Shown here: piece after piece, positions 1 to 64,000 of the stretch | Layout: each line of letters begins with the position of its first letter | Position numbering within the stretch: the stretch's first letter is position 1 | Source: Dehalococcoidia bacterium | GTDB taxonomy: Bacteria; Chloroflexota; Dehalococcoidia; JAUQQI01 | Reading direction: 5' to 3' | Assembly (NCBI GenBank): GCA_034434875.1 | Contig: DAOTYJ010000029.1 | Coordinates: 3,581 to 67,580 of the forward strand | Length of the DNA: 64,000 nt | The notes under the pieces: model-generated | Database searches by the model: none | What the model saw: only the letters and a program-made list of their open reading frames with translations | What the model was told of the DNA's origin: nothing | Position numbers and translations under genes: made by a program

Positions 1-123
1 GGCGGGGTTCAGGCCCTGGCCTACCACGAGGCCGTCCGCCTCCACAACGGCGGCCCCCCGGAGACGGTCGTCGAGCTCTTCGAAGATTCGGGCTACCGGT
101 CGGTCTCCCTGCCCGAACACCCG

Positions 124-2382
124 GTGGTCCGCAAGGCCGGGGCCGACCCCCACCGGGCCGACGACCGCTACATCGACCTGATGGCCCAGAACCGCAACCA
201 GGCCTTTGTGGTGGCCTCGGGCCTGCTTACCGGCTACGACCGTCAGCTTCTTAACCAGCTTCCGAAAGAAGGCCATCGGCTCCGGGGCACCGGCGGGGAT
301 TTTGCCTTCCAGGCCGACTCGCCCCCGTGCCGGGCGTGCCCGGCCGGCCAGCGGGGGGTCTGTGAGCAGAACCGGGCCGACCCGACCCGGAGGGCCTACG
401 ATTTCTGGCTCTACATTCCGCCGGCCCTCTTCGAGTACTGGGCCTGGTTCCACCGCCAGCTCAAGGCCGAGGAGCGGCTTGAACGGGAGCATTTTTTCAA
501 GCTGGCCACGGCCGACCCGGCCGTCCTGGAGGGGCAGGAGGGAATTACCCTCGTGGGCCTGCGGGCCGGGCCCCTGGCGGCCGGCCGGGTCCGGCTGGAG
601 CGTGCCCACCGGCTGGATACCCGGCTGCGAGAGGACGACCCCGTCCTGGTAACCCCGGCCCCCCACCGCCCCGGCCACTTCGCCTCCGTCCGGGGGGTCA
701 TCCGGCGGCTGGAGGCCTTCCACCTGGAGGTGGACCTGGACGAGCCCCACCTGCCCCCGGCCCCCGAGTACCGGGTCGACCGGGCGGGGCTGGGGGAGCG
801 GGTAGGCTGGGAAGTGGAGGCCCTGACCGACTTTATGCTCAGCGCCCTGGCCGCGGCCGGGGTGCGGGGCCGGCGGGTCCGGGAGGCCGAACTTCCGCCC
901 CTGGCCCGCACCATCCTGGGGAGCGAGAGCCCCGGGGCGCCGGCCCAGGCCGAGCCCGCCCTGGCGCCGGTTCTGGACTTGGGTCCCAGCCAGCTTGCGG
1001 CCTTAAGGGGAATTCTGGGCCTCGGGCCGGGGGAGATCCTGCTGGTCCAGGGGCCGCCGGGCACCGGCAAAACCGCCCTCATCGCCGAGGCCGTCCGCCA
1101 GCTCCTCTTTCGCCACCTCTGGGACCCCATCGACCCCGAAGACCCCCGGCCCATTCTGGTCCTGGCCAATACCCACCGGGCGGCCAACGAGGTGGTCCTC
1201 AAGCTGCTGGGGGCCTGTCCGGAGCTTGCCCCCTTCATCGTCCGGGTGGGGCGGGTGCTGGGGGGAATGGAGGCCGAGGTGGCCGCCTGCGTCCTGGCCG
1301 AGCGGGTGGGCCTCCGGGAGGCCGTCCGGGCCGGGTCCGACCTGGAGGCCCGGCTTAAAGAGTGCCTTTTCCGGGGGGCCGTCCTCCACCGCCACGCCGG
1401 CGTCTTCGTGGCCACCCTGGCGGCGGCCGCCGCCCCCGAGCTTCAGGGGCTGTCCTTTCGGTACGTCATCGTCGACGAGGCCGGCCAGGCCACCGAGCCG
1501 GCCACCCTTCAGGCCCTGCGCCGGCTCCCGGCCGACTTCGGGGGCGCCCTGGTGCTGGTGGGGGACCACTGCCAGCTCCCGCCGGTGGTGGAGGCCGCCG
1601 AGGCCCCGCCCCTTACGTCCGCGCTAGCCGCCGGACGCGGCTTTAAAGCCGGCCACAGCCTCAAAATCTCCCTCTTTGAGCGGCTGGCCGGCCGCTACCC
1701 CCAGCGCCTGGTTCGGCTTGTGGAGCAGTACCGGATGGCCCGGCCCATCTGCGAGCTGGTGGCCAACACCTTCTACGGCGGGGCGTTGCGGCCGGCCACC
1801 CCGGCCGTGGCCGACCAGCCCCCGCCCCCCGGCTTCGACCGGCACATCCTCTGGGTTCTTACGGACGGAATCCCCGGGGCCCTGGAGCAGGCGGCCGGAA
1901 TAGAGGAGGCCCGGAGCAACCCCTACGAGGCGGAGCTGGCTGCCCGGGTTGTGGTCCGGCTGGTGGGCCGCGGCCTTCCGCCCGACCGGGTCGGGGTGGT
2001 CTCCCCCTACCGGCGGCAGAACACCCAGGTCCGCCAGGCCCTGGCCGACCTCGCCCCCGGCCTGGCCGAGCAGGTCCGGGTGGATACGGTGGACCGGTTC
2101 CAGGGGGGCGAGCGGGACGCCATCGTTATAAGCCTGGCGGCCGCCAACCCCCAGCGAAACCTGGGCGAGCTCCTGGCCGACTGGCGGCGGCTGAACGTGG
2201 CCGTCTCCCGGGCCCGCCGCCTCGTGGTCATCATCGGGAGCCGGGAGACCTTAACTGAGCCGGGCCCGCTGGACACCCCCGAAGCCCGGACGGCCAAAGG
2301 CTATTACCGCCGCCTCTGGGCCGAGGTCTGCCGGCTGGCGGCCGCCGGGGCGGCCCGGGTGGTCAGGCCGGAGGCGGGGTGA
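124..2382 (+). CDS. Superfamily-1 helicase, Upf1/DNA2-like (AAA_11/AAA_12 type). The frame is open back to window position 1, so the true start may lie upstream of the window
   Basis: Walker A GPPGTGKT, motif II VIVDEAGQATEP, motif V VDRFQGGERDAIVISL, motif VI LNVAVSRAR. A ~300 aa N-terminal region with Cys cluster CRACPAGQRGVC precedes the RecA core. Confidence 0.85.
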   Translation: MVRKAGADPHRADDRYIDLMAQNRNQAFVVASGLLTGYDRQLLNQLPKEGHRLRGTGGDFAFQADSPPCRACPAGQRGVCEQNRADPTRRAYDFWLYIPPALFEYWAWFHRQLKAEERLEREHFFKLATADPAVLEGQEGITLVGLRAGPLAAGRVRLERAHRLDTRLREDDPVLVTPAPHRPGHFASVRGVIRRLEAFHLEVDLDEPHLPPAPEYRVDRAGLGERVGWEVEALTDFMLSALAAAGVRGRRVREAELPPLARTILGSESPGAPAQAEPALAPVLDLGPSQLAALRGILGLGPGEILLVQGPPGTGKTALIAEAVRQLLFRHLWDPIDPEDPRPILVLANTHRAANEVVLKLLGACPELAPFIVRVGRVLGGMEAEVAACVLAERVGLREAVRAGSDLEARLKECLFRGAVLHRHAGVFVATLAAAAAPELQGLSFRYVIVDEAGQATEPATLQALRRLPADFGGALVLVGDHCQLPPVVEAAEAPPLTSALAAGRGFKAGHSLKISLFERLAGRYPQRLVRLVEQYRMARPICELVANTFYGGALRPATPAVADQPPPPGFDRHILWVLTDGIPGALEQAAGIEEARSNPYEAELAARVVVRLVGRGLPPDRVGVVSPYRRQNTQVRQALADLAPGLAEQVRVDTVDRFQGGERDAIVISLAAANPQRNLGELLADWRRLNVAVSRARRLVVIIGSRETLTEPGPLDTPEARTAKGYYRRLWAEVCRLAAAGAARVVRPEAG

Positions 2383-2897
2383 GGCAGAGCGCCCTGGGCC
2401 GGACCCTTGAGGCCCTGCGCCGGGTGGCGGAGGCGGGGGTCGGGTGCGACTTCTGGCTGGGGCCGGAGTTCGGCCTTAAAATCGCCTGGCTCGACCGCCT
2501 CGGCCTGGCCAAAGGCTTTCGTCAGCGGGTGCCCCGCTGTGTTGAGCACCGGTGCCACCTGGCCGGAATCTGCCCCTACCAGCGGCGGTTCGACGTCGAC
2601 CGGGCGGGCATCGCCGGCCTTAAGGGTCGGCTCACCGACCTGGGCCTTGGGGTGGCCGGGGACCGGGCCGCCCTGGAAGAAGTCCTCCTGGCGGACCCGG
2701 CCGTTCGGGCCCTGCTCGGCCGCCTTGAGGCCGGGCCCGTCAGCCAGTTTGAGGTCCGCCGCTGGCTTATAGAGGCCGCCTGGTCGGAAGACGACCCCCT
2801 GGCCGCCCTCACCCCGCCCGAGGCCGGCTGGCTTCTGCGCCTGCTGGCCGACCTGGGCCGCCTGACGCTGGCCGGAGACCGGGTCGGCCGGCCCTAG
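2379..2897 (+). CDS. Hypothetical 172-aa protein, translationally coupled to the helicase (ATGA overlap). Carries a Cys/His cluster CVEHRCHLAGICPY
   Basis: ORF in a 70% GC context with ordinary amino-acid composition; 4-nt overlap with the helicase stop. Confidence 0.5.
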   Translation: MRQSALGRTLEALRRVAEAGVGCDFWLGPEFGLKIAWLDRLGLAKGFRQRVPRCVEHRCHLAGICPYQRRFDVDRAGIAGLKGRLTDLGLGVAGDRAALEEVLLADPAVRALLGRLEAGPVSQFEVRRWLIEAAWSEDDPLAALTPPEAGWLLRLLADLGRLTLAGDRVGRP

Positions 2898-5449
2898 GGC
2901 AGGGTTCCGGCCCAGATCTCGGCGGCGTCGGTCCCGTCGGGCCGGGGCAGGCGGGCCCCGGTGAGGGGGTCGTAAAGGCCCGCCAGGAGCCGGTAAGGGC
3001 CGGGGGGCGGGGCGGCGGGGACGGGGAGGGTGTGGGCATCCTCCACATATTCGCCCACCAGCCAGCGGTCGGTGGGGTGGGTCCAGTGGCGGGGCACGGC
3101 GTCGTCCTGGGCGATGGGCTGCCCGTCGGGCCCGGCCAGGTGGACGAAAACCTTGAGATTTCGGCCCACCGGGGCGTCGGCCCGCCACACCAGGGTAACG
3201 GTGAGGGGCGCGCCCGGGCGGGGCCGGTCCGGGCTTAAGGTTGCCCCCACCAGGGTCACCCCGTCCCCAAACCGGGCCCCGACCCTCACCCCGACGGGGG
3301 GCGGTTCAAACCGACGGCCTGCCGCCGGCCGGACGGCCACCGCCCCCAGCGGCCGCCCGTCCACCCGGAGGCGGACTTCCCCGGCCGCCGGAAGGGTAAG
3401 CTTAAGCCGCTGGCGGACAAAGCCGGGCCGGTCCCCCCCGGGCCCTGCCAGGGGAATCCGGTTGGCGAAACCGGACCCGATAACTTCCAGCCGCAGGTTT
3501 TCGGGTTGAGGGCCGGCCAGCCAGAGCAGTTCGATTTCGAAGGGCTCCCCGGCCGTGACCGGGCCCGGGGGGAGCCGGTAGCCGGCCAGGCCCCCGACCG
3601 GGGGCTCCAGCAGGTTAAAGCCCGCGGGCGGGGTGGGAACGGGGTTCTCGAGCCGGCCCACGGGCAGGGGGGCTTCGACGGCCCCCGTGGGCCGTCCGGC
3701 CGCCGTAAGGCCCAGAATCTCGCCGGAAGCCGCATACACCCGGACCCAGGCCGTGTAGTCTCCCGGCGGCAGGCCGGGCGGAAGCCGCAGCGGCAGGTGC
3801 TGCTCCACGACCTCGCCCGGCTCCCAGCGGTCGGCCGGCTCAAAACGGCCGTTCCGAATGGGCCGGTCGAAGACGGCCCAGACCTCCTCGGCCCCCCGGC
3901 CGAGGGCCACCCGGACGGACAGCGGCCGGGACGGGCTCCTTTCGGCCTGCCAGCGGAGGAGCAGGCCCGGGGCGTCGGCCGGCCGGGGCAGCCGGGCGTA
4001 GGCCGTCAGCCACAGGTCCGGGCCGAACCGGTAGTCGGCCGGTTGCCACTCCAGGTCGAAGGCCGGGCCCGGCCGGTAGACGGTGAGGCGCAGGCCCCCG
4101 GCCCAGCTTTCGGCCTCGCGGCTCAAGGCCGATTCCAGCAGGCCGTCGAAAAGGCCGTCGGGGTCGGTTATCACCTCCGGATTCCAGATGTACCAGACCC
4201 GGCCGGTCCGGGGGAGGTTTTCCCGGATGAACCCGAGCATCGCCTCCGGCCGGTAGGGGGTAACCGGCACGTGTCGGGCCGGGGCCGCCCCCCGGTAGTA
4301 GTACCGAAAGGGCGGGGGTACGTTGAAAAGCACCAGGTCTCCGGGCCCGGCCGCCCGGCTCACCCGGGCCACCACCGACCGGTAATCGGTCCGCCAGAAG
4401 GCCGGGTTTGTTTGCTGGGTCCAGACCGCCCCCACCCCGAGGGCCAGAAGGCCCAGGCCCGCCGGAACGCCGAAGGTCAGGCGGCCGGCCAGACTGGCGG
4501 CCAGAAGCATGGCAAGAAAGGCCATGCCGGTTAAAACATATCGGGGGTGGTAGGCCGGGGCCCGCAGGGCAATTACCAGGGGCGGAATTAGGTTAAAGGC
4601 GGTCATGACCAGGAGGGGTCGGGCCGCCGGCCTGGCCGCCCCCAGAACCAGGGCCGGAATGAGGGCGGCCCCGGGGAGCAGAAGATAAGGATTAAAGCCC
4701 TCCCGGGGGGCCCCGGCCGCCCCCAGCCCCAGCCAGAAGAACTCCCAGGTCCAGCGCAGCCGCAGGAGGGGGTCGGGGGGCAGGGCGAAGGGCGCCCCCC
4801 AGCCCAAAACCTTCGGGATAAGGCCCGAGGCCCAGGGAATGAGGGCGAGGCCCACCGCCCCCAGCCACCCCCACGGCCGGCGCCGGGCTGTGAGGACCAG
4901 GGCCGCCTGGCCCAGCAGAGCGAAGATGTAATAATAAAACGTAAACAGGCCGACGACCGTAAGGCCGGCCCAGGCCGCCCAGCCCCACCGTCCGGGCGGC
5001 CGCAGTAAGAGGGCCGTCGAGAGGGCCGCCAGCGCGGCCGCCGGGGCAAACATCCGGGCCTCCCGGGCGTAGTAAACCAGGGGCGGGGCCGCCCCCAGAA
5101 GGCCCAGCCCGAAAATCAGCCCGGCCGGCCCCGCCGCCCGCCGACACAGGTAGCCCCCGGCCGCCACCAGGACCATCCCGGCCAGGACCGAAAGATAGCG
5201 GAGGGCAAATTCGCCGTTGCCGGCCGCCTGTCCCCAGAAGTGGAGGGCCAGGTAGTAAGCAGGGGGGTGGTTTTCGGCCTCGGCCGAGCCCGTGGCCCGA
5301 TTGTCCCCCCGCAGGATGTCGGCCGGGGGCCCGGCGGCCAGGAGGGCGCTGTAGGCCTCGTCCCACCAGAAGGATTCCCGGTCGAGGCCGTGGACCCGGA
5401 GGGCAAAGGCGGCCGCCAGCAAAAGAAGGGGTAAAAGCCGCCGCGCCAC
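2894..5449 (-). CDS. GT-C fold glycosyltransferase, family 39-like (PMT/ArnT-type polyprenyl-phosphate-sugar dependent), with a ~450 aa C-terminal extracytoplasmic repeat domain
   Basis: N-terminal polytopic region with the first-loop acidic motif ESFWWDEAYSA typical of GT39/GT83; C-terminal internally repeated ~110-aa modules. Confidence 0.7.
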   Translation of the reverse strand: MARRLLPLLLLAAAFALRVHGLDRESFWWDEAYSALLAAGPPADILRGDNRATGSAEAENHPPAYYLALHFWGQAAGNGEFALRYLSVLAGMVLVAAGGYLCRRAAGPAGLIFGLGLLGAAPPLVYYAREARMFAPAAALAALSTALLLRPPGRWGWAAWAGLTVVGLFTFYYYIFALLGQAALVLTARRRPWGWLGAVGLALIPWASGLIPKVLGWGAPFALPPDPLLRLRWTWEFFWLGLGAAGAPREGFNPYLLLPGAALIPALVLGAARPAARPLLVMTAFNLIPPLVIALRAPAYHPRYVLTGMAFLAMLLAASLAGRLTFGVPAGLGLLALGVGAVWTQQTNPAFWRTDYRSVVARVSRAAGPGDLVLFNVPPPFRYYYRGAAPARHVPVTPYRPEAMLGFIRENLPRTGRVWYIWNPEVITDPDGLFDGLLESALSREAESWAGGLRLTVYRPGPAFDLEWQPADYRFGPDLWLTAYARLPRPADAPGLLLRWQAERSPSRPLSVRVALGRGAEEVWAVFDRPIRNGRFEPADRWEPGEVVEQHLPLRLPPGLPPGDYTAWVRVYAASGEILGLTAAGRPTGAVEAPLPVGRLENPVPTPPAGFNLLEPPVGGLAGYRLPPGPVTAGEPFEIELLWLAGPQPENLRLEVIGSGFANRIPLAGPGGDRPGFVRQRLKLTLPAAGEVRLRVDGRPLGAVAVRPAAGRRFEPPPVGVRVGARFGDGVTLVGATLSPDRPRPGAPLTVTLVWRADAPVGRNLKVFVHLAGPDGQPIAQDDAVPRHWTHPTDRWLVGEYVEDAHTLPVPAAPPPGPYRLLAGLYDPLTGARLPRPDGTDAAEIWAGTLP

Positions 5450-5457
5450 CCGCCGGG

Positions 5458-6702
5458 CTAGGTTCGGGGCAGCCAGAGGCCGCCCGGGGTCCGGCCGGGC
5501 GGCTCCGCCTCGGCCTCGGGCCCCTCGTGGGCCGGCACCCAGAGGCCCAGCTCTTCGGCCCGGGTTCGGGCCTCGGCCGGCAGGGTTGCCCCCAGGGCCG
5601 TCCCGACCAGGGCCTGAAGGAGGGGGATCCGGGCCGGGTCCTGGCCCGGGTCGGCTAGGGCCAGGGCCGCCGCTAGGACGCGTTTCGCCGTAAGCGGCCG
5701 GTCGGCCCGGGCATACAGAAGGGCCAGGTCCTCCAGGGCCCCCACCCGCACCTGCCGCACCTCTGGCCTATCGTCGAAAAGGGCCCGGACCGCCCGGCCG
5801 ACCAGGTCGGCCCACCGGCGCCGGTGGGTTTCCTCGTCAAGGAGCACCTGGGTTCCCGCCAGGTTGCGGGCTTCCCGGCTGAAATCCCTTAAAAGGCGGG
5901 GGACGATGAACCAGTGCCAGAGGTGGGGCTCGTCGGACACCACCTGGTTGGACTCGTCGAGGTACTGGGGGTTGAGCCGCACCTCGGCGCGGTTGACCAG
6001 GCGGTAAACGGGGTGCTCTGAGAACTCCCGGCGGGGCCGGCCGATTCGTTCCAGCCAGGCCGCGGCCGCCGGGGAGAGGGCGGCCCCACCCCGCCGATTC
6101 CAGAGGATATCCCGGGCCTCGTCCGGCTCCAGCTCGAAAAGCTCCAGGTCGGCTTCGGCCGCCGCCCGACGAAGCTTCTCCAGTTCGGCCTCGAGCCGCC
6201 CCACCACACTCGCCCGGTGTCCCACGTCGACCCCGCGGGGGCTGAGGCCGAAGGCCACCACATCCAGGCCCCCGACGGCCCCCCGCACCAGCAGGATCAG
6301 CTCCCGGGCCCGCTCGAGGGTTACCGGGGTCGAGAAGGCCCGCAGGACCGGGTCGGCGGCCTCCGTCGGCCGGACCCGGGGCGCCGGCCGTCCCCCGACC
6401 CGGAAAAGCTCCCGCCGGACCTGTTTAAGCCGCTCCCTGGGAAGGTCGGCCCCGGCCAGGGCGCTTAAAACCGCCGCGGCCCCCGGACTGCCCCGCAGCG
6501 CCCCCAGCAGCCGGCCGAAGGCGGCCGGGTCCCCGGCCAGCTCCACGGCCAGCCGGACCAGCCCCTCCGGGTTCGAAACCGCGAGCTCCCGGACAACCGC
6601 ATCAAATTCCTCGGGCCCGAGCCGCCCGAGGCGGCGGGCCGCCTCCGGGTAGAGCTTAAAGCTTAAAAGTTCGGCGACTTCGGCCACCCGCCCTGACCCC
6701 AC
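5458..6702 (-). CDS. Hypothetical protein embedded in the glycosylation operon
   Basis: 414-aa ORF, 8 nt upstream of the GT39 start, same strand; no family recognised. Confidence 0.45.
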   Translation of the reverse strand: MGSGRVAEVAELLSFKLYPEAARRLGRLGPEEFDAVVRELAVSNPEGLVRLAVELAGDPAAFGRLLGALRGSPGAAAVLSALAGADLPRERLKQVRRELFRVGGRPAPRVRPTEAADPVLRAFSTPVTLERARELILLVRGAVGGLDVVAFGLSPRGVDVGHRASVVGRLEAELEKLRRAAAEADLELFELEPDEARDILWNRRGGAALSPAAAAWLERIGRPRREFSEHPVYRLVNRAEVRLNPQYLDESNQVVSDEPHLWHWFIVPRLLRDFSREARNLAGTQVLLDEETHRRRWADLVGRAVRALFDDRPEVRQVRVGALEDLALLYARADRPLTAKRVLAAALALADPGQDPARIPLLQALVGTALGATLPAEARTRAEELGLWVPAHEGPEAEAEPPGRTPGGLWLPRT

Positions 6703-6705
6703 CGC

Positions 6706-7521
6706 CTAGGCCTCCCGAAATTCCCGGACGGGGACGGTCCGGGCCAGCCTCGGGCCGAGCACGGGAACCTTGCCGACCAGCTGGGGAAATACCAGCTCGA
6801 ACCAGAGGTGGGCCAGCTGGATGAGGGTGCGTTTGACCCGCCGGAAGTTGAAAAACTGCGACCGGCCGTAGGCCCGGTGGTAGTGGTGGACCGGCACCTC
6901 GGCCAACCCGAAGCCGGCGTCCTGGACTTTTTTCATAAGTTCGACGCAGATTACCCCGCTGTCGGACTTAAGGTTAATCTTGTCAAAGATGCTTCGGCGC
7001 ATCAGCCTGAAGTCGCAGTCGACGTCTTTAAGCTTAAGGCCGAAGGCAAACTTGACCACATATTGATAAATTCGGCCGATAATGACCCGGTGGAGGGGGT
7101 CGTGCCGCTCGATCTTCCAGCCGTTTACCAGGTCGACCCCTTCCCGAAGGGCCGGCAGGAGCAGTTTAAGCTCCCGGGGGTCGTACTGGGCGTCGCCGTC
7201 GGTGTAGAAGATCAGCTCCTTGGTGCAGGCGGCAAACCCGGTTCGGAGGGCCGCCCCGTAGCCCAGGTTCTTAGGGTGGTGGACCACCCGCAGGCAGTCG
7301 TAGAGCCGGGCGAGCTCCTCAAGGACCTCGGCGGTGTGGTCTTCGCTCCCGTCGTTCACGACGATGACCTCGTAATCGTCCGTAAGCTCCCGCAGGGTCC
7401 GGACGGCGGTCACCACCATGGAGGCGATGGTGCCGGCGTCGTTGTAGGCCGGAAAGAAAACCGAAATGCCCGGCGGCCGGGATTCTGCGGTCATCTGCCC
7501 AGAAAATATTACCCAAATCAA
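6706..7521 (-). CDS. GT2 polyprenyl-phosphate mannose/glucose synthase (DPM1/Ppm1-like)
   Basis: Motifs VNDGSEDHT, GYGAALRTGF, DGDAQYDPRE; ~250 aa single-domain GT2 of the dolichol-phosphate-mannose synthase type. Confidence 0.75.
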   Translation of the reverse strand: MIWVIFSGQMTAESRPPGISVFFPAYNDAGTIASMVVTAVRTLRELTDDYEVIVVNDGSEDHTAEVLEELARLYDCLRVVHHPKNLGYGAALRTGFAACTKELIFYTDGDAQYDPRELKLLLPALREGVDLVNGWKIERHDPLHRVIIGRIYQYVVKFAFGLKLKDVDCDFRLMRRSIFDKINLKSDSGVICVELMKKVQDAGFGLAEVPVHHYHRAYGRSQFFNFRRVKRTLIQLAHLWFELVFPQLVGKVPVLGPRLARTVPVREFREA

Positions 7522-9740
7522 TTAGCTCCCACAACTACCCGACCCAGAACCGCAAACGACGCCCCGCCGGCCGTAAGGTTGCGCCGGCCGTCGGAAAGGC
7601 GGTAAAGGCCGGCAACCAGGTAGTAGTCCCCGGGCGGGAGGTCCGGGGGCAGGCTGATGACGGCCGCATCCGCAAAGCGGTCGCCCGGGGCCCACTGGTA
7701 GGTGGGCAGAAGCCCCCCGGCCGGCCTGAAGTCGGCCTGGGCGGCCGGAACCGTCCCGGGCGCCGGCACCAGGTGAACAAAAACCTGCCAGTCTTCGGTA
7801 GGCTTGCCGGCCGCCGACCAGTAAAGCGTTACCCGCAGGTCCCCGCCCGGGGCCAGCGGCCCCGCCGGCAGGTCGGCCCCCACGAGAACTATCCCATCCC
7901 GAAAGGCCGCGCCGAGGGGCCGGGCGGGCGGGACCGTCGGGGGTGGGGGCGGGGCGGTCTTCTCCACCGTGAGCCGGCCCAGGGAAAGGGTCTCCTCCCC
8001 GGCCTGGAAGGCCCAGGCGTAGTCGCCCGGGGGCAGGCCGGGGAAAACCGTAAGGCTTACCAGCTCGGGGCCGGGTTCCCCGGAAGGGCCCAGCTCCCAG
8101 ACCTGCCGGACCCGGCCCGCCGGGTCGATGAGCCCGACCCGGGCCTCCTCCCCGCCCGGCCTCCGGTAGATGACGAGATAAACCCGGTCGTCGGGGCCGG
8201 CCCGTCCGACCGGCGGGTCGTAGCCGAAAAGGCCGGCCGGGCCGTCGACCCGGACCTCCGGCTCAAGGCGGACCGGCCGGGGCGGTCGGCCGGCCGGGTC
8301 GAAGAGGACGGCCCCGTTGTGGCCGAAGCTGAACCGGGCCGCCTCCGGAAGCCGCCCCTTTAGGTGGGCCTGGACCTCCCCGGAAGGGTCTTCGATGGCC
8401 GGCTCCATAAGCACCAGCCAGAGCCTCCCGCCCCCCGAAGCCGCCCCCTCGACCTCAGACCGCCAGGCCGGGTCGGCCCGGGGCGAAACGGGCAGGACCC
8501 GGGTGCCCCCCAGGCCGGCCCGGCGGGCGTAGTACTCGAAGATGGGCAGCCGGTCGCCCGAAACCAGGATAAGCCGGTCTCCCGGGGAGACGTAAGCCCG
8601 GAGGACCCGAAAGAGGGTAACGTAGTCGTCGGTGAGCCGCCGCCCGTCAAGGTACTGCCAGGTGCCCAGCAGGAGCAGTCCGAGAAGCCCCGGCCCCAAC
8701 CCGAAGGCCAGGGGGCGGGGCCGGGCGGAGGCGGCCGAAGCCAGCCCCAGCCCGAGCAGGGGCACGGCCGGCAGAAAATAGCGGGGGTCGTAGACCGGCA
8801 CGTAGCCGAAGGGCCGGGGAAGGAGCACCAGGACGCCGAGGCCGGCGGCCAGAAGAAAGCCGGCCCCGAAGCGGCGGCCCCCGGGGTGGGCCAGGCTCCC
8901 CAGAAGGCAAACGACCAGGGCTCCGGCGGCCAGGGGCCAGAGGCCGTCGGGGCCGCCCCGCCCCAGCAGGAGGCCCCCGGGCACGGCCCGGAACACCTCG
9001 GGCAGGGGGGTGGGCGGCCCGGCGGCCCAGCTCCGCTGCCGGGTAAGGGCAAACCCCACCCAGGGCCCCAAAAGGCCGAGGGTTCCGAGGCTGGCTAAAA
9101 TCCAGGCCCGGCCCCGTTCCCCCCGCCAGAGCCAGAGGCCCGAAACCAGGGGCAGTACGGCGGCCGGGTAGAGGGTGAAGGCGGCCCCAAAGAGGCCGGC
9201 GGCGTAGCCGGCCAGATAAGCCCGGCGGGGCTTAAGGTCCGTAAGGTAGCGGTGGCCGAAGTAGAGGCCCACCAGGCCGAAGGTGACCCCCGGGGCGTGC
9301 ATCCGGACCTCCTGCGACCACCAGATATGGAGGGGGTTTAAGCCTAAAAAGAGGGCCGCCCAGAGGCCCCCGGCCGGGCCGATGGCCCGCCGGCCCAGGC
9401 TTGCGGCCACGGCTACGGCCGGGACCGAGAGCAGGACGGTAAGAAACCGCAGGCCGAAGGGTTCGCCCCCGGCCAGGGGCTCCCAGAGGCCGAGGAGCCA
9501 GTAGTAGAGGGGCGGGTGGGTATCGGCGGCGGTACGGAGGGCGGCGCCCACCGGCCCGAGGCGGGCGATTTGCAGGGCAAAGGCCTCATCGTACCAGATG
9601 TTGTGGTCGCCCAGCCGAAAGACCCGCAGGCCGAAGGCGAGGGCCACCACCCCGAGGCCCATTGACACCCCCGGTCCGGTCCGGCTAAGATCGTGCCGGG
9701 CCAGGAGAGGCCCAAATCTTGCCCGGAGCTGATGCCACAT
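7518..9740 (-). CDS. Second GT39-like membrane glycosyltransferase with a C-terminal repeat domain. The start is probably an internal Met near 9662
   Basis: Loop motif NIWYDEAFALQIA; polytopic N-terminus; C-terminal module resembling those of the ORF at 2894-5449. Confidence 0.7.
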   Translation of the reverse strand: MWHQLRARFGPLLARHDLSRTGPGVSMGLGVVALAFGLRVFRLGDHNIWYDEAFALQIARLGPVGAALRTAADTHPPLYYWLLGLWEPLAGGEPFGLRFLTVLLSVPAVAVAASLGRRAIGPAGGLWAALFLGLNPLHIWWSQEVRMHAPGVTFGLVGLYFGHRYLTDLKPRRAYLAGYAAGLFGAAFTLYPAAVLPLVSGLWLWRGERGRAWILASLGTLGLLGPWVGFALTRQRSWAAGPPTPLPEVFRAVPGGLLLGRGGPDGLWPLAAGALVVCLLGSLAHPGGRRFGAGFLLAAGLGVLVLLPRPFGYVPVYDPRYFLPAVPLLGLGLASAASARPRPLAFGLGPGLLGLLLLGTWQYLDGRRLTDDYVTLFRVLRAYVSPGDRLILVSGDRLPIFEYYARRAGLGGTRVLPVSPRADPAWRSEVEGAASGGGRLWLVLMEPAIEDPSGEVQAHLKGRLPEAARFSFGHNGAVLFDPAGRPPRPVRLEPEVRVDGPAGLFGYDPPVGRAGPDDRVYLVIYRRPGGEEARVGLIDPAGRVRQVWELGPSGEPGPELVSLTVFPGLPPGDYAWAFQAGEETLSLGRLTVEKTAPPPPPTVPPARPLGAAFRDGIVLVGADLPAGPLAPGGDLRVTLYWSAAGKPTEDWQVFVHLVPAPGTVPAAQADFRPAGGLLPTYQWAPGDRFADAAVISLPPDLPPGDYYLVAGLYRLSDGRRNLTAGGASFAVLGRVVVGAN

Positions 9741-11319
9741 GGTGGACCTTCAGGGACCCAACCGCGGCCCGGTCATGGCCCGCAACGGCCTCATCGCCGC
9801 CAACCACTACCTGGCCGCCCAGGCCGGCTACGAGCTGCTCCGTAAGGGCGGCAACGCCTTCGACGCCGCCCTGGCGGCCGCGGCTGTGCTTACGGTGGTG
9901 GAACCCCAGAGCAGTCACCTCGGCGGCGACCTCTTCGCCCTAGTTTACCGGCCCGAAGATGGCCGGGTCCAGGCCGTAAACGCCAGCGGCCCGGCCCCGG
10001 CGGCCGCCACCCCGGACCGGCTCCCGAACGGCCTCCCGACCACCGGCCCCCTGGCCGTAACCGTGCCCGGCGCTGTGGACGGCTGGCTCACCATCTGGGA
10101 GCGCTACGGGTCCCGGCCCCTGGCCGAAGTTTTCGAGTCGGCCGTGGCCCTGGCCGAAGAGGGCTTCCCCATCAGCCAGCGGCTGGCGGCGGCCATCGCC
10201 GCCAACGCCGAGCGGCTCCGGGCCTTCCCGGCTTCGGCCCGAACCTTCCTGCCCGAAGGCACCCCCCCGCCCCCAGGCTACGTCTTGCGCCAGCCCGACC
10301 TGGCCCGGACGCTGCGGGCCCTGGCCGCCGGGGGCCGGGAGGAGTTTTACCGGGGTGAGCTGGGCCGGCGGCTGGTCCGGGCCCTGGCCGAGCTCGGGGG
10401 AATTATGACCGAGGCCGACCTGGCCGCCTACCGGTGCGAGGTCCTGGAGCCCATCTCCGTAAATTACCGGGGCTACACCGTCTTCGGCCAGCCGCCGGTC
10501 TCCCAGGGGTTTATCCTGCTGGAGTGTCTTAAAATCCTGGAAGGCTTCGACCTGGCCCGTTACGGCTTTCTAAGCCCCGATGTTATCCACCTGGAGGTTG
10601 AGGCCAAGAAGCTGGCCTTCGAGGACCGGCTCAACTTTGCCGGCGACCCCCGCTTCGTTGAGTTCGCCGTGGAACATCTCCTTTCGGAGGCCCACGCCGA
10701 GGGCCGGCGTAAGCTTATCCGCCCCGACCGGGTCCTCCCCGGCCAGGCCGCGGGCCAGCTGAGCGTCGGCCGGGAGACCACTTACCTGACGGCGGCAGAC
10801 CGGCAGGGGAACGTCGTCTCCTGGATTCAGAGCATCTTCCACGTTTTCGGGTCGGCGGTGGTGGCCGGGGATACGGGCGTTATCTTAAACAACCGGCTGG
10901 CCGGATTCAGCCCCGACCCCGCCAGCCCCAACCGACTGGGGCCGGGCAAGCGCCCCATCCATACCCTGAACACCTATATGGTTTTCAAGGACGGCCGGCC
11001 TTACCTTTCGGGGGGCACCCCGGGCCAGCACTACCAAGTGATGGTGAACCTTCAGGTGCTGGTCAACGTCCTCGACTTCGGCCTGCACCCCCAGGCCGCC
11101 CTGGACGCCCCCCGCTGGGCCAACCTGGAAGGCACCGAGGTTCAGCTCGAGGCCCGGGTTCCCGAAAGCACCGTGGCCGAGCTGCGGCGCCGGGGCCACG
11201 ACGTCCGCCTGGCCCACCCCTGGTTCGGCCCGGGCCGGGCCATGCTTATCGCCGTCGACCGGGGAATCCTTCAGGGGGCCTTCGACCTGCGGGGCGAGGG
11301 CTATGCCCTTGGCTGGTGA
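9739..11319 (+). CDS. ggt: Gamma-glutamyltransferase
   Basis: N-terminal NHYLAAQAGYELLRKGGNAFDAALAAAAVLTVVEPQSSHLGGD and autoprocessing site TTYLTAADRQGNVVS. Confidence 0.9.
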   Translation: MVDLQGPNRGPVMARNGLIAANHYLAAQAGYELLRKGGNAFDAALAAAAVLTVVEPQSSHLGGDLFALVYRPEDGRVQAVNASGPAPAAATPDRLPNGLPTTGPLAVTVPGAVDGWLTIWERYGSRPLAEVFESAVALAEEGFPISQRLAAAIAANAERLRAFPASARTFLPEGTPPPPGYVLRQPDLARTLRALAAGGREEFYRGELGRRLVRALAELGGIMTEADLAAYRCEVLEPISVNYRGYTVFGQPPVSQGFILLECLKILEGFDLARYGFLSPDVIHLEVEAKKLAFEDRLNFAGDPRFVEFAVEHLLSEAHAEGRRKLIRPDRVLPGQAAGQLSVGRETTYLTAADRQGNVVSWIQSIFHVFGSAVVAGDTGVILNNRLAGFSPDPASPNRLGPGKRPIHTLNTYMVFKDGRPYLSGGTPGQHYQVMVNLQVLVNVLDFGLHPQAALDAPRWANLEGTEVQLEARVPESTVAELRRRGHDVRLAHPWFGPGRAMLIAVDRGILQGAFDLRGEGYALGW

Positions 11320-11335
11320 GGGAGGTTTAAAGCCT

Positions 11336-11566
11336 TTACCGGAAAAGGCGGGCCGCGATGTTCAGCACCACCGTAAGGAGGATGCTTAAAAGGAGCATCG
11401 TGGCCAGGGGGAAGAAGCAGGTAACGTTGTCCGTCTGAATGACGATGTCCCCGGGGAGCCGGCCAATGCCGGGCACCCGTCCGGCCAGCAGAAGCAAAAG
11501 GCCGAGTCCGGCCAGGACGAGGCCGAAGATGATGAGCACTCGGCCGATGGTGGCGAAATCTTCCAT
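11336..11566 (-). CDS. Small membrane protein, DUF2905-like
   Basis: 76 aa, two hydrophobic helices flanking a GRLPGDI motif. Confidence 0.5.
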   Translation of the reverse strand: MEDFATIGRVLIIFGLVLAGLGLLLLLAGRVPGIGRLPGDIVIQTDNVTCFFPLATMLLLSILLTVVLNIAARLFR

Positions 11567-12141
11567 CAGCTTCCGGAGGCGACCCGCTCCACGTATTCGC
11601 CGGTGCGGGTATCCACCCGGACGATATCCCCGGTTTCGATAAAGAAAGGCACCTGGATAACTAGGCCCGTCTCGAGGGTGGCGGGCTTGGTTCCCCCGGC
11701 GGCGGTGTCGCCCTTAAAGCCCGGCGAGGTTTCGATAACCTTTAAATCCACCGTCGTGGGAAGCTCGACGGCCACCGGCTGGTCCCGGTAGAACATAAGC
11801 TCGACCTGCATCCCCTCTTTAAGATAGTTCACCCCATCCCCCAGGACTTCGGGGCCGACGGTGTACTCCTCGTAGGTCTCCAGGTCCATAAAGTGATACA
11901 GGTCGCCCTCTCTATATAGAAACTGGGCCGGCCGGGCCTCCAGGTAGGCCCGGACGAAGCGGGTGCCCGCCTGGACCGTCCGGTCGATGATGTGGCCGGC
12001 CCGGAGGTTGCGCAGGCGCATCCGGACCTGGGCGGTGCCCCGGCCCAGCTTGAGGTGCTCCACATCCAGCACCTGGTAAAGCTCGCCGTCGAGCTCGATG
12101 GTCATTCCCCTGCGGAGGTCGCCGGTTTCGATCATCGCCAC
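11566..12141 (-). CDS. efp: Translation elongation factor P
   Basis: Full-length similarity to EF-P (…KLGRGTAQVRMRL… loop, …TGLVIQVPFFIETGD…). Confidence 0.95.
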   Translation of the reverse strand: MAMIETGDLRRGMTIELDGELYQVLDVEHLKLGRGTAQVRMRLRNLRAGHIIDRTVQAGTRFVRAYLEARPAQFLYREGDLYHFMDLETYEEYTVGPEVLGDGVNYLKEGMQVELMFYRDQPVAVELPTTVDLKVIETSPGFKGDTAAGGTKPATLETGLVIQVPFFIETGDIVRVDTRTGEYVERVASGS

Positions 12142-12145
12142 CCTC

Positions 12146-13222
12146 CTAAATTTCCAGGACCGGGAACTTGGGGGCCTGGGAGATCACCTCGACCCCGTGG
12201 TCCCGCAGGACCACCAGGTCCTCGATCCGCACCCCGCCCCAACCCGGCAGGTAAATTCCTGGCTCGATCGTAAATACCATACCGGCCGCAAGCTTATCTT
12301 CCGACCTGGGCCCGAGCCGGGGCGCCTCGTGGATGACCAGCCCCACCCCGTGGCCGAGGCCGTGGCCGAAGTTTTCGCCGTAGCCGGCCGCCCTTATCAC
12401 CTCCCGGGCGACGGCGTCCACCTCGGCGGCCGGCATTCCCGGCCTAGCCGCCCTGCGGGCGGCCTCGTTGGCCTCGGCCACCACCCGCCAGACCTCCAAG
12501 AACTTCTCCTCCGGCCGGCCGAAGACAAAGGTTCGGGTAAGGTCGCTCTGGTAGCCGTCAAAGCCGGCCCCGATGTCGAGCAGGACGATGTCCCCCGGCT
12601 GGACCCGGCGGTCGCCGGGGCGGTGGTGGGGCCGGGCGGCGTTCGGGCCGGTGGCAACGATGGGGGCGAAGGAGACCCCGTCGGCCCCCAGCTCCCGCAT
12701 CACCCGCTCGACCTCCCAGGCCAGCTCCCGCTCGGTCACCCCGTATTTGAGGGTTTCGAGGACGGCGGCCAGGGCCCGGTCGGTGATTTCGGCCGCCTTT
12801 CGAATGCGGCCGATCTCTTCTTCGTCTTTTACGGCCCGAAGCTGCTCCACCAGACCCCGCAGGGGAACGAGCCGAACCCCCCGGCCCCGCAGGTACCGGC
12901 TCCACTCCCGGTAAGTCTGATAGGTTACGGCGTGGGCCTCGAAGCCGAGCCGCCGCAGACTGCGCCGGCGGGTGAGGTCCCGCAGGGCCGGCACCAGACT
13001 GCCGTCGATGCGCCAGACTTCAAAGTCCGGGGCCTCCTGCCGGGCCTGCTCGGTGTATCTAAAATCGGTCGCCAGCACCGCCCAGTCCGGCCCGATCAGC
13101 AGGTAGCCGGCCGAGCCGGTAAAGCCGCTGAGGTAGCGGCGGTTCTCCGGCTGGGAGATGATTACGGCGTCGACGCCGGCTTCGGGCAGAAGCTGCCTAA
13201 AGCGCTCGAGTCGGCTCTTCAC
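12146..13222 (-). CDS. Xaa-Pro aminopeptidase / M24 family peptidase (YqhT/PepP-like)
   Basis: Metal-binding region [15 protein letters not shown]; conserved aroQ-pepP-efp neighbourhood. Confidence 0.8.
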
Positions 13223-13664
13223 CTTCCCCTCCCCGTAAGATTTCGACCAGGAGCCTCAGGGCTGCCAGGTAGCCCCGCCAGCCGAAGCCGGTAATCTGCC
13301 CGAGGGTTACGGGCGCGATTACCGAGCGGCGGCGCCACTCCTCCCGGGCGTAGATGTTGCTCAGGTGGACCTCGACGGTGGGCCGGCCCACGGCGGCGAG
13401 GGCATCCCGCAGGGCCAGGCCGTAGTGGGTCAGGGCGCCGGGGTTGATGATTATCCCGTCGGCGGCCTCGGCTTCCCGGTGGAGAAAATCGATAAGCTCC
13501 CCTTCCGAGTTGCTCTGGAAGGGGAGCAGTTCGACCCCGGCCGGGGCGGCCTCGGCCTTAAGGCGGGCGTCGATTTCGGCCAGGGTCATCGTCCCGTAAA
13601 TCTGGGGCTCCCGCCGTCCCAGAAGATTGAGGTTTGGGCCGTGGAGGACGAGGATCTTTAAGGG
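13197..13664 (-). CDS. aroQ: 3-dehydroquinate dehydratase, type II. The start codon is uncertain (no ATG directly after the topA stop)
   Basis: [19 protein letters not shown]…[15 protein letters not shown] signature; only the C-terminal ~155 codons of the longer 6-frame ORF are plausible. Confidence 0.8.
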
Positions 13665-13666
13665 CT

Positions 13667-15790
13667 TCAGCCCAGGACCTCCGCCACCTGTTCCTCGGCC
13701 CCCACGAAGCCGCAGCCGTCGGCGGTGCACCGGCGGGCGCCGTTTTTGCCGGCGACCAGCAGGCCCCCGCACCGGGGGCAGGGCTCCGCCAGGGGCCGCT
13801 CCCAGACGGTGAAGTTGCAGGCCGGGTAGTTGATGCAGCCGTAGAACACCCGGCGGGTTCGGCGGGCCCGGCGCTCCACCAGCTCGCCCCCGCACTGGGG
13901 ACAGCGGGCGCCGGTGCCGACGGCCACGGGCCGGGTGTAGCGGCACTCGGGGAACCCGGTGCAGCCGATGAACTGGCCGTACTTGCCGGTGCGGGTCATC
14001 AGGGGCCGGCCACAGTCGGGGCAGGCCTCGTCGAGGAGCTCCTTGCCCAGCTCGATTTTGGCCAGCCGTTCGGCGGCCTCCAGGGCCTGCTGGAACGGGA
14101 TGTAGAAGTCCCGGAGCACCTCCACCCGGCTGCTTTCGCCCCGGGCAACCTCATCCAGCTCCTCCTCCATCCGGGCGGTGAACTCCACGTTGAAGACCTC
14201 GGGGAACTGGGAGACCAGCAGGTCGTTTACGACCATCCCCAGCTCGGTGGGGATGAGCCGCCGGTCCTCCCGGCGGACGTAGCCCCGCTCCTGGATGGTG
14301 GCCAGGATGGGGGCGTAGGTGCTGGGCCGGCCGATGCCCAGCTCCTCCAGGGTCTTAACCAGGCTCGCCTCGGTGTAGCGGGGGGGCGGCTGGGTGAAGT
14401 GCTGCTTGGGCGTGACCTCCACCGGGCTCAGGGCCTCGCCGGCCTGAAGGGGCGGAAGCTGGCCCTCTTCGGCCTCGTCCTCGTCATCCCTGCCCTCGAT
14501 GTAAACCTCGAGGAAGCCCGGGAACTGGATGACCGACCCGGTGGCCCGCAGCAGGTAGACCCGCCCGTCGGAGGTCTGGTCCACCAGGATGTCCACCGAG
14601 GTCTGCTCTAAGGTGGCCGACTCCATCTGGCTGGCCACGAAGCGCTTCCAGATAAGGTCGTAAAGCTTGTACTGGTCGGGCGTAAGGTACTGCTTTAGCT
14701 GGGCCGGTTCCCGGAAGACCGAGGTGGGCCGGATGGCCTCGTGGGCCTCCTGGGCGCCCTTGGCCTTCTTCTGGGCGTAGCGGGGGGTTGGGGGCGCAAA
14801 GTCGGCCCCGAACCGGCGGGTGATGTACTCTCGGGCCTCGGCCTTGGCCAGGTCGCTTACGGCCGTGGAGTCGGTCCGCATGTAGGTTATCAGGCCGACC
14901 TGCCCCTCCGGCCCGAGGTCAACCCCCTCGTAAAGCTGCTGGGCGATGAGCATCGTCCGCTTGGCCGTGAACCGAAGCTTCCGGGAAGCCTCCTGCTGGA
15001 GGGTGCTGGTGGTGAAGGGCGGGGCCGGGTCCCGCTGAACCGTCCGCCTGCGAACCTCCCCGACGGCCCACCGGCCGGACCTCAGGGCGGCCACCAGGGC
15101 GGCGGCCTCGTCGCCGGTCTTAATGCTGAGCTTCTCCTTGGCCCCGGCAATTCCCCAGAGGACGGCCCGGAAGCGGCGGTCGGGCCGGTCGGCCGGGGTC
15201 AGCAGGGCCTCCACCGTCCAGTACTCCTCGGGCACAAAGGCCTGGATCTCCCGCTCCCGCTCCACCACCAGCCGGAGGGCCACCGACTGCACCCGCCCGG
15301 CGGAGAGCCGGTGCTGGACCTTCCGCCAGAGCAGGGGGCTTACCAGGTAGCCGACCAGCCGGTCGAGAATCCGGCGGGCCTGCTGGGCCTCGACCAGCCG
15401 GAGGTCGATGGGTCGGGGGCTCCGGAACGCCTCGGCGATGGCCTTGGGGGTGATCTCGTGGAAGACGACCCGCCGGACTTTGTTCGGGTCGGCCTGGGTC
15501 GCCTCGATAATGTGCCAGGAGATGGCCTCCCCTTCCCGGTCGGGGTCGGTGGCCAGGAAGACCTCCGGGGCCTCGGCAACGGCCTCCTTAAGCTGGCGGA
15601 CAATGGCCCGCTTTTCCTTGGGAACCAGGTACTTCGGCTCAAAGTCCCGGTCGATGTCGACCCCGAGCCGGGACTTGGGCAGGTCCCGGATGTGGCCGAT
15701 GGAGGCGATAACCTTATATTCCCGGCCTAAATACTGGCCGATGGTCTTGGCTTTGGTGGGGGATTCGACGATGACTAACTTCTTCGCCAT
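13667..15790 (-). CDS. topA: DNA topoisomerase I
   Basis: Toprim start [22 protein letters not shown] and C-terminal zinc ribbons CPDCG…CTGFPEC, CPQCGG…CINYPAC, CPRCGG. Confidence 0.95.
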
Positions 15791-15802
15791 CCCTCTTAAC
15801 GT

Positions 15803-15947
15803 TTAACCCCGAACGTAATATTGTCCGCCGACGTGCCGGACCAGCCCCTTAAGCTCCAGCAGGGCCAGGGTCGCCCCGACCTCGCCCGCCGGCCTTCCGG
15901 CCTGGCGGACGAGGTCGTCGATGTGGGTGGGGCTGTGGTCCAGCAGC
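15803..15947 (-). pseudogene. dprA: dprA C-terminal winged-helix segment, encoded in a different frame from the body
   Basis: Alternate frame reads VKLLDHSPTHIDDLVRQAGRPAGEVGATLALLELKGLVRHVGGQYYVRG, the canonical DprA C-terminal domain. Confidence 0.6.
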
Positions 15948-15951
15948 TTCA

Positions 15952-16905
15952 CTATAATAATTCTAACTCAGTATCCGGGGCCGCCTGGCGCAGGCCGACC
16001 TGGTGGTTGAGCCGGGCAAGCTTTAGGGCCTCGAGGATGTCGTCGGCCCCGGTCACCAGGCCGGCCCCGTCCTGGATGAGGCGGTTGGTTCCCCGGCTCT
16101 GGGGGGAGGTTATCGGGCCGGGGACGGCGAAGACGTCCCGGCCCTGGTCGGCGGCGTACCCTGCGGTGATGAGGGCCCCCGAGGCCTCGTCGGCCTCGAC
16201 GACGACCACCCCGAGGCTGAGGCCGCTGATGATGCGGTTGCGAATGGGGAAGTTCTGGGCGGCCGGCTGGGTGCCGGGCGGAAACTCGGTTATAAGGGCG
16301 CCGGCCTCGGCGATGCGGTCGGCCAGCTGGCGGTTTTCCCAGGGGTAAACCTGGTCTAAGCCCGAGCCCAGGACGGCCAAGGTCCAGCCCCCAGCCTCCA
16401 GGGCCCCCAGGTGGGCCTCGGTGTCGATGCCCACGGCCAGGCCGCTCACGACGGTGACGCCCCCGGCGGCCAGGTCCCGGCTGAGGGCCCGGGCGACCTG
16501 GCGGCCGTAATAGGTCGGGCGGCGGGTGCCCACCACGGCCACGGCCCAGGCCTGGGCCGGGAGGAAGTTACCCTTAACAAAGAGGACGGCCGGCGAGTAG
16601 TCGATGACCCGCAGCCGGTCCGGGTAATCCGGGTCAGCCCAGGTGAGGACCTTGAGGCCGAGGCGGCGGCAGGCTTCCAGGTCGGCCGCCGGATCCCGCC
16701 TGGCCCGGGCCGCAAGCACCCGGTCGACCAGCTCCGGTTCGAGGCCGGCGGCCAGGAGCCCGGCCCTGGGGGCCTTCCAGGCGTCGGCCAGGGCGCCGAA
16801 GTGGGCCTGGAGGCGGCGGATTCGGGCGGCCCCGAGGCCCTGAACCCGGCTGAAGGCGACCCAGCAGGCAAGCTCCCGGTCGTCAATCCCCATCCCGGCC
16901 GACAT
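15952..16905 (-). pseudogene. dprA: DNA processing protein DprA (Smf), main body. It terminates at a TAG inside an AT-rich patch
   Basis: Rossmann-like DprA core …GLSLGVVVVEADEASGALITAGYAADQGRDVFAVPGPITSPQSRGTNRLIQDG…. Confidence 0.85.
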
Positions 16906-16955
16906 TTTACCACAGGAAAGGCCCCGGGCTTTAAGAGCTGCCCGCCGTCAGAACA

Positions 16956-16979
16956 GGGCTTTCCGGCGCCGGAAAGCCC
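16956..16979. promoter_or_regulatory. Perfect 24-bp palindrome GGGCTTTCCGGCGCCGGAAAGCCC in the divergent dprA/mntH intergenic region
   Basis: Seen directly; no downstream T-run on either strand, so an operator is more likely than a terminator. Confidence 0.4.
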
Positions 16980-17103
16980 CGGCGGAAGGCTGGGCGTCCG
17001 GCATGCCGGCCGGTTTTGACACCGCCCCGATTTTGGGTTAAGCTTAGGTCTAGAGTTAAGCAATCTTAAATATGGGCGGCTGCGCCGGAAGGAGCAGGCG
17101 CCC

Positions 17104-18441
17104 GTGGCCGACAACGCCGACCTTCCTAAGCCGGTCCGGCCCTCCCGCTGGTGGGAGCTTCTCGACGATGCCTCCACCCAGGATGTGGTCAGGGCCGTGG
17201 TCCTGGGCCGGGCCCGGTTGCCCCTCTGGAGGCGGTTGCTTGCCTTCCTCGGCCCGGCCTTCGTCGCCTCCGTCGCCTACATGGACCCCGGAAACTTCGC
17301 CACCAACATCTCGGCCGGGGCCCAGTACGGCTACATGCTCCTCTGGGTGGTGGTGATGAGCAACCTGATGGCCATGCTCATCCAGTCCCTCTCGGCCAAA
17401 CTGGGCATCGCCACCGGCCGGAGCCTCCCCGAGCTTATCCGGGACCATTTTCCCCGCCCCCTGGTGCTCTTCCTGTGGGTGGTTGCCGAGCTGGTGGCGA
17501 TGGCCACCGACCTGGCCGAGTTCCTCGGGGCGGCCCTGGGGCTCAACCGGCTTTTCGGCGTCCCGATGTTTCCGGCGGCCCTCATCACCGGCGTCCTCGC
17601 CTTTTTGATATTGAGCCTGGAGCATTACGGTTTCCGGCCCCTCGAGGCCGTCATCACCCTGTTCGTCGGGGTTATCGCCCTCTGCTATTTCGTCGAGGTC
17701 GCCTTCTTTGCCCACCCCGATTGGGGGGAGGTCGGGCTGGCGGTCATCCGGCCGCGGCTTACGGACCCCGAGAGCGTACTGCTGGCCGTCGGGATCCTGG
17801 GGGCCACGGTTATGCCCCACGTTATCTACCTGCACTCGGCCCTGACCCAGGGCCGGGTGGTGGTTCAGGGCGACGCCGCCAAGCGGCTGATTTTTCAATA
17901 CGAGGTGTTGGATGTTATCCTGGCAATGGGAATTGCCGGCCTGATCAACGGGGCGATGCTCATTATGGCGGCGGCGACCTTTCACCCGAGCGGCTACCAC
18001 GAGCTCACGGAGCTTACGGATGCTTACCTGACCCTGCGGCCGCTGCTCGGGCCGCTGGCCGCAACGGTCTTTGCCATCTCCCTCCTGGCTTCGGGCCTCT
18101 CGTCGTCGACGGTGGGTACCATGGCCGGGCAGGTTATCATGCAGGGGTTTCTCCGGCGCCAAATCCCCATCTGGGTGCGCCGGCTGGTTACGATGGTCCC
18201 GGCCATCGCGGTGATCGGGGCCGGGTTTGACCCGACCCGGACCCTGGTCATAAGCCAGGTTGTTTTATCCTTTGGGATTCCCTTCGCCCTGGTCCCCCTC
18301 ATCATCTTCACCCGCCGCCGGGAGCTGATGGGCCCCCTCGTCAACTCCCGCCTGACCACGGTCCTGGTGGGCGTCGTTGCCCTCGTCATCGTCGGCCTTA
18401 ACCTCTTTCTCCTTTACCGCACCCTGACCGAGGGCCTATGA
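17104..18441 (+). CDS. mntH: NRAMP-family Mn2+/Fe2+ transporter
   Basis: TM1 signature AYMDPGNFATNISAGAQYGYMLLWVV plus ~11 TM helices. Confidence 0.9.
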   Translation: MADNADLPKPVRPSRWWELLDDASTQDVVRAVVLGRARLPLWRRLLAFLGPAFVASVAYMDPGNFATNISAGAQYGYMLLWVVVMSNLMAMLIQSLSAKLGIATGRSLPELIRDHFPRPLVLFLWVVAELVAMATDLAEFLGAALGLNRLFGVPMFPAALITGVLAFLILSLEHYGFRPLEAVITLFVGVIALCYFVEVAFFAHPDWGEVGLAVIRPRLTDPESVLLAVGILGATVMPHVIYLHSALTQGRVVVQGDAAKRLIFQYEVLDVILAMGIAGLINGAMLIMAAATFHPSGYHELTELTDAYLTLRPLLGPLAATVFAISLLASGLSSSTVGTMAGQVIMQGFLRRQIPIWVRRLVTMVPAIAVIGAGFDPTRTLVISQVVLSFGIPFALVPLIIFTRRRELMGPLVNSRLTTVLVGVVALVIVGLNLFLLYRTLTEGL

Positions 18442-19334
18442 CCCGTATCGAACGGCTCCTGCTGCCCCTGGACGGCTCCGGGCGGGCCGAGGCCGCCGTA
18501 AAGCTTGCGGCCTTCCTGGCCCGACGGCTGGGGGCCGAGCTGGTCCTGCTGCACATCGTCGAGCGGCGGCCGCCGGAGCGGGTCCACGGGGAGCCCCACC
18601 TGCGCACGGCCGCCGAGGCCGAAGCTTACCTGGACCGGGTCTCCGCCCGCCTGAGGGAGCTGGGGGTAGCGGCCAGGACCCACGTTCACGCCGGGCCGGA
18701 GGCCGATGTGGCGGCGGCCATTGCCGCCCACCTGCAGGAACAAGCCGGGGACCTCATCGTCATGAGCACCCACGGCCGCGGGGGCGTGCGCGGCTGGGTC
18801 CTGGGTAGCATCGCCCAGCAGGTGGTCCGGCGGGGATGTCCGGTTCTGCTGGTGAGGCCGGAGGTGCCGGGGGGGCCGCCGGAGGGGATAAGCCGGGTGG
18901 TGGTGCCCCTGGACGGCACGCCCACGGGGGAGGCGGCGCTCCCCCTGGCCGCCGCCATCGCCGCCGGGTGCGGCCTGCCGGTTACCCTGCTGACGGTGGT
19001 GCCCCTGGTGGGAACCATCAGGCCGGAACAGCGCCCGGTGGCCACCTTCCTGCCGGCCGCAACGGCGGCCATGCTCGACCTGGAGGCCGGGGCCGCGGCC
19101 GAATACCTGCGGGCGGTGGCCGCCCGCCTCGAGCCGGAGTTCGGCCTGCAAGTCTCCTTCGAGGTCCGGCGGGGGGACCCCGTCGCCGAGGTGGTTAAGG
19201 TGGCCGAGCGGGATGTGCTGGTGGCGATGGCCGCCCGGGGGCGGTATGGACTTGCCGGGCTGTGGGAAGGGAGCGTTTCGGCCCGGGTTCTGGCCGCCAG
19301 CCGGGGTCCGGTCCTGCTTGTGCCCGCCCCCTAG
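18438..19334 (+). CDS. Universal stress protein with tandem UspA domains, coupled to mntH (ATGA overlap)
   Basis: Two Usp repeats, …MSTHGRGGVRGWVLGSIAQQVVRRGCPVLLVRP…. Confidence 0.85.
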   Translation: MTRIERLLLPLDGSGRAEAAVKLAAFLARRLGAELVLLHIVERRPPERVHGEPHLRTAAEAEAYLDRVSARLRELGVAARTHVHAGPEADVAAAIAAHLQEQAGDLIVMSTHGRGGVRGWVLGSIAQQVVRRGCPVLLVRPEVPGGPPEGISRVVVPLDGTPTGEAALPLAAAIAAGCGLPVTLLTVVPLVGTIRPEQRPVATFLPAATAAMLDLEAGAAAEYLRAVAARLEPEFGLQVSFEVRRGDPVAEVVKVAERDVLVAMAARGRYGLAGLWEGSVSARVLAASRGPVLLVPAP

Positions 19335-20386
19335 GCCGCGGACCCCGGGGAATCCTGGGAACCCGGCCGTTCGGGGTTTGCCGACCCGACCTCCGGGCCG
19401 TAGTAGTGCTCGATGACGACTTTGATGGTGGCGGCCATCGGGACGGCTAAGAGGAGGCCAGGGATGCCCGCCAGGGTCCTGCCGGACAAGACCGCAAACA
19501 GGGTGATGACCGGGTGGAGGCCCACCGCCCGGCCGAGGACCACCGGCATGACGACCTGGTCTTCGAGCTGGCGCAGGACAAAGTAGGCCAGGATGATGGC
19601 CACCGCCCCGCCGGGCCCGAGCTGGACGAGGCCGACCCCGGCGGCGATGATGGCGGCCGCCACCGGTCCGACGAAGGGGACCACCTCCAGGATCCCCGTA
19701 AGCAGGCCGAGGGCCAGGGCGTAGCGGAGGCCGAACCCGAGGCTGAGAACCCCGTAAGTTACGGCCGCCATGAACCCGACGAGGAAAAGCTGGCCCCAAA
19801 GGTAGCGGCGCAGGACCCGGTGCACCAGCCCGGCCAGGGCGGCGGCCTCGGCCCGAGCCCGGTCCGGCAGCAGCCGGAGGCCGCGGCCGGCCAGGCGGCG
19901 GCCGTCGAGCAACAGGTAGAAAGTTGCCACCGCCGTTATGAGCAGGCTTAAAAGCCCCTCCACGACGGCCGCGGCGACCTGGAGGGCCTCCCGGGGCTGG
20001 CCGAAGAACTCCTGGCCGGCCCGCACCAGGTAGAGGCCGATGGTGTGGGCGGTAACCTGCTGGCCGAAGAGGTTGAGGCTGGGGCTGCCGAAGAAGCGGA
20101 TAAAGACGGCTTCCAGGATTTCGGGGCCGTGCCGGGCCAGGTCCCGGGCCTCGGCCGTGAGAACGGGCACTAAGGCCAGGGCCAGGCCGACCGCAAAGCC
20201 GAGAAAGACGGCGTATACGCCCACCGCCGCGGCCGGCCTGGGTGCCCGGAGCCGCCGGCTCAGGCCCTCCACGGCCGGGTCGAGGAGATAGGCGATGACG
20301 GCGGCCGCCACGAAGGGGGGCAAAACCTGGCGGACCAGGTAAAGAAAAACCGCAAGGCCCCCCACCAGCCACCAGTAGGGTCCCAT
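19331..20386 (-). CDS. AI-2E family transporter (PerM/UPF0118)
   Basis: 8-TM profile with AAVIAYLLDPAVEGLSRRL motif. Confidence 0.75.
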   Translation of the reverse strand: MGPYWWLVGGLAVFLYLVRQVLPPFVAAAVIAYLLDPAVEGLSRRLRAPRPAAAVGVYAVFLGFAVGLALALVPVLTAEARDLARHGPEILEAVFIRFFGSPSLNLFGQQVTAHTIGLYLVRAGQEFFGQPREALQVAAAVVEGLLSLLITAVATFYLLLDGRRLAGRGLRLLPDRARAEAAALAGLVHRVLRRYLWGQLFLVGFMAAVTYGVLSLGFGLRYALALGLLTGILEVVPFVGPVAAAIIAAGVGLVQLGPGGAVAIILAYFVLRQLEDQVVMPVVLGRAVGLHPVITLFAVLSGRTLAGIPGLLLAVPMAATIKVVIEHYYGPEVGSANPERPGSQDSPGSAA

Positions 20387-20411
20387 CCGCTGGCCCTCCG
20401 GCCCCTAACGG

Positions 20412-21716
20412 CTATTCGGCCTCGGCCGGCCGAAAGAGCACGTCCAGCTTCGGGTCGTAGCCCACCAGGCCGGCATACCTGGCCCAGGCCACGGCCGTCT
20501 CCAGCTGGCGGGCGGCCTCCGCCCGGGTGAAGACCTGCTCCAGCCGGCTCCGGAAAACCTGGGCCAGAATCCGGTGCCGGGGGGTTGCCCGGAGGGCCTC
20601 AACCAGCTCCACCCGGTCCAGAAGCTGGCGGCGGAAGATCCGGCGGCGGGTTTCGGGGTCGGCCGCGGCGAATTTCTGGCCGGCTTTGGTCAGAATTATA
20701 TCCCCCTCCACCACCTCCACCAGGTCAAGGAGGTCGGCCGCCTCCACCACCGGTAAAAGGTCGCCGGCCTCCAGGCCCAGGTCTTCGGCCAGCTGGTAGA
20801 GCTCCTCCCGGCCGCCCCGGGCCCGAAGCTGCTCCACCAGGCCGGCGACCTGACCGAGGCTGACATGGGGGAGCATCTGGTAAACGCCGACTTCCTCAGC
20901 CGGGGCCTCGGGCTGACGGGCGCCTGGGATGAGGGCGGTCACATCGGCGGCCGGGCTGGTCATAACCCGGTAGATGACGTCCACCAGGGCCGTCCGCTCC
21001 GGACCCCGGGTCTGGCGCAAGTTGGGCGGCAGCCCGGGAAGCTCCACCCGAACTCGGGCCGGGTTGGCGCTCAGGATGACGATCCGGTCGGCCAGGGCCG
21101 CCGCCTCTTCAATGTTGTGGGTTACCATCAGGACCGCCCGGGTTGGGAGCCGCCCCCCGGTCCAGAGTTCAAAGAGCTCCCGGCGCAGGTTCTCGGCCGT
21201 AAGCACATCCAGGGCCGAGAAGGGCTCGTCCATAAGGAGGACTTCGGGGCCCACCACCAGGGCCCGGGCAAAGCCCACCCGCTGGCGCATCCCGCCCGAA
21301 AGCTCCTGGGGGTAGGCGGTTTCGAAGCCCTTAAGGCCCACCAGGTCGACCATCTCCCGGGCCCGCCGCTCCCGCTCCGGCTTCGGAACACCCCGGGCCA
21401 GCAGGCCCAGCTCGACGTTCCCCAGGACCGTTAGCCAGGGAAAGAGGGCAAAGGTTTGAAAGACCATGGCCGCCGCCGGGTTTATCCCATGCAGGGGCTC
21501 GCCCCGCACCAGCACCTGGCCCCGGGATGGGGGGATAAGGCCGGCCAGGATGCGCAGGAGGGTGGATTTCCCGCAACCGGAAGGCCCCAGCAGGGCGACA
21601 AACTCCCCTTCGGCGAGCTCCAGGGTTATCCGGTCCAGGACCAGCACCGGCTGGCCGTCGCCGTAAAACTTGGTGACCTGGTCGGCCTTGAGCAGAACAG
21701 CCCCCACAGCCTCAGT
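20412..21716 (-). CDS. ABC transporter ATP-binding protein, NitT/TauT family, with a ~230 aa C-terminal extension. The long 6-frame ORF overruns the permease, so the true start is near 21716
   Basis: Walker A GPSGCGKST, signature LSGGMRQRVGFARAL, Walker B LLMDEPFSALD. Confidence 0.8.
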   Translation of the reverse strand, partial: TEAVGAVLLKADQVTKFYGDGQPVLVLDRITLELAEGEFVALLGPSGCGKSTLLRILAGLIPPSRGQVLVRGEPLHGINPAAAMVFQTFALFPWLTVLGNVELGLLARGVPKPERERRAREMVDLVGLKGFETAYPQELSGGMRQRVGFARALVVGPEVLLMDEPFSALDVLTAENLRRELFELWTGGRLPTRAVLMVTHNIEEAAALADRIVILSANPARVRVELPGLPPNLRQTRGPERTALVDVIYRVMTSPAADVTALIPGARQPEAPAEEVGVYQMLPHVSLGQVAGLVEQLRARGGREELYQLAEDLGLEAGDLLPVVEAADLLDLVEVVEGDIILTKAGQKFAAADPETRRRIFRRQLLDRVELVEALRATPRHRILAQVFRSRLEQVFTRAEAARQLETAVAWARYAGLVGYDPKLDVLFRPAEAE

Positions 21717-23417
21717 CCAGCCGGAATCGGGTTTCAGCCCAGCGGTAAAGCCGCCGCCAGAAGAGGCGGTTAAGGCCGACCACCAGAAGGGCCATGACCA
21801 GCGTGCCCGCCAGCAGGCCGGCCGTGTCCCCGGCCTCGGCCCGGGCGGTGATGAAGGCCCCAAGGCCCGCCGTCCGGTAGGCCTCGCGCCCAAAGCTTAT
21901 ATACTCCCCCACGACGGTGGCGTTCCAGACGGCCCCGGCGGCGGTAATAAGGCCCGTCACCAGGTGGACGAAAATCCCCGGCAAAAGCAGCAGCCGCCAG
22001 CGCTTCCACCCCGAGAGGCGAAAAATCCCTGCCGCTTCGAGCAGGCCGGTGGGTATCGCTAAAGTTCCGCCCACCACGTTAAAAAGAACATACCACTGGC
22101 TACCCAGAAGCATCAGGAGCAGGGCGGCCAGCTCCACCCCGGCCGGCAGCCGGATCACCAGCAATATCACCGCCGGGAAGAGGGCGGTGGCCGGGATGGA
22201 GGCCGCCAGCTGAATCAAGGGGAGCACCCGCCCGCCCACCTCCCGCCGTAGCCCCAGGGCAACCCCCGCCGGCACCGTCCACAGGAAGGCAAGGCTCAGG
22301 GCCAGGACGACCCGGCCGAAGCTCGCCCCGGCCCCGGCGGCCAGTTCGGCCCAGTCGGCAGGGTCCAGTTCGGCCAGAAGTCGGCCCGTCTCCACAAGGC
22401 CCCAGCCGACCAGGAACCCAAAGCCCAGCCCCAACGCCACCCAGGCCCAGCGGGACCGGCCGGGCTTCCGGGTCCTGGCCGGCGGCCGGTCCCCCAGCCG
22501 CAGGAAGAGGCGGTTTAAACCCTCGTCCACCCAGGCCACCATCGGCCCGAGGACCCACCGCCAGGCCCCCCGGGCCAGGGTGGAGCGCCTGAGCAGGCCG
22601 AGCACCGGCGAACCGGGGGGTCGCAGGCCGCCGGCCTGCTCGTACCGGAACCGGTCGGCCCAGTTCAGGAGGGGCCGCCAGAGGAGCTGGTCGATTAAGA
22701 CCACCACGGCTATGAGGGTTAAAAGCCCCAGGCCCAGGGCCCCCACATGCCCGGCGTCGGCGGCCGCCCGCAGGTAGGCCCCGAGGCCCGGCAGCCGGAA
22801 GGACCGGGCCCCCACCCCGAACTGCTCGGCGGCCATCAGAAAGAACCAGCCGTTGGCCCAGCTCATCACCGAGTTAAGGATGAGGGGAATCAGGCCGAAG
22901 GAAAGCTCCAGGCGGGTGAAGCGCAGGTAGAAATTTAGAAATTTAGGCGGAAGATGGCGGCGGCCTCCCGAAGCTCCTGGGGCAGGGTGATTAAAGAGCC
23001 GTAGAAGCTAAAGGCCAGATTCCAGGCCTGGGAGGTGAAGATTAACAAAACGGCGGCCAGCTCCGGCCCCAGCAGGCTGCCGGGAAAGGGGGCCGTTGCG
23101 GCCAACACCGCGGCCGGAAAAAAGGAGAGGATGGGCACACTTTGCAAGATGTCCAGGGCCGGCAGCATCAGCCGTTCGGCCCGGCGGCTCCCGGCGGCCG
23201 CCCGGGCGTAGGCCAGGGCAAAGAGCAGCGAAAGGCCGTAGGCGGCCAGCATCCGCCCCACCGAAAGGAGGGCGTAGAAGGGCAGGGCCGCCGGCGAAAG
23301 CTCCACCTCGGCCGCCAGCCCGTAGGCGGCGGCTACCAGCCCGGCCAGAACCGCCAGGTCGGGCCAGTGGCCGGCAGTGCGAGCCAGAGGTACACCGGGG
23401 CGCAGAACCACACCCAA
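21712..23417 (-). pseudogene. Fused two-domain ABC permease (NitT/TauT type), split into 22935-23417 and 21712-22869 by an 8-bp tandem duplication
   Basis: Two EAA loops (ELREAAAIFRLNF… and LLEAAGIFRLSGWKRW…). Removing one GAAATTTA copy at 22930-22945 restores a continuous frame that aligns gap-free with the second permease repeat. Confidence 0.75.
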
Positions 23418-23511
23418 ATTTAAACCCTATCTGGGAAAGCATCCGGCGGGGGGCCGAAGGGCCCGGGCCGGCCTCAGCGGCCCCTTCCGTCCGACCTCGG
23501 GCCGGCCCGGT

Positions 23512-23697
23512 TCAGGACTGGCGGCCCTGGTCGTCGGCCCGCCCGGCCTCCGGGGAAGCCTGCACCGAGCGGCGGAACTCCCGGACGGTGTCGCCCAGGG
23601 CCCGGCCGATGTCGGGCAGCTTGCCCGGCCCGAAAAGGATGAGCACGATGAGCAGAATCAAAAGCAGGTGACCGGGCTGAAAGAGACCCTCGATCAT
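23512..23697 (-). CDS. tatA: Twin-arginine translocase subunit TatA/E
   Basis: MIEGLFQPGHLLLILLIVLILFGPGKLPDIGRALG. Confidence 0.85.
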   Translation of the reverse strand: MIEGLFQPGHLLLILLIVLILFGPGKLPDIGRALGDTVREFRRSVQASPEAGRADDQGRQS

Positions 23698-23838
23698 GGC
23701 GTATCTCCCGAAAGGATTTTAGACCCGCCGGGGCTCGGGCCAATCTTAAAGATACCCCTTTTCGGCTAAAAATTTTCTAAAAATTCGGCCGCGGCCCGGG
23801 CGGTTCGGGTTTAATCTTAATGAGACCGTTGCGGGGGT

Positions 23839-24420
23839 TTGGCCGTGGACTTAAAGGAGCTTATGACCAACCTTTTTGTGCCGGGCGTAAGCGTGGTCGA
23901 AAAAGTCATCAGGCCGCTGGTCGTTTACGGGTTTCTGGTGCTGGCGCTGCGGGCCGGGGGTCGGCGGGAGCTGGCCCAGCTCAACTCCTTCGACCTGGTG
24001 GTCCTGCTCACCATCTCCAACACCGTCCAGAATGCCATCATCGGCAACGACAACTCCCTGCTGGGCGGGCTTATCGGGGCGGCCACCCTGGTCCTGGTGA
24101 ACGCCGCCGTCGTCCGGTACCTTTATCGGCACCCCGACCTGGAACGCAAGCTGGAAGGGGGCCCGGTCTGGCTGGTAAGGGACGGCCGGGTCATCGCCGA
24201 AAACCTGCGCCGGGAGCTGATAACCGAGGAGGAGCTTATGGCGGCCATCCGCCGCCAGGGCCTCAGCTCGGTGGAAGAATGCGACCAGGTGATCCTGGAG
24301 ACGAGCGGGACCATCACGGTGGTCCCCCGCCGCCCCACCCCCGTCGAGGCCGTCCTGGCCCGCCTCGACCGCCTGGAGGCCCTGCTGGCCCGGCAGACGG
24401 CGGGCCAGGGGCCGGCCTAG
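23839..24420 (+). CDS. DUF421/YetF-like membrane protein
   Basis: N-terminal TM helices followed by a conserved soluble domain (…WLVRDGRVIAENLRRELITEEELMAAIRRQG…). Confidence 0.6.
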   Translation: MAVDLKELMTNLFVPGVSVVEKVIRPLVVYGFLVLALRAGGRRELAQLNSFDLVVLLTISNTVQNAIIGNDNSLLGGLIGAATLVLVNAAVVRYLYRHPDLERKLEGGPVWLVRDGRVIAENLRRELITEEELMAAIRRQGLSSVEECDQVILETSGTITVVPRRPTPVEAVLARLDRLEALLARQTAGQGPA

Positions 24421-24434
24421 TGGGCCTTAAGCCT

Positions 24435-25401
24435 TTACCAGAGGCCGGCCAAAACGGTTACGGCCCAGCCCAGCAGGTGGAAAGCCGCCGCGGCCGCCAG
24501 GCTGGGGAGCTCCAGCTCCACCCGGCCGAGTCGGACGGGCGGGGCAAACTCGGCAAAGGGGGTTGTGAGGGGCCCGGTCAGGGCGAAGGGGAGTTTAAGC
24601 AGGACCTGACCAAAGCCGTGAGCCTGGACGGAAAACATCACCAGAAAGAACCTGGCCAGCAGCAGGAAGGCCACCCCGTCGGCCAGGGCGGTCACCAGCC
24701 GGGCCGCGGCCGGGGCCGGACGGCCGGCCCGAACCCGGCCGGGGCCGGGTTCGGCGGGGCCCAGGACCAGGGCGGCCGCGGCCCCGATGATAAAGCCGCT
24801 GGCGTGGGCCCAGAAGGCGACGCCGCCGGTGGCCGGAACCCGGGTCACGGCCGCAGGCCGCTCAGAAGCTGGGTGACGAACTAGAGGGGCAGGAAAACTA
24901 CGGGGACCAGAAAGATAAAGGCGGGGACGAGGGCCACCACCGAGGCCCCCGGGTAAAGGACCAGGTAGGCCCCGAGCACCCCGGCGATGGCCCCGCTGGC
25001 CCCCACCATGGGCGCGGCCGAGGGGGGGTGAAGGCCACCTGGACCAGGGCCGCCCCGACCCCGCAGGCCAGGTAGAAGGCCAGGTAAGGCAGGCGGCCCA
25101 GCCGGTCCTCGACGTTGTCGCCGAAAACCCAGAGAAAGAGCATATTGCCCAGCAGGTGGAACCAGCCGGCGTGAAGAAACTGGTGGGCGATGAGGGTAAG
25201 CCAGACCTCCCGGGGAACCCTGGGGTCGCCGGCCAGGGCCAGGGTGATGAGGCGGGGCACCAGGCCGTAGCGGTGGACGGCGGTGTCCAGGCGGGGCCCC
25301 AGGCTCAATTCCCAGAGGAAGGCCAGGACGCAGGCGGCGACCAGGCCCAGGGTAACGTAAGGGGCCCGGCGGACGGGGGCGGTATCGGTTAGCGGGATCA
25401 C
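24435..25401 (-). pseudogene. Rhomboid family intramembrane serine protease, disrupted by three lesions
   Basis: HAGWFHLLGNMLFLWVFGDNVE (TM2), GASGAIAGVLGAYLVLYPGA (catalytic Ser, in a shifted frame), GGVAFWAHASGFIIGAA (catalytic His, third frame). Lesions: G7/C7 homopolymer shift ~25022-25028, in-frame TAG at 24881-24883 at the position of a conserved Trp, and a further 1-nt shift ~24850-24865. Confidence 0.8.
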
Positions 25402-25429
25402 GGCAAGTTTAACCGAAGGGGACGATTCC

Positions 25430-27515
25430 CGTGAAACTGGTCATCAACGAGGACACCACATTTTCTTATCGGCGATGAGCGGGGGGATATTCCGCCCGGG
25501 GCCGACTTCGGCCTCTACCACGAGGATACCAGGTTTCTTTCGGCCTACACCTTCAGGCTCGACGGCAAAGCCCCGGTGTATCTTGCCGCCCGAACCACCG
25601 AATCGTACGCGGCGGCCCATTTTCTCACCAACCCGGCCCTGAGCTCGGTCCGGGCCGGCCAGCTGGGCATCGTCCGGCGCCGGCAGGTGGGCCGGGGGCT
25701 CCACGAGGATATCGACATCACCAACTACGGCGACGGGGAGGCCGCCTTCGACCTTGAGCTCCAGTTCGGGGCCGACTTTGCCCACATCTTCGACGTGAAG
25801 GGTCGGGTGGAAGGCCGGACCCGGACGCCCCCTGGGCGTCCGGGTCCGGGGTGGGCCCTGGGGGAAGGGGGGAGGAGCCTCCGGTTTGAGGCCCAGCGGT
25901 CCGGTTTTGCCCGGCGGCTGGTGGTAAACCTTTCGGCGGCCCCCGACTGGCGGGGCACCCGGGCCCGGTTCGGGCTGAGGCTCCGGCCCCACCAAGGCTG
26001 GCACCTTTGCGTCGATTTCCTGACCCTGGGGGAACACGACGGGCCGGCCGGGCCCACCTACACCTGCCGGGCGGGCCCGGCCGGCCGTTCTGGGGGACAG
26101 GCTCCGCCGCCACCGGGAGCTGGTGGAGCCGGCCCCCAGCCTCGAGACCGACAGCTATCTTCTCAAGCACGCCTACGAGCGGGCCGTCCACGACTTTGCC
26201 GCCCTGTGCGTCCGGGGGGAGGAGGTGGCCGGGGGCGGAACCTTGGTCGCGGCGGGCATCCCCTGGTTCGTGGCCCTCTTCGGCCGGGACTCCCTTATAA
26301 CGGCTTACCAGACCGTTAATTTTTACCCGGAGGTGGCCCGGGGGTTCTCCAAACCCTGGCCCGCTACCAGGGCCGCCGCCTCGACCGGCGCCGGGCCGAG
26401 GAGCCGGGGAAAATCCTCCACGAGCACCGCTTCGGCATCGCCGGCGGCCACCGGGGCTTTCCGCCTTACCCTTACTACGGCTCGGTGGATGCCACGCCCC
26501 TGTTCCTGATGGTGGCCGCCGGCCTCTTCCGCCTCACCGGGGACCTGGAGTTTATCCGGTCCCTCCGGCCCAACCTGCTGGCCGCCCTGGGCTGGCTGGA
26601 AAGATACGGCGACCGGGACGGCGACGGCTACGTCGAGTATATCCGGGAATCTAAAGTCGGCCTGGAGAACCAGGGCTGGAAGGACTCGTGGGATTCGGTC
26701 CGGTTTCGGGACGGCCGCCTGGCCGAGCCGCCCATCGCCCTCTGCGAGGTCCAGGGCTACGCCTACGCCGCCCGGCTCGGGCTGGCCGAAGTTTTAGAGG
26801 CCCTGGGCGAAGGCGGGGAAGCGGCCCGGCTGCGGGCGGCGGCCGCCGGCCTTAAGGCCCGGTTTAACCAGGACTTCTGGCTGGAGGACCGGCAGTTTTT
26901 TGCCGAAGCCCTTGACGGCCGGAAAAACCGGGTCGATTCGCTGACGTCGAACGGCGGCCAGGCCCTCTGGACGGGCATCGTGGCCGGGGACAGGGCGGCC
27001 GAGGCGGTCCGGCGGCTCCTCGGCCCCGAATTCTTCTCGGGGTGGGGCATCCGAACGATGGCGGCCGGGGAGGGCGGCTACAACCCGGTCTCTTACCACA
27101 ACGGGTCGGTCTGGCCCCACGACAACAGCCTGATCCTGGCCGGCCTGGCCCGCTACGGGTTTTACGACGGGGCCGCCCAGCTGACCGGGGCCCTCCTGGA
27201 AGCGCTGGGCTTTCAGCCGGAGTTCCGGTTCCCCGAGCTTTTCGCCGGCTACGGCCGGGATGAGGCCCCCTTTCCGGTGGACTACCCCACCGCCTGTCGA
27301 CCCCAGGCCCGGGCCACCGGGAGCGTCTTTTTTTCGACGATGCTGGGCTGGGGGACGACCCCTGGGACCCGCCGGGCGCCCGGCGGGAGGCGTTCCTGCC
27401 GCCGGGGGTGGGCCGGGTGCGGCTGGCCGGGGTGTGGACCCGGGAGGGACGGGTCACCGTCGAGGCAGAGCGGGCAGGGAACACCGTAAGGCGACGGGTA
27501 ACCGCCGGAGGTTAG
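25430..27515 (+). pseudogene. Glycogen debranching enzyme (amylo-alpha-1,6-glucosidase, bacterial/archaeal GDE type), with multiple frameshifts
   Basis: N-domain VKLVINEDTTF/LIGDERGDIPPGADFGLYHEDTRFLSAYTFRLDGKAPV, central LETDSYLLKHAYERAV…AAGIPWFVALFGRDSLIT, C-region VDATPLFLM…NQGWKDSWDS…CEVQGYAY…SGWGIRTM…YNPVSYHNGSVWPHDNS. Indels sit at T4 ~25460, ~26050-26100, G5 ~26349 and T7 ~27328. Confidence 0.8.
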
Positions 27516-27519
27516 GATA

Positions 27520-28647
27520 ATGCGAGCCCTGGCGATAAGACCGGGAATCCCGGGGGTCTTTGCGGTGGAGCGGCCCGAGCCGGTCATCCGGGCGCCGGAC
27601 GAAGTTAAAGTCCGGGTGCTCCTGGTGGGGGTCTGTGGAACCGACCGGGAGGAGGCGGCGGGGGGCCGGGCCCGGGCGCCCGAAGGGCAGGCCGAGCTGG
27701 TCATCGGCCACGAGATGCTCGGGCAGGTGGCGGGGGTCGGGCCGGCGGTCCGGGAGCTGAAGGCTGGGGACCTGGCCGTCTTCACCGTGCGCCGGGGCTG
27801 CGGGCAGGACCTGCCCTGCCTTCTGGGCCGGCCGGATATGTGCCGGACGGGGGCTTACCGGGAGCGGGGCATCTGGGGCCTGGACGGCTTTCAGGCCGAG
27901 TATGTGGTGGACCGGGAAGCTTATGCGGTCAGGGTTCCGGCGGAGCTGGCCGAGCTTGGGGTACTGGTCGAGCCCCTTTCGGTGGCCGAGAAGGCCGTAG
28001 ACGAGGCGGTTCGGGTCCAGGCGGCCCGGCTGCCGGAGGCCGGGGCCACCCCCACCTGGCTTTTCGGCCGCCGGTGCCTGGTGGTGGGGCTGGGGCCCAT
28101 CGGCCTGCTGGGGGCGCTGGTTTTAAGGCTGAGGGGGTCCGAAGTCTGCGGCCTGGACGTGGTCGACCCGGAGAGCCCGCGGGCCCGCTGGCTCGGGGAC
28201 ATTGGCGGCCGTTACATCGACGGCCGCCGGGTCCGGCCGGAAAACCTTCCCGAAACCGTGGGCGCCTTTGACTTAATCTTCGAGGCGGCCGGGGTGGCCG
28301 CGCTGGACTTTAACCTGGTCGAAGCCCTGAGCCCCGACGGAACGCTGGTTCTCACGGGAATTCCGGGGGACGACCGGCCGTTCCAGCTACCGGGCGGGGA
28401 GGTGGCCCGCCGGCTGGTGCTGGGGAACCTGGTCATGGTGGGGAGCGTGAATGCGGCCCGGGACCACTACCGGCTGGCCGTGGATGACCTGGTGACCGGG
28501 ACGTGCCGCTGGGGTAAAGACTTTCTGGGCCGGCTGGTCACCCACCGGCACCCGGCGGATGCGGCCTCCCAAGCCTTCGGCCGCCACCCGCCCGACGAGA
28601 TAAAGGCCGTAATAAACTGGGCCGCGAGCGCCGGCCAGCCTTCGTAA
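27520..28647 (+). CDS. Zn-dependent medium-chain dehydrogenase/reductase (threonine/glucose dehydrogenase-like)
   Basis: VLLVGVCGTDREE…GHEMLGQVAGVGPAV and a Rossmann motif VVGLGPIGLLGA. Confidence 0.75.
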   Translation: MRALAIRPGIPGVFAVERPEPVIRAPDEVKVRVLLVGVCGTDREEAAGGRARAPEGQAELVIGHEMLGQVAGVGPAVRELKAGDLAVFTVRRGCGQDLPCLLGRPDMCRTGAYRERGIWGLDGFQAEYVVDREAYAVRVPAELAELGVLVEPLSVAEKAVDEAVRVQAARLPEAGATPTWLFGRRCLVVGLGPIGLLGALVLRLRGSEVCGLDVVDPESPRARWLGDIGGRYIDGRRVRPENLPETVGAFDLIFEAAGVAALDFNLVEALSPDGTLVLTGIPGDDRPFQLPGGEVARRLVLGNLVMVGSVNAARDHYRLAVDDLVTGTCRWGKDFLGRLVTHRHPADAASQAFGRHPPDEIKAVINWAASAGQPS

Positions 28648-28799
28648 GGGCACCCCCAGGGCCTTGCCGTTTTTGGCGCCAACCCCTTGCGGGCCCATCG
28701 TCCTTTAGGGACGCACGGGCGCGCGTCCCTGCCCCATCAAGGACAACGGGCAAGCCCTGAGACTCCCGCCCCCGGTGGAAACCGGCGAGGGCTGCCCCG

Positions 28800-28829
28800 T
28801 ATAATAAACCCGACTTGTTAGTCGGTTTT
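28800..28829 (+). promoter_or_regulatory. Candidate -10 box TATAAT followed immediately by a hairpin CCGACTtgttAGTCGG and TTTT in the SBP leader
   Basis: Seen directly, 14 nt upstream of the GGAGG ribosome-binding site and the ATG at 28843. Confidence 0.3.
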
Positions 28830-28842
28830 CGGAGGTTAGGCC

Positions 28843-30460
28843 ATGACCTATAGCTGCGGCCGGCGCGAGTTTCTAAGGCTCGGTCTGGCGGCCGGGCTCG
28901 GCCTTACGGCCGGCTGTCTTCCGGCCTCCCCGCCGCCGGCCCCGGAACCGGCCCGGCCGGCCGGGGGACCCAGGTACGGCGGCATCCTCACGGTTCGGAT
29001 TGACGGGGACCCGCCCCACTTCGACATCCACCAGGCCTCCACCTCTTCAGTCCTCTGGCCCCTGGCCCCGTGCTATAACCTGCTGGTGCAGTATGACCCG
29101 CAGGACCCGGATAAAATCGTTCCCGACCTGGCCGAGCGCTGGGAAGTAAGCCCCGACGGCAAAATTTACACCTTCTATCTTAGGCGGGGCGTGAAGTTTC
29201 ACCACGGCAAGCCCTTCACCGCCCGGGACGTTCGGGCCAGCTTTGAGCGGGTCATCCGGCCGCCCCAGGGGGTTATCAGCCCCCGGCGGGGGGTGCTGGG
29301 GGTGGTGGACGGCATTGAGGTCGTCGACGATTATACGGTCCGGTTTATCCTTAAGCGGCCGGCCCCGTCGCTTTTGGCCAACCTGGCTCAGGGCTGGAAT
29401 GTCATCTACCCGGAAGATATCCTCGAGGCCAAGGGCGACATGAAAAAGGACGTGGTCGGCACCGGGCCCTTTAAATTCAAGGCCTACACGCCTGGGGTCA
29501 GCATCGAGCTTGACCGCAACCCCGAATACCACGTGCCAGGCCGGCCCTACCTGGACGGCATAAAATTTTTTGTAATTCCGGACCCGAACACGGCCCTGGC
29601 GGCTTTTATCTCAGGCCAGCTCCTGATGTACCGGCCGGGCGTGCCCGCCGAGGCCGAGGAGGCCAAACGGACCCTGGGTGACCGGATCGGGATTCAGTAA
29701 AGTAAACGGGCTCATCTTTGACTCTTTAAACCTCAATGCCCGGCGGAAGCCCTGGGACGACCCGCGGGTCCGGCAAGCCGTCTCCCTGGCCATCGACCGG
29801 AACGCGGCCATTGCCGTCCTCGCCCAGGGAGAGGGGGCAGTTGGGGGCGCCATGCCGGCCGGCGGGCAGTGGGCCCTGCCGGCCGATGAGCTCGGCAAGC
29901 TCCCCGGCTACCGGCCCGATAAGGGGGCCGAGCTGGCCGAGGCCCGCCGGCTGCTGGCGGAAGCCGGCTACGGTGGCCCCTTGCGGGCGACCCTCTTAAC
30001 CCGCAAGGGGGCCGAGTGGGAGCCGGCCTCGGTTTTCATCCGGGATCAGCTGGCCAGAATCGGCATCGACGCAACCCTTAACGTGCAGGAGACGGCCACG
30101 GCCTTCGGCCTGCTTAACCGGGGCGAATTCGACCTGGCCCCCTGGGTCCACGCCGTCGCCGTCGACGACCCGGACGCCATCTTCGGCGAGTTTTATCTGT
30201 GCGAAAGCGAACGGAACTATTCGGCCGTCTGCCTGTCGGAACTGGATGCCCTCTTTCAGCGTCAGTCCCAGGAGCCGAACCCGGCCGAACGGAAGAAGCT
30301 GGTCTGGGAGCTGGACCGCAAGGCGCTGCTGGGAAACATAAAAGTCATCATCGGGTGGCGCTTCGACCGCTTGTTGCACTGGCAGACGGTCAAAAACTAC
30401 CGCCGACATCCGAGTTTGTATAACAACCAAAAATTTCAGGACATCTGGCTCGAACAATAA
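28843..30460 (+). pseudogene. ABC transporter substrate-binding protein, family 5 (peptide/nickel type), with a Tat signal and lipobox; frameshifted near 29695
   Basis: RREFLRLGLAAGLGLTAGC (twin-Arg plus LTAGC lipobox) and SBP_bac_5 core. The two pieces 28843-29700 and 29678-30460 overlap at an AT-rich AGTAAAGTAAA patch. Confidence 0.75.
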
Positions 30461-30478
30461 ACTACTGGAGGCAAGGTT

Positions 30479-31276
30479 ATGTCTGAGTTCCAGGATATTA
30501 TTTACGAGAAAAAAGAAGGCGTGGCCTTTGTTAGGATAAACCGTCCGCAGGTGCTTAATGCTTTCAGGCCCCTTACAATTGAGGAGATGCGGGCGGCGTT
30601 TCTGGATGCCTGGTACGACGATCAGGTCGGGGTGGTGGTTCTGACCGGGACCGGGGGAAACTTCTGCGTGGGGGGCGACGTGAAGGTCCGGGGTGGGGGC
30701 GGCTACGTGGATACGGCCGGACGGCCTCGACTCCAGGTAACCCACCTGCACCGGCTCATCCGGGAGATTCCGAAGCCGGTCATCGCCATGGTGGACGGCT
30801 ACGCCATCGGCGGCGGCCATGTCCTCCACGTCCTGTGCGACCTGACCATCGCGTCCACCCGGGCCGTCTTCGGGCAGGTCGGCCCCAAGTTCGGCAGCTT
30901 TGACGCCGGCTTCGGGGCGATTTACCTGGCCCGAATTGTGGGCGAGAAAAAGGCCCGGGAGATCTGGTACCTCTGCCGGCAGTACACCGCCCAAGAGGCC
31001 CTGGAAATGGGGCTGGTGAACAAGGTGGTGCCGCCCGAGGAGCTCGAAGAGGAAGTGATGCGCTGGGCCCGGGAGCTTCTTAAGCGGAGCCCCACGGCCC
31101 TGCGATTCTTAAAGCACGCCTTTAACGCCGATACCGACCACGTCTACGGCATTCAGAACCTGGCCCACGGGGCTACCTCCCTGTTCTACCTGACCGAGGA
31201 GTGCCAGGAGGGAACCCGGGCCTTTCTCGAAAAGCGGGAGCCCGATTACTCCCGCTTCCGGTTCCACCCGTGGTAA
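30479..31276 (+). CDS. menB: 1,4-dihydroxy-2-naphthoyl-CoA synthase
   Basis: Crotonase fold with the MenB-specific …[62 protein letters not shown]. Confidence 0.9.
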
Positions 31277-32166
31277 TGGGGTTTTGGGGGCGAATTAAAC
31301 CCTGGTTGCTGGCCAGCCGGCCTTTCAGCCTGACGGCATCGGTGGCACCGGTTCTGGTCGGTTCGGCCCTCGCCTTTAGGGCCGGGGCGTTCGATTGGGG
31401 AAGGTTTGGGCTGGTGCTGGTCGGGGCGGTGCTGGTTCAGGTCGGGACCAACCTGGTGGATGAGTACGCCGACCACCTGCGGCCGGCGGGACAGTATAAA
31501 CTGGCGGCGCCTTATAAGGTTATCGCCCGGGGCCTGCTTTCGCCGGGGCAGGTTCGGGCCGGGGCCCTGGCCGCCTTCGGCCTGGCAACGGCCATCGGCC
31601 TCTACCTGGTTCTGGCCGCCGGCTGGGGTCTGCTCGCCTTGTGTCTGGCCAGCCTGGCCGCGGCCTACCTCTACGCCGGCGGCCCTAAACCCCTGGGCGA
31701 CCTGGGCCTCGGCTGGCCCCTGGTTTTTACCTTTATGGGCCCGGTGATGGTTGCGGGGGCTTACTACGCTCAGGTGGGGGGCTTTTCGGCCGAAGCCTGG
31801 GCTTTCGGGGTGCCCGTGGGCTTTCTGGTGACGGCAATCCTGGCGGCCAACGACCTGCGAGACCATGAAGAAGACCTGGCCGCCGGCCGGGCGACGCCGG
31901 TGGTGCGGTTCGGCTTCGGGTTCGGCCGTCTGGCCTGGACATTCCTGACGGGCGGGGCTTTTATCAGCCAGGGGATTCTGGCTTTGGGCACTGGGCCGGC
32001 CCTGCTTCTGCCGCTGGCGGCGGTACCGCCGGCCTTTCAGACGGCCCGGCGCGTCTGGTCGGCCCGAACCCGGCCGGAGCGGGCGGTGATTTTGCCCCGG
32101 ACGGCGGCCCTGCATGGCTGGTTCGGCTTGCTTACGGCCGTTGCGGTCTTAGTAAGAAGCAGCTAA
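31276..32166 (+). CDS. menA: 1,4-dihydroxy-2-naphthoate polyprenyltransferase (UbiA superfamily)
   Basis: UbiA-type 8-TM protein with NDLRDHEEDLAAGRAT motif; TAATG overlap with menB. Confidence 0.8.
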   Translation: MGFWGRIKPWLLASRPFSLTASVAPVLVGSALAFRAGAFDWGRFGLVLVGAVLVQVGTNLVDEYADHLRPAGQYKLAAPYKVIARGLLSPGQVRAGALAAFGLATAIGLYLVLAAGWGLLALCLASLAAAYLYAGGPKPLGDLGLGWPLVFTFMGPVMVAGAYYAQVGGFSAEAWAFGVPVGFLVTAILAANDLRDHEEDLAAGRATPVVRFGFGFGRLAWTFLTGGAFISQGILALGTGPALLLPLAAVPPAFQTARRVWSARTRPERAVILPRTAALHGWFGLLTAVAVLVRSS

Positions 32167-32760
32167 TCGGGTTTCAGGTCGATAGTGCTGGCCAGGAGCT
32201 CCACCAGCCGGCCGTAGCTTTCCTCCAGGGAAGCCGGCTCGCCGGTTGAGACCCAGCGCAGGAGAAGCTGGTAAAGGGCCCCGAACCAGGCGACACTTAT
32301 CAGGTCGGTATCCACCGGCCGGACCCGGCCCTGCCGGATGGCGGCCTCAAGCTGCTCCCTGATAAAGCGGATAAAAAGCTCGTAGATTTCCCGGAGCCGC
32401 GCCTGGAAGGCCGGTCCGGCCCCAAAGCCCTCCACGAGGAAGAGCCGGGCCAGGGGCCGGTGGGAGGTTATCGTCTGGACGAAGACTGCCAGGCCCCGCT
32501 CCAGCTTGGCGATGGGGTCGTCGACGTCCCGGATAGCCCCCTCAATCTTCGAAAGGAGAAGGCGGGCGGCGTAATCGAGGAGGGCCGAAAAGAGTTCGCC
32601 CTTGCTGGGGAAGTGGAAATAGAGGCCGCCCTTGGAGGTGCTGGCCGCCCGGGCCACGTCGTCGACGGTGGTGCCGTGGTAGCCGTTCTCGGCGAAGAGC
32701 CGGAGGGCGGCCTCGAGGATCTCCCGGTCGCGGACGACCCAGCGGGCCTGTCTGGCGCGG
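32163..32760 (-). CDS. TetR family transcriptional regulator. The upstream extension of the 6-frame ORF overlaps arsR and is unlikely to be real
   Basis: HTH LRLFAENGYHGTTVDDVARAASTSKGGLYFHFPSKGELF. Confidence 0.75.
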
Positions 32761-32763
32761 GGG

Positions 32764-33123
32764 CTACGCACGGGTGCAGGTAAGGACCCATTCGGCGTTG
32801 CGGGCCAAAGAATCCTGGGCCAGGTCGAGAATCCGCTCGACGTTAGGGTCGGCGATCCGGTAGTAAATCCGCTGGCCCTGGCGGCGGGTAGCCACAAAGC
32901 CGCACCAGCGCAGGCAGGCCAGGTGGTTGGAGATCCGGGGCTGTTTCATCCCGAGGGTCTCGCACAGTTCCTCTACGCTCCGCTCGCCCCCGCGCAGGAC
33001 CTCGAGGATGGCGAGGCGGACCGGGTCGGCCAGGCCCCGGAACCACTTGGCCAGGAGTTCCAGGCGGCTGAACTCATCGGTGTCGGACTCCCCGGTCGGG
33101 ACGGTCTTAACCTTTTCGGCCAT
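32764..33123 (-). CDS. ArsR/SmtB family metalloregulator
   Basis: HTH …VEELCETLGMKQPRISNHLACLRWCGFVATRRQGQRIYYRI…. Confidence 0.8.
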   Translation of the reverse strand: MAEKVKTVPTGESDTDEFSRLELLAKWFRGLADPVRLAILEVLRGGERSVEELCETLGMKQPRISNHLACLRWCGFVATRRQGQRIYYRIADPNVERILDLAQDSLARNAEWVLTCTRA

Positions 33124-33139
33124 GGCCTTGCCTTTCGGA

Positions 33140-33157
33140 CTGGTCTTATCAGACCAG
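33140..33157. promoter_or_regulatory. 7-4-7 inverted repeat CTGGTCTtatcAGACCAG immediately upstream of arsR
   Basis: Seen directly, 17 nt upstream of the arsR start codon. Confidence 0.35.
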
Positions 33158-33336
33158 ATTATATCACGATACTGTAATCACGGCCGGGGCTATTAGCATG
33201 CCCGGGGCCCGCCAGCCCCCATGTAAGGGCCGGATTTTTGTGGAAAAGTTCCCTAAAAATCACCCACTCCCGGTAAAATTTTGCTATATTGGTGGTGCGA
33301 TACTAACACCCGATGGGTGGTTGGGAGGTAGGATGT

Positions 33337-33495
33337 ATGTCGGTTGGTCTGATTCTCCTCATTTTGCTTCTCCTATTGCTGGTAGGCGCCCTGCCCACAT
33401 GGGGCTACAGCCGCAACTGGGGATATTTTCCGAGCGGGATTGTCGGCCTGTTGCTGGTTTTGGTTCTCGTGTTGGTCCTTCTGGGCCGCTTTTAA
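33337..33495 (+). CDS. DUF3309-like small membrane protein (52 aa)
   Basis: MSVGLILLILLLLLLVGALPTWGYSRNWGYFPSGIVGLLLVLVLVLVLLGRF; ribosome-binding site GGGAGG 7 nt upstream. Confidence 0.5.
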   Translation: MSVGLILLILLLLLLVGALPTWGYSRNWGYFPSGIVGLLLVLVLVLVLLGRF

Positions 33496-33877
33496 AAAAT
33501 TTGGGTGGATAGGGGGGTAGAACTTTGGCCCACGGTCACGAACCCCCGGGCATTCCGGCGGTGAAGGCCCCGGTTTTGGGGTTGGGTTAATTGCCGGGCT
33601 ATTGGTGGTGGCCATCATCGTTATCGTTGCGGTCTGGCTGCTTCTGGGCGGAAGCGTTCCCCGGGCGCCGGAAGCGCCCCGGGCCAGCCTGGGGCCGGTC
33701 AGCAGGCGACGCCGCAGGCGCCGCAGCTGCCCGGCGTTCAGGTGACCCCGCAGGCGCCGACGGCTCCGACGCCTAGCGGGACCCCTGGGCGGTGAGGGTG
33801 TCCTGGGTGGGGGTCGGCAAAGACCCCGTCCCCCTCAGGGACCGGATAACCGCAGTGAAAACCCAAAATGAAAGGGG

Positions 33878-34222
33878 GTGTACGGTTTGGCTATCCCGGT
33901 CATATTGTTCATTGTTGGCGTCCTGCTGGCCCTCTGGTTTTTGCTCGTGCTGGCCGGTTCGTTTATCGACCTGCTCATCTGGGTGGTGGTCGGCCTTATC
34001 GCCGGCTGGATTGCCAGCATGATCATGCGGACGGAGCAGGGGATAATCGGCGACATCCTGGTCGGGCTGGCAGGGGCCCTCATCGGGGGCGCCCTTTACA
34101 GCCTGGTGACCGGCCAGAGCACCGGCGGACCCCTGAGCCTGACCAACCTGGTTATGGCCGTCATCGGGGCCGTTATCCTGCTGGCCGTCCTTAAGGCCAT
34201 CCGGGGCTGTCAAATCGCTTAA
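33878..34222 (+). CDS. GlsB/YeaQ/YmgE (transglycosylase-associated) stress membrane protein. The true start may be TTG at ~33887
   Basis: GWIASMIMRTEQGIIGDILVGLAGALIGGAL signature. Confidence 0.7.
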   Translation: MYGLAIPVILFIVGVLLALWFLLVLAGSFIDLLIWVVVGLIAGWIASMIMRTEQGIIGDILVGLAGALIGGALYSLVTGQSTGGPLSLTNLVMAVIGAVILLAVLKAIRGCQIA

Positions 34223-34262
34223 CAAGGCCAGGCCCCGTTTTGGGCCGGGGAGCGGGCCCGCC

Positions 34263-34305
34263 GGACGGTGCGGTGCAAGACCGCCCTTCGGCGGGCCCGT
34301 TGCCG
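34263..34305 (+). terminator. GC-rich nested hairpins after GlsB, including a cUUCGg tetraloop hairpin CCGCCcttcGGCGG
   Basis: Seen directly; the T-tract is weak, so function is uncertain. Confidence 0.3.
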
Positions 34306-34339
34306 ACTATAATCAGGCGTTTGATACCCGAGGGCTGAC

Positions 34340-34737
34340 ATGAGTGTCGTCGACCCATATCAAATCAAGGTCCGTTATGGGGAGATTCTAGTAGAGCAGA
34401 CCGAATGCGTGGCCGAAGGGGACCGGCTTCGACTCAAGACTCCTTTGCTGTTGCCCGATGGGCGCAATATTCAAGTTTACATCCGGACCGGCCCCAACTG
34501 GACGGTAGTAGTTTCAGACGGGGGGGTGCTACCGAACAACTTACGGTGTTTTCCAGTTTTGAGGACGAGCTACGAGCTCGGCATGCTAAACTCGTCGAGC
34601 TTGCCCACCAATTCGGGATTGATTACTCGGGTGGTGAGCTGAGGTTTATGTCCAACGATTTGGGTGAAGCCTTAAGACGCATTTCGACCCTGGCCAGGGC
34701 CGTACTTGGCGTTATGTGTATGTTGGTGGGGAATTAA
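34340..34737 (+). pseudogene. Hypothetical ~150-aa protein in a low-GC patch, split by a frameshift in a G7 run (34520-34526)
   Basis: Frames 34340-34642 and 34405-34737 join at GACGGGGGGGTG to give …NWTVVVSDGG/GATEQLTVFSSFEDELRARHAKLVELAHQF…. Own promoter-like TATAAT at ~34297. Confidence 0.45.
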
Positions 34738-34740
34738 GGC

Positions 34741-36044
34741 TTGGCTAGATTTGTCTTCAAAGAAGTCGTCAGGTCGGGAAAAGAGGTCCGAGCCAGAACT
34801 TTTATGTTGCCCTTCTCCGAACTTATTGGGCATCGGTTAGAGGCCGACGGTCGGTTCGAATTTAGGGTCGGGGACTTGGCCGTCGATCTTAAGACGCCCG
34901 AAGGACTCGTTACGGCCGGGCTCGTCCGGCCGAAAACGGGCGGGCCCAAAGCCTGTCCCTGGGACCGGGTCCGGGTGGACCGGTCGGCCCGACGCCTTCG
35001 GTTGGAGGGGGACGGCTTTTCCGGGCTTCCGGAGGAACAGGTGGGTCAACTGGTGCTGTTAAAAAGGGACATCCTGGATGCCTTGGTGATCGACCTGGCC
35101 AACCGCCGGGCGGCCCGGGCCAACGACCTCTGGCTGGGGGCGTCCGGTGGGAGGTGGCGGCTGGTTGGGGTTGAGTTGGGGCCGCGGGCGGTCCTCCGGC
35201 GGGTCAGTCGCGGCCTGCTGGGCCGGGGCCCTGGGTCGGGTTTGGTCCCCTGGGAGGATATTGAGCTTTTACGGGGGGACCCGGCGGCGGCCCGGGCCGG
35301 CCGCGACTACCACCGGCAACTGGCCAGGCTGAGTCCGGGGGAAATAGCCCGATTGCTTGTTCTGCTGCCTTACATCCATGCCGCCGAGGCGTTGACCCTG
35401 CTGCCGGAGTCGAAGGCGGCCGACGTATTTGAGGCCATGGGCCTTCAGCGGCAAGTTCAGGTGGCCGATGAGCTCGGCCGGGAAACTTTGGGGAGGCTGT
35501 TGAGCCTGATGGCCCCGAACCTGGCGGCCGCCTTTTTGCGACGGCTCGACCTGGCGCAGGCCCGGGAACTGCTGGAGGCCCTGCCCAAGGAGCGGGCGGT
35601 GAGGGTCGAACAGCTTCTCCGGTACCCGGCGGATACTGCCGGGGGCTAATGACCAACGAATTCGTTACCGTAGAAGCCGGCCTTACCGCCGGCGAGGCCC
35701 TGGCCGCCTTGCGGGATGCCCTGCGGGAGCCGGACTTTGTCTATTTTATCTACGCGGTTGCCGCCAAAAACGACCGACGGCTGGCAGGTGTCGTGAGCCT
35801 GCGGGACCTGGTGGTGGCCGATGCCGACCGTCCCCTCTCGGACCTTATGACCCGGGATGTGGAGGTTATTCGGGTCGGCGAGCGGGCCGACCGGGCCGCC
35901 TGGCGGGTCGTGGAAACCCAGCTGGCAGCCCTGCCGGTGGTTGACGAGGCGGGTCTGATTGTGGGGGTCTTGACGGTGGATGCGGCCGTGGCCGCAATTG
36001 CCCCGCCGGTCTGGCGGGCGCAGGCACCCCGGCTTTTTGCTTGA
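34741..36044 (+). pseudogene. Cytoplasmic PRC-barrel(x2) - MgtE_N - CBS-pair protein, with a -1 frameshift at 35645-35653
   Basis: MgtE_N helices …LSPGEIARLLVLLPYIHAAEALTLLPESKAADVFEAMG… ending YPADTAGG, then stop, then LMTNEFVTV (the canonical MgtE YPEDTAGGLMT junction lacks one T in GGCTAATGACC). CBS pair in 35649-36044. Confidence 0.65.
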
Positions 36045-36048
36045 GGGG

Positions 36049-37348
36049 GGAGGCTTTTTGGGGGGTTCGGCTGAACATTCGGGGACGCAGCGTGGTCCTG
36101 TACGGCCTGAGGCGGCCCCTGCCCGGTTTTCTTGGCTGGGTCCTAGTCTTAGGCCCGGGCATCATCGCCGCCTGCGCCGGGAACGATGCCGGTGGCATCG
36201 CCACCTACAGCTAGGTGGGTGCCCGGTTCGGCTACGACTTTCTTTGGCTGCTGGTGCCTATAACCGCGGCCCTGATGGTTATTCAAGAAACTTGCGCCCG
36301 GATTGGGGCCGCGACCGGGCGGGGTCTGCTGGACCTGGTCCGGGAGGTCTTCGGCCTGGGCTGGTCGCTGTTTGCGGTGGGGCTTGTGGCCATTGCCAAC
36401 GCCGGGCTTGCGGTGAGCGAGTTTTTGGGCATCGGGGCGGCGGCCGACCTTCTGGGCATCAGCCCCTACCTGGCGGCGCCCCTGACCGCCGGCCTTATCT
36501 GGTACCTGGTCGTCCACGGAAGCTACCGGTCGGTGGAGAAGATTTTCATTGGGATGGCCCTCGTTTTCCTGGCCTATCCGGCCTCGGCGGTTATAGCCGG
36601 GCCCGACTGGTCGGAAGTTGTCCGGGGGCTGGTGCCCCGGGTTCGGTTGGAGCCGGAGTTTCTGGCGATGGCCGTTGCCCTACTGGGGACAACCATTACC
36701 CCGTACATGCAGGTTTTCCAGCAGGGTTCGGTGGTTGATAAGGGTGTGAGCCGGGCCCGCTCCGGTCCGTAGCGGGCGGATGCTTACCTGGGGTCGGCGA
36801 TTTCAAACCTGGTTTCGGTATTTATTATCGTTGCCACCGCCGCAACCCTCTATGGGTCGGGAACCGGGGTGGAAAGCGCCGCGGATGCGGCCCGGGCCCT
36901 GCGGCCGGTGGCGGGGGATGCGGCTGAGGTCCTGTTCGCCGTCGGACTGTTTGGGGCGTCGGCCCTGGCCGCGGGAGTTCTGCCCCTGGCCACCGCCTAC
37001 GCCGTAAGCGAAACTTTCGGCCTGCCGAAAGGGGTGGACCTGGATTTCCGGCGGGCACCGGTCTTTCTCTGGACCTTCACCGGCCTCATCGGTTTCGCGG
37101 GGGGTGTGCCCTTAATCCCCGGTCTGCCCGTTATCGACCTGCTGGTCAGGTTGCAGGTGCTCAACGGCCTGCTTTTGCCGGCTGTGTTATTCTTCGTCCT
37201 CCGCTTGGCCAACAACCCGAAACTGATGGGCAGGCTTAAAAATAAGCGGACCGAGAACGCCGTGGGCTGGGGAAGCCTCGGGCTTATATCCCTGGCGGCG
37301 GGAAGCTACCTGGCCGCCCAGCTTGGGTCTATCCTCGGGCCCGGCTAG
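36049..37348 (+). pseudogene. NRAMP-family-like divalent cation transporter, immediately downstream of the MgtE_N-CBS gene, with two in-frame TAG codons
   Basis: …LGPGIIAACAGNDAGGIATYS*VGARFGYDFLWLL… parallels Nramp TM1 DPGNFATNISAGAQYGY, with the TAG at the conserved Gln position. Second TAG at ~36770 within …SRARSGP*RADAYLGSAISNLVSVFII…. The C-terminal half 36869-37348 is in the same frame. Confidence 0.65.
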
Positions 37349-37418
37349 CCAAATTTTTTGAATAGAACAATTGTGCAGTTTTTAAAGGTTTGGGGGAACA
37401 CTATTAACCGGCAAGGTT

Positions 37419-37751
37419 ATGAGTGGAGGTTCGGTTAGTGAATTGGGATACGGTGAGCATTTCCGAGCGGAACCTGGGCCGGGGCAGTCGGATGCTGCGG
37501 GTTCGGGGGGCGGGCTTCAGCCTGGCGCTGGTGATCCCGGCGCCGCCCCGGCCGCCCAGACCCCGGCCGAATTTTATTCCGCCCGCCTTGGCCCGGCTGA
37601 GCGGCCCCTCTTCGAGCACGCCTTAAAGCTTGAGGGCCTGGACCAGGAGATCGCCCTGCTCCGCCTCCGGATTCGGCAGGACCTGGACGACCCCAAGGGC
37701 CTGATGCGGGGGATCGACCTGCTGGTTAAGGCCCTGCGGACCCGCTACTGA
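37419..37751 (+). CDS. Hypothetical 110-aa protein upstream of the terminase (small-terminase role not demonstrable)
   Basis: ORF with a Gly/Pro-rich N-terminus and helical C-terminus …LEGLDQEIALLRLRIRQDLDDPKGLMRGIDLLVKALRTRY. Confidence 0.3.
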   Translation: MSGGSVSELGYGEHFRAEPGPGQSDAAGSGGGLQPGAGDPGAAPAAQTPAEFYSARLGPAERPLFEHALKLEGLDQEIALLRLRIRQDLDDPKGLMRGIDLLVKALRTRY

Positions 37752-37896
37752 CTTGGGCCCGACCAGTCGGAGCGGATTTACCGGGCCATCGTGGAGGTGC
37801 TGGAGGGCCTTGGGGAGGGGCTGGACGGCCCCGCCGGCGCGCCGGAGTGATGGTGAGCGGGGCGGTGTTTCGCCTCGGGCGGGGCGGAGGCGGGCG

Positions 37897-38136
37897 GTGA
37901 GCGGCCTGCGGGAAGCCGTCGCCCAGCTTACCCGGCGGCTCGTCCGCCCGACTCCGCCCCGCCCCCCGCTGCCGGAGGTTCAGCCGTGCTGCGCCTATGA
38001 GCTGGTCACCCGGCAGATGCTGGAGGATATGCGGGCCGAGCTGGCCGAGCTCAAGGCCCGGGTAAACGGGTTGCTTTTCATGCTGGCCGGGGCGATCCTG
38101 CTGGACGTTATCCTGCGGCTGGCTCGGCCGGGATGA
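37897..38136 (+). CDS. Small coiled-coil protein with a C-terminal TM anchor; its stop overlaps the TerL start (ATGATG)
   Basis: VSGLREAVAQLTRRL…CCAYELVTRQMLEDMRAELAELKARVNGLLFMLAGAILLDVILRLARPG; start codon uncertain. Confidence 0.35.
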   Translation: MSGLREAVAQLTRRLVRPTPPRPPLPEVQPCCAYELVTRQMLEDMRAELAELKARVNGLLFMLAGAILLDVILRLARPG

Positions 38137-39509
38137 TGCCGCCCCTGCGGCCCTACCAGCTGGAGCCCTTCCGGGCCATCTGGGGGTCGGTTCGGGCGGG
38201 GGCCGGCTTAAGCTTTTCGGTGATGATGGCCCGGCAGGCGGGCAAGAATGAGCTTTCGGCTCAGCTGGAGGTTCGGCTGCTTTTAAGGTTTGCCCCCTTT
38301 GGGGGCGACGGGATAAAGGCCAGCCCCACCTTTCGGCCCCAAACCTTAAATTCCCTGGACCGGCTTAAGGCTAGGCTGGATGATGCCGGCCTGGGGGGCC
38401 TCTGGCGGGCCGAGCGGGGCTACACCGTGCGCCTCGGCCGGGCCCGGATGGTCTTTCTTTCGGCCGAGCCCTCCGCCCGGGTGATGGGCCACACCGCCGG
38501 CCTCATCCTGGAGGTGGACGAAGCCCAGGACGTGCTTGCGGAGAAGTTTGACAAGGACTTCCGGCCGATGGGGGCGGCCGCCAACGCCACCACCGTCTAT
38601 TACGGCACCCCCTGGGACGGAAATTCCCTGCTGGAACAGGTCAAGGCCCGGCATCTGGAGCTGGAGGGCCGGGACGGGATTCGCCGCCACTTTGAGTACG
38701 ACTGGGAGACGGTGGCCCGCTACAATCCGGCCTCCGGCCGCTACGTGCGGGCCGAGCGGGCGCGCCTGGGCGAGGCCCATCCCCTCTTTCAGACCCAGTA
38801 TGCGCTCAGGCCGGTGGCCGCCCTCAGCCGGACCTTCGATGGGGCCGACCTGCGCCTCCTGGCCGGCGAGCACCCCCGGCTTCTGGGCCCGGCGGCCGGG
38901 GAGCAGTACGTTGTGGGGCTGGACCTGGCCGGCCAGGCCTGGGACGAGCTGCGGGGGCTGGGCGGCTGGGACCCAGCCGGACGCCGGGACTCGACGGTGG
39001 TTACGGTGGGCCGGGTGAGGACCGGCAATTTCGGCCCGGTCCTTGAAATCGTCCACCACGAGGTCTTTACCGGCCTGCGCCACGACATCCTGGTCCCCAG
39101 GCTGGTGGAGGTCATCCGCCGCTGGCGGCCGGAGGCCGTGGCCGCCGACGCCACCGGTCTGGGCCAGCCCATCGTCGGCCTGCTGGGGGCCGAATTCGGG
39201 CGGCGGGTCGTCTTGCCGGTGGTGTTCACGGCGGCCCGGAAAAGCGGCCTTGCGGCCGAGCTTATCGCGGCGGTGAAGGCCGGCCGGCTCAAGGTCTATG
39301 CGGACGCTTCGGCCGGGCGGGCCGAGTTCCTGCGCCAGTTCGGGCTGGCCCGGACGAGGGCCCGGCCGGGGGGCCACCTGGAGGTGGCGGTGGACCCGGC
39401 CGAAGGCCACGATGACTTTTTAATTTCGGCCGCCCTGGGCCTGGAGGCCGCCGGGCAGGTCCGGCCCCGGCGGGCCCGGGGCTGCCCGGCGGCGGGGGCC
39501 GGGCCGTGA
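38133..39509 (+). CDS. Phage terminase large subunit (TerL)
   Basis: N-terminal ATPase (P-loop-like ARQAGKN, Walker B LILEVDEAQDV) and C-terminal RNaseH-like nuclease (YVVGLDLAGQ…, …HDDFLISAALGL). Confidence 0.8.
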   Translation: MMPPLRPYQLEPFRAIWGSVRAGAGLSFSVMMARQAGKNELSAQLEVRLLLRFAPFGGDGIKASPTFRPQTLNSLDRLKARLDDAGLGGLWRAERGYTVRLGRARMVFLSAEPSARVMGHTAGLILEVDEAQDVLAEKFDKDFRPMGAAANATTVYYGTPWDGNSLLEQVKARHLELEGRDGIRRHFEYDWETVARYNPASGRYVRAERARLGEAHPLFQTQYALRPVAALSRTFDGADLRLLAGEHPRLLGPAAGEQYVVGLDLAGQAWDELRGLGGWDPAGRRDSTVVTVGRVRTGNFGPVLEIVHHEVFTGLRHDILVPRLVEVIRRWRPEAVAADATGLGQPIVGLLGAEFGRRVVLPVVFTAARKSGLAAELIAAVKAGRLKVYADASAGRAEFLRQFGLARTRARPGGHLEVAVDPAEGHDDFLISAALGLEAAGQVRPRRARGCPAAGAGP

Positions 39510-39521
39510 AGGAGGATTTCG

Positions 39522-40838
39522 ATGGCTGAGGACCTGCCCCGGCTGATCCGACGGCTGGACCTGGACCGGATGCGCCGCTACCAGGAGGCGCTGGGGCTTT
39601 ACGCCGGCACCCACTGGCCCGAGGGGCCCGGCCGCGGCCGCCGGCGGACCCTGACCGTGAACTACATCCGAACGGTGATTGATAAGGTTGCGACTTACTT
39701 AATGGCGGGGCGGGCGGTGGTAATTGAGCCGGCCGACCCGTCCGAGGCGGCCCTGGCCCGGGCCACCGAGGCCGCCCTGCGGGAGGTGGCCGAGCAGAAC
39801 GAGCTGGACTGGCTGGAGCTGGAGACCGAGGTCGATACGGCGGTGCTGGGCGACGGGGCTTATAAAGTCTGGTGGGACCCCGGGGCCGGGCAGGTTCGGG
39901 TTTCGGCCCCGGATGTCCAGGGCCTGTACGCCTGGCCGGACCCGGCCTCGCCCTTTGGGCCCCGGCGGGCCGTTCTGCGCCAGCTGCTGCCGGCCGCCGA
40001 GGTTGAGGCCCGGTTCGGGGTTGGGGCCGACCGGGAAGAGGTGGAGGTTATCGAGGACTGGACGGCCGGGCAGTTTCAGGTCTGGGTGGACGGCCGGCCC
40101 CGGCCGGCCCGGCCGAACCCTTACGGGTTTATTCCCGTTGTGGTCTTCCCCAACGTGCGCAGGCCCAAATCTTTCTGGGGCGAATCGGATGCGCTGGTCC
40201 TTAAGGAGGTCCAGCTGGAGCTTAACCGGGCCTTCACCCAGCTTTCCCGGATAATGGAGGTTTCGGGCAACCCCATTGCGGTCCTTTCGGGGGTTACCGA
40301 GGCCGAGGATATTGCCGTCCAGCCGGGGGCCGTCTGGACCCTGCCGGAGGATGCCAAGGCTTATCTGCTGGACCTGCTGGCCAACGGGGCGGCCCAGCTC
40401 CACCTGGAATATATCAATGCCCTCTACCGGATGCTTCACGACCAGGCCGAGGTTCCCCGGACGGCCTTTGGGGACAATCAGCGCAACCTTTCGGGGGTGG
40501 CGCTGGAGGTGGAGATGCCGCCCCTTTACCAGCGGGTTCAGCGCAAGCGGCTCATCCGGACGGCGGTTTACAAGCGGCGAAACGAGTTTATCCTGCGGCT
40601 TTTAGAGCAGTTCACCGGGCGGCGCTTTCTGCACCGGCAGCGGGTGGTGTGGGGGCAGGTGACGCCCCGGGACGAGTCCCGGCGGGTGGCCGATTTTGGG
40701 CTGCTGGTGGAGCGGGGCCTGCGGTCCCGGCGGGGGCTGATGGACGAGCTTGGGGTGGCCGACGCCGAGGCCGAATTCGGCCGCTGGCTCGAAGAGCAGA
40801 ACCGACTGGGGCCCGGTCGCGGCGAAGGTCAAGGTTAG
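39522..40838 (+). CDS. Phage portal protein
   Basis: ~440 aa, placed directly after TerL; N-terminal …RRYQEALGLYAGTHW…RTLTVNYIRTVIDKVATYL… pattern typical of portal proteins. Confidence 0.7.
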   Translation: MAEDLPRLIRRLDLDRMRRYQEALGLYAGTHWPEGPGRGRRRTLTVNYIRTVIDKVATYLMAGRAVVIEPADPSEAALARATEAALREVAEQNELDWLELETEVDTAVLGDGAYKVWWDPGAGQVRVSAPDVQGLYAWPDPASPFGPRRAVLRQLLPAAEVEARFGVGADREEVEVIEDWTAGQFQVWVDGRPRPARPNPYGFIPVVVFPNVRRPKSFWGESDALVLKEVQLELNRAFTQLSRIMEVSGNPIAVLSGVTEAEDIAVQPGAVWTLPEDAKAYLLDLLANGAAQLHLEYINALYRMLHDQAEVPRTAFGDNQRNLSGVALEVEMPPLYQRVQRKRLIRTAVYKRRNEFILRLLEQFTGRRFLHRQRVVWGQVTPRDESRRVADFGLLVERGLRSRRGLMDELGVADAEAEFGRWLEEQNRLGPGRGEGQG

Positions 40839-40878
40839 CAAGCCTTCGCCACATTCGGCAGAATATTCGCCTAACGGC

Positions 40879-40909
40879 TTGCCCCAGTCGCCAACCCCGG
40901 CCTACAATA
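40879..40909 (+). promoter_or_regulatory. Candidate sigma-70-like promoter TTGCCC-N19-TACAAT upstream of the BY-kinase gene, preceded by an AT-rich palindrome GGCAGAATATTCGCC
   Basis: Seen directly; the 19-nt spacer is long, hence low confidence. Confidence 0.3.
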
Positions 40910-40945
40910 TCGTGTCGGAGAGCAATCGGTTGGGAGGATGACCCC

Positions 40946-42493
40946 GTGGAAGGTGACGAGCTGGATCTGGGGCCGGTCCTTGATTCCCTCCGCCGTCGGC
41001 TCCTTATTTTGTTGCTTTTTGCCCTCGCCGGAGCCCTTTCCGCCCTGCTCCTCACCCGCTTCTTTATGCAACCCATATACCGGGCCTCCGCCCGCATCCT
41101 CGTCGAATCGGGACAGGCCCCGGCCTTGACGGCCGCCGGCGCCATACCCGTTGCCGCCGATACCTACGTGGAGCTGGTCCGGGGCGAGTGGCTCAAGCGT
41201 GAAGTCGCCCGCAGGCTTGACCTCCCCCTTTCGGGAAGCCTTCCCTTCGAACTTGCAGCCCGCTCCGTTCGGGGCACCCAGATGGTCGTCCTTGAGGCCG
41301 AAAGTCCCGACCCGAAGCTGGCGTCCGACGCCGCCCGGGCCGTCCTGTCGGTCCTTCAGGAGCTGGTCCGCCAGCGCCAGGCGGAGCGATTTGCCGCCGC
41401 CGAGCAGCGGCTTGAGGGCCAGATCGGGGAGCTTACCGCCGAGCTTAACCGGGTTCGGGGGGCCCTCGCCCAGGCGAGGTCGGAGGCAGAGCGGGCCGCC
41501 CTTGCGGACCAGGCCAGCCGACTTCAGGCGGCCTTAGGCCAGCTTCAGGCCAGCTACGGGAACCTGAAGCTGGCCCAGGCTCAGGCGGGCGACCTGATCA
41601 TCGTCCTGGAGCCCCCCGCTACGCCCGAGCGGCCCGTGCGCCCCGCCCCCCTTTTAAACGCCGCGGTCGGCGGCTCCCTTGGTCTGTTGCTGGGGATAGC
41701 TTATGCGGCGGCCGCGGCGGTTTTGGACCGCCGGTTCCGGGGGCTTAAAGAGGTTGAGGAGATGTTGCGGCTGCCGGTTCTCGCCGCCCTCTACCGGGAG
41801 AATCCAGGTTCTGGGGGGGGTTATAATGCCGAGGCGTTTCGCATTCTGCGGACAAACATTCGGTTCTCGGCGGCGGACCGGCCCCTTAAGGTCGTGGGAG
41901 TGGGGGCGGTGGAGCCGGAGGCGGGCAAGACCACGGTGGCGGTGGGCCTGGCCCGGGCGCTGGCAGCTCTGGGCCAGCGGATTCTGCTGGCGGACGCCGA
42001 CCTGCGGCGGCCGTCTCTGCACGACCTTTTTGGGCTTGGCCGTTCGCCGGGCCTATCGGACTGGCTGGTAAACCCGGCCCTTGAGGCCGAAAGGGTTCTG
42101 CGCCCGGTGGGGGAGGGGCTGTGGGTGCTTCCGGCGGGAACCCCGGCCCCGAATCCGGCGGACCTGCTGGCATCCCGGCGTTTTGGGGAGCTCATCCGGC
42201 TTCTGGCCGGGGAGTTCGACCTGGTTGTACTGGACAGCGCCCCGGCGGTGGCGGGGGCCGACCTGCTGAACGTGGCCGCGGCGGCCGACGGGTTTATCCT
42301 GGTCGTAAGCCTGGGTCTGACGGAGCGGGAGGAGGCCGGGCGACTGACGGCTCAGCTTAAAGGCGAAGGTGTCAGGATTCTGGGGGTGGTAGTTAACCGG
42401 GTCGAGCCGAAGGGGACCCGTTATTATTACTACCATGAGGGTGGCCGGAGGCTTAGGCTCCGGCTCCGCTGGCCCCTGGCCCGCCGGGGATAG
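40946..42493 (+). CDS. Polysaccharide co-polymerase / BY-kinase (Wzz chain-length domain plus CpsD/CapB tyrosine autokinase), GTG start with a GGGAGGA ribosome-binding site
   Basis: N-terminal TM plus coiled-coil Wzz region, Walker A GVGAVEPEAGKTTVAVGLARALA, DxD LLADADLRRP, C-terminal Tyr cluster RYYYYHEGG. Confidence 0.8.
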   Translation: MEGDELDLGPVLDSLRRRLLILLLFALAGALSALLLTRFFMQPIYRASARILVESGQAPALTAAGAIPVAADTYVELVRGEWLKREVARRLDLPLSGSLPFELAARSVRGTQMVVLEAESPDPKLASDAARAVLSVLQELVRQRQAERFAAAEQRLEGQIGELTAELNRVRGALAQARSEAERAALADQASRLQAALGQLQASYGNLKLAQAQAGDLIIVLEPPATPERPVRPAPLLNAAVGGSLGLLLGIAYAAAAAVLDRRFRGLKEVEEMLRLPVLAALYRENPGSGGGYNAEAFRILRTNIRFSAADRPLKVVGVGAVEPEAGKTTVAVGLARALAALGQRILLADADLRRPSLHDLFGLGRSPGLSDWLVNPALEAERVLRPVGEGLWVLPAGTPAPNPADLLASRRFGELIRLLAGEFDLVVLDSAPAVAGADLLNVAAAADGFILVVSLGLTEREEAGRLTAQLKGEGVRILGVVVNRVEPKGTRYYYYHEGGRRLRLRLRWPLARRG

Positions 42494-43394
42494 CCCGGCG
42501 TCCGGGCCCGCCGGTGGGATTCGGGTTGAGGCGGAGGTTAAGGCGGTTCTTAATCGGGCCGGGCCGGTGGTATTTTTAGAATCAAACCTGCTGGCCACCG
42601 GCCTTCCGCCCGAAGACGGACGCCGGGCCCTGGCCGCCATGGCCGAGGCGGTCCGGTCGGCCGGGGCGGTGCCGGCCGTGGTCGGGGTGGTCCGGGGCGA
42701 ACCCAGGGCGGGCCTGGGGGAGGCCGAAATCGCCGAGATAATCCGCTCGGGGCAGAAGCTGGGCCCCGCCGACCTGGGACCGGCCCTGGCCGCCGGCCTC
42801 ACCGGGGGGACCACCGCCGGGCTCACGCTGCTTTTAGCCGCCCACCTTACCCCCTGGCCCATCCTGGCCACCGGCGGAATCGGGGGCGTGGGGGCCGACG
42901 ACCCCGCCGACGTCTCCGCCGACCTGTGGGCCCTCGGCCGCTACCCGGGCCTGGTGGTCTGCAGCGGCCCGAAACTGCCGGCCGACGCCCGGGCGACCCT
43001 GGAGTGGCTGGAGACCCGGGGCGTCCCCGTCGTCGGCTACCGGACCGGGCGGCTTCCCAGGTTTTTCGTCGCCGACGGGCCGCCCCTCCGCCACCGGGTC
43101 GAGACGGCCGAGGCGGCGGTGGCGGCCTGGGTTGCCCACCGCCGGTTCGGGGGCGCAGGCCTGCTTCTGGCCGTCCCGCCCCCCAGCCCGGCCCCGCCCG
43201 AAATCGAGGGCTGGACGGCCGCCGCCCTTGAGGCCGCCCGGTGGGCGGCAAAAACCGGGTCCGATTTAACCCCCCTCTTCTTGCAGAATCTGGCCCGCCT
43301 TTCCGGGGGCCTCACCGTCGGGGTGAATATCGGGCTCCTGCGGGAGAATGCGGCGGTGGCCGCCCGGTGCGCCCAGGCCCTGAGCCGGGGATAG
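42435..43394 (+). CDS. psuG: Pseudouridine-5-phosphate glycosidase. The start is probably ~42510 (the ORF's first ~25 codons overlap the BY-kinase gene)
   Basis: …ATGGIGGVGADDPADVSADLWALGRYPGLVVCSGPKLPADARATLEWLETRGVPVVGYRT…. Confidence 0.7.
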   Translation: MRVAGGLGSGSAGPWPAGDSPASGPAGGIRVEAEVKAVLNRAGPVVFLESNLLATGLPPEDGRRALAAMAEAVRSAGAVPAVVGVVRGEPRAGLGEAEIAEIIRSGQKLGPADLGPALAAGLTGGTTAGLTLLLAAHLTPWPILATGGIGGVGADDPADVSADLWALGRYPGLVVCSGPKLPADARATLEWLETRGVPVVGYRTGRLPRFFVADGPPLRHRVETAEAAVAAWVAHRRFGGAGLLLAVPPPSPAPPEIEGWTAAALEAARWAAKTGSDLTPLFLQNLARLSGGLTVGVNIGLLRENAAVAARCAQALSRG

Positions 43395-43450
43395 ACCCGG
43401 TAGCTCGGCCGTCGGCCCCGGCAGGTCGGTGTGCTATAATCCCCTCTGGT

Positions 43451-44800
43451 ATGGGCGGCCGCCTACCGCTCCGGCTGGCACTGTTGCGGCTGGTCCTCAT
43501 CGTGCTGACCGCCCTCTGGACGGCCGGGGCAACGGTATTTGCGCTGATCTTCCTCTGGCGGGGAAGCACTTACCTGCAGCTCCTGGTGGTGGCCGTTTCG
43601 CCGGTGCCGGTGACGCCCCTTGTGGGCCGCCTGGCCGATGGCCCGGGCTGGGCCGGAACCGACCGGGTAAACATCCTGCTCCTCGGGGTGGACAGCCGGC
43701 CGGACGAGGCCGTTGACCTGGCCCGGACCGACACGATGATCCTGGCCACCATCGACCCGGTCAACCGGCGGGCGGGGATGCTGAGCATCCCCCGGGACCT
43801 CTGGGTGCCCATTCCGGTGGAGCCGGGCAAGACCGTGGTCCAGGACCGGATAAACACCGCCCACCGCTACGGGGCGTATTATAGATACCCCGGCGGGGGC
43901 CCGGCCCTGGCCAAGAAGACGGTGGAGTACAACCTCGGGGTGAAAGTGGGTTACTACGTGCGGGTGGACTTTAAAGGCTTCACCGGCCTGGTGGACGCCC
44001 TGGGCGGGGTGGTGGTGGACAACCCCTACCCCCTCCGGGACGACGAGTACCCCACCGAATACTATGGGGTCCAGCGTATCTTCTTTTTTGGGGGCCTTCA
44101 GCCCATGGACGGCCAGGCCGCCCTCAAGTTCGCCCGCTCCCGCCACCAGGACACCGACTTCGGCCGGATCCGCCGCCAGCAGCTGGTGCTCCTGGCTATG
44201 CGCCAGCGGGCCCTGGAGCTCAACCTGCTGCCGAGGCTGCCCCAGCTCATCCTCGAGTACGGAAACCTGGTGAGCACCGACCTTAAGCCCGTGGAAATCG
44301 TCGCCCTGGCCCGGGTTGCGGCCGGGATCGACCCGGGCTCGGTAACCGTCCGGGCCATCGAAGGCCCGGCCGTCCGGGATGTCACCGGGGAGGACGGGGC
44401 CTATCTGCTTCTGCCGGTTAAGCCCGAAATTAACCGCATCGTCCGGGAGCTTTTTGAAACCCCGACACCCCGGGAGGTTCCCGAGGAGTCCCGGGTCGAG
44501 GTGCTTAACGGCACCCGGGTTCCGGGCCTGGCCCGGCGGACGGCCGATTACCTGCGGGCGCAGGGCTTTAAGAATGTCACCTTCGGCAACGCCGCCGTTG
44601 CGGCGGACCAGGCGCACACCGTGATTTACGACCTGACGGGGAAGCCCGAAACCGTAAAGCGGCTCCAGCAGCTCCTGCGCCTTCCGGCCGACAGCGTCCA
44701 GGCCCTGCCCGCCGACGGGGGTGCGGCCGGCCGGAATGGCGAACAACCCGCCGACGTCCGCATCGTCATCGGGCGGGACCTCACCTTGCCATCCGAATAG
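43451..44800 (+). CDS. LCP (LytR-CpsA-Psr) family glycopolymer transferase
   Basis: N-terminal TM, NILLLGVDSRPDEAVDLARTDTMILATIDP…LSIPRDLWVPIP, C-terminal LytR_C-like domain. Confidence 0.8.
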   Translation: MGGRLPLRLALLRLVLIVLTALWTAGATVFALIFLWRGSTYLQLLVVAVSPVPVTPLVGRLADGPGWAGTDRVNILLLGVDSRPDEAVDLARTDTMILATIDPVNRRAGMLSIPRDLWVPIPVEPGKTVVQDRINTAHRYGAYYRYPGGGPALAKKTVEYNLGVKVGYYVRVDFKGFTGLVDALGGVVVDNPYPLRDDEYPTEYYGVQRIFFFGGLQPMDGQAALKFARSRHQDTDFGRIRRQQLVLLAMRQRALELNLLPRLPQLILEYGNLVSTDLKPVEIVALARVAAGIDPGSVTVRAIEGPAVRDVTGEDGAYLLLPVKPEINRIVRELFETPTPREVPEESRVEVLNGTRVPGLARRTADYLRAQGFKNVTFGNAAVAADQAHTVIYDLTGKPETVKRLQQLLRLPADSVQALPADGGAAGRNGEQPADVRIVIGRDLTLPSE

Positions 44801-44824
44801 GCCAGTTAAGAGGGGTTGAAAGCG

Positions 44825-45568
44825 ATGCGTCGGTTTCCCAAGGCATCGATAATCATCCGCGCCAAGAACGAGGAGCGGGATATCGGCCTGACCCTTTCGA
44901 TGGTTTTCCGCCAGCGGATGCGGGACTTTGAAGTGATAATCGTGGATTCGGGGTCGACCGACCGGACTTTAGAGGTCGCCCGGCGGTTTCCGGTGAAAAT
45001 CATCGAAATCCCGCCGGAAAGGTTCACTTACGGCCGGGCCCTCAACATCGGCATCGCCGCCTCCCGGGGCGAGTACCTGGTCTGCCTGAGCGCCCACGCC
45101 ATCCCCGCCGACGAGGAGTGGCTGGGCAACCTCCTTTCCGGCTTCGACGACCCGGAGGTTGCCGGGGTCTACGGCATGCAGATCCCCCGGCCCAACTGCA
45201 ATTTCCTCGAGGTGGTCGGCCTGGCCCTGGAGGGGACGAACAGCCCGTATCCCCGCCTTCAGCGGCGGGGCCGCTCCAACTTCTCCAACGCCAACAGCGC
45301 CATCCGAAGGACCCTCTGGGTTCGGGTGCCCTTCGACGAGACCCTTTCGGGGGCCGAGGATTTCGCCTGGGCCAAGCAGGTGCAGGAGCTGGGCTACCTG
45401 ATAAAATACGAGCCTACCGCCCGGGTCTATCACTCCCACGGGGGGCCGGTTTTCAAGATCATGCGCCGGGCCGTCCGGGACTTTACCACCCGGCTGGCCG
45501 TCACCGTCGGGCTTCTGGCGACCAAGCCGCCGGTGCTCTACTACCCGCCCCGGCCGGAGGCCGAGTAG
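44825..45568 (+). CDS. GT2 family glycosyltransferase
   Basis: SIIIRAKNEERDIGLTLSMVFRQ…EVIIVDSGSTDRT… with DxD-type motifs. Confidence 0.8.
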   Translation: MRRFPKASIIIRAKNEERDIGLTLSMVFRQRMRDFEVIIVDSGSTDRTLEVARRFPVKIIEIPPERFTYGRALNIGIAASRGEYLVCLSAHAIPADEEWLGNLLSGFDDPEVAGVYGMQIPRPNCNFLEVVGLALEGTNSPYPRLQRRGRSNFSNANSAIRRTLWVRVPFDETLSGAEDFAWAKQVQELGYLIKYEPTARVYHSHGGPVFKIMRRAVRDFTTRLAVTVGLLATKPPVLYYPPRPEAE

Positions 45569-45574
45569 GCCGGG

Positions 45575-45784
45575 CTACCGGTGGGTGTTGTTGCCGGCCG
45601 TACTCGTAGGCTCGGGAACTTCCGAAACGACCTTGAAGGGCGGGTCTGGGATCATGGCCATTACCCAGAGGCACCAGGCGCAGAACTGGCGGCCGTCGTT
45701 GAGGCGGAAGAGTCGGCGCGCCCGGCCGCAGGCGTGGCAGACCTCGCTGAACCTACCCGTAGACTCCGCTCCTTTCAAGGTCAC
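45575..45784 (-). CDS. Small zinc-ribbon protein (CxxC-N15-CxxC), coupled to the upstream small ORF by a 4-nt overlap
   Basis: …EVCHACGRARRLFRLNDGRQFCAWC…. Confidence 0.4.
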   Translation of the reverse strand: MTLKGAESTGRFSEVCHACGRARRLFRLNDGRQFCAWCLWVMAMIPDPPFKVVSEVPEPTSTAGNNTHR

Positions 45785-46134
45785 CCTCCCGGTGCGAGAA
45801 ACAGGCCCGGGTGTGTCTCCCGACAGGCCTTAAGGTCATAATAACGGATTTTCGACCGGCGGTTCCGCCGGGGGCCGGTAAGCCGGACCCGGGCCAGAAC
45901 CGGGACCGCCCCCAGCCCCTCGGCCGCCGCAATCAGCTCCGCCCGCTCGGCCTCCGAAGGCCAGGGCGGGTCGCCCACGGCCGAAACGGCCAGCCATACC
46001 AGCCAGATTGTACCATTCGGGAAGCGGGCTTTCAAACCCGCCGCCGTCTCCTCGACCTGGACGCCGTAGCCGGCCAGGTCCCGCCAGACCCGGCGCCGGC
46101 CGAGGCGGTCAAGAAGGGACCGCCAGGGTGACAT
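45781..46134 (-). CDS. Hypothetical ~118-aa protein (alpha/beta composition)
   Basis: Internal Met start MSPWRSLLDRLG…GYGVQVEETAAGLKARFPNGTIWLVWLAVSAVGDPPWPSEAERAELIAAAEGLGAVPVLARVRLTGP. Confidence 0.4.
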   Translation of the reverse strand: MSPWRSLLDRLGRRRVWRDLAGYGVQVEETAAGLKARFPNGTIWLVWLAVSAVGDPPWPSEAERAELIAAAEGLGAVPVLARVRLTGPRRNRRSKIRYYDLKACRETHPGLFLAPGG

Positions 46135-46172
46135 CGGCCCGCTCCGGCTCGGCTCAGCTTTCGGCTTAAGAC

Positions 46173-47162
46173 TTAATGGGTCCAGCTCAGGTCGCCCACC
46201 GGGTCCACCTCGAAGTTCTGGGTGAGGGGCCGGATGCTGCCGGCCCGGGGATGGCCCTCGGCGTCGAACTCCAGGCGGACCACCCACAGGTCGAAGGTGC
46301 CGCCCCGGGCCGAAATGAAGGCCAGGTAGCGGCCGTCGGGCGACCAGGCCGGACTGCGGCTGACCCCGTCGGTGATGATGGGTTGCATTTCGGAGCCGTC
46401 GGGCCGCATCACCCAGATTTCGTGCCGACGCTGGGCCCGCTTAACAAACGCAATCCAGTTGCCGTCGGGCGACCAGGCCGGGTCGTAGGCCCCTTCGGCC
46501 TCCGAGGTTACCGGTTTTGCCTGCCCGGTGGCCGGGTCCAGGATGTAAATCTGGGGAACCCGGGACTGCTGGTAGACGGCGAGGGCCACCGCCGTCCCGT
46601 CGGGCGACCAGCTGGGGCGGTCCACCCCGCCCCAGGCGTCCCCAAGGACGGCCAGCCGGCGAAGACCCGTCCCGTCGGCGTTGATAACCCAGGGCTGAAG
46701 GAAGGCCGAGCCCCGCTCGGAAAGAAAGAGGACCCGCCGGCCGTCGGGCGACCAGGCCGGCCGGAAGGCCCAGGTCAGGGGCCGCCCGTTGCGGGTCAGC
46801 TCCTGGAACCTGCCGGTATCCAGGTTAAGAACGACGATATCCGAAAAGCCCTCCTCGTAGCGGCGGCTGAAGGCGATTTTTCGGCCGTCCGGCGACCAGG
46901 CCGGCTGAAAATCCAGGTAGCCGTCGGTTAGCCGCCAAACCTTGCCCTTTTCCCAGACCCAGAGGCCGGTGCCCTTGGTAAAGACGACCCGGCCCGGCGG
47001 CCAGGGTTCGGCGGGTAGCACCGGCGGGCCGGCCGGGGCGGCCCCGGGCTGGCGGTTGAGGCCCAGGAACTGGCTGAACCGGGCCCAATTCTCGGCCGTG
47101 CACCCGGCGGCGAGGACGGCCAGGGCCAGCAGGAGGAGCCCGGGGCGGGGGGGAAGCCTCAC
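46173..47162 (-). CDS. TolB-like beta-propeller (PD40 repeat) lipoprotein
   Basis: Signal peptide plus lipobox LAAGC; repeated WSPDGR(K/R/Y) blades. Confidence 0.8.
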
Positions 47163-48097
47163 GGGGCCGCCGCCTCCCGCCGGGCGGCCCCGATGACCTC
47201 CCGGATATCGGCGATGCCGGCGGCCATGAGGTAGGCCGCGATGCCGTCCAGGATCTCGATGGGGGCCCGGGGGTTGGCAAAGCAGGCGGTGCCCACCTGG
47301 ACGGCGGTGGCCCCGGCCAGGAGAAACTCTAAGGCGTCGGCGGCCGTAGTAATGCCGCCGATGCCGATAACCGGGATTTCAACCGCCCCGGCGACCTCGT
47401 AGACCATCCGGAGGGCGACCGGCTTTATCGCCGGCCCCGAAAGGCCCCCGAACCCTGCCCCCAGCACCGGGCGGCGGGTCCGGATGTCGATGGCCATCCC
47501 CAGCAGGGTGTTGATAAGGCTTACGGCGTCGGCCCCGGCCGCCTCAACGGCCCGGGCCACGGCCACGATGTCGCCCACGTTGGGCGTAAGCTTGACGATG
47601 ACGGGCAGGGAGGTGGCCTTCCGGACGGCGGCGGTTACGGCCGCGGCCGCCGCCGGGTCGGTGCCGAACTCCAGGCCGGTCTCCACGTTGGGGCAGGAGA
47701 TGTTCACCTCGAGGCCGGCCACCCCCGGAACCCCGTCCAGGCGGGCGGCCAGCTCGGCAAACTCGCCGACGGTCTCGCCGGCGATGTTGACGATGACGGG
47801 CACGTCCCAGGCGGCCCAGATGGGGGCCTTCTCCCGGATGAGGGCCTCGACGCCGATGTTCTGCAGGCCGATGGAGTTGAGCATTCCCGCCGGCGTCTCG
47901 GCGATGCGGGGGGTGGGGTTGCCGGGGCGGGGCTTAAGGGTGGTGCCTTTGCAGACGACGGCCCCAAGCCGGCCGATGGGAACCAGGTCGGCGTACTCGG
48001 TGCCGTAGCCGAAGGTCCCCGAGGCCGCCATCACCGGGTTCTTGAGGCGCAGGCCCCGGGGATTTCGGGGGGCTAACTCCACCGAAAGGTTCGCCAC
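47159..48097 (-). CDS. pyrD: Dihydroorotate dehydrogenase catalytic subunit (class 1B)
   Basis: [15 protein letters not shown]…, …NISCPN…. Confidence 0.9.
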
Positions 48098-48098
48098 G

Positions 48099-48770
48099 TC
48101 AGAAGGTCCTCAGCTTGGCCGGCGACCTTTCGCCGAACGGGTCAAAGAGGCCGATGCCCTGGGCTGAGGCGTCCGGCTCCAGCCCCCGGTAAACGGCCAG
48201 GCCGCCGAGGTAGACGAGGCCGGGGCCTTGGACACCCGCGGCCCGGAGGCTTTCGAGGACCTCGGGATTTGAAAACTTGGCCGCCACCTCCCGCACATCC
48301 GGCCGCCGAACCCTGCCCCGGACCTCGGCAAGGACCCACAGCTCCGCCCCGGAAGGCTCCCGGGTCAGGGCGACAAGGTCGACCTCCACCCGGTCGGCGG
48401 CCAGGGGCGCCGGCGGACTGACGACCTCCAGGCCTCTGGCCTCCAAAAGCCTGAGCAACGCCGGGGCCAGGGTGGCCCCCACCGCCAGCTCTTCCTGCTC
48501 CAGGCGGAGGTCCCGGACGCCGGCGGAAAGCTCGTCCAGAAGCCGCAAGAGGCCGTCGGCCCGCCCCTCCAGCCGGCCGAACCGGAGCCCCAGGTCTTCA
48601 AGCCGGCCTTCGAGGGCCCGGATTCCGGCCCCGGCATCCTCCTGCCTTCGGAGCAGCTCCTCCAGGAGGGTTATCGTCCGGCCCTGGGCATCGACCGACC
48701 GCTCCTGAACCTGAAGAATCCTTTCCAGCAGCCCGATGATTCGGTCAAGGGCGTCGAAGTTTACGGACAT
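48099..48770 (-). CDS. Coiled-coil protein with a C-terminal restriction-endonuclease-like(?) domain, inserted between pyrK and pyrD
   Basis: N-terminal heptad-rich [33 protein letters not shown]…, C-terminal …[40 protein letters not shown]…. Stop abuts the pyrD start. Confidence 0.5.
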
Positions 48771-48842
48771 CTGCCGGCCTCCGCACAAATTTTACACGCC
48801 GGGGGTAGGGCCGGTGGGGCCGGCAAAGCCGCCCGGCGGCCA

Positions 48843-49583
48843 TTAAGCGGCCTCCCTCAAGTCCCCCTTGATGTCTGCCAGGGCAAAAACGGGGCCCTCG
48901 ACGCAGGCCCGGACCGGTCCCCGCTCGGTCCAGACGGTGCACCCCAGGCAGGCGCCCACCCCGCAGGCCATCGGCGCCTCGACCAGCACCTGGGTCCGGC
49001 CGACCACGTCGGCGGGCAGGGTCCGGGCCGCCAGCCGGTAAAGCTCCGGGGGTCCGGCCAGGAAAACCTGGGCGGCCGCCCCCCAGTCGACCCCGGCGAA
49101 GGGCCGAAGCTCGAAGCTAAGGTCAGGGGAGGTCGGGTTCGCCGCCGAATCCGGGTGGTCGGAAAGGCCGACCAGGCGGTAGTCGGCCCCCAGCCCGGCG
49201 AGGCGGCGGGCGAGGGGGAAGAGGGCGGCCAGGTGGCGGCCGCTCCCGGCCAGGAGAACCGGTCCCCCGGCCCCGACCCGGTAGCCGCGGCCCAGGGGAC
49301 CCCAGACCGTAAGCCGGTCACCGGGCCGGCGCTCGGCCAGCCACCCCCGGCCCCGCCCCGTCGGGGTGTAGAGCAGGCCGAGGCGGCCGGCCTCGGCCCG
49401 AATCGGGGTGAAGGGCCGGGGAAGCAGGGGGTCCAGGCTCCCCGGCGGGGCGCACCGGACCATGATAAACTGCCCCGGCTCGAACTGCCGGGCGATCTCC
49501 GGGGCCGAAAGCTCCAGGTAGAAATACCGGCCATCCTGGGGCCGGCTTTCGGTAACGGTCGCCTCGGCGAGCACCGGGGACAT
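48843..49583 (-). CDS. pyrK: Dihydroorotate dehydrogenase electron-transfer subunit (FAD/NAD plus 2Fe-2S)
   Basis: Start at internal Met MSPVLAEATVTE… and C-terminal Cys cluster …CGVGACLGCTV…; the longer 6-frame ORF overlaps carB. Confidence 0.85.
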   Translation of the reverse strand: MSPVLAEATVTESRPQDGRYFYLELSAPEIARQFEPGQFIMVRCAPPGSLDPLLPRPFTPIRAEAGRLGLLYTPTGRGRGWLAERRPGDRLTVWGPLGRGYRVGAGGPVLLAGSGRHLAALFPLARRLAGLGADYRLVGLSDHPDSAANPTSPDLSFELRPFAGVDWGAAAQVFLAGPPELYRLAARTLPADVVGRTQVLVEAPMACGVGACLGCTVWTERGPVRACVEGPVFALADIKGDLREAA

Positions 49584-49584
49584 T

Positions 49585-52500
49585 TCAGCGGCGGGGACGC
49601 CGGTAGTCGGGGAGGGGCAGAACCGAGTAGCCGGCCGTGCCGGCCTTAAGGGCCTGAACCGCCGCCCGCAGGGTATCCAGGGAGGTATAGCAGGGGATCT
49701 GCCGCTCGACGGCGGCGCGGCGGATCTCAAACCCGTCTTTAAGGGGGGTCCGGTTTCCGGTGAGGGTATTGACTACCCCCTTTACCAGCCCCTCCCGGAT
49801 GACGTCGACGACGTTGGGGTGGCCCTCGCCCAGCTTGTAGACCTGCTGTTTTACCGGAAGGCCGAGCTTACGGATGAACCGGGCCGTCCCTTCGGTGGCG
49901 AAAAGGTCGAAGCCCAGGTCGGCCAGGGCCTTTATAAGCGGGGCGGCCTCGGGCTTATCCCGGTCGGCGATGGTGAGCAGAATGGCCCCCTTGCGGGGCA
50001 GGGCCAGGCCCGAGGCGATGAGGGCTTTGATGAGGGCGGCCTCAAAGGTGAAGTCGACGCCCATCACCTCGCCCGTGGACTTCATCTCAGGCCCCAGGTA
50101 GGTGTCCACCCCGGCCAGCTTCGACATCGAGAAGACCGGGGCCTTCACCGCCACCAGCCGGGACCGGGGCCAGAGGCCCCCGGAGTAGCCCAGGGAGGCC
50201 AGGGAATCCCCCAGGGCGATCCTCGTGCCCAGATAGACCATGGGAACCCCGGTCACCTTCGAAATAAAGGGGACCGTCCGGCTGGAGCGGGGATTAACCT
50301 CGAGGACGTAGACCTCCGAATCCACCGGCCCGGCCGGGGGCCGGCCCCAGGACGGCCAGCGGTCGCCGTTGGGCCGCATGATGACGAACTGGATGTTAAG
50401 CAACCCTTTAAGGCCCAGGGCCCGGCCGATCCGGGTGGTGTAGTCGACGACGGTTTCGACTTCCTGGGGGGTAAGGTGGACGGCCGGGTAGACGGCCATG
50501 GAGTCGCCGCTGTGGACGCCGGCCCGCTCGATGTGCTCCATGATGCCCGGAATGAGCACCTGCTCCCCGTCGCAGACGGCGTCCACCTCCACCTCCCGGC
50601 CCTCCAGGTATTTGTCGATGAGGATCGGGTGGCGGCCGGCGGCCTCCAGGGCCATCTTGACGTAGCGGATGAGCTCCTCCCGGTCGTGGCAGATCTCCAT
50701 GGCCCGGCCGCCCAGGACGTAGCTGGGCCGGACCAGGACCGGGTAGCCGATGGCGTCGGCGACCTTGACCGCCTGGGAAACGGTGTTCACGGCCGCCCCG
50801 GGGGGCTGGGGGATTCCCAGACGGCTTAAAAAGTCCTCGAACCGGCGGCGGTCCTCGGCCAGGTCGATGGCCTCGGCCGGGGCCCCCAAAAGCTCCACCC
50901 CGGCCCGGGCCAGGGGCCAGGCCAGGTTTATGGCCGTCTGGCCCCCGAACTGGACGATGGCCGGGGGCATCCCCTCGTTTTCGAGGACGCTTAAGACCGA
51001 CTCGGCGTCCAGAGGCTCGAAATAGAGCCGGTCGGAGGTGTCGAAATCCGTCGAGACCGTCTCCGGGTTGGAATTTATAATGAGGGCCTTAACCCCGGCC
51101 GAACGGAGGGCCCAGACGCTGTGGACGGAGCAGTAATCAAACTCGATCCCCTGGCCGATGCGGATGGGCCCGCTCCCGATGACCAGGGCCTTTTTGTCGG
51201 CTACCGGCTCGGCCTCGTTCTCGGTGCCGGCGTAGGTGCTGTAAAAATAGGGGGTTTCGGCCTCGAACTCGGCCGCGCAGGTATCTACCAGCTTGTAAAC
51301 CGGCCTTATCCCCCAGCGGGCCCGCAACTCCCGGACCTGGTCCGGCAGCCGGTCGGCCAGCCTGGCGATCTCCTCGTCGGAGAAACCCAGCCGCTTGGCC
51401 TCCTTAAGCAGGGCCGGATTTAAAGGCTCCGAGAGAAGCCGGCGCTCCATCCGGACGATGTTGAGCATCCGCTCCAGAAACCAGGGGTCGATGCCGGTGG
51501 CCTTAAAGAGCAGTTCGACGCTTACCCCCCGGCGGAGGGCGGCCATCACCGCCCAGAGGCGCAGGTCGTTGGGGTGAAGGGGCAGCACCCGCTTTAAGTC
51601 CCCGGGGTCGGTGGGCAGGCCGTTTTTGAGGGCCTCGGCCCAGGCCGGGTCCTCCCACTGGAGGGGGCGGCGGCCGACCTCCAGGCTGCGCACCGCCTTC
51701 TGGAGGGCCGCCTCGAAGGTGCGGTCGACGGCCATCACCTCGCCGGTGGCCTTCATCTGGGTGCCCAGCCGGCGGTCGCCGAAGGGGAACTTGTCGAAGG
51801 GCCAGCGGGGAATCTTAACCACGCAGTAGTCCAGGGCCGGCTCGAAGGCGGCGACGGTCTTGCCGGTGACGGCGTTGGGGATCTGGTCGAGGGTGAGGCC
51901 GATGGCGATCTTGGCCGCAACCCGGGCGATGGGGTAGCCGGTGGCCTTGCTGGCCAGGGCCGAACTGCGGCTCACCCGGGGGTTGACCTCGATGACGTAG
52001 TAGGGGGGAAGGCCGTTGGGGCCAACGGGATGGCCCCGGGGGGCCAGGGCGAACTGGATATTGCAGCCCCCTTCGACCCCCAGCGCCCGGATGATCTTGA
52101 GGGCCGAGGAGCGGAGCATTTGATACTCTCTGTCGGTCAGGGTCTGGCTGGGGGCGACGACGATGCTGTCGCCGGTGTGGACCCCCATCGGGTCGATGTT
52201 TTCCATGTTGCAGACGGTGATACAGTTGTCGGCCGAGTCCCGCATCACCTCGTATTCAATCTCTTTCCAGCCGATGACCGACCTTTCGACCAGGACCTGG
52301 TGGGCCGGGCTGATGATGAGGCCCGTCTCGACGATGCGAATCAGCTCCTCCCGGGTGTAGGCGATGCCGCCCCCGGTGCCCCCCAGGGTGTAGGCCGGGC
52401 GGATGACCACCGGCAGGCCCAGCTTTGCCACAACCCGCTCGGCCTCGGCCACGCTGGTGACCACCTCGCTTTCGAGGACGGGCTCCCCGATGGAGATAAG

Positions 52501-52899
52501 CAGCTCCTTAAAGAGGGCCCGGTCCTCGGCCCGCCGAATAGCCTCCAGGGGCGTCCCCAACAGCCGGACCTCGTAGCGCTCCAGCACCCCCAGCTCGGCC
52601 AGCTCCACGGCCAGGTTGAGGCCCGTCTGGCCCCCCAGGGTCGGCAGCAGGCCGTCGGGCCGCTCCCGCTCGATGATGCGGGTCAAAACGTCGGCCGTAA
52701 GGGGCTCAATATAGACGACGTCGGCGATTTCTTCGTCGGTCATGATGGTGGCCGGGTTCGAGTTGACCAGGACGCAGGTGACCCCCTCCTCCCGGAGGGC
52801 CTTGCAGGCCTGGGTGCCGGAGTAGTCGAACTCGGCCGCCTGACCGATGATAATGGGCCCCGAGCCGATGACCAGAACCTTGCGGGGCTTTTCAGCCAT
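49585..52899 (-). CDS. carB: Carbamoyl-phosphate synthase large subunit
   Basis: 1104 aa, duplicated ATP-grasp modules and a C-terminal MGS-like domain. Confidence 0.97.
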
Positions 52900-54031
52900 C
52901 TTTGCGGCCGCTTCCCTCCATCAGCTTGATGAACTCTTCGAAGAGATACATGTTGTCCCAGGGTCCCGGGGAAGCCTCGGCGTGGTACTGGATGCTGAAG
53001 ATTTTAAGGCCCGGGTGCTCCAAGCCCTCCACGGTGCCGTCGTTGAGGTTGATGTGGGTTACCCGGACGGCCGGGTCCAGGCCCTCGGCCGAGACGGCGT
53101 AGCCGTGGTTCTGGGCCGTAATGTATACCCGGCCCGTCCGCAGGTCCTTGACCGGGTGGTTGGCCCCCCGGTGGCCGAATTTAAGCTTGAAAGTCTGGCC
53201 GCCGAGGAGCCGGCCCAGCACCTGGTGGCCCAGGCAGATGCCCATGATCGGCCGCCGGCCCACCAGCCCCTCGGCCGTCTTTACCAGGTAGTCCAGGAGG
53301 GCCGGGTCGCCCGGCCCCGGCGAGATGAGGATGCCGTCCGGGTCGAAGCTTAAGACTTCCTGGGCCGAAGCCGTGGCCGGGACTACGGTTACCTCGCAGC
53401 CGAGGCGGGTGAGGCTGCGCAAAATGTTGAACTTTACGCCGCAGTCGACGACCACCACCCGGAAGCGGGGCCGCCAGTCGGGCCCCGGGGCCGGCCAGCG
53501 GTAGGGGGCCGGGGTGGTGACCAGCCGGACGAGGTCCAGCTCGTCGTAGCGGGGGCCGGTCTTAAGGGCCTCCAGCAGTTCCCCGGGGCGGCGGCCGACG
53601 CCGACGGCCCCCATCATCACCCCGTGCTGGCGGAGCTTGCGGGTGAGGGCCCGGGTGTCAATGCCGGCCAGGCCCGGGATGTTGTGTTTTACCAGGAGCT
53701 CCTTAAGGGTCATCCGGGCCAGGGTGTGGCTGGGGGTCGGCGACGGCTCGTAGACGATGAACCCCTGGACCTGAATCCGTCTGGACTCAAAGTCGAAGTC
53801 GTTAATGCCGTAATTGCCCACCAGGGGGTAGGTTAAAACCACGATCTGGCCGGCGTACGAGGGGTCCGAAAGGACCTCCTGGTAGCCGGTCATGCTGGTG
53901 TTGAAGACGACTTCGCCGACGGCCGTGGTTTCGGCCCCGAAAGAGTAGCCCTCGAAGACCGTCCCGTCCTCGAGGACGAGGATGGCCGGCGGGCCCTTCT
54001 CAAGCCGGGCGCTGGCGTCCATCGAATACAA
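52892..54031 (-). CDS. carA: Carbamoyl-phosphate synthase small subunit (glutamine amidotransferase)
   Basis: …GICLGHQ… catalytic Cys and HGANHPV…. Confidence 0.95.
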
Positions 54032-55370
54032 CCTCGCCGTTAAAGATCGTGAGCACCACCCGCCCCCGCAGGGTCACCCCCGCCAGGGGCGTATTCTTGC
54101 CCAGGGAAGCGAACTCTTCCGGCCGGACAACCCAGACCGCCTCGGGGTCTAGGACGGCCAGGTCGACGGGCTCGCCCGGCCGGAAGGTATAAGGGACCCG
54201 AAAGCCGGCCTGCTCCAGAATCCGGCCCGGCCCGGCGGTAAGCCGGGCGATGAGGGTGGGCAGGTCCAGGAGGCCGGCGTGGACCAGGGTCATGAGCAGG
54301 CCGAAGGCCGTCTCCAGGCCGCTGATGCCGAAGGCGGCCTGGCCGTACTCGCAGGCCTTATCCAGCCAGTGGTGGGGGGCGTGGTCGGTGGCGATAACGT
54401 CGATGGTGCCGTCCCGCAGGCCCGCAATGAGGGCCAGGCAGTCGGACCAGGCCCGCAGGGGCGGGTTGACCTTGGTCCGGGCGTCGTAAGGGGGCAGGTC
54501 GTTGGGGATGGGGAGGGTCCCCACCGGCGGGTAGGCGTTGCCTTCGGCCCCCAGCAGCCAGCGGTCGGTGAGGGTCAGATGGTGGGGGCAGACCTCGGCC
54601 GTAACCCGGACCCCCCGGCCTTTTGCCGCCCGCACCAGCTCCACCGAGCCCCGGGTGCTCAGGTGGGCCAGGTGGACCCAGCCGCCGGTGAGTTCGGCCA
54701 GGGCGATATTCCGGGCCACCGGCACCTCTTCGGCGGCGGCCGGCATTCCCCGCAGGCCCAGCCGCCCCGCCACCGGGCCCTCGTTGGCCGAAGCCCCCTC
54801 GGCCAGGGCCGGCTCCTCGCAGTGGTCGATGACGGGCCGCCCGGTGAGGAGGCCGTACTCCAGGGCCCGGCGCATGAGCCGGCCGTCGTAGACCGGCCGG
54901 CCGTCGTCGCTGAAGCCGACGGCCCCGGCCTCGGCCAGCTCCACGAGGTCGGCCAGCTCCCGGCCGGCCTGACCCCGGCTGACGCAGGCGATGGGAAGCA
55001 CCCGGACGACCCCGGCCTCCCGGGCCCGGTCGTAGACGAAGGCGACCCGCTCGGGGGTATCGATGGGGGGGTCGGTGTTGGGCATGGCGCAGAGGGTCGT
55101 AAAGCCCCCCCGGGCGGCGGCCCGGGTGCCGGTGAGGATGGTCTCTTTGTGCTCGTGGCCCGGCTCCCGCAGGTGGGCGTGCAGGTCGATGAAGCCGGGG
55201 GTCACCACCAGGCCGGCGGCGTCGATGACCCCAAAACCGGGGGGCGGGGGGACGGTTCCGGGCTCGGCCAGGGCCTTAAGCCGGCCGGCCTCGATGAGCA
55301 GGTCCAGGGGGCGGTCGAGGCCGGCGGCCGGGTCGATGACCCGCCCGCCCCGAATGAGGTAGTTGCCCAT
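54000..55370 (-). CDS. pyrC: Dihydroorotase
   Basis: …PGFIDLHAHLREPG… metal-binding motif. Confidence 0.9.
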   Translation of the reverse strand: MGNYLIRGGRVIDPAAGLDRPLDLLIEAGRLKALAEPGTVPPPPGFGVIDAAGLVVTPGFIDLHAHLREPGHEHKETILTGTRAAARGGFTTLCAMPNTDPPIDTPERVAFVYDRAREAGVVRVLPIACVSRGQAGRELADLVELAEAGAVGFSDDGRPVYDGRLMRRALEYGLLTGRPVIDHCEEPALAEGASANEGPVAGRLGLRGMPAAAEEVPVARNIALAELTGGWVHLAHLSTRGSVELVRAAKGRGVRVTAEVCPHHLTLTDRWLLGAEGNAYPPVGTLPIPNDLPPYDARTKVNPPLRAWSDCLALIAGLRDGTIDVIATDHAPHHWLDKACEYGQAAFGISGLETAFGLLMTLVHAGLLDLPTLIARLTAGPGRILEQAGFRVPYTFRPGEPVDLAVLDPEAVWVVRPEEFASLGKNTPLAGVTLRGRVVLTIFNGEVVFDGRQRPA

Positions 55371-56362
55371 CAGCCCTCCACCACCGCCCCGGACAGCAGG
55401 TATAGCAGGGCCATCCGGACGGCAACCCCGTTGGCGACCTGCCGCTCCACCAGGGACCTGGGCCCGTGGGCAACCTCGGAGGATATCTCCACCCCCTCGT
55501 TCATCGGCCCCGGGTGCATAACGACGGCTTCGGGCCGGGCCCGCTCAAGCCGCTTCGGGTTCACCTGGTAGAGCCGGATGTACTCCCGCAGGCTGGGCAG
55601 CAGGCCGGCCTGCTGCCGCTCCCGCTGGAGGCGGAGGGGCATCACCACGTGGGCCCCCGCTAGGGCCCGGTCCAGGTCGTATTCGACGGTTACGGCCGGC
55701 CACAGTTCGGCCGAAACCAGCGACCGGGGCAGGAGGGTTGGGGGGCCGCAGAGGACCACCTCGGCCCCCAGCTTCGTAAGGCCCCAGACATTCGACCGGG
55801 CGACCCGGCTGTGGAGGATGTCGCCGACGATGACCACCTTAAGGCCGGCGATTCGGCCGAAGTGTTCTTTAATGGTGAAAAGGTCTAAGAGGGCCTGGGT
55901 CGGGTGGGCATGCCAGCCGTCCCCGGCGTTGATAACCGAGGCCCGGATGTGCCGGGCCACCAGGTAAGGCGCCCCCGACTGGGGGTGGCGGATGACCACG
56001 AAGTCGGCCCCAAGGGCCTGGAGGGTGAGCACCGTGTCGACCAAGGACTCGCCCTTGGCCACGCTGCTGCCGGCGGCCGACATGTTGACCACGTCGGCCC
56101 CGAGGGCCTTGGCCGCCAGCTCGAAGGAGACCCGGGTGCGGGTGCTCTCTTCGTAGAAGCAGTTGACCACCGTCCGGCCCCGGAGGGCGGCCACCCGGGG
56201 GATGGGCCGGCCCAGGATCTCCTTCATCCGGGCGGCGGTGTAAAGGACGTAATCGATCTCCTCGGCCGTAAAGTCGTCCAGGTCGAGGATGTGGCGGCGC
56301 CGCACCGGCGCCCCCGGCACCAGGGAGCCGGCATCGGGCGGGCTGAGGGTCTTAAGCTCCAA
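55370..56362 (-). CDS. pyrB: Aspartate carbamoyltransferase catalytic subunit
   Basis: …[10 protein letters not shown]…, …HPTQ…. Confidence 0.95.
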
Positions 56363-56374
56363 GGCGAACCCCCT

Positions 56375-57100
<726 letters not shown>

Positions 57101-57109
57101 GCGGCCGGC

Positions 57110-57138
57110 TTGACATCCCGGGGCCGCTTTAATATGAT
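57110..57138 (+). promoter_or_regulatory. Near-consensus sigma-70 promoter TTGACA-N17-TATGAT for the gene at 57192
   Basis: Seen directly; divergent from the pyrR leader. Confidence 0.5.
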
Positions 57139-57191
57139 TAGCTAGCGCCCGCGGCCGAGGGCCGGGCGGAAACCAAAAAGCGGAGGGCAAA

Positions 57192-58029
57192 GTGGTTCAG
57201 GTGCAGCTTGAGAACGAAAAGTGGGACCTCACCAATTTTGCCAACAAGGGGCGGCTTCTTGATACGGTCCGGGCCGAGGCCGAAACTTTCTTCGGCCTGT
57301 GGTGGACCCCCGAGTACTGGGAAAACCCCACCGCCTCAGGCCACTGGCAGGTCCGGGACCTGGTCGGCCACATGGTGGATGTCATCGAGGGCTACCTGGA
57401 GCGGTTCGACCTGGCCCGGCGGGGGCAGGAAGCCCCGCCCCCCCTACGGCCTTAAGGTGATGGCCAGCCGCCTCGACGAGCGGGCCCGGGCCTTCCGGAC
57501 CACGCCCCGGGAGGAGCTCCTGGCCCGGCTTCGCCGGGACTATGACACCTTGATGGGGATCTTCGAGGGCTTAACCGAGGCCGAGTGGACCGGACTTATG
57601 GTCTCCCACCCGTATATGGGGCCCGTGCCGGCCTGCTGTTACCCGATATTCTAGAATAATTACAGCGTGCACAAATGGGATATCCGGGAGCGGCTGGGGG
57701 TGCCCCACGGCCTCTCGCCCGACGCGGCCGACTTTCTGGTGCCGTGGATGTTCGTCCTCTGGCAGGCCACCGCGGACCTGGAGCGGGTCGGGCCGGAGCC
57801 CATCCGGGTGGGCTTCAGCGTCTCGGGCCGAAACGGCGGGACCTGGCGGGTCCAGGTGGACCGGGAAGGCTCCAAGTATGAGCGGGGGCCCATCGACGAC
57901 CTGCCGACGGTCTTCGAGTTCGACCCGGCCAGCCTGGTCCTCACCGCTTTCGGCCGGATTCGGGCGGGAACCGCCTACGGCGACCAGGGCATGGCCCAGC
58001 GCTACCGGGAGATCTTTTTCTCGATTTAA
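57192..58029 (+). pseudogene. DinB_2 / mycothiol-maleylpyruvate-isomerase N-terminal-like (TIGR03083-type) protein, disrupted
   Basis: …SGHWQVRDLVGHMVDVIEGYLERF… and …SVHKWDIRERLGVP… His-containing motifs. Frameshift in a C7 run at 57438-57444 and an in-frame TAG at 57652-57654 within the AT-rich patch TTCTAGAATAATTACAG. Confidence 0.6.
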
Positions 58030-58037
58030 AGGGGAGG

Positions 58038-58592
58038 TTGTTGCCGATGGAGGCGCCGGTTCCGGTCACGGGCGTCCACCACATCACCTTGGTCGGGTCC
58101 AACCGCCAGGCGGTCATCGACTTCTGGCAGGGCGTCCTCGGCATGCGCCTGGTCTTAGAGCAGCCCAACCTCGACGTGCCCGAGGAGACCCACCTCTTCT
58201 TCGACCCGGGCGACGGCCGCCTCATAACCTTTTTCGTCCGGGAGAACCGGCCCAACGACCCCACCCCGGTCCCCGAGGTGGTAGGCAGCGTCCACCACAT
58301 CGCCTTCGCCGTCTCCCGGGAAACCTTCGACCGGGCGGCCGAGCGCCTCAACGCCCTCGGCTACCCGAATACCGGCCGGGTCGACCGGGGCTTTATGGAT
58401 TCCCTCTATTTCCGGGACCCCAACGGCTTCAGGATTGAACTTTCGGTTTACAAGTTCACCCCGCCCCCGGGCCACACCACGGCTGAGGTGCTGGCCGAGG
58501 CCCACCGCATCCGGGTCGAAGAGGGGGCCCCGGCCATTGGGGAGCGGCACGTAAGGCTGGCCGTCGAACGGCTCCAGGCCCGGCAGGGATAG
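58038..58592 (+). CDS. VOC (glyoxalase/bleomycin-resistance/dioxygenase) family protein
   Basis: Paired beta-alpha-beta-beta-beta modules, VTGVHHITLVGSNRQAVIDFWQGVLGMRLV…. Confidence 0.8.
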   Translation: MLPMEAPVPVTGVHHITLVGSNRQAVIDFWQGVLGMRLVLEQPNLDVPEETHLFFDPGDGRLITFFVRENRPNDPTPVPEVVGSVHHIAFAVSRETFDRAAERLNALGYPNTGRVDRGFMDSLYFRDPNGFRIELSVYKFTPPPGHTTAEVLAEAHRIRVEEGAPAIGERHVRLAVERLQARQG

Positions 58593-59393
58593 ATGTCCCG
58601 GAAGCGGCGTCCCCTTCGCTCCAACATTGCCTGGAGCGCCCCGGACCGGGTTGTCGTCCGGGGCTACGACCTGGCCGGGGAACTGCTGGGCCGGGTCAAC
58701 CTGGGGGATATGGCGTTCCTGGTGCTGATGGGCCGGCTGCCCACCCCCCAGGAGTCGGCGGTCTTCAACGCGATGCTGGTGGCCCTGGTGGAGCACGGGC
58801 TGACGCCGAGCGCCCTGGCCGCCCGCCTCACTTACCTGGGGGCCCCCGAGGCCCTGCGGGGGGCGGTGGCCGCCGGCCTGCTGGGTCTGGGCAACGTCTT
58901 CGTCGGGAGCCTGGAAGGGGCGGCCCGGATGCTTCAGGAGGCCCTTAGCGACGTCCCGCCCGGGGCCGACCTGCGGCCGATTGCGGCCCGGGTTGTGGCC
59001 GGCTTCGCCGAACGCAAGGAGCTGATTCCGGGCCTGGGCCACCCCATCCACAGGCCCGTGGACCCCCGGACCCCCCGCCTTTTTGCCATCGCCGCCGAAA
59101 ACGGCTTTGCCGGCCGCTACGTGGGGCTCATCCAGCTTATCGCCGCCGAGGCCGAGGGCCGGTTCGGGCGGAGCCTCCCGGTGAACGCCACCGGGGCGAT
59201 TGGGGCCCTGGCCAGCGAGCTGGGCATACCGTGGCAGGTCTGCCGGGGGCTCGGGGTGATGGCCCGGGCGGTGGGGCTGGTGGGCCACATCCTCGAGGAG
59301 ATGCGGCAGCCCCTGGCTGAGGAGGTGTGGTTTCGGGTCGGGGAAAAAGCCACCGCCCACCTCCGGGATTCGGCCGGGCGGTCGGAGTCCTAG
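58593..59393 (+). CDS. Short citrate-synthase-like protein (citryl-CoA lyase family)
   Basis: …LVEHGLTPSALAARLTYLGAPEALRGAVAAGLLGLGNVFVGSLEGAARMLQE… resembles the citrate synthase large-domain core. Confidence 0.6.
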   Translation: MSRKRRPLRSNIAWSAPDRVVVRGYDLAGELLGRVNLGDMAFLVLMGRLPTPQESAVFNAMLVALVEHGLTPSALAARLTYLGAPEALRGAVAAGLLGLGNVFVGSLEGAARMLQEALSDVPPGADLRPIAARVVAGFAERKELIPGLGHPIHRPVDPRTPRLFAIAAENGFAGRYVGLIQLIAAEAEGRFGRSLPVNATGAIGALASELGIPWQVCRGLGVMARAVGLVGHILEEMRQPLAEEVWFRVGEKATAHLRDSAGRSES

Positions 59394-62300
59394 CTAACCG
59401 GCCCGAACCCGGTAGATGGTTACCGGCCCTGCCCGGTAAGCGACCTCCAGAAGGCCCTGCCGGGCCATCTCCTCAAACTTGGCCAGCCCGGTCGGGTCGT
59501 AATAGGCCCGTTCCAGCTCCCCGACGACGACGTACCGGACGCGGTATCTGGCCAGCAGGCGGAGGGCCTGGGCCGGGTCGGGGGTATTATAAATGGCGGC
59601 CACGTCCTGGGTCCGCCGCTCGACCAGGGGCTCGGTGTAGATGGCCCGCTGCTGGCGCTCGTGCCAGTTCCAACCGATAACGGCCGGCAGGCCGGTGTAA
59701 ACCGAGAAGCGGGCGCCCCACCGGTATTCGGGGGTGTGGCCCTCGAGGATAACGGGCGACCCCCGGACGTTATCCAGAAGCCAGTCGATGGCCCCCAGGT
59801 CGTGCCTGAGGGTGAGGGGCTGGCGGTCGGCGTAGACGGCCCTTTCCATAAAGGCCCGGCCGTCCAGGGTAAAGCCTTCGGCCCCGGGGAAGCGGTCCCG
59901 GATTTTTGCGGCCGTGGCCAGGACCGGGTAGCTTAAGGCCGCCGCCAGGAGCACCCCCAGGACGGCAAACCAGGCTTGCCGGACGGACGGATTCCAGCCG
60001 CGAACTGCCCGAAGCAGGTCGGCCAGGCCGACGGCGGCCGAAAGGCCCCAGAGGACCCAGACCTGGACGTAGAACTTAAAGACCGTGTTCATCCGGCCGA
60101 TGTCGCCCCGCAGAACCACAACCTCCACGGCCAGGGTGAGGGCGGCCCCGGCGCCCGCCAGGGCAAAGGCCAGCCGGCGGAGGCCCGAGACTTCCGGCCG
60201 GATAAAGTTGAGCAGGCTCAGCCCCAGAAGGACGGCGGCCGTAAGCTGAGCCCCGGCCCCGGCGGCCAGCGAAACGCCGGCCAGGGCCAGGCCGGCGTAG
60301 AAAATCAGCCGCTCGGTAAGGTCGGACCTCGGACGCGGAAGGGGCCAGGCTTCCCCGAGGAGCCAGGAACCTAGGACGAAGATAAAGAGGCCGTGCACCG
60401 TAAGGTAGTCTAAGAGCCCGGTTCGGGGGCCCCGCCAGACCTCAAAGGCGGTGTAGGGGACGGCGTAGTGGGCAAAAAACGGCCAGAAAAGAACCCGGCT
60501 TAATACCAGAATGGCCGCCGCCTGCCAGCCGCAGGCCAGGGCCCAGTTCAGGTCGAGGCGGCCCAGCCGCCGGTACTCGGCCAGGCCGATGGCCAGCACC
60601 CCCAGACCCAGGTAGGTGGGGAAATCCCAGGTGTTGGCCGGCCAGAGGGCCCCGATAACCAGGCCGAGGAGGAGAACCCGCAGCAGGCGGGCCCCGATGC
60701 CCTCGGCCTTGGGGGGCGCGGCCACCGCCCCAACCGCCCCGGCCAGGGCCCCCAGGGTGAGGGGCAGGGCCAGCAGGTGGGGGTGGAGGTCGGCGTAAAG
60801 GAACGTAAAAAAGGGAAACTCGTTAATGGTATCCGGGATCACCCGGGTCGGGTTCCAGTAGGGCCACTCCGGCCGGAAGGGGAGGGGCTGGCCCTCGGCC
60901 AGCACCCGCCCGAGGCCGGCGATTACCCGGAGCAGGCCGCCCAGGCCGGGGACCGTGCTCCGGACGTCCCCGCCGAGGGCGGCCAGGCCCTCCAGATAAA
61001 GTTTCGCCTCCCCCAGGTTGCCCAGGACGGCCACAAAGAGGGCCCCCAGCAGGCCGAAGAGCACCGTCCGCCCGGGTCTCGGGTGCCCGACCAGGCCGGC
61101 GGCAACCCCAAAGGCCCCGGCCGCCGTCAGGCCGAACCAGGTGGGGACCGCCAGGTTGTAGGCGACCCACGGCAGGATCCCCGTAAGCTTGATAAGGACG
61201 GCCGCCAGAACGAAGCCGAAGTAGTAATAGTTGATATACCCGCCGGCAAACCAGGGGTCGTAGGGGGGAAAGTGGGGGCTCCGGAGGACCGCATTAAGAA
61301 AAGCCAGGTCCATCGGCTTTTCGCCCCCCATAATCGGGTGCCAGAGGTCGGGGTTGCCCATCCGGATGAGCAAAAAAGCCCCGAAACCGCCCAGAAAGAC
61401 GGCCTCCCCCGCCCCCACGGCCCACCAGCGCCCCGCAAAGAATTCCCGGAGCTCCCACCGGGTCTTCCAGGCGAACCCCAGGCCCAGCCCGACCAGCCCG
61501 GCCAGGCCGGCGGCCACGGCCAGGTTGCCGAAGGCGAAGAGCCGCAGACTTGCCCCAAACCAGACCCCCCAGCCCAGGGCCGTCAGGCCGAAAATTTTCG
61601 CCACGGCCCAGCCCCCATCGGGCAGGCCCCCCAGGGCCGCCCGGACGATGGGGAAGGCCGCCAGGCCGATGACCTCCACGGCCAGAAGCCAGGCCAGCAC
61701 CCCGAGAAGCCCGCCGGCGCTGACGGGGCTTTGCCGGTCGAAGGCCTCCGACCAGGTGAAGGCCTGCTCGTAGACAGCCAGGTCCTCCGGCCGGAGCATC
61801 AGGCCGGTGGGGGCGCGGCTCGCCTCCAGGGGGGTCACCCGGCGGACAGCCTCCCAGTCGACACCGCCCAGAATCCGCTCGGCCCGGGCCCGGGAGTAGG
61901 CCGGAGTCTTTTTAAAGATATCCACCTGAGGGTGGTCGTAGACGGTAAAGGCCTCTTCGGCCCCCTGGTCGTTGACGGTCAGGCCGAAAAGGCCGGGGAA
62001 GGAGTTAAAGGTCCTTACCCGCTCGAAGCCCAGCTCCCCGCCGAAGAGGGCCTGGTAGTAGCGGGTCGTCATCGGGTAGCGCATCGGCAGGCGGGGAATG
62101 GACCCGTAAAGCCGGTTGCTGCTCAGGATGATGTAGTCGGCCTGGTCCAGCTTGTCCAGCAGGCCCGACCCCGGCTGATTCGGGTAGCCGTAAAGCTTTT
62201 CGGGGGTATCGTCGTTGTAAAGGGGCAGTTCGACCCCCCGGTAAAGCTCGGCCGGGTTCCGACCGTCGATGGGGAGGGGAAGGGGGTCGTCCCAGTGCTC

Positions 62301-63695
62301 GTAGGCCAGGACCGAACCCGGGGGGATGTTGGCGTAGATCCAGCGGGAGGCTTCGATGCGGGAGTGGGGCTGGCGGTAAACCTGGGTAAAGGCCAGGGCC
62401 CACAGGACGGTGGCCCCGACCACGGCCGCCACCAGCCCGGCCGCGGCCGCCGCCCCGACCCGGCCCAACCGGCCCCGGGCTTCCCAGAGGCGGGCCAGCA
62501 GATAGGCGGCCAGCAGGACCAGGCTCGGGTAGCTGGGGAAAAGGTAGCGCATGGCGGGGATAAACCCCCCGCCCAGGTAGCCGAAAACCAGCAAGACCCA
62601 GGCAAGGGGGAGCAGGTGCTCGGTGCGCCGGCGGAAGAGGGCCTCGTAGGCGGCGAAGGCCACCCCGGCCCAGGCCGTCAGGCCCAGGGGCCAGCCCAGC
62701 CCCCACTGCACCATGTTCACCCACGGGAAAACGTAGGGCGTCCGGAAGGCCCACTGGTGGCTTGGGGGGTAGTCGATTTCGCCGGCGATGAGCCGGCCGA
62801 CCATGTCCATATCCTGGACCCACTGGGGGTTTAAGCCCAGGCCCGCAAACGCGTAGGGCTGGGCCACCCGGAAGGCCAGGAAGGCCGCCGCCAGGGTAAG
62901 GCCGAAGCCGGCCGCGGCCCCCAGCAGGGACGCCTGCCCCCCGGCCGGGCGGGCCTGAAGGTAAAATTCCCAGCCGCCGACGCGTCCCGACCAGCCCCGG
63001 GGGGCGGTGGGCTGGGGGCCCGGCCGGCCCCGCAGGTGGAGCCAGCGAAGGGCCCAGGCCAGGGCCGCTATTACCCCGAAAAGGCCCAGGTTTATCTTCG
63101 TGGCCAGGGCCAGCCCGAAGCTCAAGCCCAGGCCGAGCAGGGCCGGGAAGGCCCGGCCCCCAAAGGCGAGCTCAACGGCAAAGTAAAGGCCCAGGGTCAC
63201 CAGAAAAGTTCCGGGGGCATCTACGGTCCAGAAGTGGGCCTGCTGGATGTGGAGGACGGTGAAGGCCAGCAGGCCGGCGGCCAGCAGGCCCACCCCCGTC
63301 CCGTAAAGCCGGCGCCCGATAAAAAAGACGACCAGGACGGTGCCCAGGTCGAGCAGGGCCGAGAGGGCCCGGCCCACCAGAAAGATGCGGTCGTAGCCGG
63401 GCATGTCCAGAAGCTTTTCGGCGACGAACTTGGTGAGAAAGAGGGGAAAGGTTCCGTAGACGTAGGTGCCGAAATTGCGGTTGTATGGGTTGAGGGGGGA
63501 GGCCGCCGTGTCGAAATATTCGCCCAGGCTTTGGGGCCACCCGAGGGCGGTGGCCACCATGGTGATAAAGCGCTCGTCGGGGTGCAGGTGGGTGTTCTGG
63601 TCCCAGTTAAGGCCCTGAAAGCGTAAAGCCGCCGCGGCCCCCAGGATGAGCAGGAGAAGGGGCAAGGTCCGGCCCGGCGCCGACCAGCGCTTCAT
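59394..63695 (-). CDS. Giant (1433 aa) polytopic membrane protein with two tandem DUF2298-like / GT-C-like modules
   Basis: Module 1 loop motif LNWDQNTHLHPDERFITM; module 2 loop motif GNPDLWHPIMGGEKPMDLAFLNAVLRSPHFPPYDPWFAGGYINYYYFGFVL; >25 predicted TM helices and a central soluble domain. Confidence 0.6.
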   Translation of the reverse strand: MKRWSAPGRTLPLLLLILGAAAALRFQGLNWDQNTHLHPDERFITMVATALGWPQSLGEYFDTAASPLNPYNRNFGTYVYGTFPLFLTKFVAEKLLDMPGYDRIFLVGRALSALLDLGTVLVVFFIGRRLYGTGVGLLAAGLLAFTVLHIQQAHFWTVDAPGTFLVTLGLYFAVELAFGGRAFPALLGLGLSFGLALATKINLGLFGVIAALAWALRWLHLRGRPGPQPTAPRGWSGRVGGWEFYLQARPAGGQASLLGAAAGFGLTLAAAFLAFRVAQPYAFAGLGLNPQWVQDMDMVGRLIAGEIDYPPSHQWAFRTPYVFPWVNMVQWGLGWPLGLTAWAGVAFAAYEALFRRRTEHLLPLAWVLLVFGYLGGGFIPAMRYLFPSYPSLVLLAAYLLARLWEARGRLGRVGAAAAAGLVAAVVGATVLWALAFTQVYRQPHSRIEASRWIYANIPPGSVLAYEHWDDPLPLPIDGRNPAELYRGVELPLYNDDTPEKLYGYPNQPGSGLLDKLDQADYIILSSNRLYGSIPRLPMRYPMTTRYYQALFGGELGFERVRTFNSFPGLFGLTVNDQGAEEAFTVYDHPQVDIFKKTPAYSRARAERILGGVDWEAVRRVTPLEASRAPTGLMLRPEDLAVYEQAFTWSEAFDRQSPVSAGGLLGVLAWLLAVEVIGLAAFPIVRAALGGLPDGGWAVAKIFGLTALGWGVWFGASLRLFAFGNLAVAAGLAGLVGLGLGFAWKTRWELREFFAGRWWAVGAGEAVFLGGFGAFLLIRMGNPDLWHPIMGGEKPMDLAFLNAVLRSPHFPPYDPWFAGGYINYYYFGFVLAAVLIKLTGILPWVAYNLAVPTWFGLTAAGAFGVAAGLVGHPRPGRTVLFGLLGALFVAVLGNLGEAKLYLEGLAALGGDVRSTVPGLGGLLRVIAGLGRVLAEGQPLPFRPEWPYWNPTRVIPDTINEFPFFTFLYADLHPHLLALPLTLGALAGAVGAVAAPPKAEGIGARLLRVLLLGLVIGALWPANTWDFPTYLGLGVLAIGLAEYRRLGRLDLNWALACGWQAAAILVLSRVLFWPFFAHYAVPYTAFEVWRGPRTGLLDYLTVHGLFIFVLGSWLLGEAWPLPRPRSDLTERLIFYAGLALAGVSLAAGAGAQLTAAVLLGLSLLNFIRPEVSGLRRLAFALAGAGAALTLAVEVVVLRGDIGRMNTVFKFYVQVWVLWGLSAAVGLADLLRAVRGWNPSVRQAWFAVLGVLLAAALSYPVLATAAKIRDRFPGAEGFTLDGRAFMERAVYADRQPLTLRHDLGAIDWLLDNVRGSPVILEGHTPEYRWGARFSVYTGLPAVIGWNWHERQQRAIYTEPLVERRTQDVAAIYNTPDPAQALRLLARYRVRYVVVGELERAYYDPTGLAKFEEMARQGLLEVAYRAGPVTIYRVRAG

Positions 63696-63720
63696 CGCTA
63701 AAAAGTTAACACAAACGGGT

Positions 63721-63750
63721 TTGACAAGCCTGGGCAGGCGTCCATATATT
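63721..63750 (+). promoter_or_regulatory. Candidate promoter TTGACA-N18-TATATT
   Basis: Seen directly, 10 nt upstream of the ATG at 63761. Confidence 0.45.
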
Positions 63751-63760
63751 GCCGATTGGG

Positions 63761-64000
63761 ATGGGTACGACGGAGCGGGAAGAGCTTCTGGCCGAAATCG
63801 AGCGGCTCCGGGCCGAGAACGAGCGGCTTAAGGCCCAGATCGAGGGCGAGCTTATCCGCCGCATCGCCCAGCTGAACGCCCTCCACCGGGTTAATGCCGC
63901 CGCCAACAGCTCCCTCAACCTGGACGAGATGCTCCGCCTTACCGTCCACACCGTCAACGAGGTGATGCGCACCGACGCCTGCTCCGTCTACCTGTTCGAG
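63761..64000 (+). CDS. GAF-domain-containing protein, N-terminal part (continues beyond the window)
   Basis: Coiled-coil EELLAEIERLRAENERLKAQIEGE followed by a GAF-like segment …LDEMLRLTVHTVNEVMRTDACSVYLF. Confidence 0.5.
   Translation, partial: MGTTEREELLAEIERLRAENERLKAQIEGELIRRIAQLNALHRVNAAANSSLNLDEMLRLTVHTVNEVMRTDACSVYLFE

Follow-up and report, generated by a model that had tools for sequence, protein, structure and literature searches.

The closest described relatives of the locus analysed here are the multi-component glycosylation systems, i.e. GtrB/GtrA/GtrC, CsbB/GtcA/YfhO, GacI/GacL and similar, for which the mechanism has been established in general terms (PMC11127046, PMC8035078). 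A comparable gene set is found in Streptococcus mutans, where the protein glycosylation operon Pgf consists of pgfS, pgfM1, pgfE and pgfM2 (PMC5856776, PMC12041528). Two further systems lend themselves to comparison, namely actinobacterial Ppm1/Pmt (GT39) protein O-mannosylation and ArnC/ArnT (GT2/GT83), which relates to lipid A aminoarabinose. Actinobacterial Pmt is a protein of ~500 aa, and the catalytic domains of DPM1 and of actinobacterial Ppm1 lack transmembrane (TM) helices.

The locus lies in a stretch of 64 kb (hereafter the window) from the genome of an uncultured hot-spring member of the Chloroflexota, and consists of four tightly packed, co-directional ORFs:

7518..9740, minus strand: GTC1, GT-C membrane glycosyltransferase of the PMT_2 type (maximal ORF, 740 aa)
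6706..7521, minus strand: GT2, predicted polyprenyl-phosphate glycosyltransferase (maximal ORF, 271 aa; no membrane helices)
5458..6702, minus strand: HYP, predicted cytoplasmic protein (414 aa)
2894..5449, minus strand: GTC2, the other GT-C membrane glycosyltransferase (851 aa; paralogous to GTC1)

The four genes are real and their short spacing is as described in an earlier sequence-only reading of the same DNA: 3 nt separate GT2 from HYP and 8 nt separate HYP from GTC2, while GTC1 and GT2 overlap by 4 nt with TTG 7521 as the start of GT2, or lie 23 nt apart with ATG 7494. The latter start is the one called in relatives and is probably correct, giving a protein of 262 aa. In the case of GTC1, the gene callers picked GTG 9668 or ATG 9662 in relatives, and one of these is probably the start (~714 aa); the upstream ATG 9740 overlaps the start (9739) of a divergent gamma-glutamyltranspeptidase gene. 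The gene order is identical in every related metagenome contig examined (L001-L005, L017), and purifying selection acts on all four genes, as judged from dN/dS values against L001 of 0.10-0.31 (e.g. 0.10 for GT2, 0.24 for GTC2 and 0.27 for HYP). Conservation in close relatives is nevertheless a weak guide to functional coupling, because synteny there spans more than 20 kb. Within the window, scans for Rfam families and for tRNAs gave no matches. The possibility of a mobile or horizontally inserted island was rejected, since the genes that flank the operon are housekeeping genes with conserved synteny.

With a probability of roughly 0.7, we consider the locus to be a polyprenyl-phosphate-sugar-dependent module for extracytoplasmic glycosylation, of the widespread multi-component ('three-component') kind. 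By homology, the TM-less GT2 would transfer a monosaccharide from a nucleotide sugar to polyprenyl phosphate at the cytoplasmic face of the membrane, after which a flippase encoded outside the operon would move the lipid-linked sugar across. Both GT-Cs would then use this sugar at an active site around the Asp-Glu pair of their first loop and glycosylate one or two extracytoplasmic acceptors, which their ArnT-like alpha/beta and tandem beta-sandwich domains would probably bind or position.

The proposed role of GT2 follows the similarity of the protein. It matches PF00535 (E 2.7e-30), the family that had been foreseen for it, and its matches among the PDB sequences are ArnC (8e-21), Pyrococcus DPMS (1e-12) and GtrB (1e-11). 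Whereas generic GT2s align with it over the first ~130 residues only, its residues 9-224 align with ArnC 9-221 (HMMER) and its residues 10-214 with DPMS 25-231. Beyond the generic GT2 core, the similarity continues up to residue 221 of ArnC, where its soluble part ends; we take this region to be the interface helices. The same alignment places the DXD motif:

7192..7200, minus strand: GT2 Asp-Gly-Asp (residues 99-101 in 262-aa numbering), opposite Asp-Ala-Asp of ArnC (HMMER)

In a hydropathy scan no hydrophobic 19-mer of GT2 reached the threshold of 1.5, i.e. the protein has no membrane anchor (its orthologues in the distant loci L059 and L062 peak at 0.93-0.94), and it therefore has the architecture of DPM1/Ppm1, unlike GtrB and CsbB, which carry C-terminal TM helices. 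Most likely, judging from these alignments, GT2 charges a lipid carrier with a sugar in the manner of a polyprenyl-phosphate-sugar synthase. The sequence does not name that sugar, because no protein of the locus reached any NCBIfam equivalog cut-off (GT2 scored 84.9 bits against 529 for ArnC, 78.6 against 500 for PgfS, 62.7 against 370 for PpgS and 57.4 against 375 for Dol-P-hexose transferase). Across GT2 the GC content falls to 0.65-0.67.

The match to PgfS is a partial one (E 4.7e-22), and the Pgf operon likewise has four genes, which encode a single GT2, a pair of GT-C membrane enzymes and a soluble protein. The likeness ends there: PgfM1 and PgfM2 are GT-Cs of the YfhO type, and the fourth gene of the Pgf operon encodes an epimerase, whereas a putative HEAT-repeat protein without an enzyme signature is encoded here. 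From GtrC and YfhO, too, the GT-Cs of the locus differ in being of the PMT_2 type and in having tandem beta-sandwich ectodomains.

The PMT_2 family (PF13231), which had been anticipated for both GT-Cs, was recovered above its cut-off of 26.1 bits in GTC1 (44.9 bits, E 1.8e-11) and remained below it in GTC2 (16.2 bits, E 0.013). GTC2, with ~8 hydrophobic segments, is by BLASTP a clear paralogue of GTC1 (29% identity across 513 aa, E 9e-15). An AF2 model of GTC1 (pLDDT 84.8, pTM 0.77) has, with confidence, a GT-C fold; the top solved structure found with Foldseek is ArnT (5ezm; E 6.7e-9, TM 0.56, 16% identity), in an alignment of 590 columns that includes the periplasmic alpha/beta domain of ArnT, and further GT-C folds matched are STT3, ALG9/12, Pmt4 (ranked 15th) and DPY19. 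At the sequence level, phmmer searches of the PDB with GTC1 and with GTC2 gave no matches. The combined evidence delimits the following parts of the two enzymes:

9585..9590, minus strand: GTC1 Asp51-Glu52 (740-aa numbering) in WYDEAF, putative catalytic or metal-binding motif (21-sequence alignment)
8646..9674, minus strand: GTC1 membrane domain, residues ~23-365, TM and juxtamembrane helices (hydropathy, AF2, ArnT alignment)
8280..8588, minus strand: GTC1 alpha/beta ectodomain, residues 385-487 (AF2 model)
7944..8252, minus strand: GTC1 beta-sandwich repeat 1, residues 497-599 (AF2 strands, HMM domain matches)
7530..7931, minus strand: GTC1 beta-sandwich repeat 2, residues 604-737 (AF2, HMM cross-matches)
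5357..5362, minus strand: GTC2 Asp30-Glu31 in WWDEAY, after the first membrane helix (sequence; aligns with GTC1 Asp51-Glu52)
4058..4345, minus strand: GTC2 alpha/beta ectodomain, residues 369-464 (HMM of the GTC1-family domain, 1.4e-27)
2906..4045, minus strand: GTC2 three beta-sandwich repeats, residues 469-609, ~616-712 and 718-848 (HMM, BLASTP registers)

The DE-loop motif on which the sequence-only reading had relied is thus present in both enzymes. In GTC1 it begins the first extracytoplasmic loop, right after the first membrane helix (AF2 secondary structure), and Asp51 and Glu52 are invariant across 21 aligned homologues, in which the motifs HPPLYY and QExRMY are invariant or nearly so as well. 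An acidic motif in the first external loop is shared with the GT-Cs of the three-component systems, as is the adjacency of a polyprenyl-phosphate GT2 gene to GT-C genes. The C-terminal repeat domains that had been noticed on both enzymes are beta-sandwiches that follow one alpha/beta domain, two in GTC1 and three in GTC2 (HMM domain matches of 2.4e-24, 1.9e-5 and 1.2e-46 for the latter). Profile HMMs of both kinds of repeat cross-match, so that the repeats of GTC1 and GTC2 are homologous; repeat 2 of GTC1 is 42% identical to the final 112 aa of GTC2. Repeat 1 of GTC1 has Foldseek matches to RbmA FnIII, transglutaminase and C3 MG domains, and a Pfam search with the isolated ectodomains of GTC1 and GTC2 yielded no family at E<=10.

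The two GT-Cs most likely move a lipid-linked sugar onto something outside the cell. The sequence-only reading had gone further and seen in the locus the logic of Ppm1/Pmt protein O-mannosylation; in such a system GT2 would make polyprenyl-phosphate-mannose and both GT-Cs would O-mannosylate Ser/Thr residues of secreted proteins. The general part of that proposal stands, as a cytoplasmic synthase-type GT2 does accompany GT-Cs with a DE motif in loop 1 and the catalytic logic is shared; the specific match to O-mannosylation is not supported, and Ppm1/Pmt is here one example of the combination of a synthase and a GT-C. Neither GTC1 nor GTC2 matches PF02366 (PMT) at E<=0.1, which deprives the label 'GT39-type' of its basis, although some homologues in the family do carry a PF02366 match. 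Searched against the PDB, the GT-C family profile gave non-significant GT-C matches only, among them TMEM260 (E 0.019) and Pmt2 (E 0.4), while Pmt4 occupies its low rank among the fold matches of GTC1. The lack of TM helices in GT2 and its match to DPMS speak for mannose transfer, as do the DE motif and the HPPL-type motif of the GT-Cs; GT2 is, however, closer to ArnC than to DPMS. ArnT as the best fold is compatible with a protein acceptor, for ArnT is likewise the best template of the human TMTC O-mannosyltransferases (PMC7801869), and streptococcal GT2 plus GT-C systems glycosylate proteins (PMC12041528). Against this, relatives of the locus occur in polysaccharide-type clusters, no Ser/Thr-rich substrate gene was seen adjoining the operon, and in place of a single Pmt there are two paralogues with ectodomains of ~370-500 aa, in a different phylum. 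Taken together, we regard O-mannosylation of the Ppm1/Pmt type as unlikely.

ArnC and ArnT are the best solved matches of GT2 and, including the periplasmic alpha/beta domain, of the GTC1 fold, and this raises the question whether the GT-Cs add a sugar to the head group of a membrane lipid or lipoglycan. Such a lipid modification is hardly probable. The ArnT and ArnC equivalogs were not reached, the identity to ArnT is just 16%, no arnA/B/D/E/F-type genes are found nearby, ArnT has nothing that corresponds to the tandem beta-sandwiches, and the GT2 of the locus has no TM helices, unlike ArnC. Moreover, such Chloroflexota are usually regarded as devoid of lipopolysaccharide. An ArnT lipid A system proper was rejected on the missing arn genes and on scores far under the equivalog cut-offs; a bona fide ArnT with its neighbourhood had been named as what would overturn the sequence-only reading, and on this count that reading is left intact. 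For the glycosylation module that we favour, candidate acceptors are surface or secreted proteins, glycans of the wall or S-layer, and lipids, with a slight preference on our part for a glycan or other envelope polymer.

Related loci in the Chloroflexota show how general the arrangement is. In L059 and L062, TM-less orthologues of GT2 (40-41% identity) lie directly upstream of GT-C genes of 26-27% identity, with a GT4 gene after the GT-C in L059, and in L055, L075 and L020 TM-anchored GT2s adjoin GT-C homologues. L007 is a glycan cluster with Bac_transf, two GT4, two unannotated ORFs (514 and 556 aa), GT-C and GT2. From comparison of these sequences, the pairing of GT2 and GT-C recurs independently in distant Chloroflexota. 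Nevertheless, a GT2 is nearby in only 7 of the 80 related GT-C loci, which implies that many members of the GT-C family obtain their donor from an unlinked gene, and the adjacency in the present locus could be partly incidental. Nor is the presence of two GT-C genes the special feature it had been taken for, as at least two are present in 15 of the 80 loci.

A flippase-like gene (LPG_synthase_TM) precedes the GT2 and GT-C genes of L055, as in the three-component systems; no flippase gene was found in the present operon or in the window. A phmmer search of the window with the L055 protein gave no match, and a scan of nine TM-rich ORFs from it and of a second GT2 gene, located at 44810-45565, revealed no GtrA-type family.

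Viewed in this way, the locus is an ordinary one, a further instance of the widespread logic of a polyprenyl-phosphate-sugar synthase and a GT-C, and the general view of how such systems work is unchanged. Little is understood of the envelopes of Chloroflexota, whose genomes hold many PMT_2-type GT-C genes without a known substrate; with a TM-less GT2 beside two paralogous GT-Cs, the ectodomain of GTC1 being modelled, the locus is a compact study set through which the sugar and the acceptor of this GT-C class could be sought in thermophilic Chloroflexota. In addition, it corrects what is likely an over-annotation: the label 'glycosyltransferase family 39' on a PMT_2 match is no proof of protein O-mannosylation.

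There remains HYP, which had been described as belonging to no recognisable family. It indeed matches nothing in Pfam or NCBIfam, and no solved structural relatives were found; an exhaustive profile search, however, retrieved 73 remote homologues, many of them with an N-terminal HEAT_2 domain (PF13646), where a word-indexed search with the same profile gave close relatives only. By these profile matches HYP is a member of a small family of ~70 clusters. It can be divided as follows:

Residues 1-101: HEAT-like helical N-domain
Residues 119-220: domain of four strands plus a helix
Residues 231-384: helical C-domain, followed by a disordered tail (pLDDT <50 from residue 395)
5464..5478, minus strand: C-terminal Leu-Trp-Leu-Pro-Arg, preceded by a linker of low confidence

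Most of 33 aligned family members end in a hydrophobic-x-hydrophobic-Pro motif. A spurious high-GC ORF was considered and rejected, given the remote homologues and the dN/dS of 0.27.

HYP is probably co-transcribed with the rest of the operon, and one may ask whether the four genes form one unit, in which HYP, as a dedicated adaptor or regulator in the cytoplasm, would hold the TM-less GT2 at the membrane or at the GT-Cs; such a role would resemble that of DPM2/DPM3 for DPM1 or of Ppm2 for Ppm1. The lack of a membrane anchor in GT2 and the spacers of only 3 and 8 nt on either side of HYP are consistent with this, and so is the finding that all relatives with HYP at >=76% identity share the arrangement. 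HYP also is of the helical-repeat scaffold type with a conserved short motif at its C-terminus, and one distant homologue is encoded divergently to a GT4/GT87/Wzy_C cluster. Extended further, HYP would be a new kind of cytoplasmic partner that recruits or regulates GT2 at the membrane or the GT-Cs, with contact via the helical scaffold and the conserved Leu-x-Leu-Pro tail. If true, the GT-Cs with tandem beta-sandwich ectodomains would form an uncharacterised class, spread across the Chloroflexota, that has a new acceptor, but we hold this extension, like the four-gene unit itself, to be very unlikely. In L059 and L062 the TM-less GT2 is paired with a GT-C while HYP is absent from the locus, and none of eight distant HYP-homologue contexts, gathered one protein at a time, adjoins a GT2 or a PMT_2-type GT-C gene. 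The link of HYP to glycosylation, which the sequence-only reading had implied, therefore comes down to probable co-transcription in one lineage. Homologues are located near DprA-TopoI (L098) and near BBE oxidases (L097), a setting shared with the window, which suggests an inherited position rather than recruitment; most likely, HYP has been in this part of the chromosome for longer and has a separate cytoplasmic role.

The four-gene minus-strand operon probably encodes, with a likelihood that we put at about 0.7, a polyprenyl-phosphate-sugar synthase (GT2) and two GT-C membrane transferases (GTC1 and GTC2), in between which a 414-aa protein (HYP) is specified:

7518-9740, minus strand: GTC1, ORF of 740 aa at most
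6706-7521, minus strand: GT2, ORF of 271 aa at most
5458-6702, minus strand: HYP, ORF of 414 aa
2894-5449, minus strand: GTC2, ORF of 851 aa

The order of the four genes is the same in every related contig examined (L001-L005 and L017). Amino-acid identity to the L001 orthologues is 69-86% over the four genes, and all four genes code for proteins and are under purifying selection (dN/dS versus L001: GTC1 0.31, GT2 0.10, HYP 0.27, GTC2 0.24), GT2 being the most constrained. GT2 and HYP are separated by 3 nt, HYP and GTC2 by 8 nt, while GTC1 and GT2 overlap by 4 nt if GT2 starts at TTG 7521, or are 23 nt apart if it starts at ATG 7494, as was called in an identical contig. The ATG of GTC1 at 9740 overlaps with a gamma-glutamyltranspeptidase gene that diverges from it and starts at 9739, and gene callers choose a GTG or ATG some 75 nt downstream. 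The 76-nt stretch between the genes (window 9662-9739) contains a sigma-70-like TTGACA-18-TAAGAT on the plus strand, facing the transpeptidase gene and conserved in L001 (there TAAAAT) and L017; two relatives keep the 26 extra N-terminal GTC1 residues, with a frame-keeping 3-nt indel. Since the stretch can be read as a promoter-like element or as an N-terminal extension, the start of GTC1 is uncertain. Housekeeping genes lie on both flanks (EF-P, M24 peptidase, dehydroquinase, topoisomerase I and DprA on one, a helicase-nuclease on the other), and the locus is therefore chromosomal. The G+C content is 71-76% across the region, with a dip (0.645-0.667 versus 0.71-0.76 around) that covers GT2 and the 3' end of GTC1 (window 6501-8000).

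GTC1 and GTC2 are, judged by their sequences, paralogous (29% identity over 513 residues, E 9e-15; 42% over the last 112 residues). Pfam PMT_2 (PF13231) recovers GTC1 above its cut-off (1.8e-11) and GTC2 below it (E 0.013), and the only NCBIfam match for the large proteins is a faint, sub-threshold one to TIGR03663. The AlphaFold2 model of GTC1 is confident (input alignment of 21 sequences; pLDDT 84.8, pTM 0.77) and has a membrane domain of several helices that extends to about residue 365, then an alpha/beta domain (385-487) and a pair of beta-sandwiches. Its best Foldseek match in the PDB is ArnT of Cupriavidus metallidurans (E 6.7e-9, target TM 0.56, 16% identity), followed by STT3, ALG12, ALG9, Pmt4 and DPY19; the sandwiches match RbmA FnIII, transglutaminase and complement MG domains. 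The DE motif noticed in the sequence-only reading is borne out: D51 and E52, directly after the first membrane helix of GTC1 (D30-E31 in GTC2), are invariant in the family alignment, as are the PP of HPPLYY, R98, R146-M147 and Y191 (GTC1 numbering). The long C-terminal repeat domain described there is likewise recovered by profile HMMs, which delimit an alpha/beta domain and two sandwiches in GTC1 (385-487; 497-599, 604-737) and an alpha/beta domain and three sandwiches in GTC2 (369-464; 469-609, ~616-712, 718-848). The two sandwich profiles cross-hit, so that the repeats are homologous, and no Pfam family covers the ectodomains even at E<=10. By analogy with the topology of ArnT they would be extracytoplasmic. 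The window holds a third GT-C-like membrane protein, a 1477-aa ORF (59397-63827, minus strand) with about 19 hydrophobic segments, PMT_2 (1e-8, residues 152-260) and DUF2298 (1e-119, residues 752-1260).

The nearest genome at species level is a MAG to which its submitters gave the label "Dehalococcoidia bacterium A0_31" (85% identity for GTC1), and the closest named cultured match is Thermoflexus hugenholtzii (36%). When the genome collection is ranked for related loci, 79 of the best 80 belong to Chloroflexota, most of them to Anaerolineae, Thermoflexia, Caldilineae and Ardenticatenales; the window is accordingly assigned to an uncultured Chloroflexota lineage. At 15 of the 80 there are at least two GT-C ORFs, which implies that tandem paralogues are common in the phylum.

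GT2 matches PF00535 at 2.7e-30, and its top matches among solved structures are without exception polyprenyl-phosphate glycosyltransferases, namely ArnC (8e-21), Pyrococcus DPMS (1e-12) and Synechocystis GtrB (1e-11). The alignment with ArnC (residues 9-224 versus 9-221) pairs DGD with DAD and continues past the GT-A core to the end of the soluble part of ArnC, whereas for unrelated GT2s, e.g. chondroitin synthase, the alignment stops at about residue 133. No hydrophobic segment was found in GT2, an architecture like that of the TM-less DPM1/Ppm1 type rather than that of ArnC or GtrB. GT2 approaches no NCBIfam equivalog cut-off that would name its sugar. A second small GT2 (44810-45565, plus strand; PF00535 at 4e-24) and a UbiA-family prenyltransferase (31126-32163, plus strand) lie in the window, neither adjacent to a GT-C gene.

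Because synteny among the close relatives extends beyond 20 kb, they provide little independent evidence for the pairing of GT2 with GT-C genes. The pairing recurs in more distant Chloroflexota loci: in L059 and L062, TM-less GT2 orthologues (40-41% identical, ~250 aa) lie directly upstream of 26-27%-identical GT-C homologues, and in L055, L075 and L020 TM-anchored GT2s adjoin GT-C homologues. Overall, a GT2 is found near a GT-C gene in 7 of the 80 related loci, many of those contigs being short. In L055 (2682-12790, an Anaerolineae MAG) the order is GT-C (967 aa), GT-C-like (611 aa), LPG_synthase_TM (324 aa, a flippase-type membrane domain), GT2 (371 aa, with C-terminal TM helices) and GT-C (972 aa), which gives this GT-C family a full set of synthase, flippase-like protein and transferase. 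The 64-kb window itself yielded no flippase candidate.

Alongside the observed folds, motifs, paralogy, recurrent pairing and selection, the proposed route is one in which GT2 would load a sugar onto polyprenyl phosphate, the lipid-linked sugar would be flipped across the membrane, and GTC1 and GTC2 would act as its transferases. Such multi-component extracytoplasmic glycosylation is widespread (PMC11127046, PMC8035078); Ppm1/Pmt, ArnC/ArnT, Gtr, CsbB/YfhO and the streptococcal Pgf operon (PMC5856776, PMC12041528) follow the same logic, of which the locus would be a further case. Less ordinary are the unannotated tandem beta-sandwich ectodomains and the probably co-transcribed HYP with its HEAT-like domain. 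With regard to the acceptor, the neighbourhoods in relatives lean toward glycan polymers: in L007 Bac_transf, two GT4 genes and two unannotated ORFs (514 and 556 aa) form a cluster whose last gene is the GT-C homologue, with a GT2 after it, and in L059 a GT4 follows the GT-C gene. Protein O-glycosylation is a possible alternative, and the fold does not decide against it, since the human TMTC protein O-mannosyltransferases also have ArnT as best template (PMC7801869). The label GT39, which NCBI gives to some PMT_2-matching homologues and which the large proteins had initially received, could not be established: neither gives a match to PF02366, which models genuine GT39 PMTs, and searches against solved PMTs showed no sequence link or an insignificant one.

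HYP has no Pfam or NCBIfam match and its N-terminus does not resemble a signal peptide. A word-indexed search returned only seven clusters (76-100% identity), and an exhaustive profile search 73 remote homologues of about 400 aa (18-28% identity); 12 of the 33 aligned family members have an N-terminal HEAT_2 match. The AlphaFold2 model (pLDDT 87.7) comprises a HEAT-like domain (1-101), a four-strand-plus-helix domain (119-220), a helical domain (231-384) and a disordered tail, and places the single hydrophobic stretch (135-153) in beta strands, not in a TM helix. Residues 119-220 (window 6043-6348, minus strand) weakly resemble the nucleic-acid-binding fold of Pur-alpha (PUR repeat), at a non-significant level (Foldseek E ~0.4, probability 0.85, 71 columns). 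Conserved in the family are RKxARRxLxRL, VYxxxxxxEVRxNPxxLxxS, RRLEEMAY...ARxALAAAxAL and a C-terminal hydrophobic-x-hydrophobic-Pro motif, present after a disordered linker in most members (LWLPR here, window 5464-5478, minus strand; LILPR, LELPY and similar elsewhere), which on sequence and model looks like a short docking motif for some partner. None of eight contexts of distant homologues (L008, L011, L013-L015, L097-L099) has an adjoining GT2 or PMT_2 gene; in L097 the homologue is divergent to a GT4/GT87/Wzy_C cluster. Homologues do lie near DprA-topoisomerase I (L098) and BBE oxidases (L097), and these two likewise lie beside the window locus in its relatives. The simplest reading is that HYP is an old resident of the neighbourhood, in this lineage probably co-transcribed with the glycosyltransferases; that it serves the TM-less GT2 as a dedicated adaptor is conceivable but unsupported.

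No tRNA or Rfam family was found in scans of the window. Convergent with GTC2 lies a conserved block (window 124-2897, plus strand; L001 13819-19630) of a PDDEXK nuclease plus SF1 helicase of 1088 aa, truncated at the window start, a translationally coupled protein of 172 aa whose stop overlaps that of GTC2 by 4 nt, a 285-aa protein and a Memo-like protein, the 172-aa and 285-aa proteins being without family. Elsewhere, two adjacent ORFs (36215-36769 and 36773-37345, plus strand) match the Nramp profile at 8-190 and 203-356 and look like a single gene interrupted by an in-frame stop, be it through pseudogene formation, sequencing error or recoding; a further Nramp gene, at 17020-18438, is intact.

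Follow-up and report, generated by a model that had tools for sequence, protein, structure and literature searches.

In characterised DprAs, dimerisation, ssDNA binding and interaction with RecA are functions of the SAM-like and Rossmann domains (PMC9769556). The winged-helix (WH) domain of Gram-negative-type DprA binds ComM, and a Helicobacter pylori dprA ΔC-ter mutant phenocopies ΔcomM and transforms significantly better than ΔdprA (PMC12012524). Two domain architectures are described: the three-domain DprA/Smf proteins, such as those of Rhodopseudomonas palustris and Deinococcus radiodurans, combine a SAM domain, a Rossmann fold and a winged helix (DML1), and Streptococcus pneumoniae DprA naturally does without the WH domain.

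Here we follow up the dprA gene of an uncultured Dehalococcoidia-like Chloroflexota bacterium, contained in a 64,000-nt stretch of DNA (hereafter the window), in which the coding sequence breaks within an AT-rich patch near its 3' end. We consider it likely that the break is a genuine single-nucleotide deletion, i.e. an ordinary truncating mutation that involves neither an insertion nor a recoding signal.

The two reading frames of dprA

The 5' part of dprA is an open reading frame of 317 codons on the minus strand (15955..16905; ORF list and Pfam) which ends ...PDTELELL, encoded by CCG GAT ACT GAG TTA GAA TTA TTA TAG. It begins with a SAM-like N-terminal domain, continues through the Rossmann-fold core of DprA and a linker, and breaks off halfway along WH helix α1. 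The core is recognised by PF02481 (DNA_processg_A) over residues 79-285 with an E-value of 2.5e-78 and a score of 262.5 bits, as compared to the gathering cut-off of 29.6. Codon 318 is a premature, frameshift-made TAG stop (15952..15954, minus strand); in the codon alignment the closest relatives have ATA (Ile) at this position.

The 3' remainder of the gene (VKLLDHSPTHIDDLV...GGQYYVRG; 15806..15952, minus strand; ORF list and Pfam) comprises 49 codons in the -1 frame and runs through the WH domain from the end of α1 via α2 and α3 to the wing, with its stop codon at 15803-15805. PF17782 (DprA_WH) matches this second ORF with an E-value of 6.8e-14 and 52 bits, over profile positions 19-61 of 61 only. 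The WH domain is not part of the polypeptide that carries the Rossmann core, and is found in the -1 frame beyond the TAG. The GTG codon that opens the remainder (15952..15950) shares its G with the TAG, yielding a UAGUG stop/start overlap. The ORFs and the profile matches bear out, at 15950-15955, the sequence-only reading that dprA is split by a stop and a change of frame. The same reading had placed the WH domain in the +1 frame; the actual relation is -1 (equivalently, +2). Insertion of a single base brings the two parts back into one frame.

Downstream of the dprA stop, after 12 nt, starts topA, which encodes the 707-aa topoisomerase I (13667..15790, minus strand; ORF list and Pfam). The dprA-topA order is kept in all of the relatives, and gene order as a whole is the same in loci L001-L010. 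Across dprA-topA-aroQ-pepP the flanks share 85-91% DNA identity with sister genomes, in keeping with an orthologous and syntenic locus.

The AT-rich junction and its intact relatives

While the GC content is 68.9% in the window and 71.5% in dprA, it falls to 21% in the patch, which is the lowest 24-nt stretch of the gene. 20-nt windows with at least 15 A/T are scarce (129 of 63,981, 0.2%), and approximately 24 such AT-rich patches are spread across the window, roughly 10 of them within other genes; the patch is unusual, though not unique. As for its codon usage, which had been described as very rare for this DNA, the description holds for TTA (2.8% of Leu codons in the window; ATA makes up 10.5% of Ile codons) but not for GAA, which at 27% of Glu codons is not rare.

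Since the patch looks compositionally foreign, the break had been tentatively put down to a short insertion or replacement, for which a mobile-element scar would be one possible source, and an alignment with close relatives had been proposed as the means of detecting it. We searched with the joined protein and drew the DNA of the relatives from ENA, Logan, JGI and NCBI MAGs labelled Dehalococcoidia or Chloroflexota. The search returned the exact 317-aa product together with full-length, 362-367-aa DprA proteins at 81-93% identity. At least ten intact homologues come from sister MAGs that have the same AT-rich DNA, and every one of them that we list here (P0001, P0003, P0004, P0121 and P0124-P0129) is a continuous DprA of 362-367 aa. 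Across the junction the intact relatives read TELELLIVKLLDH, ELELLLV or ELELILV, with no break.

At the DNA level the nearest group has GAG TTA GAA TTA TTA ATA GTG AAA CTG (ELELLIV) and a second group has GAG TTA GAA TTA ATA CTG GTC AAA CTG (ELELILV), to be compared with GAG TTA GAA TTA TTA -TA GTG AAG CTG in the window; that is, GAGTTAGAATTATTAATAGTG in the relatives against GAGTTAGAATTATTATAGTG in the window. Over 15950-15960 the intact form is TTATTAATAGTG and the deletion form is ...TTATTATAGTG.... Comparison with L003, L004 and L007-L010 places the 1-nt deletion at 15954..15955 on the minus strand, where TTA ATA GTG of the relatives is TTA TAG TG in the window, the AA being short by one A (on the plus strand, the missing base is a T). 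When one A is put back, the gene encodes a 367-aa protein that is collinear with the relatives and in which the PF17782 match extends to residues 307-362. A single-base difference that restores one DprA was the result that the sequence-only reading had named as speaking against it, and it is what we found, through the sequences of relatives and not through raw reads.

Because the intact relatives have the same AT-rich codons, the patch is ancestral and conserved in the clade, and is neither an insertion nor foreign DNA. The amino acids of the patch align with the conserved WH α1 motif of intact relatives of the same length, the frame is broken by a difference of one base only, and dprA in the window, far from being longer than its intact orthologues, falls short of them by 1 nt, leaving no extra DNA to account for. 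The patch is missing in more distant Chloroflexota DprA genes and, in that sense, is of within-clade origin, which is the one further point in favour of an inserted sequence. Taken together, the protein and DNA alignments with intact relatives rule out the insertion or replacement, to which we assign a vanishingly small probability.

We also considered whether the AT-rich patch is a general trait of DprA genes, and rejected this: in none of 15 more distantly related DprA homologues does the corresponding position have an AT-rich patch. Its absence from the more distant Chloroflexota genes indicates that the patch arose inside the clade at some earlier time. The invariant AT-rich core GAGTTAGAATTA (15958..15969, minus strand), which encodes E-L-E-L, is identical in 13 of the 13 related loci compared, at 81-93% amino acid identity. 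No other stretch of dprA has four or more consecutive codons that are all invariant in the codon alignment of relatives; elsewhere in the gene, 40% of the degenerate codons that are invariant at the amino acid level are also codon-invariant. Why a 12-nt core of rare codons should be invariant across species-level divergence in a gene of 71% GC is a mildly interesting leftover of this analysis. One locus, L011 (JAUQQI010000083.1), was left out of the codon analysis. It belongs to a MAG of 0.87x coverage, and its dprA (3001-4100) carries, in the 5' half, several frameshifts resembling low-coverage errors, with an intact junction (ELELILVKLL). These frameshifts are most likely low-coverage assembly errors, and as such an example of artefactual frameshifts in the clade.

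Genuine mutation, artefact or recoding

The sequence-only reading had offered a genuine lesion and a local sequence error as alternatives, and the assembled sequences favour the former. Apart from the window, the same deletion is present in ERZ650669 (a SPAdes contig of 75 kb, cov 16), in ERZ27245891 (a MEGAHIT contig of 81 kb), in a Logan contig of SRR7067823 that occurs in 2 samples, and in one JGI record, and four contigs besides the window are recorded with the exact 317-aa product; the lesion is thus reproduced in all four other records. The deletion-bearing contigs are 99.98-100% identical to the window and carry private SNPs relative to the window and to each other, which indicates that they are separate consensus sequences of one near-clonal population and renders a random error unlikely. 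Were the deletion an artefact, the true genome would read TTA ATA GTG and encode an intact, 367-aa DprA. Such an error would have to affect one base only, and it would fall in a low-complexity AT island of a 70% GC genome, where coverage may dip. Furthermore, the data are all metagenome assemblies, possibly of overlapping samples from one site, so that a systematic error or an unfixed polymorphism is possible. Against this stand the identical deletion from three assemblers and at least 2-3 read sets, in contigs that differ by SNPs elsewhere; the context, AA to A with no long homopolymer; and the lack of any intact protein identical to that of the window strain among about 15 billion proteins. 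We therefore regard an artefact as quite improbable. Judging from these assemblies, the split is very probably a genuine mutation, and the contigs place the lesion as fixed in one near-clonal population.

A genuine frameshift could still be bypassed if programmed recoding in the AT-rich patch, be it a -1 frameshift, a hop or transcriptional slippage, produced full-length DprA. In favour of recoding, the stop directly follows rare TTA codons at which the ribosome may slow, and a stable hairpin (z = -3.45) lies downstream. However, the 17-nt overlap between the -1-frame TGA and the 0-frame TAG (GAGTTAGAATTATTATAG) lacks a zero-frame slippery heptamer of the form X XXY YYZ, re-pairing of tRNA-Leu(UAA) on AUU is impossible, and there is no homopolymer run on which RNA polymerase could slip. 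No stimulatory structure was found 5-9 nt downstream; the one strong hairpin starts ~35 nt beyond the TAG, which is too distant for a stimulator. Finally, the homologues found are all in frame, so a shift is not a conserved feature. On these grounds programmed frameshifting and slippage were rejected. We give recoding only the slimmest of chances and treat programmed frameshifting as effectively excluded. A search of the whole window with Rfam (gathering threshold) and ARAGORN returned no known RNA element or tRNA, at the patch or elsewhere.

With a one-base deletion as the preferred explanation, the sequence of events would be as follows. The ancestral AT-rich codon run GAG TTA GAA TTA TTA ATA GTG (E-L-E-L-L-I-V) lost one A at its TTA|ATA junction. 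This loss turned codon 318 into TAG and shifted the last 49 codons to the -1 frame. What the cell can now produce is a DprA of 317 aa in which the SAM-like and Rossmann-fold domains are present and the WH domain is absent; the 49-codon remainder might perhaps be translated at a low level via termination-reinitiation at UAGUG. It is unlikely that the remainder would restore function, as most of helix α1 is missing from it.

We polarised the changes on the window's own branch with L007, L003 and L009. The 5' part of dprA has 11 synonymous and 3 non-synonymous changes, and the 3' part has 3 synonymous changes and 1 non-synonymous (T to S), a total of four branch-specific changes that is too small to decide on selection in the 3' part. 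No second lesion was found on this branch in either part of dprA, from which it follows that the event is recent or that both parts are still constrained. A split gene that still functions would account just as well for the absence of decay in the last 49 codons.

Elsewhere in these 64 kb, another three or four genes are broken. One of them, which encodes a family-5 solute-binding protein (28843-30460, plus strand), is split by a frameshift: ORF 28843-29700 matches positions 1-184 of the SBP_bac_5 profile and ORF 29678-30460 matches positions 196-364, the frame changing between 29678 and 29700, near CAGTAAAGTAAACGG, and the same split is present in the ERZ650669 and ERZ27245891 contigs. At 34741-36044 (plus strand), with the junction at about 35641-35651, an MgtE_N ORF ends ...YPADTAGG-TAA, and a CBS-domain ORF starts at an ATG overlapping the MgtE_N stop and reads LMTNEFV. 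It seems that the loss of one base from a G run near 35641-35646 has divided what was a single MgtE_N-CBS protein; the split is common to the ERZ650669 and SRR7067823 contigs. A second Nramp-family gene (36215-37348, plus strand) has an in-frame TAG at 36770-36772, with Pfam positions 8-190 before the TAG and 237-356 after it in the same frame. Two other assemblies share this lesion, and an intact mntH-like copy is located at 17104-18441. We considered AT-rich patches as a general cause of the gene breaks and rejected the idea: of the other lesions, one frameshift lies in A-rich sequence, another lies in a G run, and the in-frame TAG has a GC-rich context, and since they differ in both kind and context, they point to no common mechanism. 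The presence of several broken genes within 64 kb fits ordinary lineage-specific gene decay and suggests ongoing gene loss in the lineage.

Two further features of the window deserve mention. The ORF of an MGH1-like glycoside hydrolase (26343-27489, plus strand) encodes 334 aa that match profile positions 68-327, and seems either to be split or to lack its 5' end; its counterpart in ERZ650669 is an intact gene of 695 aa. Up to ~27375, ERZ650669 is strongly divergent from the window, with mismatches every few bases and several indels; beyond this position the two are nearly identical, with two mismatches over ~4.8 kb. Position ~27375 is a recombination or strain-chimera breakpoint. Phage-like genes occupy 38133-40838 (plus strand), where a 458-aa ORF with a faint Terminase_6C match in the precomputed annotation is followed by an SPP1-type portal protein (PF05133). 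They adjoin a low-GC3 region (28.8-37.4 kb) that is home to most of the broken genes, and may represent a prophage remnant or a genomic island.

A truncated or a two-piece DprA

The AF2 model of P0001, an intact homologue that is 90% identical, has a mean pLDDT of 92.7 and resolves the WH domain into α1 (313-321), α2 (329-336), α3 (340-352) and a two-stranded wing (356-366). With α1 at 313-321, the stop at codon 318 cuts through helix α1 and not at a domain boundary. This bears directly on whether dprA might be a functional split gene, in which the WH domain is made as a separate 49-aa polypeptide that complements the 317-aa core non-covalently. Two routes to such a polypeptide can be proposed, namely termination-reinitiation at UAGUG, or an internal TAGAAT promoter giving rise to a leaderless GUG mRNA.

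Several observations favour the split gene. The stop and the start overlap by one base; the remainder has no further lesions, its sole amino acid change on the branch (T to S) being at a variable site; the -10-like TAGAAT lies 7 nt upstream of the GTG; a similar TAGAATAATTA is situated 9 nt ahead of the GTG start of ORF 57667-58029; and other pipelines and assemblies call the 49-aa ORF as a separate gene. The opposing evidence is structural as well as comparative. In the AF2 model the cut falls within WH helix α1, which speaks against a self-sufficient downstream folding unit, and the split is absent from every other lineage, being confined to one near-clonal population. No Shine-Dalgarno sequence is present 5-12 nt upstream of the GTG, whereas most genes of the window have one. 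For ComM to be tethered to DprA-coated DNA, a free WH peptide would first have to rebind the core. In addition, the promoter scan revealed no sigma-70-type site, and the substitution counts are too few to argue for selection. On balance, a functional split gene is unlikely.

The promoter route calls for a closer look. The -10-like hexamer TAGAAT inside the core GAGTTAGAATTA (15965..15960, minus strand) lies ~165 nt upstream of topA, and given that topA starts just past dprA, this position suggests an internal topA promoter. One could propose that GAGTTAGAATTA is a nucleotide element under selection in the clade, most plausibly an internal promoter of the essential topA with TAGAAT as its -10 element, and that by placing the GTG 7 nt downstream the deletion has created a leaderless WH mini-protein next to the DprA core. 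If true, this would be a naturally two-piece DprA, consisting of a truncated core plus a separate WH domain. However, a consensus scan of 15600-17200 on both strands detected no sigma-70 promoter, TAGAAT has neither a -35 box nor a TGn extension, and of the 35 TAnAAT hexamers that the window contains, 22 are intragenic. The internal promoter thus stays a candidate lead only, and we hold the selected-promoter scenario to be decidedly unlikely.

Three -10-like hexamers are found just upstream of start codons, at 15960-15965 (minus strand), 57652-57662 (plus strand) and 16903-16912 (minus strand), and hint at leaderless or short-leader transcripts in this organism. The last of these, TGgTAAAAT, overlaps the annotated ATG of dprA; the relatives start at the methionine of MGIDD, 12 nt downstream. 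On the opposite strand, at 15953-15958 (plus), the deletion turns the antisense-strand TATTAA of the relatives into a perfect TATAAT, for which no matching -35 box was found and which is probably coincidental. The motif TAGAATNATTA occurs twice in the window as compared to an expected 0.2 occurrences. This is a post-hoc pattern, not significant on its own, and was set aside.

Returning to the truncating deletion, we can ask what a 317-aa DprA might do. By analogy with work in H. pylori and Vibrio cholerae, it would be predicted to keep ssDNA binding and protection as well as RecA loading, and to be incapable of recruiting the ComM branch-migration helicase. Provided that the organism can be transformed in the first place, the allele would then be a hypomorph rather than a null. 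The earlier description of the lesion as inactivating is probably too strong, given that the SAM-like and Rossmann domains are whole and that the H. pylori ΔC-ter mutant outperforms ΔdprA. In a naturally transformable lineage we would expect a defect in ComM recruitment and a recombination of incoming DNA that is reduced rather than abolished. In practical terms, this population should be annotated with a frameshifted dprA for a WH-less DprA, and neither as having an intact competence gene nor as harbouring a recoding site. Outside the annotation of this one uncultured bacterium, the split matters little.

Truncation by a one-base deletion belongs to a well-known kind of event. As in ordinary frameshift pseudogenes of bacteria and MAGs, a single-base indel leads to a premature stop, the downstream part is still recognisable and broken genes are nearby; all that sets the present case apart is the coincidental overlap of the new stop with a GTG codon that was already there. 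The best solved relatives of the window's DprA are PDB 3MAJ and 3UQZ. Just like the three-domain DprA/Smf proteins, the repaired protein has PF02481 followed by PF17782, and it aligns along its whole length with R. palustris DprA (PDB 3MAJ), over residues 13-362 with an E-value of 1.3e-55. In contrast to these proteins, the WH domain in the window is out of frame after codon 317, and the encoded product is two-domain. In its domain content the 317-aa product resembles S. pneumoniae DprA (PDB 3UQZ; aligned over residues 91-297), as well as the engineered ΔC-ter variant of H. pylori that keeps partial transformation activity (PMC12012524). It differs from the naturally two-domain DprA in that it is the result of a recent frameshift in a clade whose other members all keep the WH domain, and in that it ends in a dangling tail, composed of the 30-residue linker and half of helix α1.

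Follow-up and report, generated by a model that had tools for sequence, protein, structure and literature searches.

Why does a gene for the cytoplasmic, sensory part of an MgtE channel stand directly in front of a gene for an Nramp-type carrier, and does such a pair still work? The question is raised by a locus in a Dehalococcoidia bacterium (contig DAOTYJ010000029.1), of which we analysed a stretch of 64,000 nucleotides, hereafter the window. The original prediction, made from the letters of the window, read the locus as a soluble Mg2+- and ATP-sensing module coupled to an Nramp-family transporter in place of the MgtE pore, with both genes disrupted. In our assessment, the region is very probably a recently inactivated copy of a two-gene nrmT operon. 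This arrangement has been known since 2014, and the system in the window is not of a new kind; our additions are minor, namely a predicted PRC-barrel-like N-terminus in the soluble protein and the partial retention of the residues that serve as Mg2+/ATP ligands in MgtE.

The NrmT clade was named by Shin et al. (PLoS Genet 2014, PMC4072509), who reported that most NrmT genes adjoin a gene for an MgtE cytoplasmic domain and that, in the Ca_c0685 operon of C. acetobutylicum, this MgtE-domain gene is split in two. The same authors described a pair without a riboswitch in Acidobacterium capsulatum, the transporter of which rescued a Mn2+ uptake defect; co-expression of its partner had no effect on Mg2+ rescue. 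For the role of the partner, feedback regulation and a chaperone function were both put forward as speculation (PMC4072509). In the literature that we searched, no later paper joining the NrmT transporter and its MgtE-domain partner was found. The locus analysed here has the same gene pair in the same order as the NrmT operons of Shin et al., with the MgtE-like soluble gene upstream, and, like the A. capsulatum example, it is without a riboswitch. It differs from those operons in that both of its genes are inactivated. Additionally, its partner gene belongs to a large Chloroflexota/Acidobacteriota subgroup in which the partner, at ~416 aa, is predicted to carry a PRC-like N-terminal extension of ~165 aa, a feature absent from the paper's account. 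The features of the locus are collected in Table 1.

Table 1. Features of the gene pair, its lesions and the separate mntH gene, in positions of the window
Feature	Position	Strand	Basis
Separate intact classical mntH	17104..18441	+	Nramp 1.4e-128; DPGN at residue 61, MPH at residue 237
Gene 1, soluble partner of NrmT	34804..36044	+	PRC-like beta-rich N-terminus (predicted), MgtE_N, CBS pair
N-terminal beta-rich region of gene 1	34804..35300	+	Predicted: two small beta domains, PRC-barrel-like fold
MgtE_N domain of gene 1	35332..35634	+	PF03448 on residues 198-298 of the 434-aa translation from 34741
Lesion 1: one base missing in GGGGGC (35641-35646)	35641..35649	+	TAA 35647-35649 overlaps ATG 35649-35651
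CBS-pair part of gene 1 with conserved C-terminal tail (...APPVWRAQAPRLFA)	35649..36044	+	CBS matches; alignment of the family C-terminus
Gene 2, NRMT-clade SLC11/Nramp transporter pseudogene	36041..37348	+	PF01566
TM1 metal-site motif D49-A-G-G52 (DxxG)	36185..36196	+	Aligned to EleNRMT D55, G58
Lesion 2: in-frame TAG, gene 2 codon 58	36212..36214	+	CAG (Gln) in the nearest relative, L087; S, Q or A in homologues
TM6 metal-site motif T217-T-I-T220 (TxxT)	36689..36700	+	Aligned to EleNRMT T224, A227
Lesion 3: in-frame TAG, gene 2 codon 244 (36770-36772), with a change at codon 241	36761..36772	+	Codon 244: E in 119/120 homologues, GAG in L087

The soluble partner

Gene 1 is now broken into two open reading frames, of 281 and 131 aa. 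The frame 1 reading runs into TAA 35647-35649, and another frame takes over from ATG 35649 and continues to TGA 36042-36044. A start at TTG 34741 had been proposed for this gene; homologues align from MLPFSEL onward, which moves the start to ATG 34804. When the pieces are joined across the frameshift, Pfam recognizes MgtE_N (1.4e-17) and two CBS domains (2.3e-12), and the family profile matches 2yvy and 2oux, both structures of MgtE cytoplasmic domains, at ~1e-42; in other words, the gene has MgtE_N and, after it, a pair of CBS domains, in the fold known from the cytoplasmic domain of MgtE. The C-terminal transmembrane pore is absent from gene 1, in that the MgtE channel model TIGR00400 scores 115 against a cut-off of 232.75 and matches over profile positions 22-248 of 450 only, i.e. 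over the cytoplasmic part. To judge from its sequence, then, the product of gene 1 is a cytoplasmic protein of ~413 aa without a pore, and the soluble MgtE-type module that had been predicted is borne out. It is also not the case that the soluble gene is normally fused to an MgtE pore elsewhere, as the best 120 of 914 homologues are proteins of ~416 aa with MgtE_N and CBS domains only; gene 1 is ~50% identical to homologues of this length over the full length. The motif YPADTAGGLMT, which had been taken for the end of gene 1, is instead the junction between MgtE_N and the CBS pair. The C-terminus proper reads ...QAPRLFA and, by alignment, lies ~14 residues beyond the CBS pair.

What precedes MgtE_N? 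Two PRC domains had been proposed, and for this region we turn to an AlphaFold2 model of a homologue that is 50% identical to gene 1 (P0002; pLDDT 87.7). The model has two beta-rich segments, at residues 11-69 and 97-159, which the helical MgtE_N and the CBS pair follow, with the last six C-terminal residues disordered. The N-terminus of gene 1 is predicted to be PRC-barrel-like, a tentative fold assignment. Compared with the MgtE channel (T. thermophilus 2YVY/2YVX; 8GPV, 8GPS), gene 1 lacks the pore, whereas the putative PRC-like domains are added at its N-terminus.

The transporter

Gene 2 occupies a single frame, from TTG 36041 to TAG 37346-37348, and contains the two internal TAG codons of Table 1. 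It is an Nramp gene as had been expected, matched by PF01566 (5.7e-90) over profile positions 1-356 of 357 and also by the Nramp models of NCBIfam. Its homologues are Nramp proteins of ~462 aa, the closest relative of its product being the intact P0121, at 74% identity. The closest solved structure by sequence is that of EleNRMT, an Mg2+/Mn2+ transporter of Eggerthella lenta (7QIA; PMC8806188), with an E-value of 3.9e-94 and 319 bits; classical MntH structures are matched at ~1e-27 and at most 99 bits, the value reached by DraNramp.

The NRMT signature comprises DxxG in helix 1, replacing DxxN, and TxxA/T in helix 6, replacing A/CxxM (Ramanadane et al. 2022, PMC8806188). Inspection of the metal-site residues in TM1 and TM6 of gene 2 gives exactly such motifs, DxxG and TxxT, and not DPGN and MPH. 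The D and the last G of the TM1 motif are each present in 120/120 homologues, and T fills both positions of the TM6 motif in 120/120, i.e. all 120 closest homologues have TxxT. The original prediction had AGNDAGG replacing DPGN; the metal-binding Asp is not replaced, as D49 is kept and the motif reads D-A-G-G. EleNRMT shares AGNDAGG in TM1 with gene 2, and the Thr at the T224 position and the Gln at the Q379 position (Q372 in gene 2) are likewise kept. Two differences separate them: EleNRMT is TxxA (A227) whereas gene 2 and all 120 close homologues are TxxT, and gene 2 holds two nonsense codons. Classical MntH/Nramp Mn2+/H+ symporters (DraNramp, 5KTE; the mntH gene of the window) have the same LeuT-type Nramp fold and belong to the same Pfam family as gene 2, but carry DPGN and MPH where gene 2 has DAGG and TTITPY. 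Gene 2 is thus assigned to the NRMT clade, in the TxxT form of the signature, on the basis of the motif and of bit scores to structures.

As had been noted, the window holds a second, intact mntH, at 17.1 kb; this gene is context and lies outside the operon. Its presence had prompted the suggestion that the pair is a specialized, for example Mg2+-specific or NRMT-like, paralogue. The NRMT-like part of that suggestion stands. Mg2+ specificity is not indicated, since neither the window nor any of 16 related loci gave an Rfam match to an M-box riboswitch; an upstream M-box marks an Mg2+-specific subset and not the whole NRMT clade.

Pairing of the two genes

Gene 2 starts at a TTG that shares bases with the TGA at the end of gene 1 (TTGA), as had been read from the sequence. 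Is such an arrangement a local accident? With one genome per species (GTDB), 80 loci encoding the soluble protein were obtained, none of them from the genome of the window, and at 78 of these, or 78 of the 79 that are informative, the very next gene, in the same orientation, is an Nramp homologue; of the two exceptions, one is at a contig edge and the other, L060, is without a transporter. Viewed from the transporter side, the partner is found upstream with a 4-bp overlap in all three look-ups (3/3). The overlap of start and stop codons by 4 bp recurs in 54 of 67 analysable junctions, as ATGA (44), GTGA (9) or TTGA (1), so that the TTGA of the window is a rare variant of the usual overlap; at the P0121 junction, the end of the CBS gene upstream overlaps the transporter start as GTGA. 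Where gene calls were examined, the genes around the pair vary from locus to locus, and homologues of both genes come mainly from Chloroflexota, Thermomicrobiales and Acidobacteriota (Pyrinomonadaceae), with some from Verrucomicrobiota.

As 78 of 80 species-level loci have the pairing, mostly with the 4-bp overlap, it is not due to chance. From these gene arrangements, we conclude that the overlap couples the translation of gene 2 to that of gene 1 and that the pairing is near-obligatory across species. The predicted coupling of a soluble module to an Nramp-family, NRMT-like carrier is upheld, and its constancy sharpens the question of what role the partner plays.

Regulatory residues of MgtE in the soluble family

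If the partner descends in function from the MgtE cytoplasmic domain, are the residues with which MgtE senses its ligands still there? We mapped the functional residues of MgtE onto 109 family members, using T. thermophilus numbering unless stated and taking the list of Mg2+ ligands from ChMgtE (PMC10200709). In MgtE, the ATP site of the CBS pair is formed by Y170, R187, D188, N203 and F227, and the F227A substitution abolishes ATP binding (PMC5529423). R187 and D188 are conserved in the soluble family. In 96/109 members, and also in the window copy, Leu takes the place of F227, the residue that stacks on the adenine, and N203 varies; across the 109 members, the MgtE-type ATP site is not retained. 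Because F227 has become Leu, and F227A abolishes ATP binding in MgtE, binding of ATP in the manner of MgtE is unlikely.

The cation sites are kept in part. At the positions of E59, D91, D95 and E166, which in MgtE are acidic and close to the regulatory Mg2+ sites, 92-108 of the 109 members have an acidic residue, and the N-domain acidic residues of the Mg4/5/7 sites of MgtE are kept in the family. The plug-helix ligands are not: D247 and the D250-equivalent are Ala. D226 is His in 63/109, and the position of E201 (ChMgtE numbering) is also non-acidic. At the plug-helix and D226 positions, and at F227, the soluble family departs from the MgtE channel. The Mg/ATP-sensing label of the original prediction is thus putative and drawn from homology only, with the Mg-site acids on one side and the Leu at F227 and the Ala residues of the plug helix on the other. 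Cation sensing by the partner may have been retuned. The copy in the window deviates further, with N239 at the D91 position and A243 at the D95 position.

What might the partner do?

The transporter of intact relatives would most likely take up Mg2+, Mn2+ or both and, like EleNRMT (PMC8806188), do so uncoupled from protons. By analogy with the MgtE cytoplasmic domain, the partner would dimerize via its CBS pair and sense a cytoplasmic cation. It would most likely act in trans, as a cytoplasmic sensor of divalent cations that holds the carrier back at high cation levels, and we speculate that it could dock on the carrier through the PRC-like domains or the conserved C-terminal tail and so restrain transport. 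Against such regulation stand the unchanged Mg2+ rescue on co-expression of the A. capsulatum partner (PMC4072509) and the only partial conservation of the MgtE regulatory sites. In its fullest form, this line of thought makes the PRC-MgtE_N-CBS protein of intact relatives a subunit that gates NRMT carriers and can detach from them, docked by the PRC-like domains or by the tail (APxSWRxQAPRVFS, invariant but disordered), with a sensor retuned from MgtE-type Mg2+/ATP sensing, possibly to Mn2+. We offer this proposal tentatively and hold it, taken whole, to be unlikely; were it true, the window itself would be only a dead example.

A role other than gating is also conceivable. The soluble protein of intact pairs could serve as a chaperone for metal, or could sense Mn2+ or some other ligand, a reading that we regard as possible if somewhat unlikely. 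Shin et al. raised it themselves, and the A. capsulatum pair acted as a Mn2+ system (PMC4072509); the frequent His at the D226 position and the missing plug-helix carboxylates point the same way, whereas the retained N-domain acids of the Mg4/5/7 sites argue against it. For experiments on any of these roles, an intact pair is available in the cultured Nitrolancea hollandica.

State of the copy in the window

We now return to the locus itself and to our preferred reading, that of a recently inactivated nrmT operon. One base deletion and two nonsense codons would have destroyed both genes, in agreement with the disruption that had been predicted. Restoring the base missing from positions 35641-35646 gives D-T-A-G-G-L-M-T, as in the family consensus DTAGGIMT, and DTAGG-[IL]MT is uninterrupted in all 25 aligned gene 1 homologues. 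In gene 2, the second nonsense codon is accompanied, at codon 241 (36761-36763), by Ser for a Tyr that is invariant in 120/120 homologues (TAC in L087). Both genes are, on the evidence of their reading frames, inactivated and the unit is non-functional; fragments of the two genes may still be expressed. Manganese could be taken up by way of the classical MntH, the gene for which lies 17 kb upstream. For the annotation of this genome, the consequence is that both genes become pseudogenes.

How old is the damage? The window proteins differ from their families at 9-11% of highly conserved columns, gene 1 at 7 of 78, and the intact P0121 is alike in this respect (22/184). As this divergence is no greater than that of the most divergent intact relatives, the decay is recent, and as P0121 equals it, the divergence is a property of the lineage and not drift of a pseudogene. 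Long-term decay was rejected on the same comparison.

Could gene 1 have outlived its transporter? Conceivably, only gene 2 is dead and gene 1 survives as two coupled pieces, PRC-MgtE_N and the CBS pair, with a function of their own. The break coincides exactly with the boundary between the domains, where stop and start overlap (TAATG); Shin et al. (PMC4072509) describe a natural split of the homologue in the Ca_c0685 operon of C. acetobutylicum; and soluble homologues without an adjoining transporter exist (P0067, L060). We nevertheless judge this improbable, since the window copy has lost the near-invariant D95-equivalent (Asp in 108/109 members, Ala here) and has Asn for D91, deviates at the 7 highly conserved columns counted above, and has seen its only known genetic partner destroyed.

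That the three lesions are errors of sequencing or assembly, and that the pair is intact and functional, is very improbable. The frameshift does lie in a G5 homopolymer, a typical site of indel errors, and the nearby SBP_bac_5 gene (28843-30460) is frameshifted too. Against this, the same open reading frame fragments occur in an ENA SPAdes assembly (ERZ650669) and in a Logan assembly (SRR7067823), both of other samples; the two are colinear with the window and differ from it by 2 and 1 mismatches, respectively, none of them in the two genes. The fragments have also been recorded from JGI, and base substitutions to TAG, as in lesions 2 and 3, are atypical errors. With the ENA and Logan assemblies bearing the same lesions, assembly error was rejected as their cause. 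The JGI record was considered as a distinct strain with the same breaks; its sequences are the same apart from the translation of the start codon, and it represents another assembly and not another lineage.

Least credible of all is recoding, in which -1 frameshifting at C-GGG-GGC and read-through of TAG yield full-length proteins: a -1 slip at GGG-GGC would restore DTAGG-LMT exactly and both internal stops are TAG. Against it, C-GGG-GGC does not fit the canonical X-XXY-YYZ pattern, and in relatives the genes are single open reading frames with ordinary sense codons. Moreover, TAG terminates 12/40 long open reading frames of the window and ends gene 2 as well, the window has no tRNA genes, suppressor or other, and gene 2 has also lost the invariant Tyr beside its second internal stop. 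An alternative genetic code or TAG suppression was set aside on the same use of TAG and the same lack of tRNA genes in the window.

Neighbourhood

On the 3' side of the pair come a terminase and a portal gene and then a gene for a Wzz-type kinase. The pair was considered as prophage cargo and this was rejected: only the terminase and the portal gene follow it, a remnant that gives no sign of a phage-borne pair.

Candidate contact motifs and occurrence of the pair

Two conserved segments in the products of the nrmT pair, the soluble MgtE_N-CBS partner and the NRMT-type Nramp transporter, are candidates for contact motifs between the two proteins. Among the related loci L007-L086 from our species-level scan for partner homologues, the soluble-family alignment reveals an almost invariant C-terminal partner tail, APxSWRxQAPRVFS, for which AlphaFold predicts disorder, and the paired transporters share a conserved RLNIRGRSV segment near the N-terminus, just N-terminal of where the alignment between the window transporter and EleNRMT (the Eggerthella lenta transporter, PDB 7QIA) begins.

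An organism in which to test the function of the partner is available; Nitrolancea hollandica Lb, a cultured nitrite oxidiser, is a practical choice. On its contig NZ_CAGS01000346.1 (locus L009), both genes are matched full-length, with the partner match spanning all 416 query residues and the transporter match query residues 9-467. Orphan partners also exist, since a few soluble homologues, at L005/L006 (protein P0067) and L060, have no adjoining Nramp gene; at L005 the next ORF after the soluble-protein gene encodes 58 aa, and beyond it lie purine-catabolism genes on the opposite strand.

Genomic surroundings of the decayed pair

Features flanking the nrmT pair
Feature	Position	Strand	Remark
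SBP_bac_5 solute-binding protein gene	28843-30460	+	frameshift; two ORFs, 285 and 260 aa
Small ORFs (100, 110, 127 aa)	34340-34642 and 37419-38136	+	either side of pair
Terminase large subunit gene	38133-39509	+	directly 3' of pair
Portal gene	39522-40838	+	after terminase gene

The SBP_bac_5 gene is a second pseudogene, ∼5 kb upstream of the pair: its pieces cover Pfam profile positions 1-184 and 196-364, and the split is also present in the ENA assembly (ERZ650669). The terminase and portal genes (38133-40838) are probably a prophage remnant; a Wzz/tyrosine-kinase-like gene lies immediately 3' of the portal gene, and a search of the window downstream of the two found no more phage genes.

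Across 30000-38000, the G+C content dips to about 0.636-0.66 versus a window mean of 0.69. Besides the nrmT pair, this stretch takes in genes for TetR and ArsR regulators and for small membrane proteins, as well as the beginning of the probable phage remnant. The tabulated small ORFs have no Pfam or PHROG match, and the sole base difference common to both other assemblies (ENA and Logan, SRR7067823) falls at ∼34496, within the 100-aa ORF.

Follow-up and report, generated by a model that had tools for sequence, protein, structure and literature searches.

Four consecutive genes occupy positions 37419-40838 of the window, by which we mean the whole 64-kb stretch of DNA that was analysed. They encode a small, predicted helical protein (orfA), a tail-anchored membrane protein (orfB), a large terminase (TerL) and a portal protein. 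The genes and the region in front of them are as follows.

37349..37405, + strand: promoter/operator cassette, read from the sequence as CCAAATTTTTT - N4 - AGAACAATTGTGC - AGTTTTTAA - N9 - GAACACTATT
37364-37376, + strand: LexA-box-like palindrome AGAACAATTGTGC, inside the cassette
37419..37850, + strand: orfA, candidate small terminase, with an in-frame TGA at 37749-37751 (family HMM, E=3.9e-20)
37897..38136, + strand: orfB, 79 aa, coiled coil plus C-terminal transmembrane helix (family HMM, E=1.2e-24)
38133..39509, + strand: TerL (ATPase plus RNase H-like nuclease), 458 aa (Pfam, PHROG, tblastn and fold matches)
39522..40838, + strand: portal (SPP1 gp6-like), 438 aa (Pfam and PHROG profile matches)

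Host genes flank the block for 37 kb upstream and 23 kb downstream, including those for topoisomerase I, GGT and the pyrimidine operon. On the 3' side of the portal, Pfam-type annotation gives a Wzz/tyrosine autokinase, Indigoidine_A (psuG), LCP and GT2, and a promoter scan finds a promoter-like site at 40879-40908. This agrees with an earlier note on this DNA, which had listed BY-kinase, psuG, LCP and GT2 genes with their own promoter. The EPS neighbourhood is incidental; in a relative with 85% TerL identity (L169) the pyr operon lies directly 3' of the portal. The 5' neighbours are metal-transporter pseudogenes, namely pieces of MgtE and an Nramp gene split into 36215-36772 and 36869-37348. 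Decay upstream of an intact TerL and portal was seen correctly in the earlier note, but the decaying genes do not belong to a phage or island, and orfA also carries a TGA.

Searches with family HMMs found no homologues of capsid, scaffold, adaptor or HTH genes in the 64-kb window, and in Pfam scans of about 40 larger ORFs of the window the only phage or integrase families were those of TerL and portal. No tail, lysis or integrase genes were found in the 64 kb, which does not have the composition of an intact prophage, and there are no tRNA genes in it. Direct repeats considered as att sites flanking the module were rejected as short, high-GC chance matches. Replication genes and an integrase are absent from the window and from four related loci (L085, L084, L166 and L167), which therefore do not resemble phage satellites (PICI/cf-PICI). 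The four block proteins match no defence model in PADLOC-DB 2.0 (the sole match, of the portal to RT_UG4 at 15 bits, is spurious), and a defence-system identity was dropped for that reason.

The identity of TerL rests on several kinds of matches. Pfam Terminase_6C is matched with E=2.4e-5 (24.8 bits against a cutoff of 22.6), PHROG TerL matches are weak, and tblastn gives 32% identity to phage terminases (E=8e-37). The AlphaFold model (pLDDT 82.9) matches the large terminases of HK97, T4, D6E and Sf6 (best E=1.2e-15), their ATPase domains included, and the nuclease domain matches PDB profiles of the G20c and P74-26 nuclease domains, with a Foldseek TM-score of about 0.77 to G20c (normalised to target length). 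The motifs RQ(G/A)GKNE, LLEVDE and YGT are invariant in the family, and the Walker A, Walker B and coupling motifs of a terminase ATPase are present, the invariance of Walker A being partly a product of the search pattern used for retrieval. Residues K38, N39, D129, E130, D264, D339 and H426-D427-D428 are unchanged across 162 family members; D264, D339 and D427/D428 are the predicted acidic triad of an RNase H-like nuclease. None of the 162 retrieved TerLs is truncated or has lost a catalytic residue, in a sample that took the best-scoring 80 loci per scan and so favours intact copies. In Walker A an Asn replaces the usual Ser or Thr, family-wide and in mobile relatives as well. The portal matches SPP1_portal (PF05133) with E=4e-13 and 49.4 bits (cutoff 25.5), its residues 16-428 aligning with positions 11-412 of the 416 of the profile, and phrog_64 with E=1.6e-21; a match to SU10_portal is faint. 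It starts 12 nt after the TerL stop, and the full-length profile match and the neighbouring TerL together identify it. In the nearest cultured phages TerL is 32% and portal 25% identical. GC3 is host-like in TerL (0.87) and 0.83 in portal, and 3529 portal homologues are found, mostly in Chloroflexota.

The two small ORFs 5' of TerL, one membrane-anchored and overlapping the TerL start, were already noticed in the earlier note. In the window orfA is ended after 110 aa by the TGA at 37749-37751, whereas relatives read through to 143-149 aa, and L004 has CGG at that position. The 32 codons past the TGA, up to the stop at 37848-37850, still resemble the C-terminal helix of the family. orfA precedes TerL in 138 of the 162 loci. 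Its homologues number at least 5125, and no Pfam domain occurs in any of them; searches of Pfam, PHROGs and NCBIfam gave no matches. Its AlphaFold model (25 homologues) is all helical, with a pLDDT of 56 that is too uncertain for a fold search. Its position, its size and the basic N-terminus of most homologues (lost in the window copy) make it a candidate small terminase. The listed start of orfB is 37753, but 79-aa orthologues in L168 and L169 place it at the GTG at 37897. The protein has a hydrophobic helix at its C-terminus. The stop codon of orfB and the start codon of TerL run into each other in the ATGA at 38133-38136, so that the two genes are translationally coupled. In the TerL tree, orfB is restricted to the integrase-less part that contains it; the two exceptions, L036 and L163, are too short for an integrase check. 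At many loci a protein with three transmembrane helices (3-TM) comes first in the operon.

TerLs of the window family, at about 50% identity or more, occur in at least 546 species-level genomes, nearly all of Chloroflexota and known almost entirely from MAGs; the TerL, portal and orfA families have thousands of members each. A fuller cluster has the order orfA-TerL-HTH-portal-scaffold-SU10-like capsid-adaptor-660-aa protein, often interrupted by host genes. The scaffold-like protein is a coiled coil, the protein of about 660 aa is nozzle- or fibre-like, and capsid and adaptor match SU10_MCP and SU10_adaptor weakly (E=1e-13 at best). Two small membrane proteins are added in the sub-clade of the window, one of them being orfB, and an SLT transglycosylase (lysozyme) and a holin-like protein in its lineage. 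Most retrieved genome copies have no integrase and lie amid housekeeping genes: of the genome loci that have a neighbouring portal and sufficient flanking sequence, 19 are without an integrase and two carry one. For example, an 11-kb integrase-less cluster lies between HIT/DUF8575 and MoaC in L085, and L084 and L003 hold further such clusters. In many genomes the gene set is divided into two or three units with housekeeping genes between them. On one 345-kb contig a 17-kb stretch carrying genes for IleRS, YidC, RNase P and ribosomal proteins separates HTH-portal-capsid from orfA-TerL, and in L170 portal and TerL lie on opposite strands with 9 kb between them. TerL stands alone in some genomes, and the solitary TerLs have a portal elsewhere on the contig.

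Scanning metagenomes with the promoter sequence of the window lineage revealed a second unit in high-GC relatives, with genes for scaffold, capsid, adaptor, SLT lysozyme, a 657-aa protein and a holin-like protein. One copy of it comes from the same metagenome as an orfA-TerL unit. The earlier note had described an orphan TerL and portal with no capsid, tail or integrase, and had proposed to look for a capsid elsewhere. The description holds within the 64 kb, but "orphan" is misleading, as the capsid absent from the window is present in relatives as a separate scaffold-capsid-adaptor-lysis locus with the same cassette. We infer that the genome of the window also keeps such a unit.

The cassette in front of orfA is conserved in five relatives (L004, L168, L172, L180 and L183), and the same cassette of about 60 nt stands 5' of the scaffold-capsid unit in L186, L189 and L199. 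Its GAAC-N4-GT(T/G)C palindrome sits between the -35 and an overlapping extended -10. The transcription units of many integrase-less loci have in common the operator motif TAGAAC-N4-GTNCTA, which is about 90-fold enriched upstream of cluster operons (0.86 per kb against 0.0095 per kb elsewhere). It is found at 31 of the 55 first genes in integrase-less loci, as against 2 of the 39 in integrase-bearing ones, and units within one genome have common, lineage-specific operator variants. In Firmicutes and Actinobacteria the LexA box reads GAAC-N4-GTTC, and variants of it have been reported from Chloroflexi (PMC4951493). At many loci the operator only approximates the LexA consensus; the lexA gene of L049 has a canonical box, AGAACATTAGTTCA, in its own leader. 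Within the window the operator alone has two matches, a count reached in 14 of 100 shuffles and not significant, so the weight given to it comes from the comparative data and not from the window count. A simple sigma-70 consensus scan found no canonical promoter 5' of orfA, where the -10 region is non-canonical, and a scan of IMG/VR with the promoter pattern gave three low-GC chance matches only. With LexA as the most likely repressor, the LexA-box-like putative operator before many units would place them under host control, which is expected of a gene transfer agent (GTA). The candidate operator could instead bind the cluster's own HTH protein.

The gene set appears to be vertically inherited in Chloroflexota, mainly in Dehalococcoidia. 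In syntenic groups the identities of TerL and portal are in line with those of HisRS, RelA and RarA, and the distances between TerLs correlate with those between host genes (Mantel r=0.74 and 0.68, p about 5e-4). Synteny persists down to a TerL identity of 54%. Cluster genes have a dS close to that of the host genes beside them, and all of them show dN/dS of roughly 0.05-0.5. Against L004, with which the window region is collinear, dN/dS is 0.13 for TerL and 0.12 for portal at dS of about 0.4, as in host genes; it is 0.33 for orfA and 0.20 for orfB. Evidence for vertical inheritance and purifying selection, both features of a GTA, comes from conserved flanks, matched identities, Mantel correlations and dS. 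Two proposed position markers were rejected. The synteny of the window lineage with L170/L001 (SBP_bac_5 upstream, phosphoribosyltransferase downstream) involved SBPs that are 29% identical paralogues and transferases that are not alignable, and the HIT gene by "Z-type" loci is a downstream paralogue, 25-31% identical. A TerL phylogeny, suggested in the earlier note, was made as a simple NJ tree, in which integrase-bearing relatives are interleaved with integrase-less ones. This interleaving means that the family may have undergone recombination with active phages or repeated fixation.

These results bear on several other explanations of the block. That a normal prophage was cut by the window or the assembly, its capsid and tail genes being contiguous in the real genome, is suggested by two phage hallmark genes with nothing further, but is extremely improbable given the host genes on both sides, the collinearity with L004, the pyr operon after the portal in L169, and a window devoid of integrase, tRNA gene or convincing att-like repeat. 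The earlier note had named such truncation as what would undo its reading, and had also offered a prophage edge left behind after loss of the rest; the latter finds no support, as three relatives (L004, L168 and L169) have the same four-gene module between housekeeping genes in a rearranged order. The block might also be a functionless remnant of an old prophage with surviving open reading frames. There are only four genes in 64 kb, orfA has a nonsense codon and the adjoining transporter genes are decaying; yet TerL and portal evolve at dN/dS of 0.12-0.13, as host genes do, four relatives with identities as low as 85% have kept the module intact despite flank rearrangement, the catalytic residues are invariant, and the cassette is conserved and common to the capsid unit, all of which makes a remnant improbable.

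Exaptation of the terminase-portal motor for a role outside virions, such as membrane-associated DNA translocation via orfB, would account for the coupling of orfB to TerL, for the near confinement of orfB to its integrase-less part of the tree, for the 3-TM protein that opens the operon at many loci and for TerL standing alone in some genomes. It is very improbable, as capsid, scaffold and adaptor are under purifying selection in the same clade and behind the same promoter, and solitary TerLs do not lack a portal on their contig. Less easily set aside, but still unlikely, is a grounded (defective) prophage regulon kept through interaction with related mobile phages, as a satellite-like parasite exploiting or diverting their particles, or as a superinfection-interference module, and not for host-serving transfer. 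Integrase-bearing prophages of about 18 kb that integrate at tRNA genes do exist in Dehalococcoidia (L014, L019 and L053), as does a related 18.4-kb contig with a 62-bp terminal repeat (L156, IMGVR_UViG_2721755314_000003); mobile TerLs are interleaved in the tree, and the operator occurs in a few integrase-bearing relatives (L012/L014, L088 and L089). The integrase-less clusters, however, hold their own full head set, their dS parity with host flanks and the extent of their synteny indicate ancient residence, and neither a PADLOC match nor a satellite-type replication or regulatory module is seen.

Structural and packaging genes with no integrase, replication or lysogeny modules, as in the window, L085, L084 and L166 plus L167, are one mark of a GTA, and the block is probably the packaging unit of a GTA-like, phage-derived particle system that is dispersed, putatively host-regulated and integrase-less in most retrieved genomes. 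In this respect the domesticated GTA-like packaging module of the earlier note has fared well, and on a far wider scale than the note had in mind: the family spans Chloroflexota, most retrieved genome copies have no integrase, and its genes diverge in step with those of the host under purifying selection. In the mechanism proposed, a common repressor, with LexA the likeliest candidate, would hold the units silent, and derepression would lead to their co-expression. Portal, scaffold and capsid protein would then form procapsids, TerL with orfA would cut DNA and pump it through the portal, adaptor and 660-aa protein would seal the particle, and the holin-like and SLT proteins would free it. We infer that the overall product would be a GTA-like viriform carrying packaged DNA. 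A wider proposal is more tentative, namely that a clade-wide domesticated podovirus-like system in Chloroflexota, above all Dehalococcoidia, might be an independently arisen GTA whose head, packaging and lysis units are scattered over the chromosome and tied into an SOS-type (LexA-box) regulon by copies of one promoter cassette.

GTAs and domesticated phage particles have been described from few bacterial and archaeal lineages, and none in Chloroflexota was found in the literature searched. Aquifers, sediments and the deep ocean harbour abundant Dehalococcoidia, which are hard to culture. If the proposal is true, this would be the first GTA-like viriform in Chloroflexota and would give organohalide-respiring, subsurface and marine Dehalococcoidia a route of gene exchange, for example of reductive dehalogenases. 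A conserved, host-paced, mostly integrase-less, dispersed and apparently co-regulated set leads to the testable hypothesis of DNA-damage-inducible particles, and the promoter cassette offers a simple genomic marker for locating all units in any genome. A phage module, it would seem, can be dismantled and scattered over the chromosome with its coherence kept. For annotation, a lone terminase plus portal is not necessarily a remnant.

The closest known relatives are the prophages and viral contigs of about 18 kb (L156, L014, L019 and L073), whose TerLs are 45-51% identical to that of the window. They share with the window family the TerL, portal, orfA, scaffold, capsid, adaptor and 660-aa families in the same order, but have a tyrosine integrase by a tRNA gene, an HNH nuclease, a methyltransferase-like gene and many small regulatory ORFs. 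In them the structural genes are tightly packed, the portal overlapping TerL, and the operator, orfB and 3-TM protein are mostly missing; none of their mobility genes occurs in the window module. The IME1 elements of Dehalococcoides (bioRxiv 10.64898/2026.09.15.751708) were considered and found unrelated, because they are without tailed-phage hallmark genes. SU10-like (Kuravirus-type) podophages resemble the family in capsid, adaptor and, faintly, portal, but differ in genome size and context, and no SU10-like tail fibres or nozzle were recognised in the family. cf-PICIs have their own small terminase, TerL, portal, capsid and head-tail connectors and no tail; they are mobile, with integrase, att sites, replication module and regulators, and rely on helper tails. 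The window-family clusters are like them in being small elements with their own head and packaging genes and no tail, but have none of these further features and are host-syntenic and split by housekeeping genes. In some temperate phages, such as Bacillus GIL01 and CTXphi, host LexA directly represses the lytic genes, and here too a LexA-box-like palindrome lies over the structural-gene promoter; the candidate box of the window family, however, is repeated before several dispersed units of an immobile cluster. In the RcGTA-type GTAs of Alphaproteobacteria, head and packaging genes of phage origin occupy more than one locus. Integrase and replication genes are missing, and the set is host-regulated and has descended vertically through a large clade under purifying selection. 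The window family is like them in its gene content, descent, selection and multiple loci. To our knowledge no multi-unit layout in which every unit has its own copy of one promoter cassette has been reported from RcGTA. Known from its genes alone, the window family differs further in an apparently independent origin in another phylum and in being podovirus-like, with SU10-type capsid and adaptor and no tail tube or tape measure.

Four genes, all in the same orientation, make up the module at window 37419-40838:

orfA, 37419-37751: small helical protein
orfB, true start GTG at 37897: 79 aa, with a hydrophobic helix at the C-terminus and a stop that overlaps the TerL ATG
TerL, 38133-39509: marginal Pfam match to Terminase_6C (24.8 bits) and weak PHROG matches
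portal, 39522-40838: SPP1_portal match across the whole length

The earlier note had placed two small ORFs before TerL, one membrane-anchored and running into its start, and both were confirmed. TerL aligns with the terminase of Bacillus phage vB_BboS-125 (32%, E=8e-37) and also with that of BCD7, and its AlphaFold model (pLDDT 82.9) resembles the full-length large terminases of HK97, T4, D6E and Sf6. The Walker A (RQAGKNE), Walker B (LEVDE) and YGT motifs and the acidic residues of the nuclease are kept. At residue 39 (window 38247-38249) all 162 family members, mobile relatives included, have GKN, not GK(S/T), an invariance partly by construction, since the Walker A stretch was part of the locus-retrieval patterns. 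Window GC is high (about 0.70), and TerL and portal have a host-like GC3. In orfA, an in-frame TGA (window 37749-37751) stands where the related locus L004 has CGG; orfA of relatives is 143-149 aa long, and the 32 codons beyond the TGA still match the C-terminal helix of the family. The TGA arose either by recent nonsense mutation or through an error in sequencing. The basic N-terminus of orfA, present in most homologues, is lost in the window lineage, and the two features together hint at local erosion of a packaging-initiation component, or at sequencing error.

The pair had also been described as lacking capsid, tail and integrase. Family HMMs of the other cluster proteins match nothing across the 64-kb window, Pfam scans of about 40 of its larger ORFs gave, besides the module, host functions only, and the 64 kb contain no tRNA gene; the observation therefore stands. 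The host functions upstream are helicase, GGT, topoisomerase I, Nramp, ABC transporter, ADH, SBP, enoyl-CoA hydratase, UbiA, TetR and ArsR; downstream comes the BY-kinase/psuG/LCP/GT2 block (the EPS block) and then a pyrimidine operon on the minus strand. An SBP_bac_5 ORF of 260 aa (window 29678-30460) spans profile positions 196-364 only and is probably frameshifted or truncated, the L169 orthologue being 543 aa long. Two adjoining minus-strand ORFs of 851 and 414 aa (window 2894-5449 and 5458-6702) match no Pfam family and resemble host genes in codon usage.

The four-gene module is stable and its surroundings are variable, because the same module occurs in the retrieved loci L004, L168 and L169 with different flanks. 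L004 (ERB_22_2; 91%) is collinear with window 28787-33127 and 37364-49532, and L168 (TerL 93%) has an orfA of 149 aa, an orfB of 79 aa, TerL and portal. In L169 (TerL 85%) the order is SBP-ECH-UbiA-TetR-ArsR-orfA-orfB-TerL-portal, and the portal leads directly, on the same strand, into pyrR-pyrB-pyrC-carA-carB-pyrK-pyrD, with no EPS block (L169 12918-21374 versus window 40871-56914). In the window and L004 the EPS block follows the portal, and the window pyr operon beyond it is inverted; block and inverted operon appear to have been gained by these two. The EPS module that the earlier note saw adjoining the portal is indeed there, but its nearness is incidental, given L169. Left of the module lies a lower-GC stretch of 4.2 kb (window 33128-37348), with decayed MgtE and Nramp, that neither L004 nor L169 has. 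Its ORFs include a GlsB-like one, separate ones for pieces of MgtE_N and CBS, and the two parts of a broken Nramp gene (36215-36772 and 36869-37348), of which the window has an intact copy at 17104-18441. The right-hand junction of the stretch is common to the 93% relatives L172 and L183.

Homologues of TerL and portal, at 46-60% identity, numbered in the thousands in protein searches; nearly all came from Chloroflexota/Dehalococcoidia MAGs, and many lay on long chromosomal contigs (up to 2.9 Mb). Scanning a single genome for each species gave at least 546 carrier genomes, and 808 clusters reach E<=1e-30 in a profile search over 1.84 billion representatives. Cultured phages are much more distant (32% identity for TerL, 25% for portal). 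By these comparisons the pair is part of a family that is very large, tight and specific to Chloroflexota.

ORF clustering of 162 loci yielded a recurrent gene order: (3-TM protein), orfA, (orfB), TerL, (a small Sigma70_r4/HTH_23 protein, HTH), portal, coiled-coil scaffold-like protein, capsid, small proteins, SU10_adaptor-like protein, a nozzle- or fibre-like protein of ~660 aa, and a 70-aa protein. The capsid protein matches phrog_212 (E=8.5e-68) and Phage_capsid/SU10_MCP. The set occurs in three states. Compact elements, mostly IMG/VR contigs, have a tyrosine integrase about 2.3 kb upstream, beside tRNA-Arg or tRNA-Thr, an HNH nuclease and many small ORFs, and look like real small temperate phages. 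L156 (IMGVR_UViG_2721755314_000003, 1-18400) has a 62-bp terminal direct repeat and on that basis is probably a complete circular element of ~18.3 kb, unusually small for a tailed temperate phage; its genes are integrase, HNH, methyltransferase-like, orfA, TerL, portal, scaffold, capsid, adaptor, and those for proteins of 652 and 446 aa. In the second state integrase-less clusters lie amid housekeeping genes, as in L085 (11 kb, flanked by HIT/DUF8575 and MoaC). In the third the cluster is split, with host genes separating TerL from HTH-portal, or portal from scaffold. On a 345-kb contig HTH-portal-capsid is 17 kb from orfA-TerL, with IleRS, YidC, RNase P, L34, S18, SSB and S6 in between, and at another split locus the portal is 9 kb from TerL on the opposite strand. 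For 61 species-level loci the downstream flank was long enough to place the portal: it is beside TerL in 27, 0.7-10 kb off in 6 and missing from the flank in 28; an integrase lies upstream in 2 of the 27 portal-adjacent loci, none is found within at least 3 kb in 19, and the upstream sequence is too short in 6. The window clusters with L004 and L006 in a neighbour-joining tree of TerL, within its integrase-less, orfB-bearing part. One Dehalococcoidia group (L028, L040, L046, L052, L061, L072, L074, L081, L082) has, directly after TerL (about 1.5-10 kb downstream of it), a CetZ/tubulin-like gene and opposite-strand genes for large anchored surface proteins; in L061, L072, L074 and L081 HTH-portal follows 2.7-11 kb beyond these genes. 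CetZ is extremely conserved (L046 versus L082: 99% identity, dN/dS 0.008).

In L085 a 55-nt repeat stands before the first operon and before the scaffold operon. Its general form, G(T/C)GACAAAA - N8-9 - TTGACA - N5 - TAGAAC-N4-GT(G/T/A)CTA, is found in many integrase-less loci before the first gene, HTH-portal and scaffold-capsid, the right half of the palindrome overlapping the extended -10. The operator motif is about 90-fold denser in the stretches upstream of cluster operons than in the rest of 2.07 Mb, and is present at the first gene in 31/55 integrase-less versus 2/39 integrase-bearing loci. Lineage-specific variants are common to the units of one genome (for example, GTAC in L166 and L167). 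GAAC-N4-GTTC is the LexA box of Firmicutes and Actinobacteria, and variants are reported for Chloroflexi (PMC4951493). The cluster palindrome corresponds to this box. The sole lexA homologue among the retrieved loci (L049 14323-14967) lies directly after the scaffold-like gene, and its leader contains AGAACATTAGTTCA, with a canonical GAACATTAGTTC box between promoter and ribosome-binding site. Either LexA or the HTH protein is a candidate binder of the operator. In the window the operator AGAACAATTGTGC (37364-37376) is 42 nt upstream of orfA and is kept in relatives, and the cassette of this lineage reads CCAAATTTTT-N4-TAGAAC-N4-GTGCAGTTWTTAA. A second conserved box, GAACACTAT (window 37396-37405), about 20 nt downstream of the operator, is present in both unit types of the lineage (also L172, L180, L186, L189, L199); other lineages have the G(T/C)GACAAAA box upstream of -35.

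Since the units of one genome share a promoter, JGI metagenome contigs were scanned with that of the window lineage (pattern AGAACNNNNGTGCAGTTWTTAA). Of 35 matches, 28 were discarded as chance (low GC, different spacers); the 7 with spacer ATTT and GC 0.60-0.69 all belong to the element. Three of the 7 are orfA-orfB-TerL(-portal) units, including L180, whose TerL and portal are 91% identical to those of the window. Three others, L186, L189 and L199, are a second unit type behind the same ~60-nt cassette. L186, covered in full, encodes a scaffold-like protein, the capsid protein (HMM E=2e-137), a protein of 74 aa, SU10_adaptor, an SLT transglycosylase, proteins of 657 and 71 aa, and a 3-TM holin-like protein; the L189 and L199 contigs cover the scaffold-capsid part only. 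One metagenome, Ga0101941, yields one copy of each unit type. With two unit types behind one cassette, and both in one metagenome, the lineage has its genes for capsid and lysis at a separate site, apparently under the same control. The window pair reads as one unit of a dispersed regulon, the capsid unit being seen in contigs of relatives and predicted for the window genome. The name "orphan" fits the pair within the window but not its lineage, whose members hold a capsid unit elsewhere behind the same cassette.

In syntenic groups TerL and portal show the same identities as the HisRS, RelA and RarA genes next to them, and the distances between TerLs are correlated with the distances between host genes nearby (Mantel r=0.74 and 0.68, p about 5e-4). 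In 11 integrase-less loci, with TerL identity down to about 54% (L037 versus L085), a HIT gene is found 1.5-5.6 kb upstream. In pairs with unsaturated dS, cluster-gene dS equals that of flanking host genes and dN/dS is roughly 0.05-0.5, mostly 0.1-0.3; between the window and L004 it is 0.13 for TerL and 0.12 for portal (dS about 0.4), and 0.03-0.27 for host genes. Among the best 80 loci per scan, none of the 162 TerLs is truncated and their catalytic residues do not vary, which partly reflects retrieval, the Walker A motif having belonged to the search pattern. These data are evidence for a long vertical residence of the cluster under selection.

The model best supported is a putative particle system, domesticated, host-regulated and GTA-like, whose genes are dispersed but co-regulated. 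It would descend from, or share ancestry with, the small temperate podovirus-like phages found in these hosts. The main rival of this model is a grounded prophage retained for interaction with still-mobile relatives, and the mobile relatives are indeed interleaved with integrase-less loci in the neighbour-joining tree. The earlier note had left the choice between a domesticated, possibly GTA-like remnant and the edge of a prophage whose remainder was deleted; the GTA-like alternative is favoured, and both a truncated prophage and a functionless remnant are poorly compatible with the data.

Text searches of the literature covered here brought up no GTA, viriform or conserved capsid cluster described for Dehalococcoidia/Chloroflexota, and the recently described IME1 elements proved unrelated to the gene cluster. 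A domesticated phage particle is a known kind of thing; what appear to be new are the origin, the phylum, and the use of one promoter cassette for each dispersed unit.
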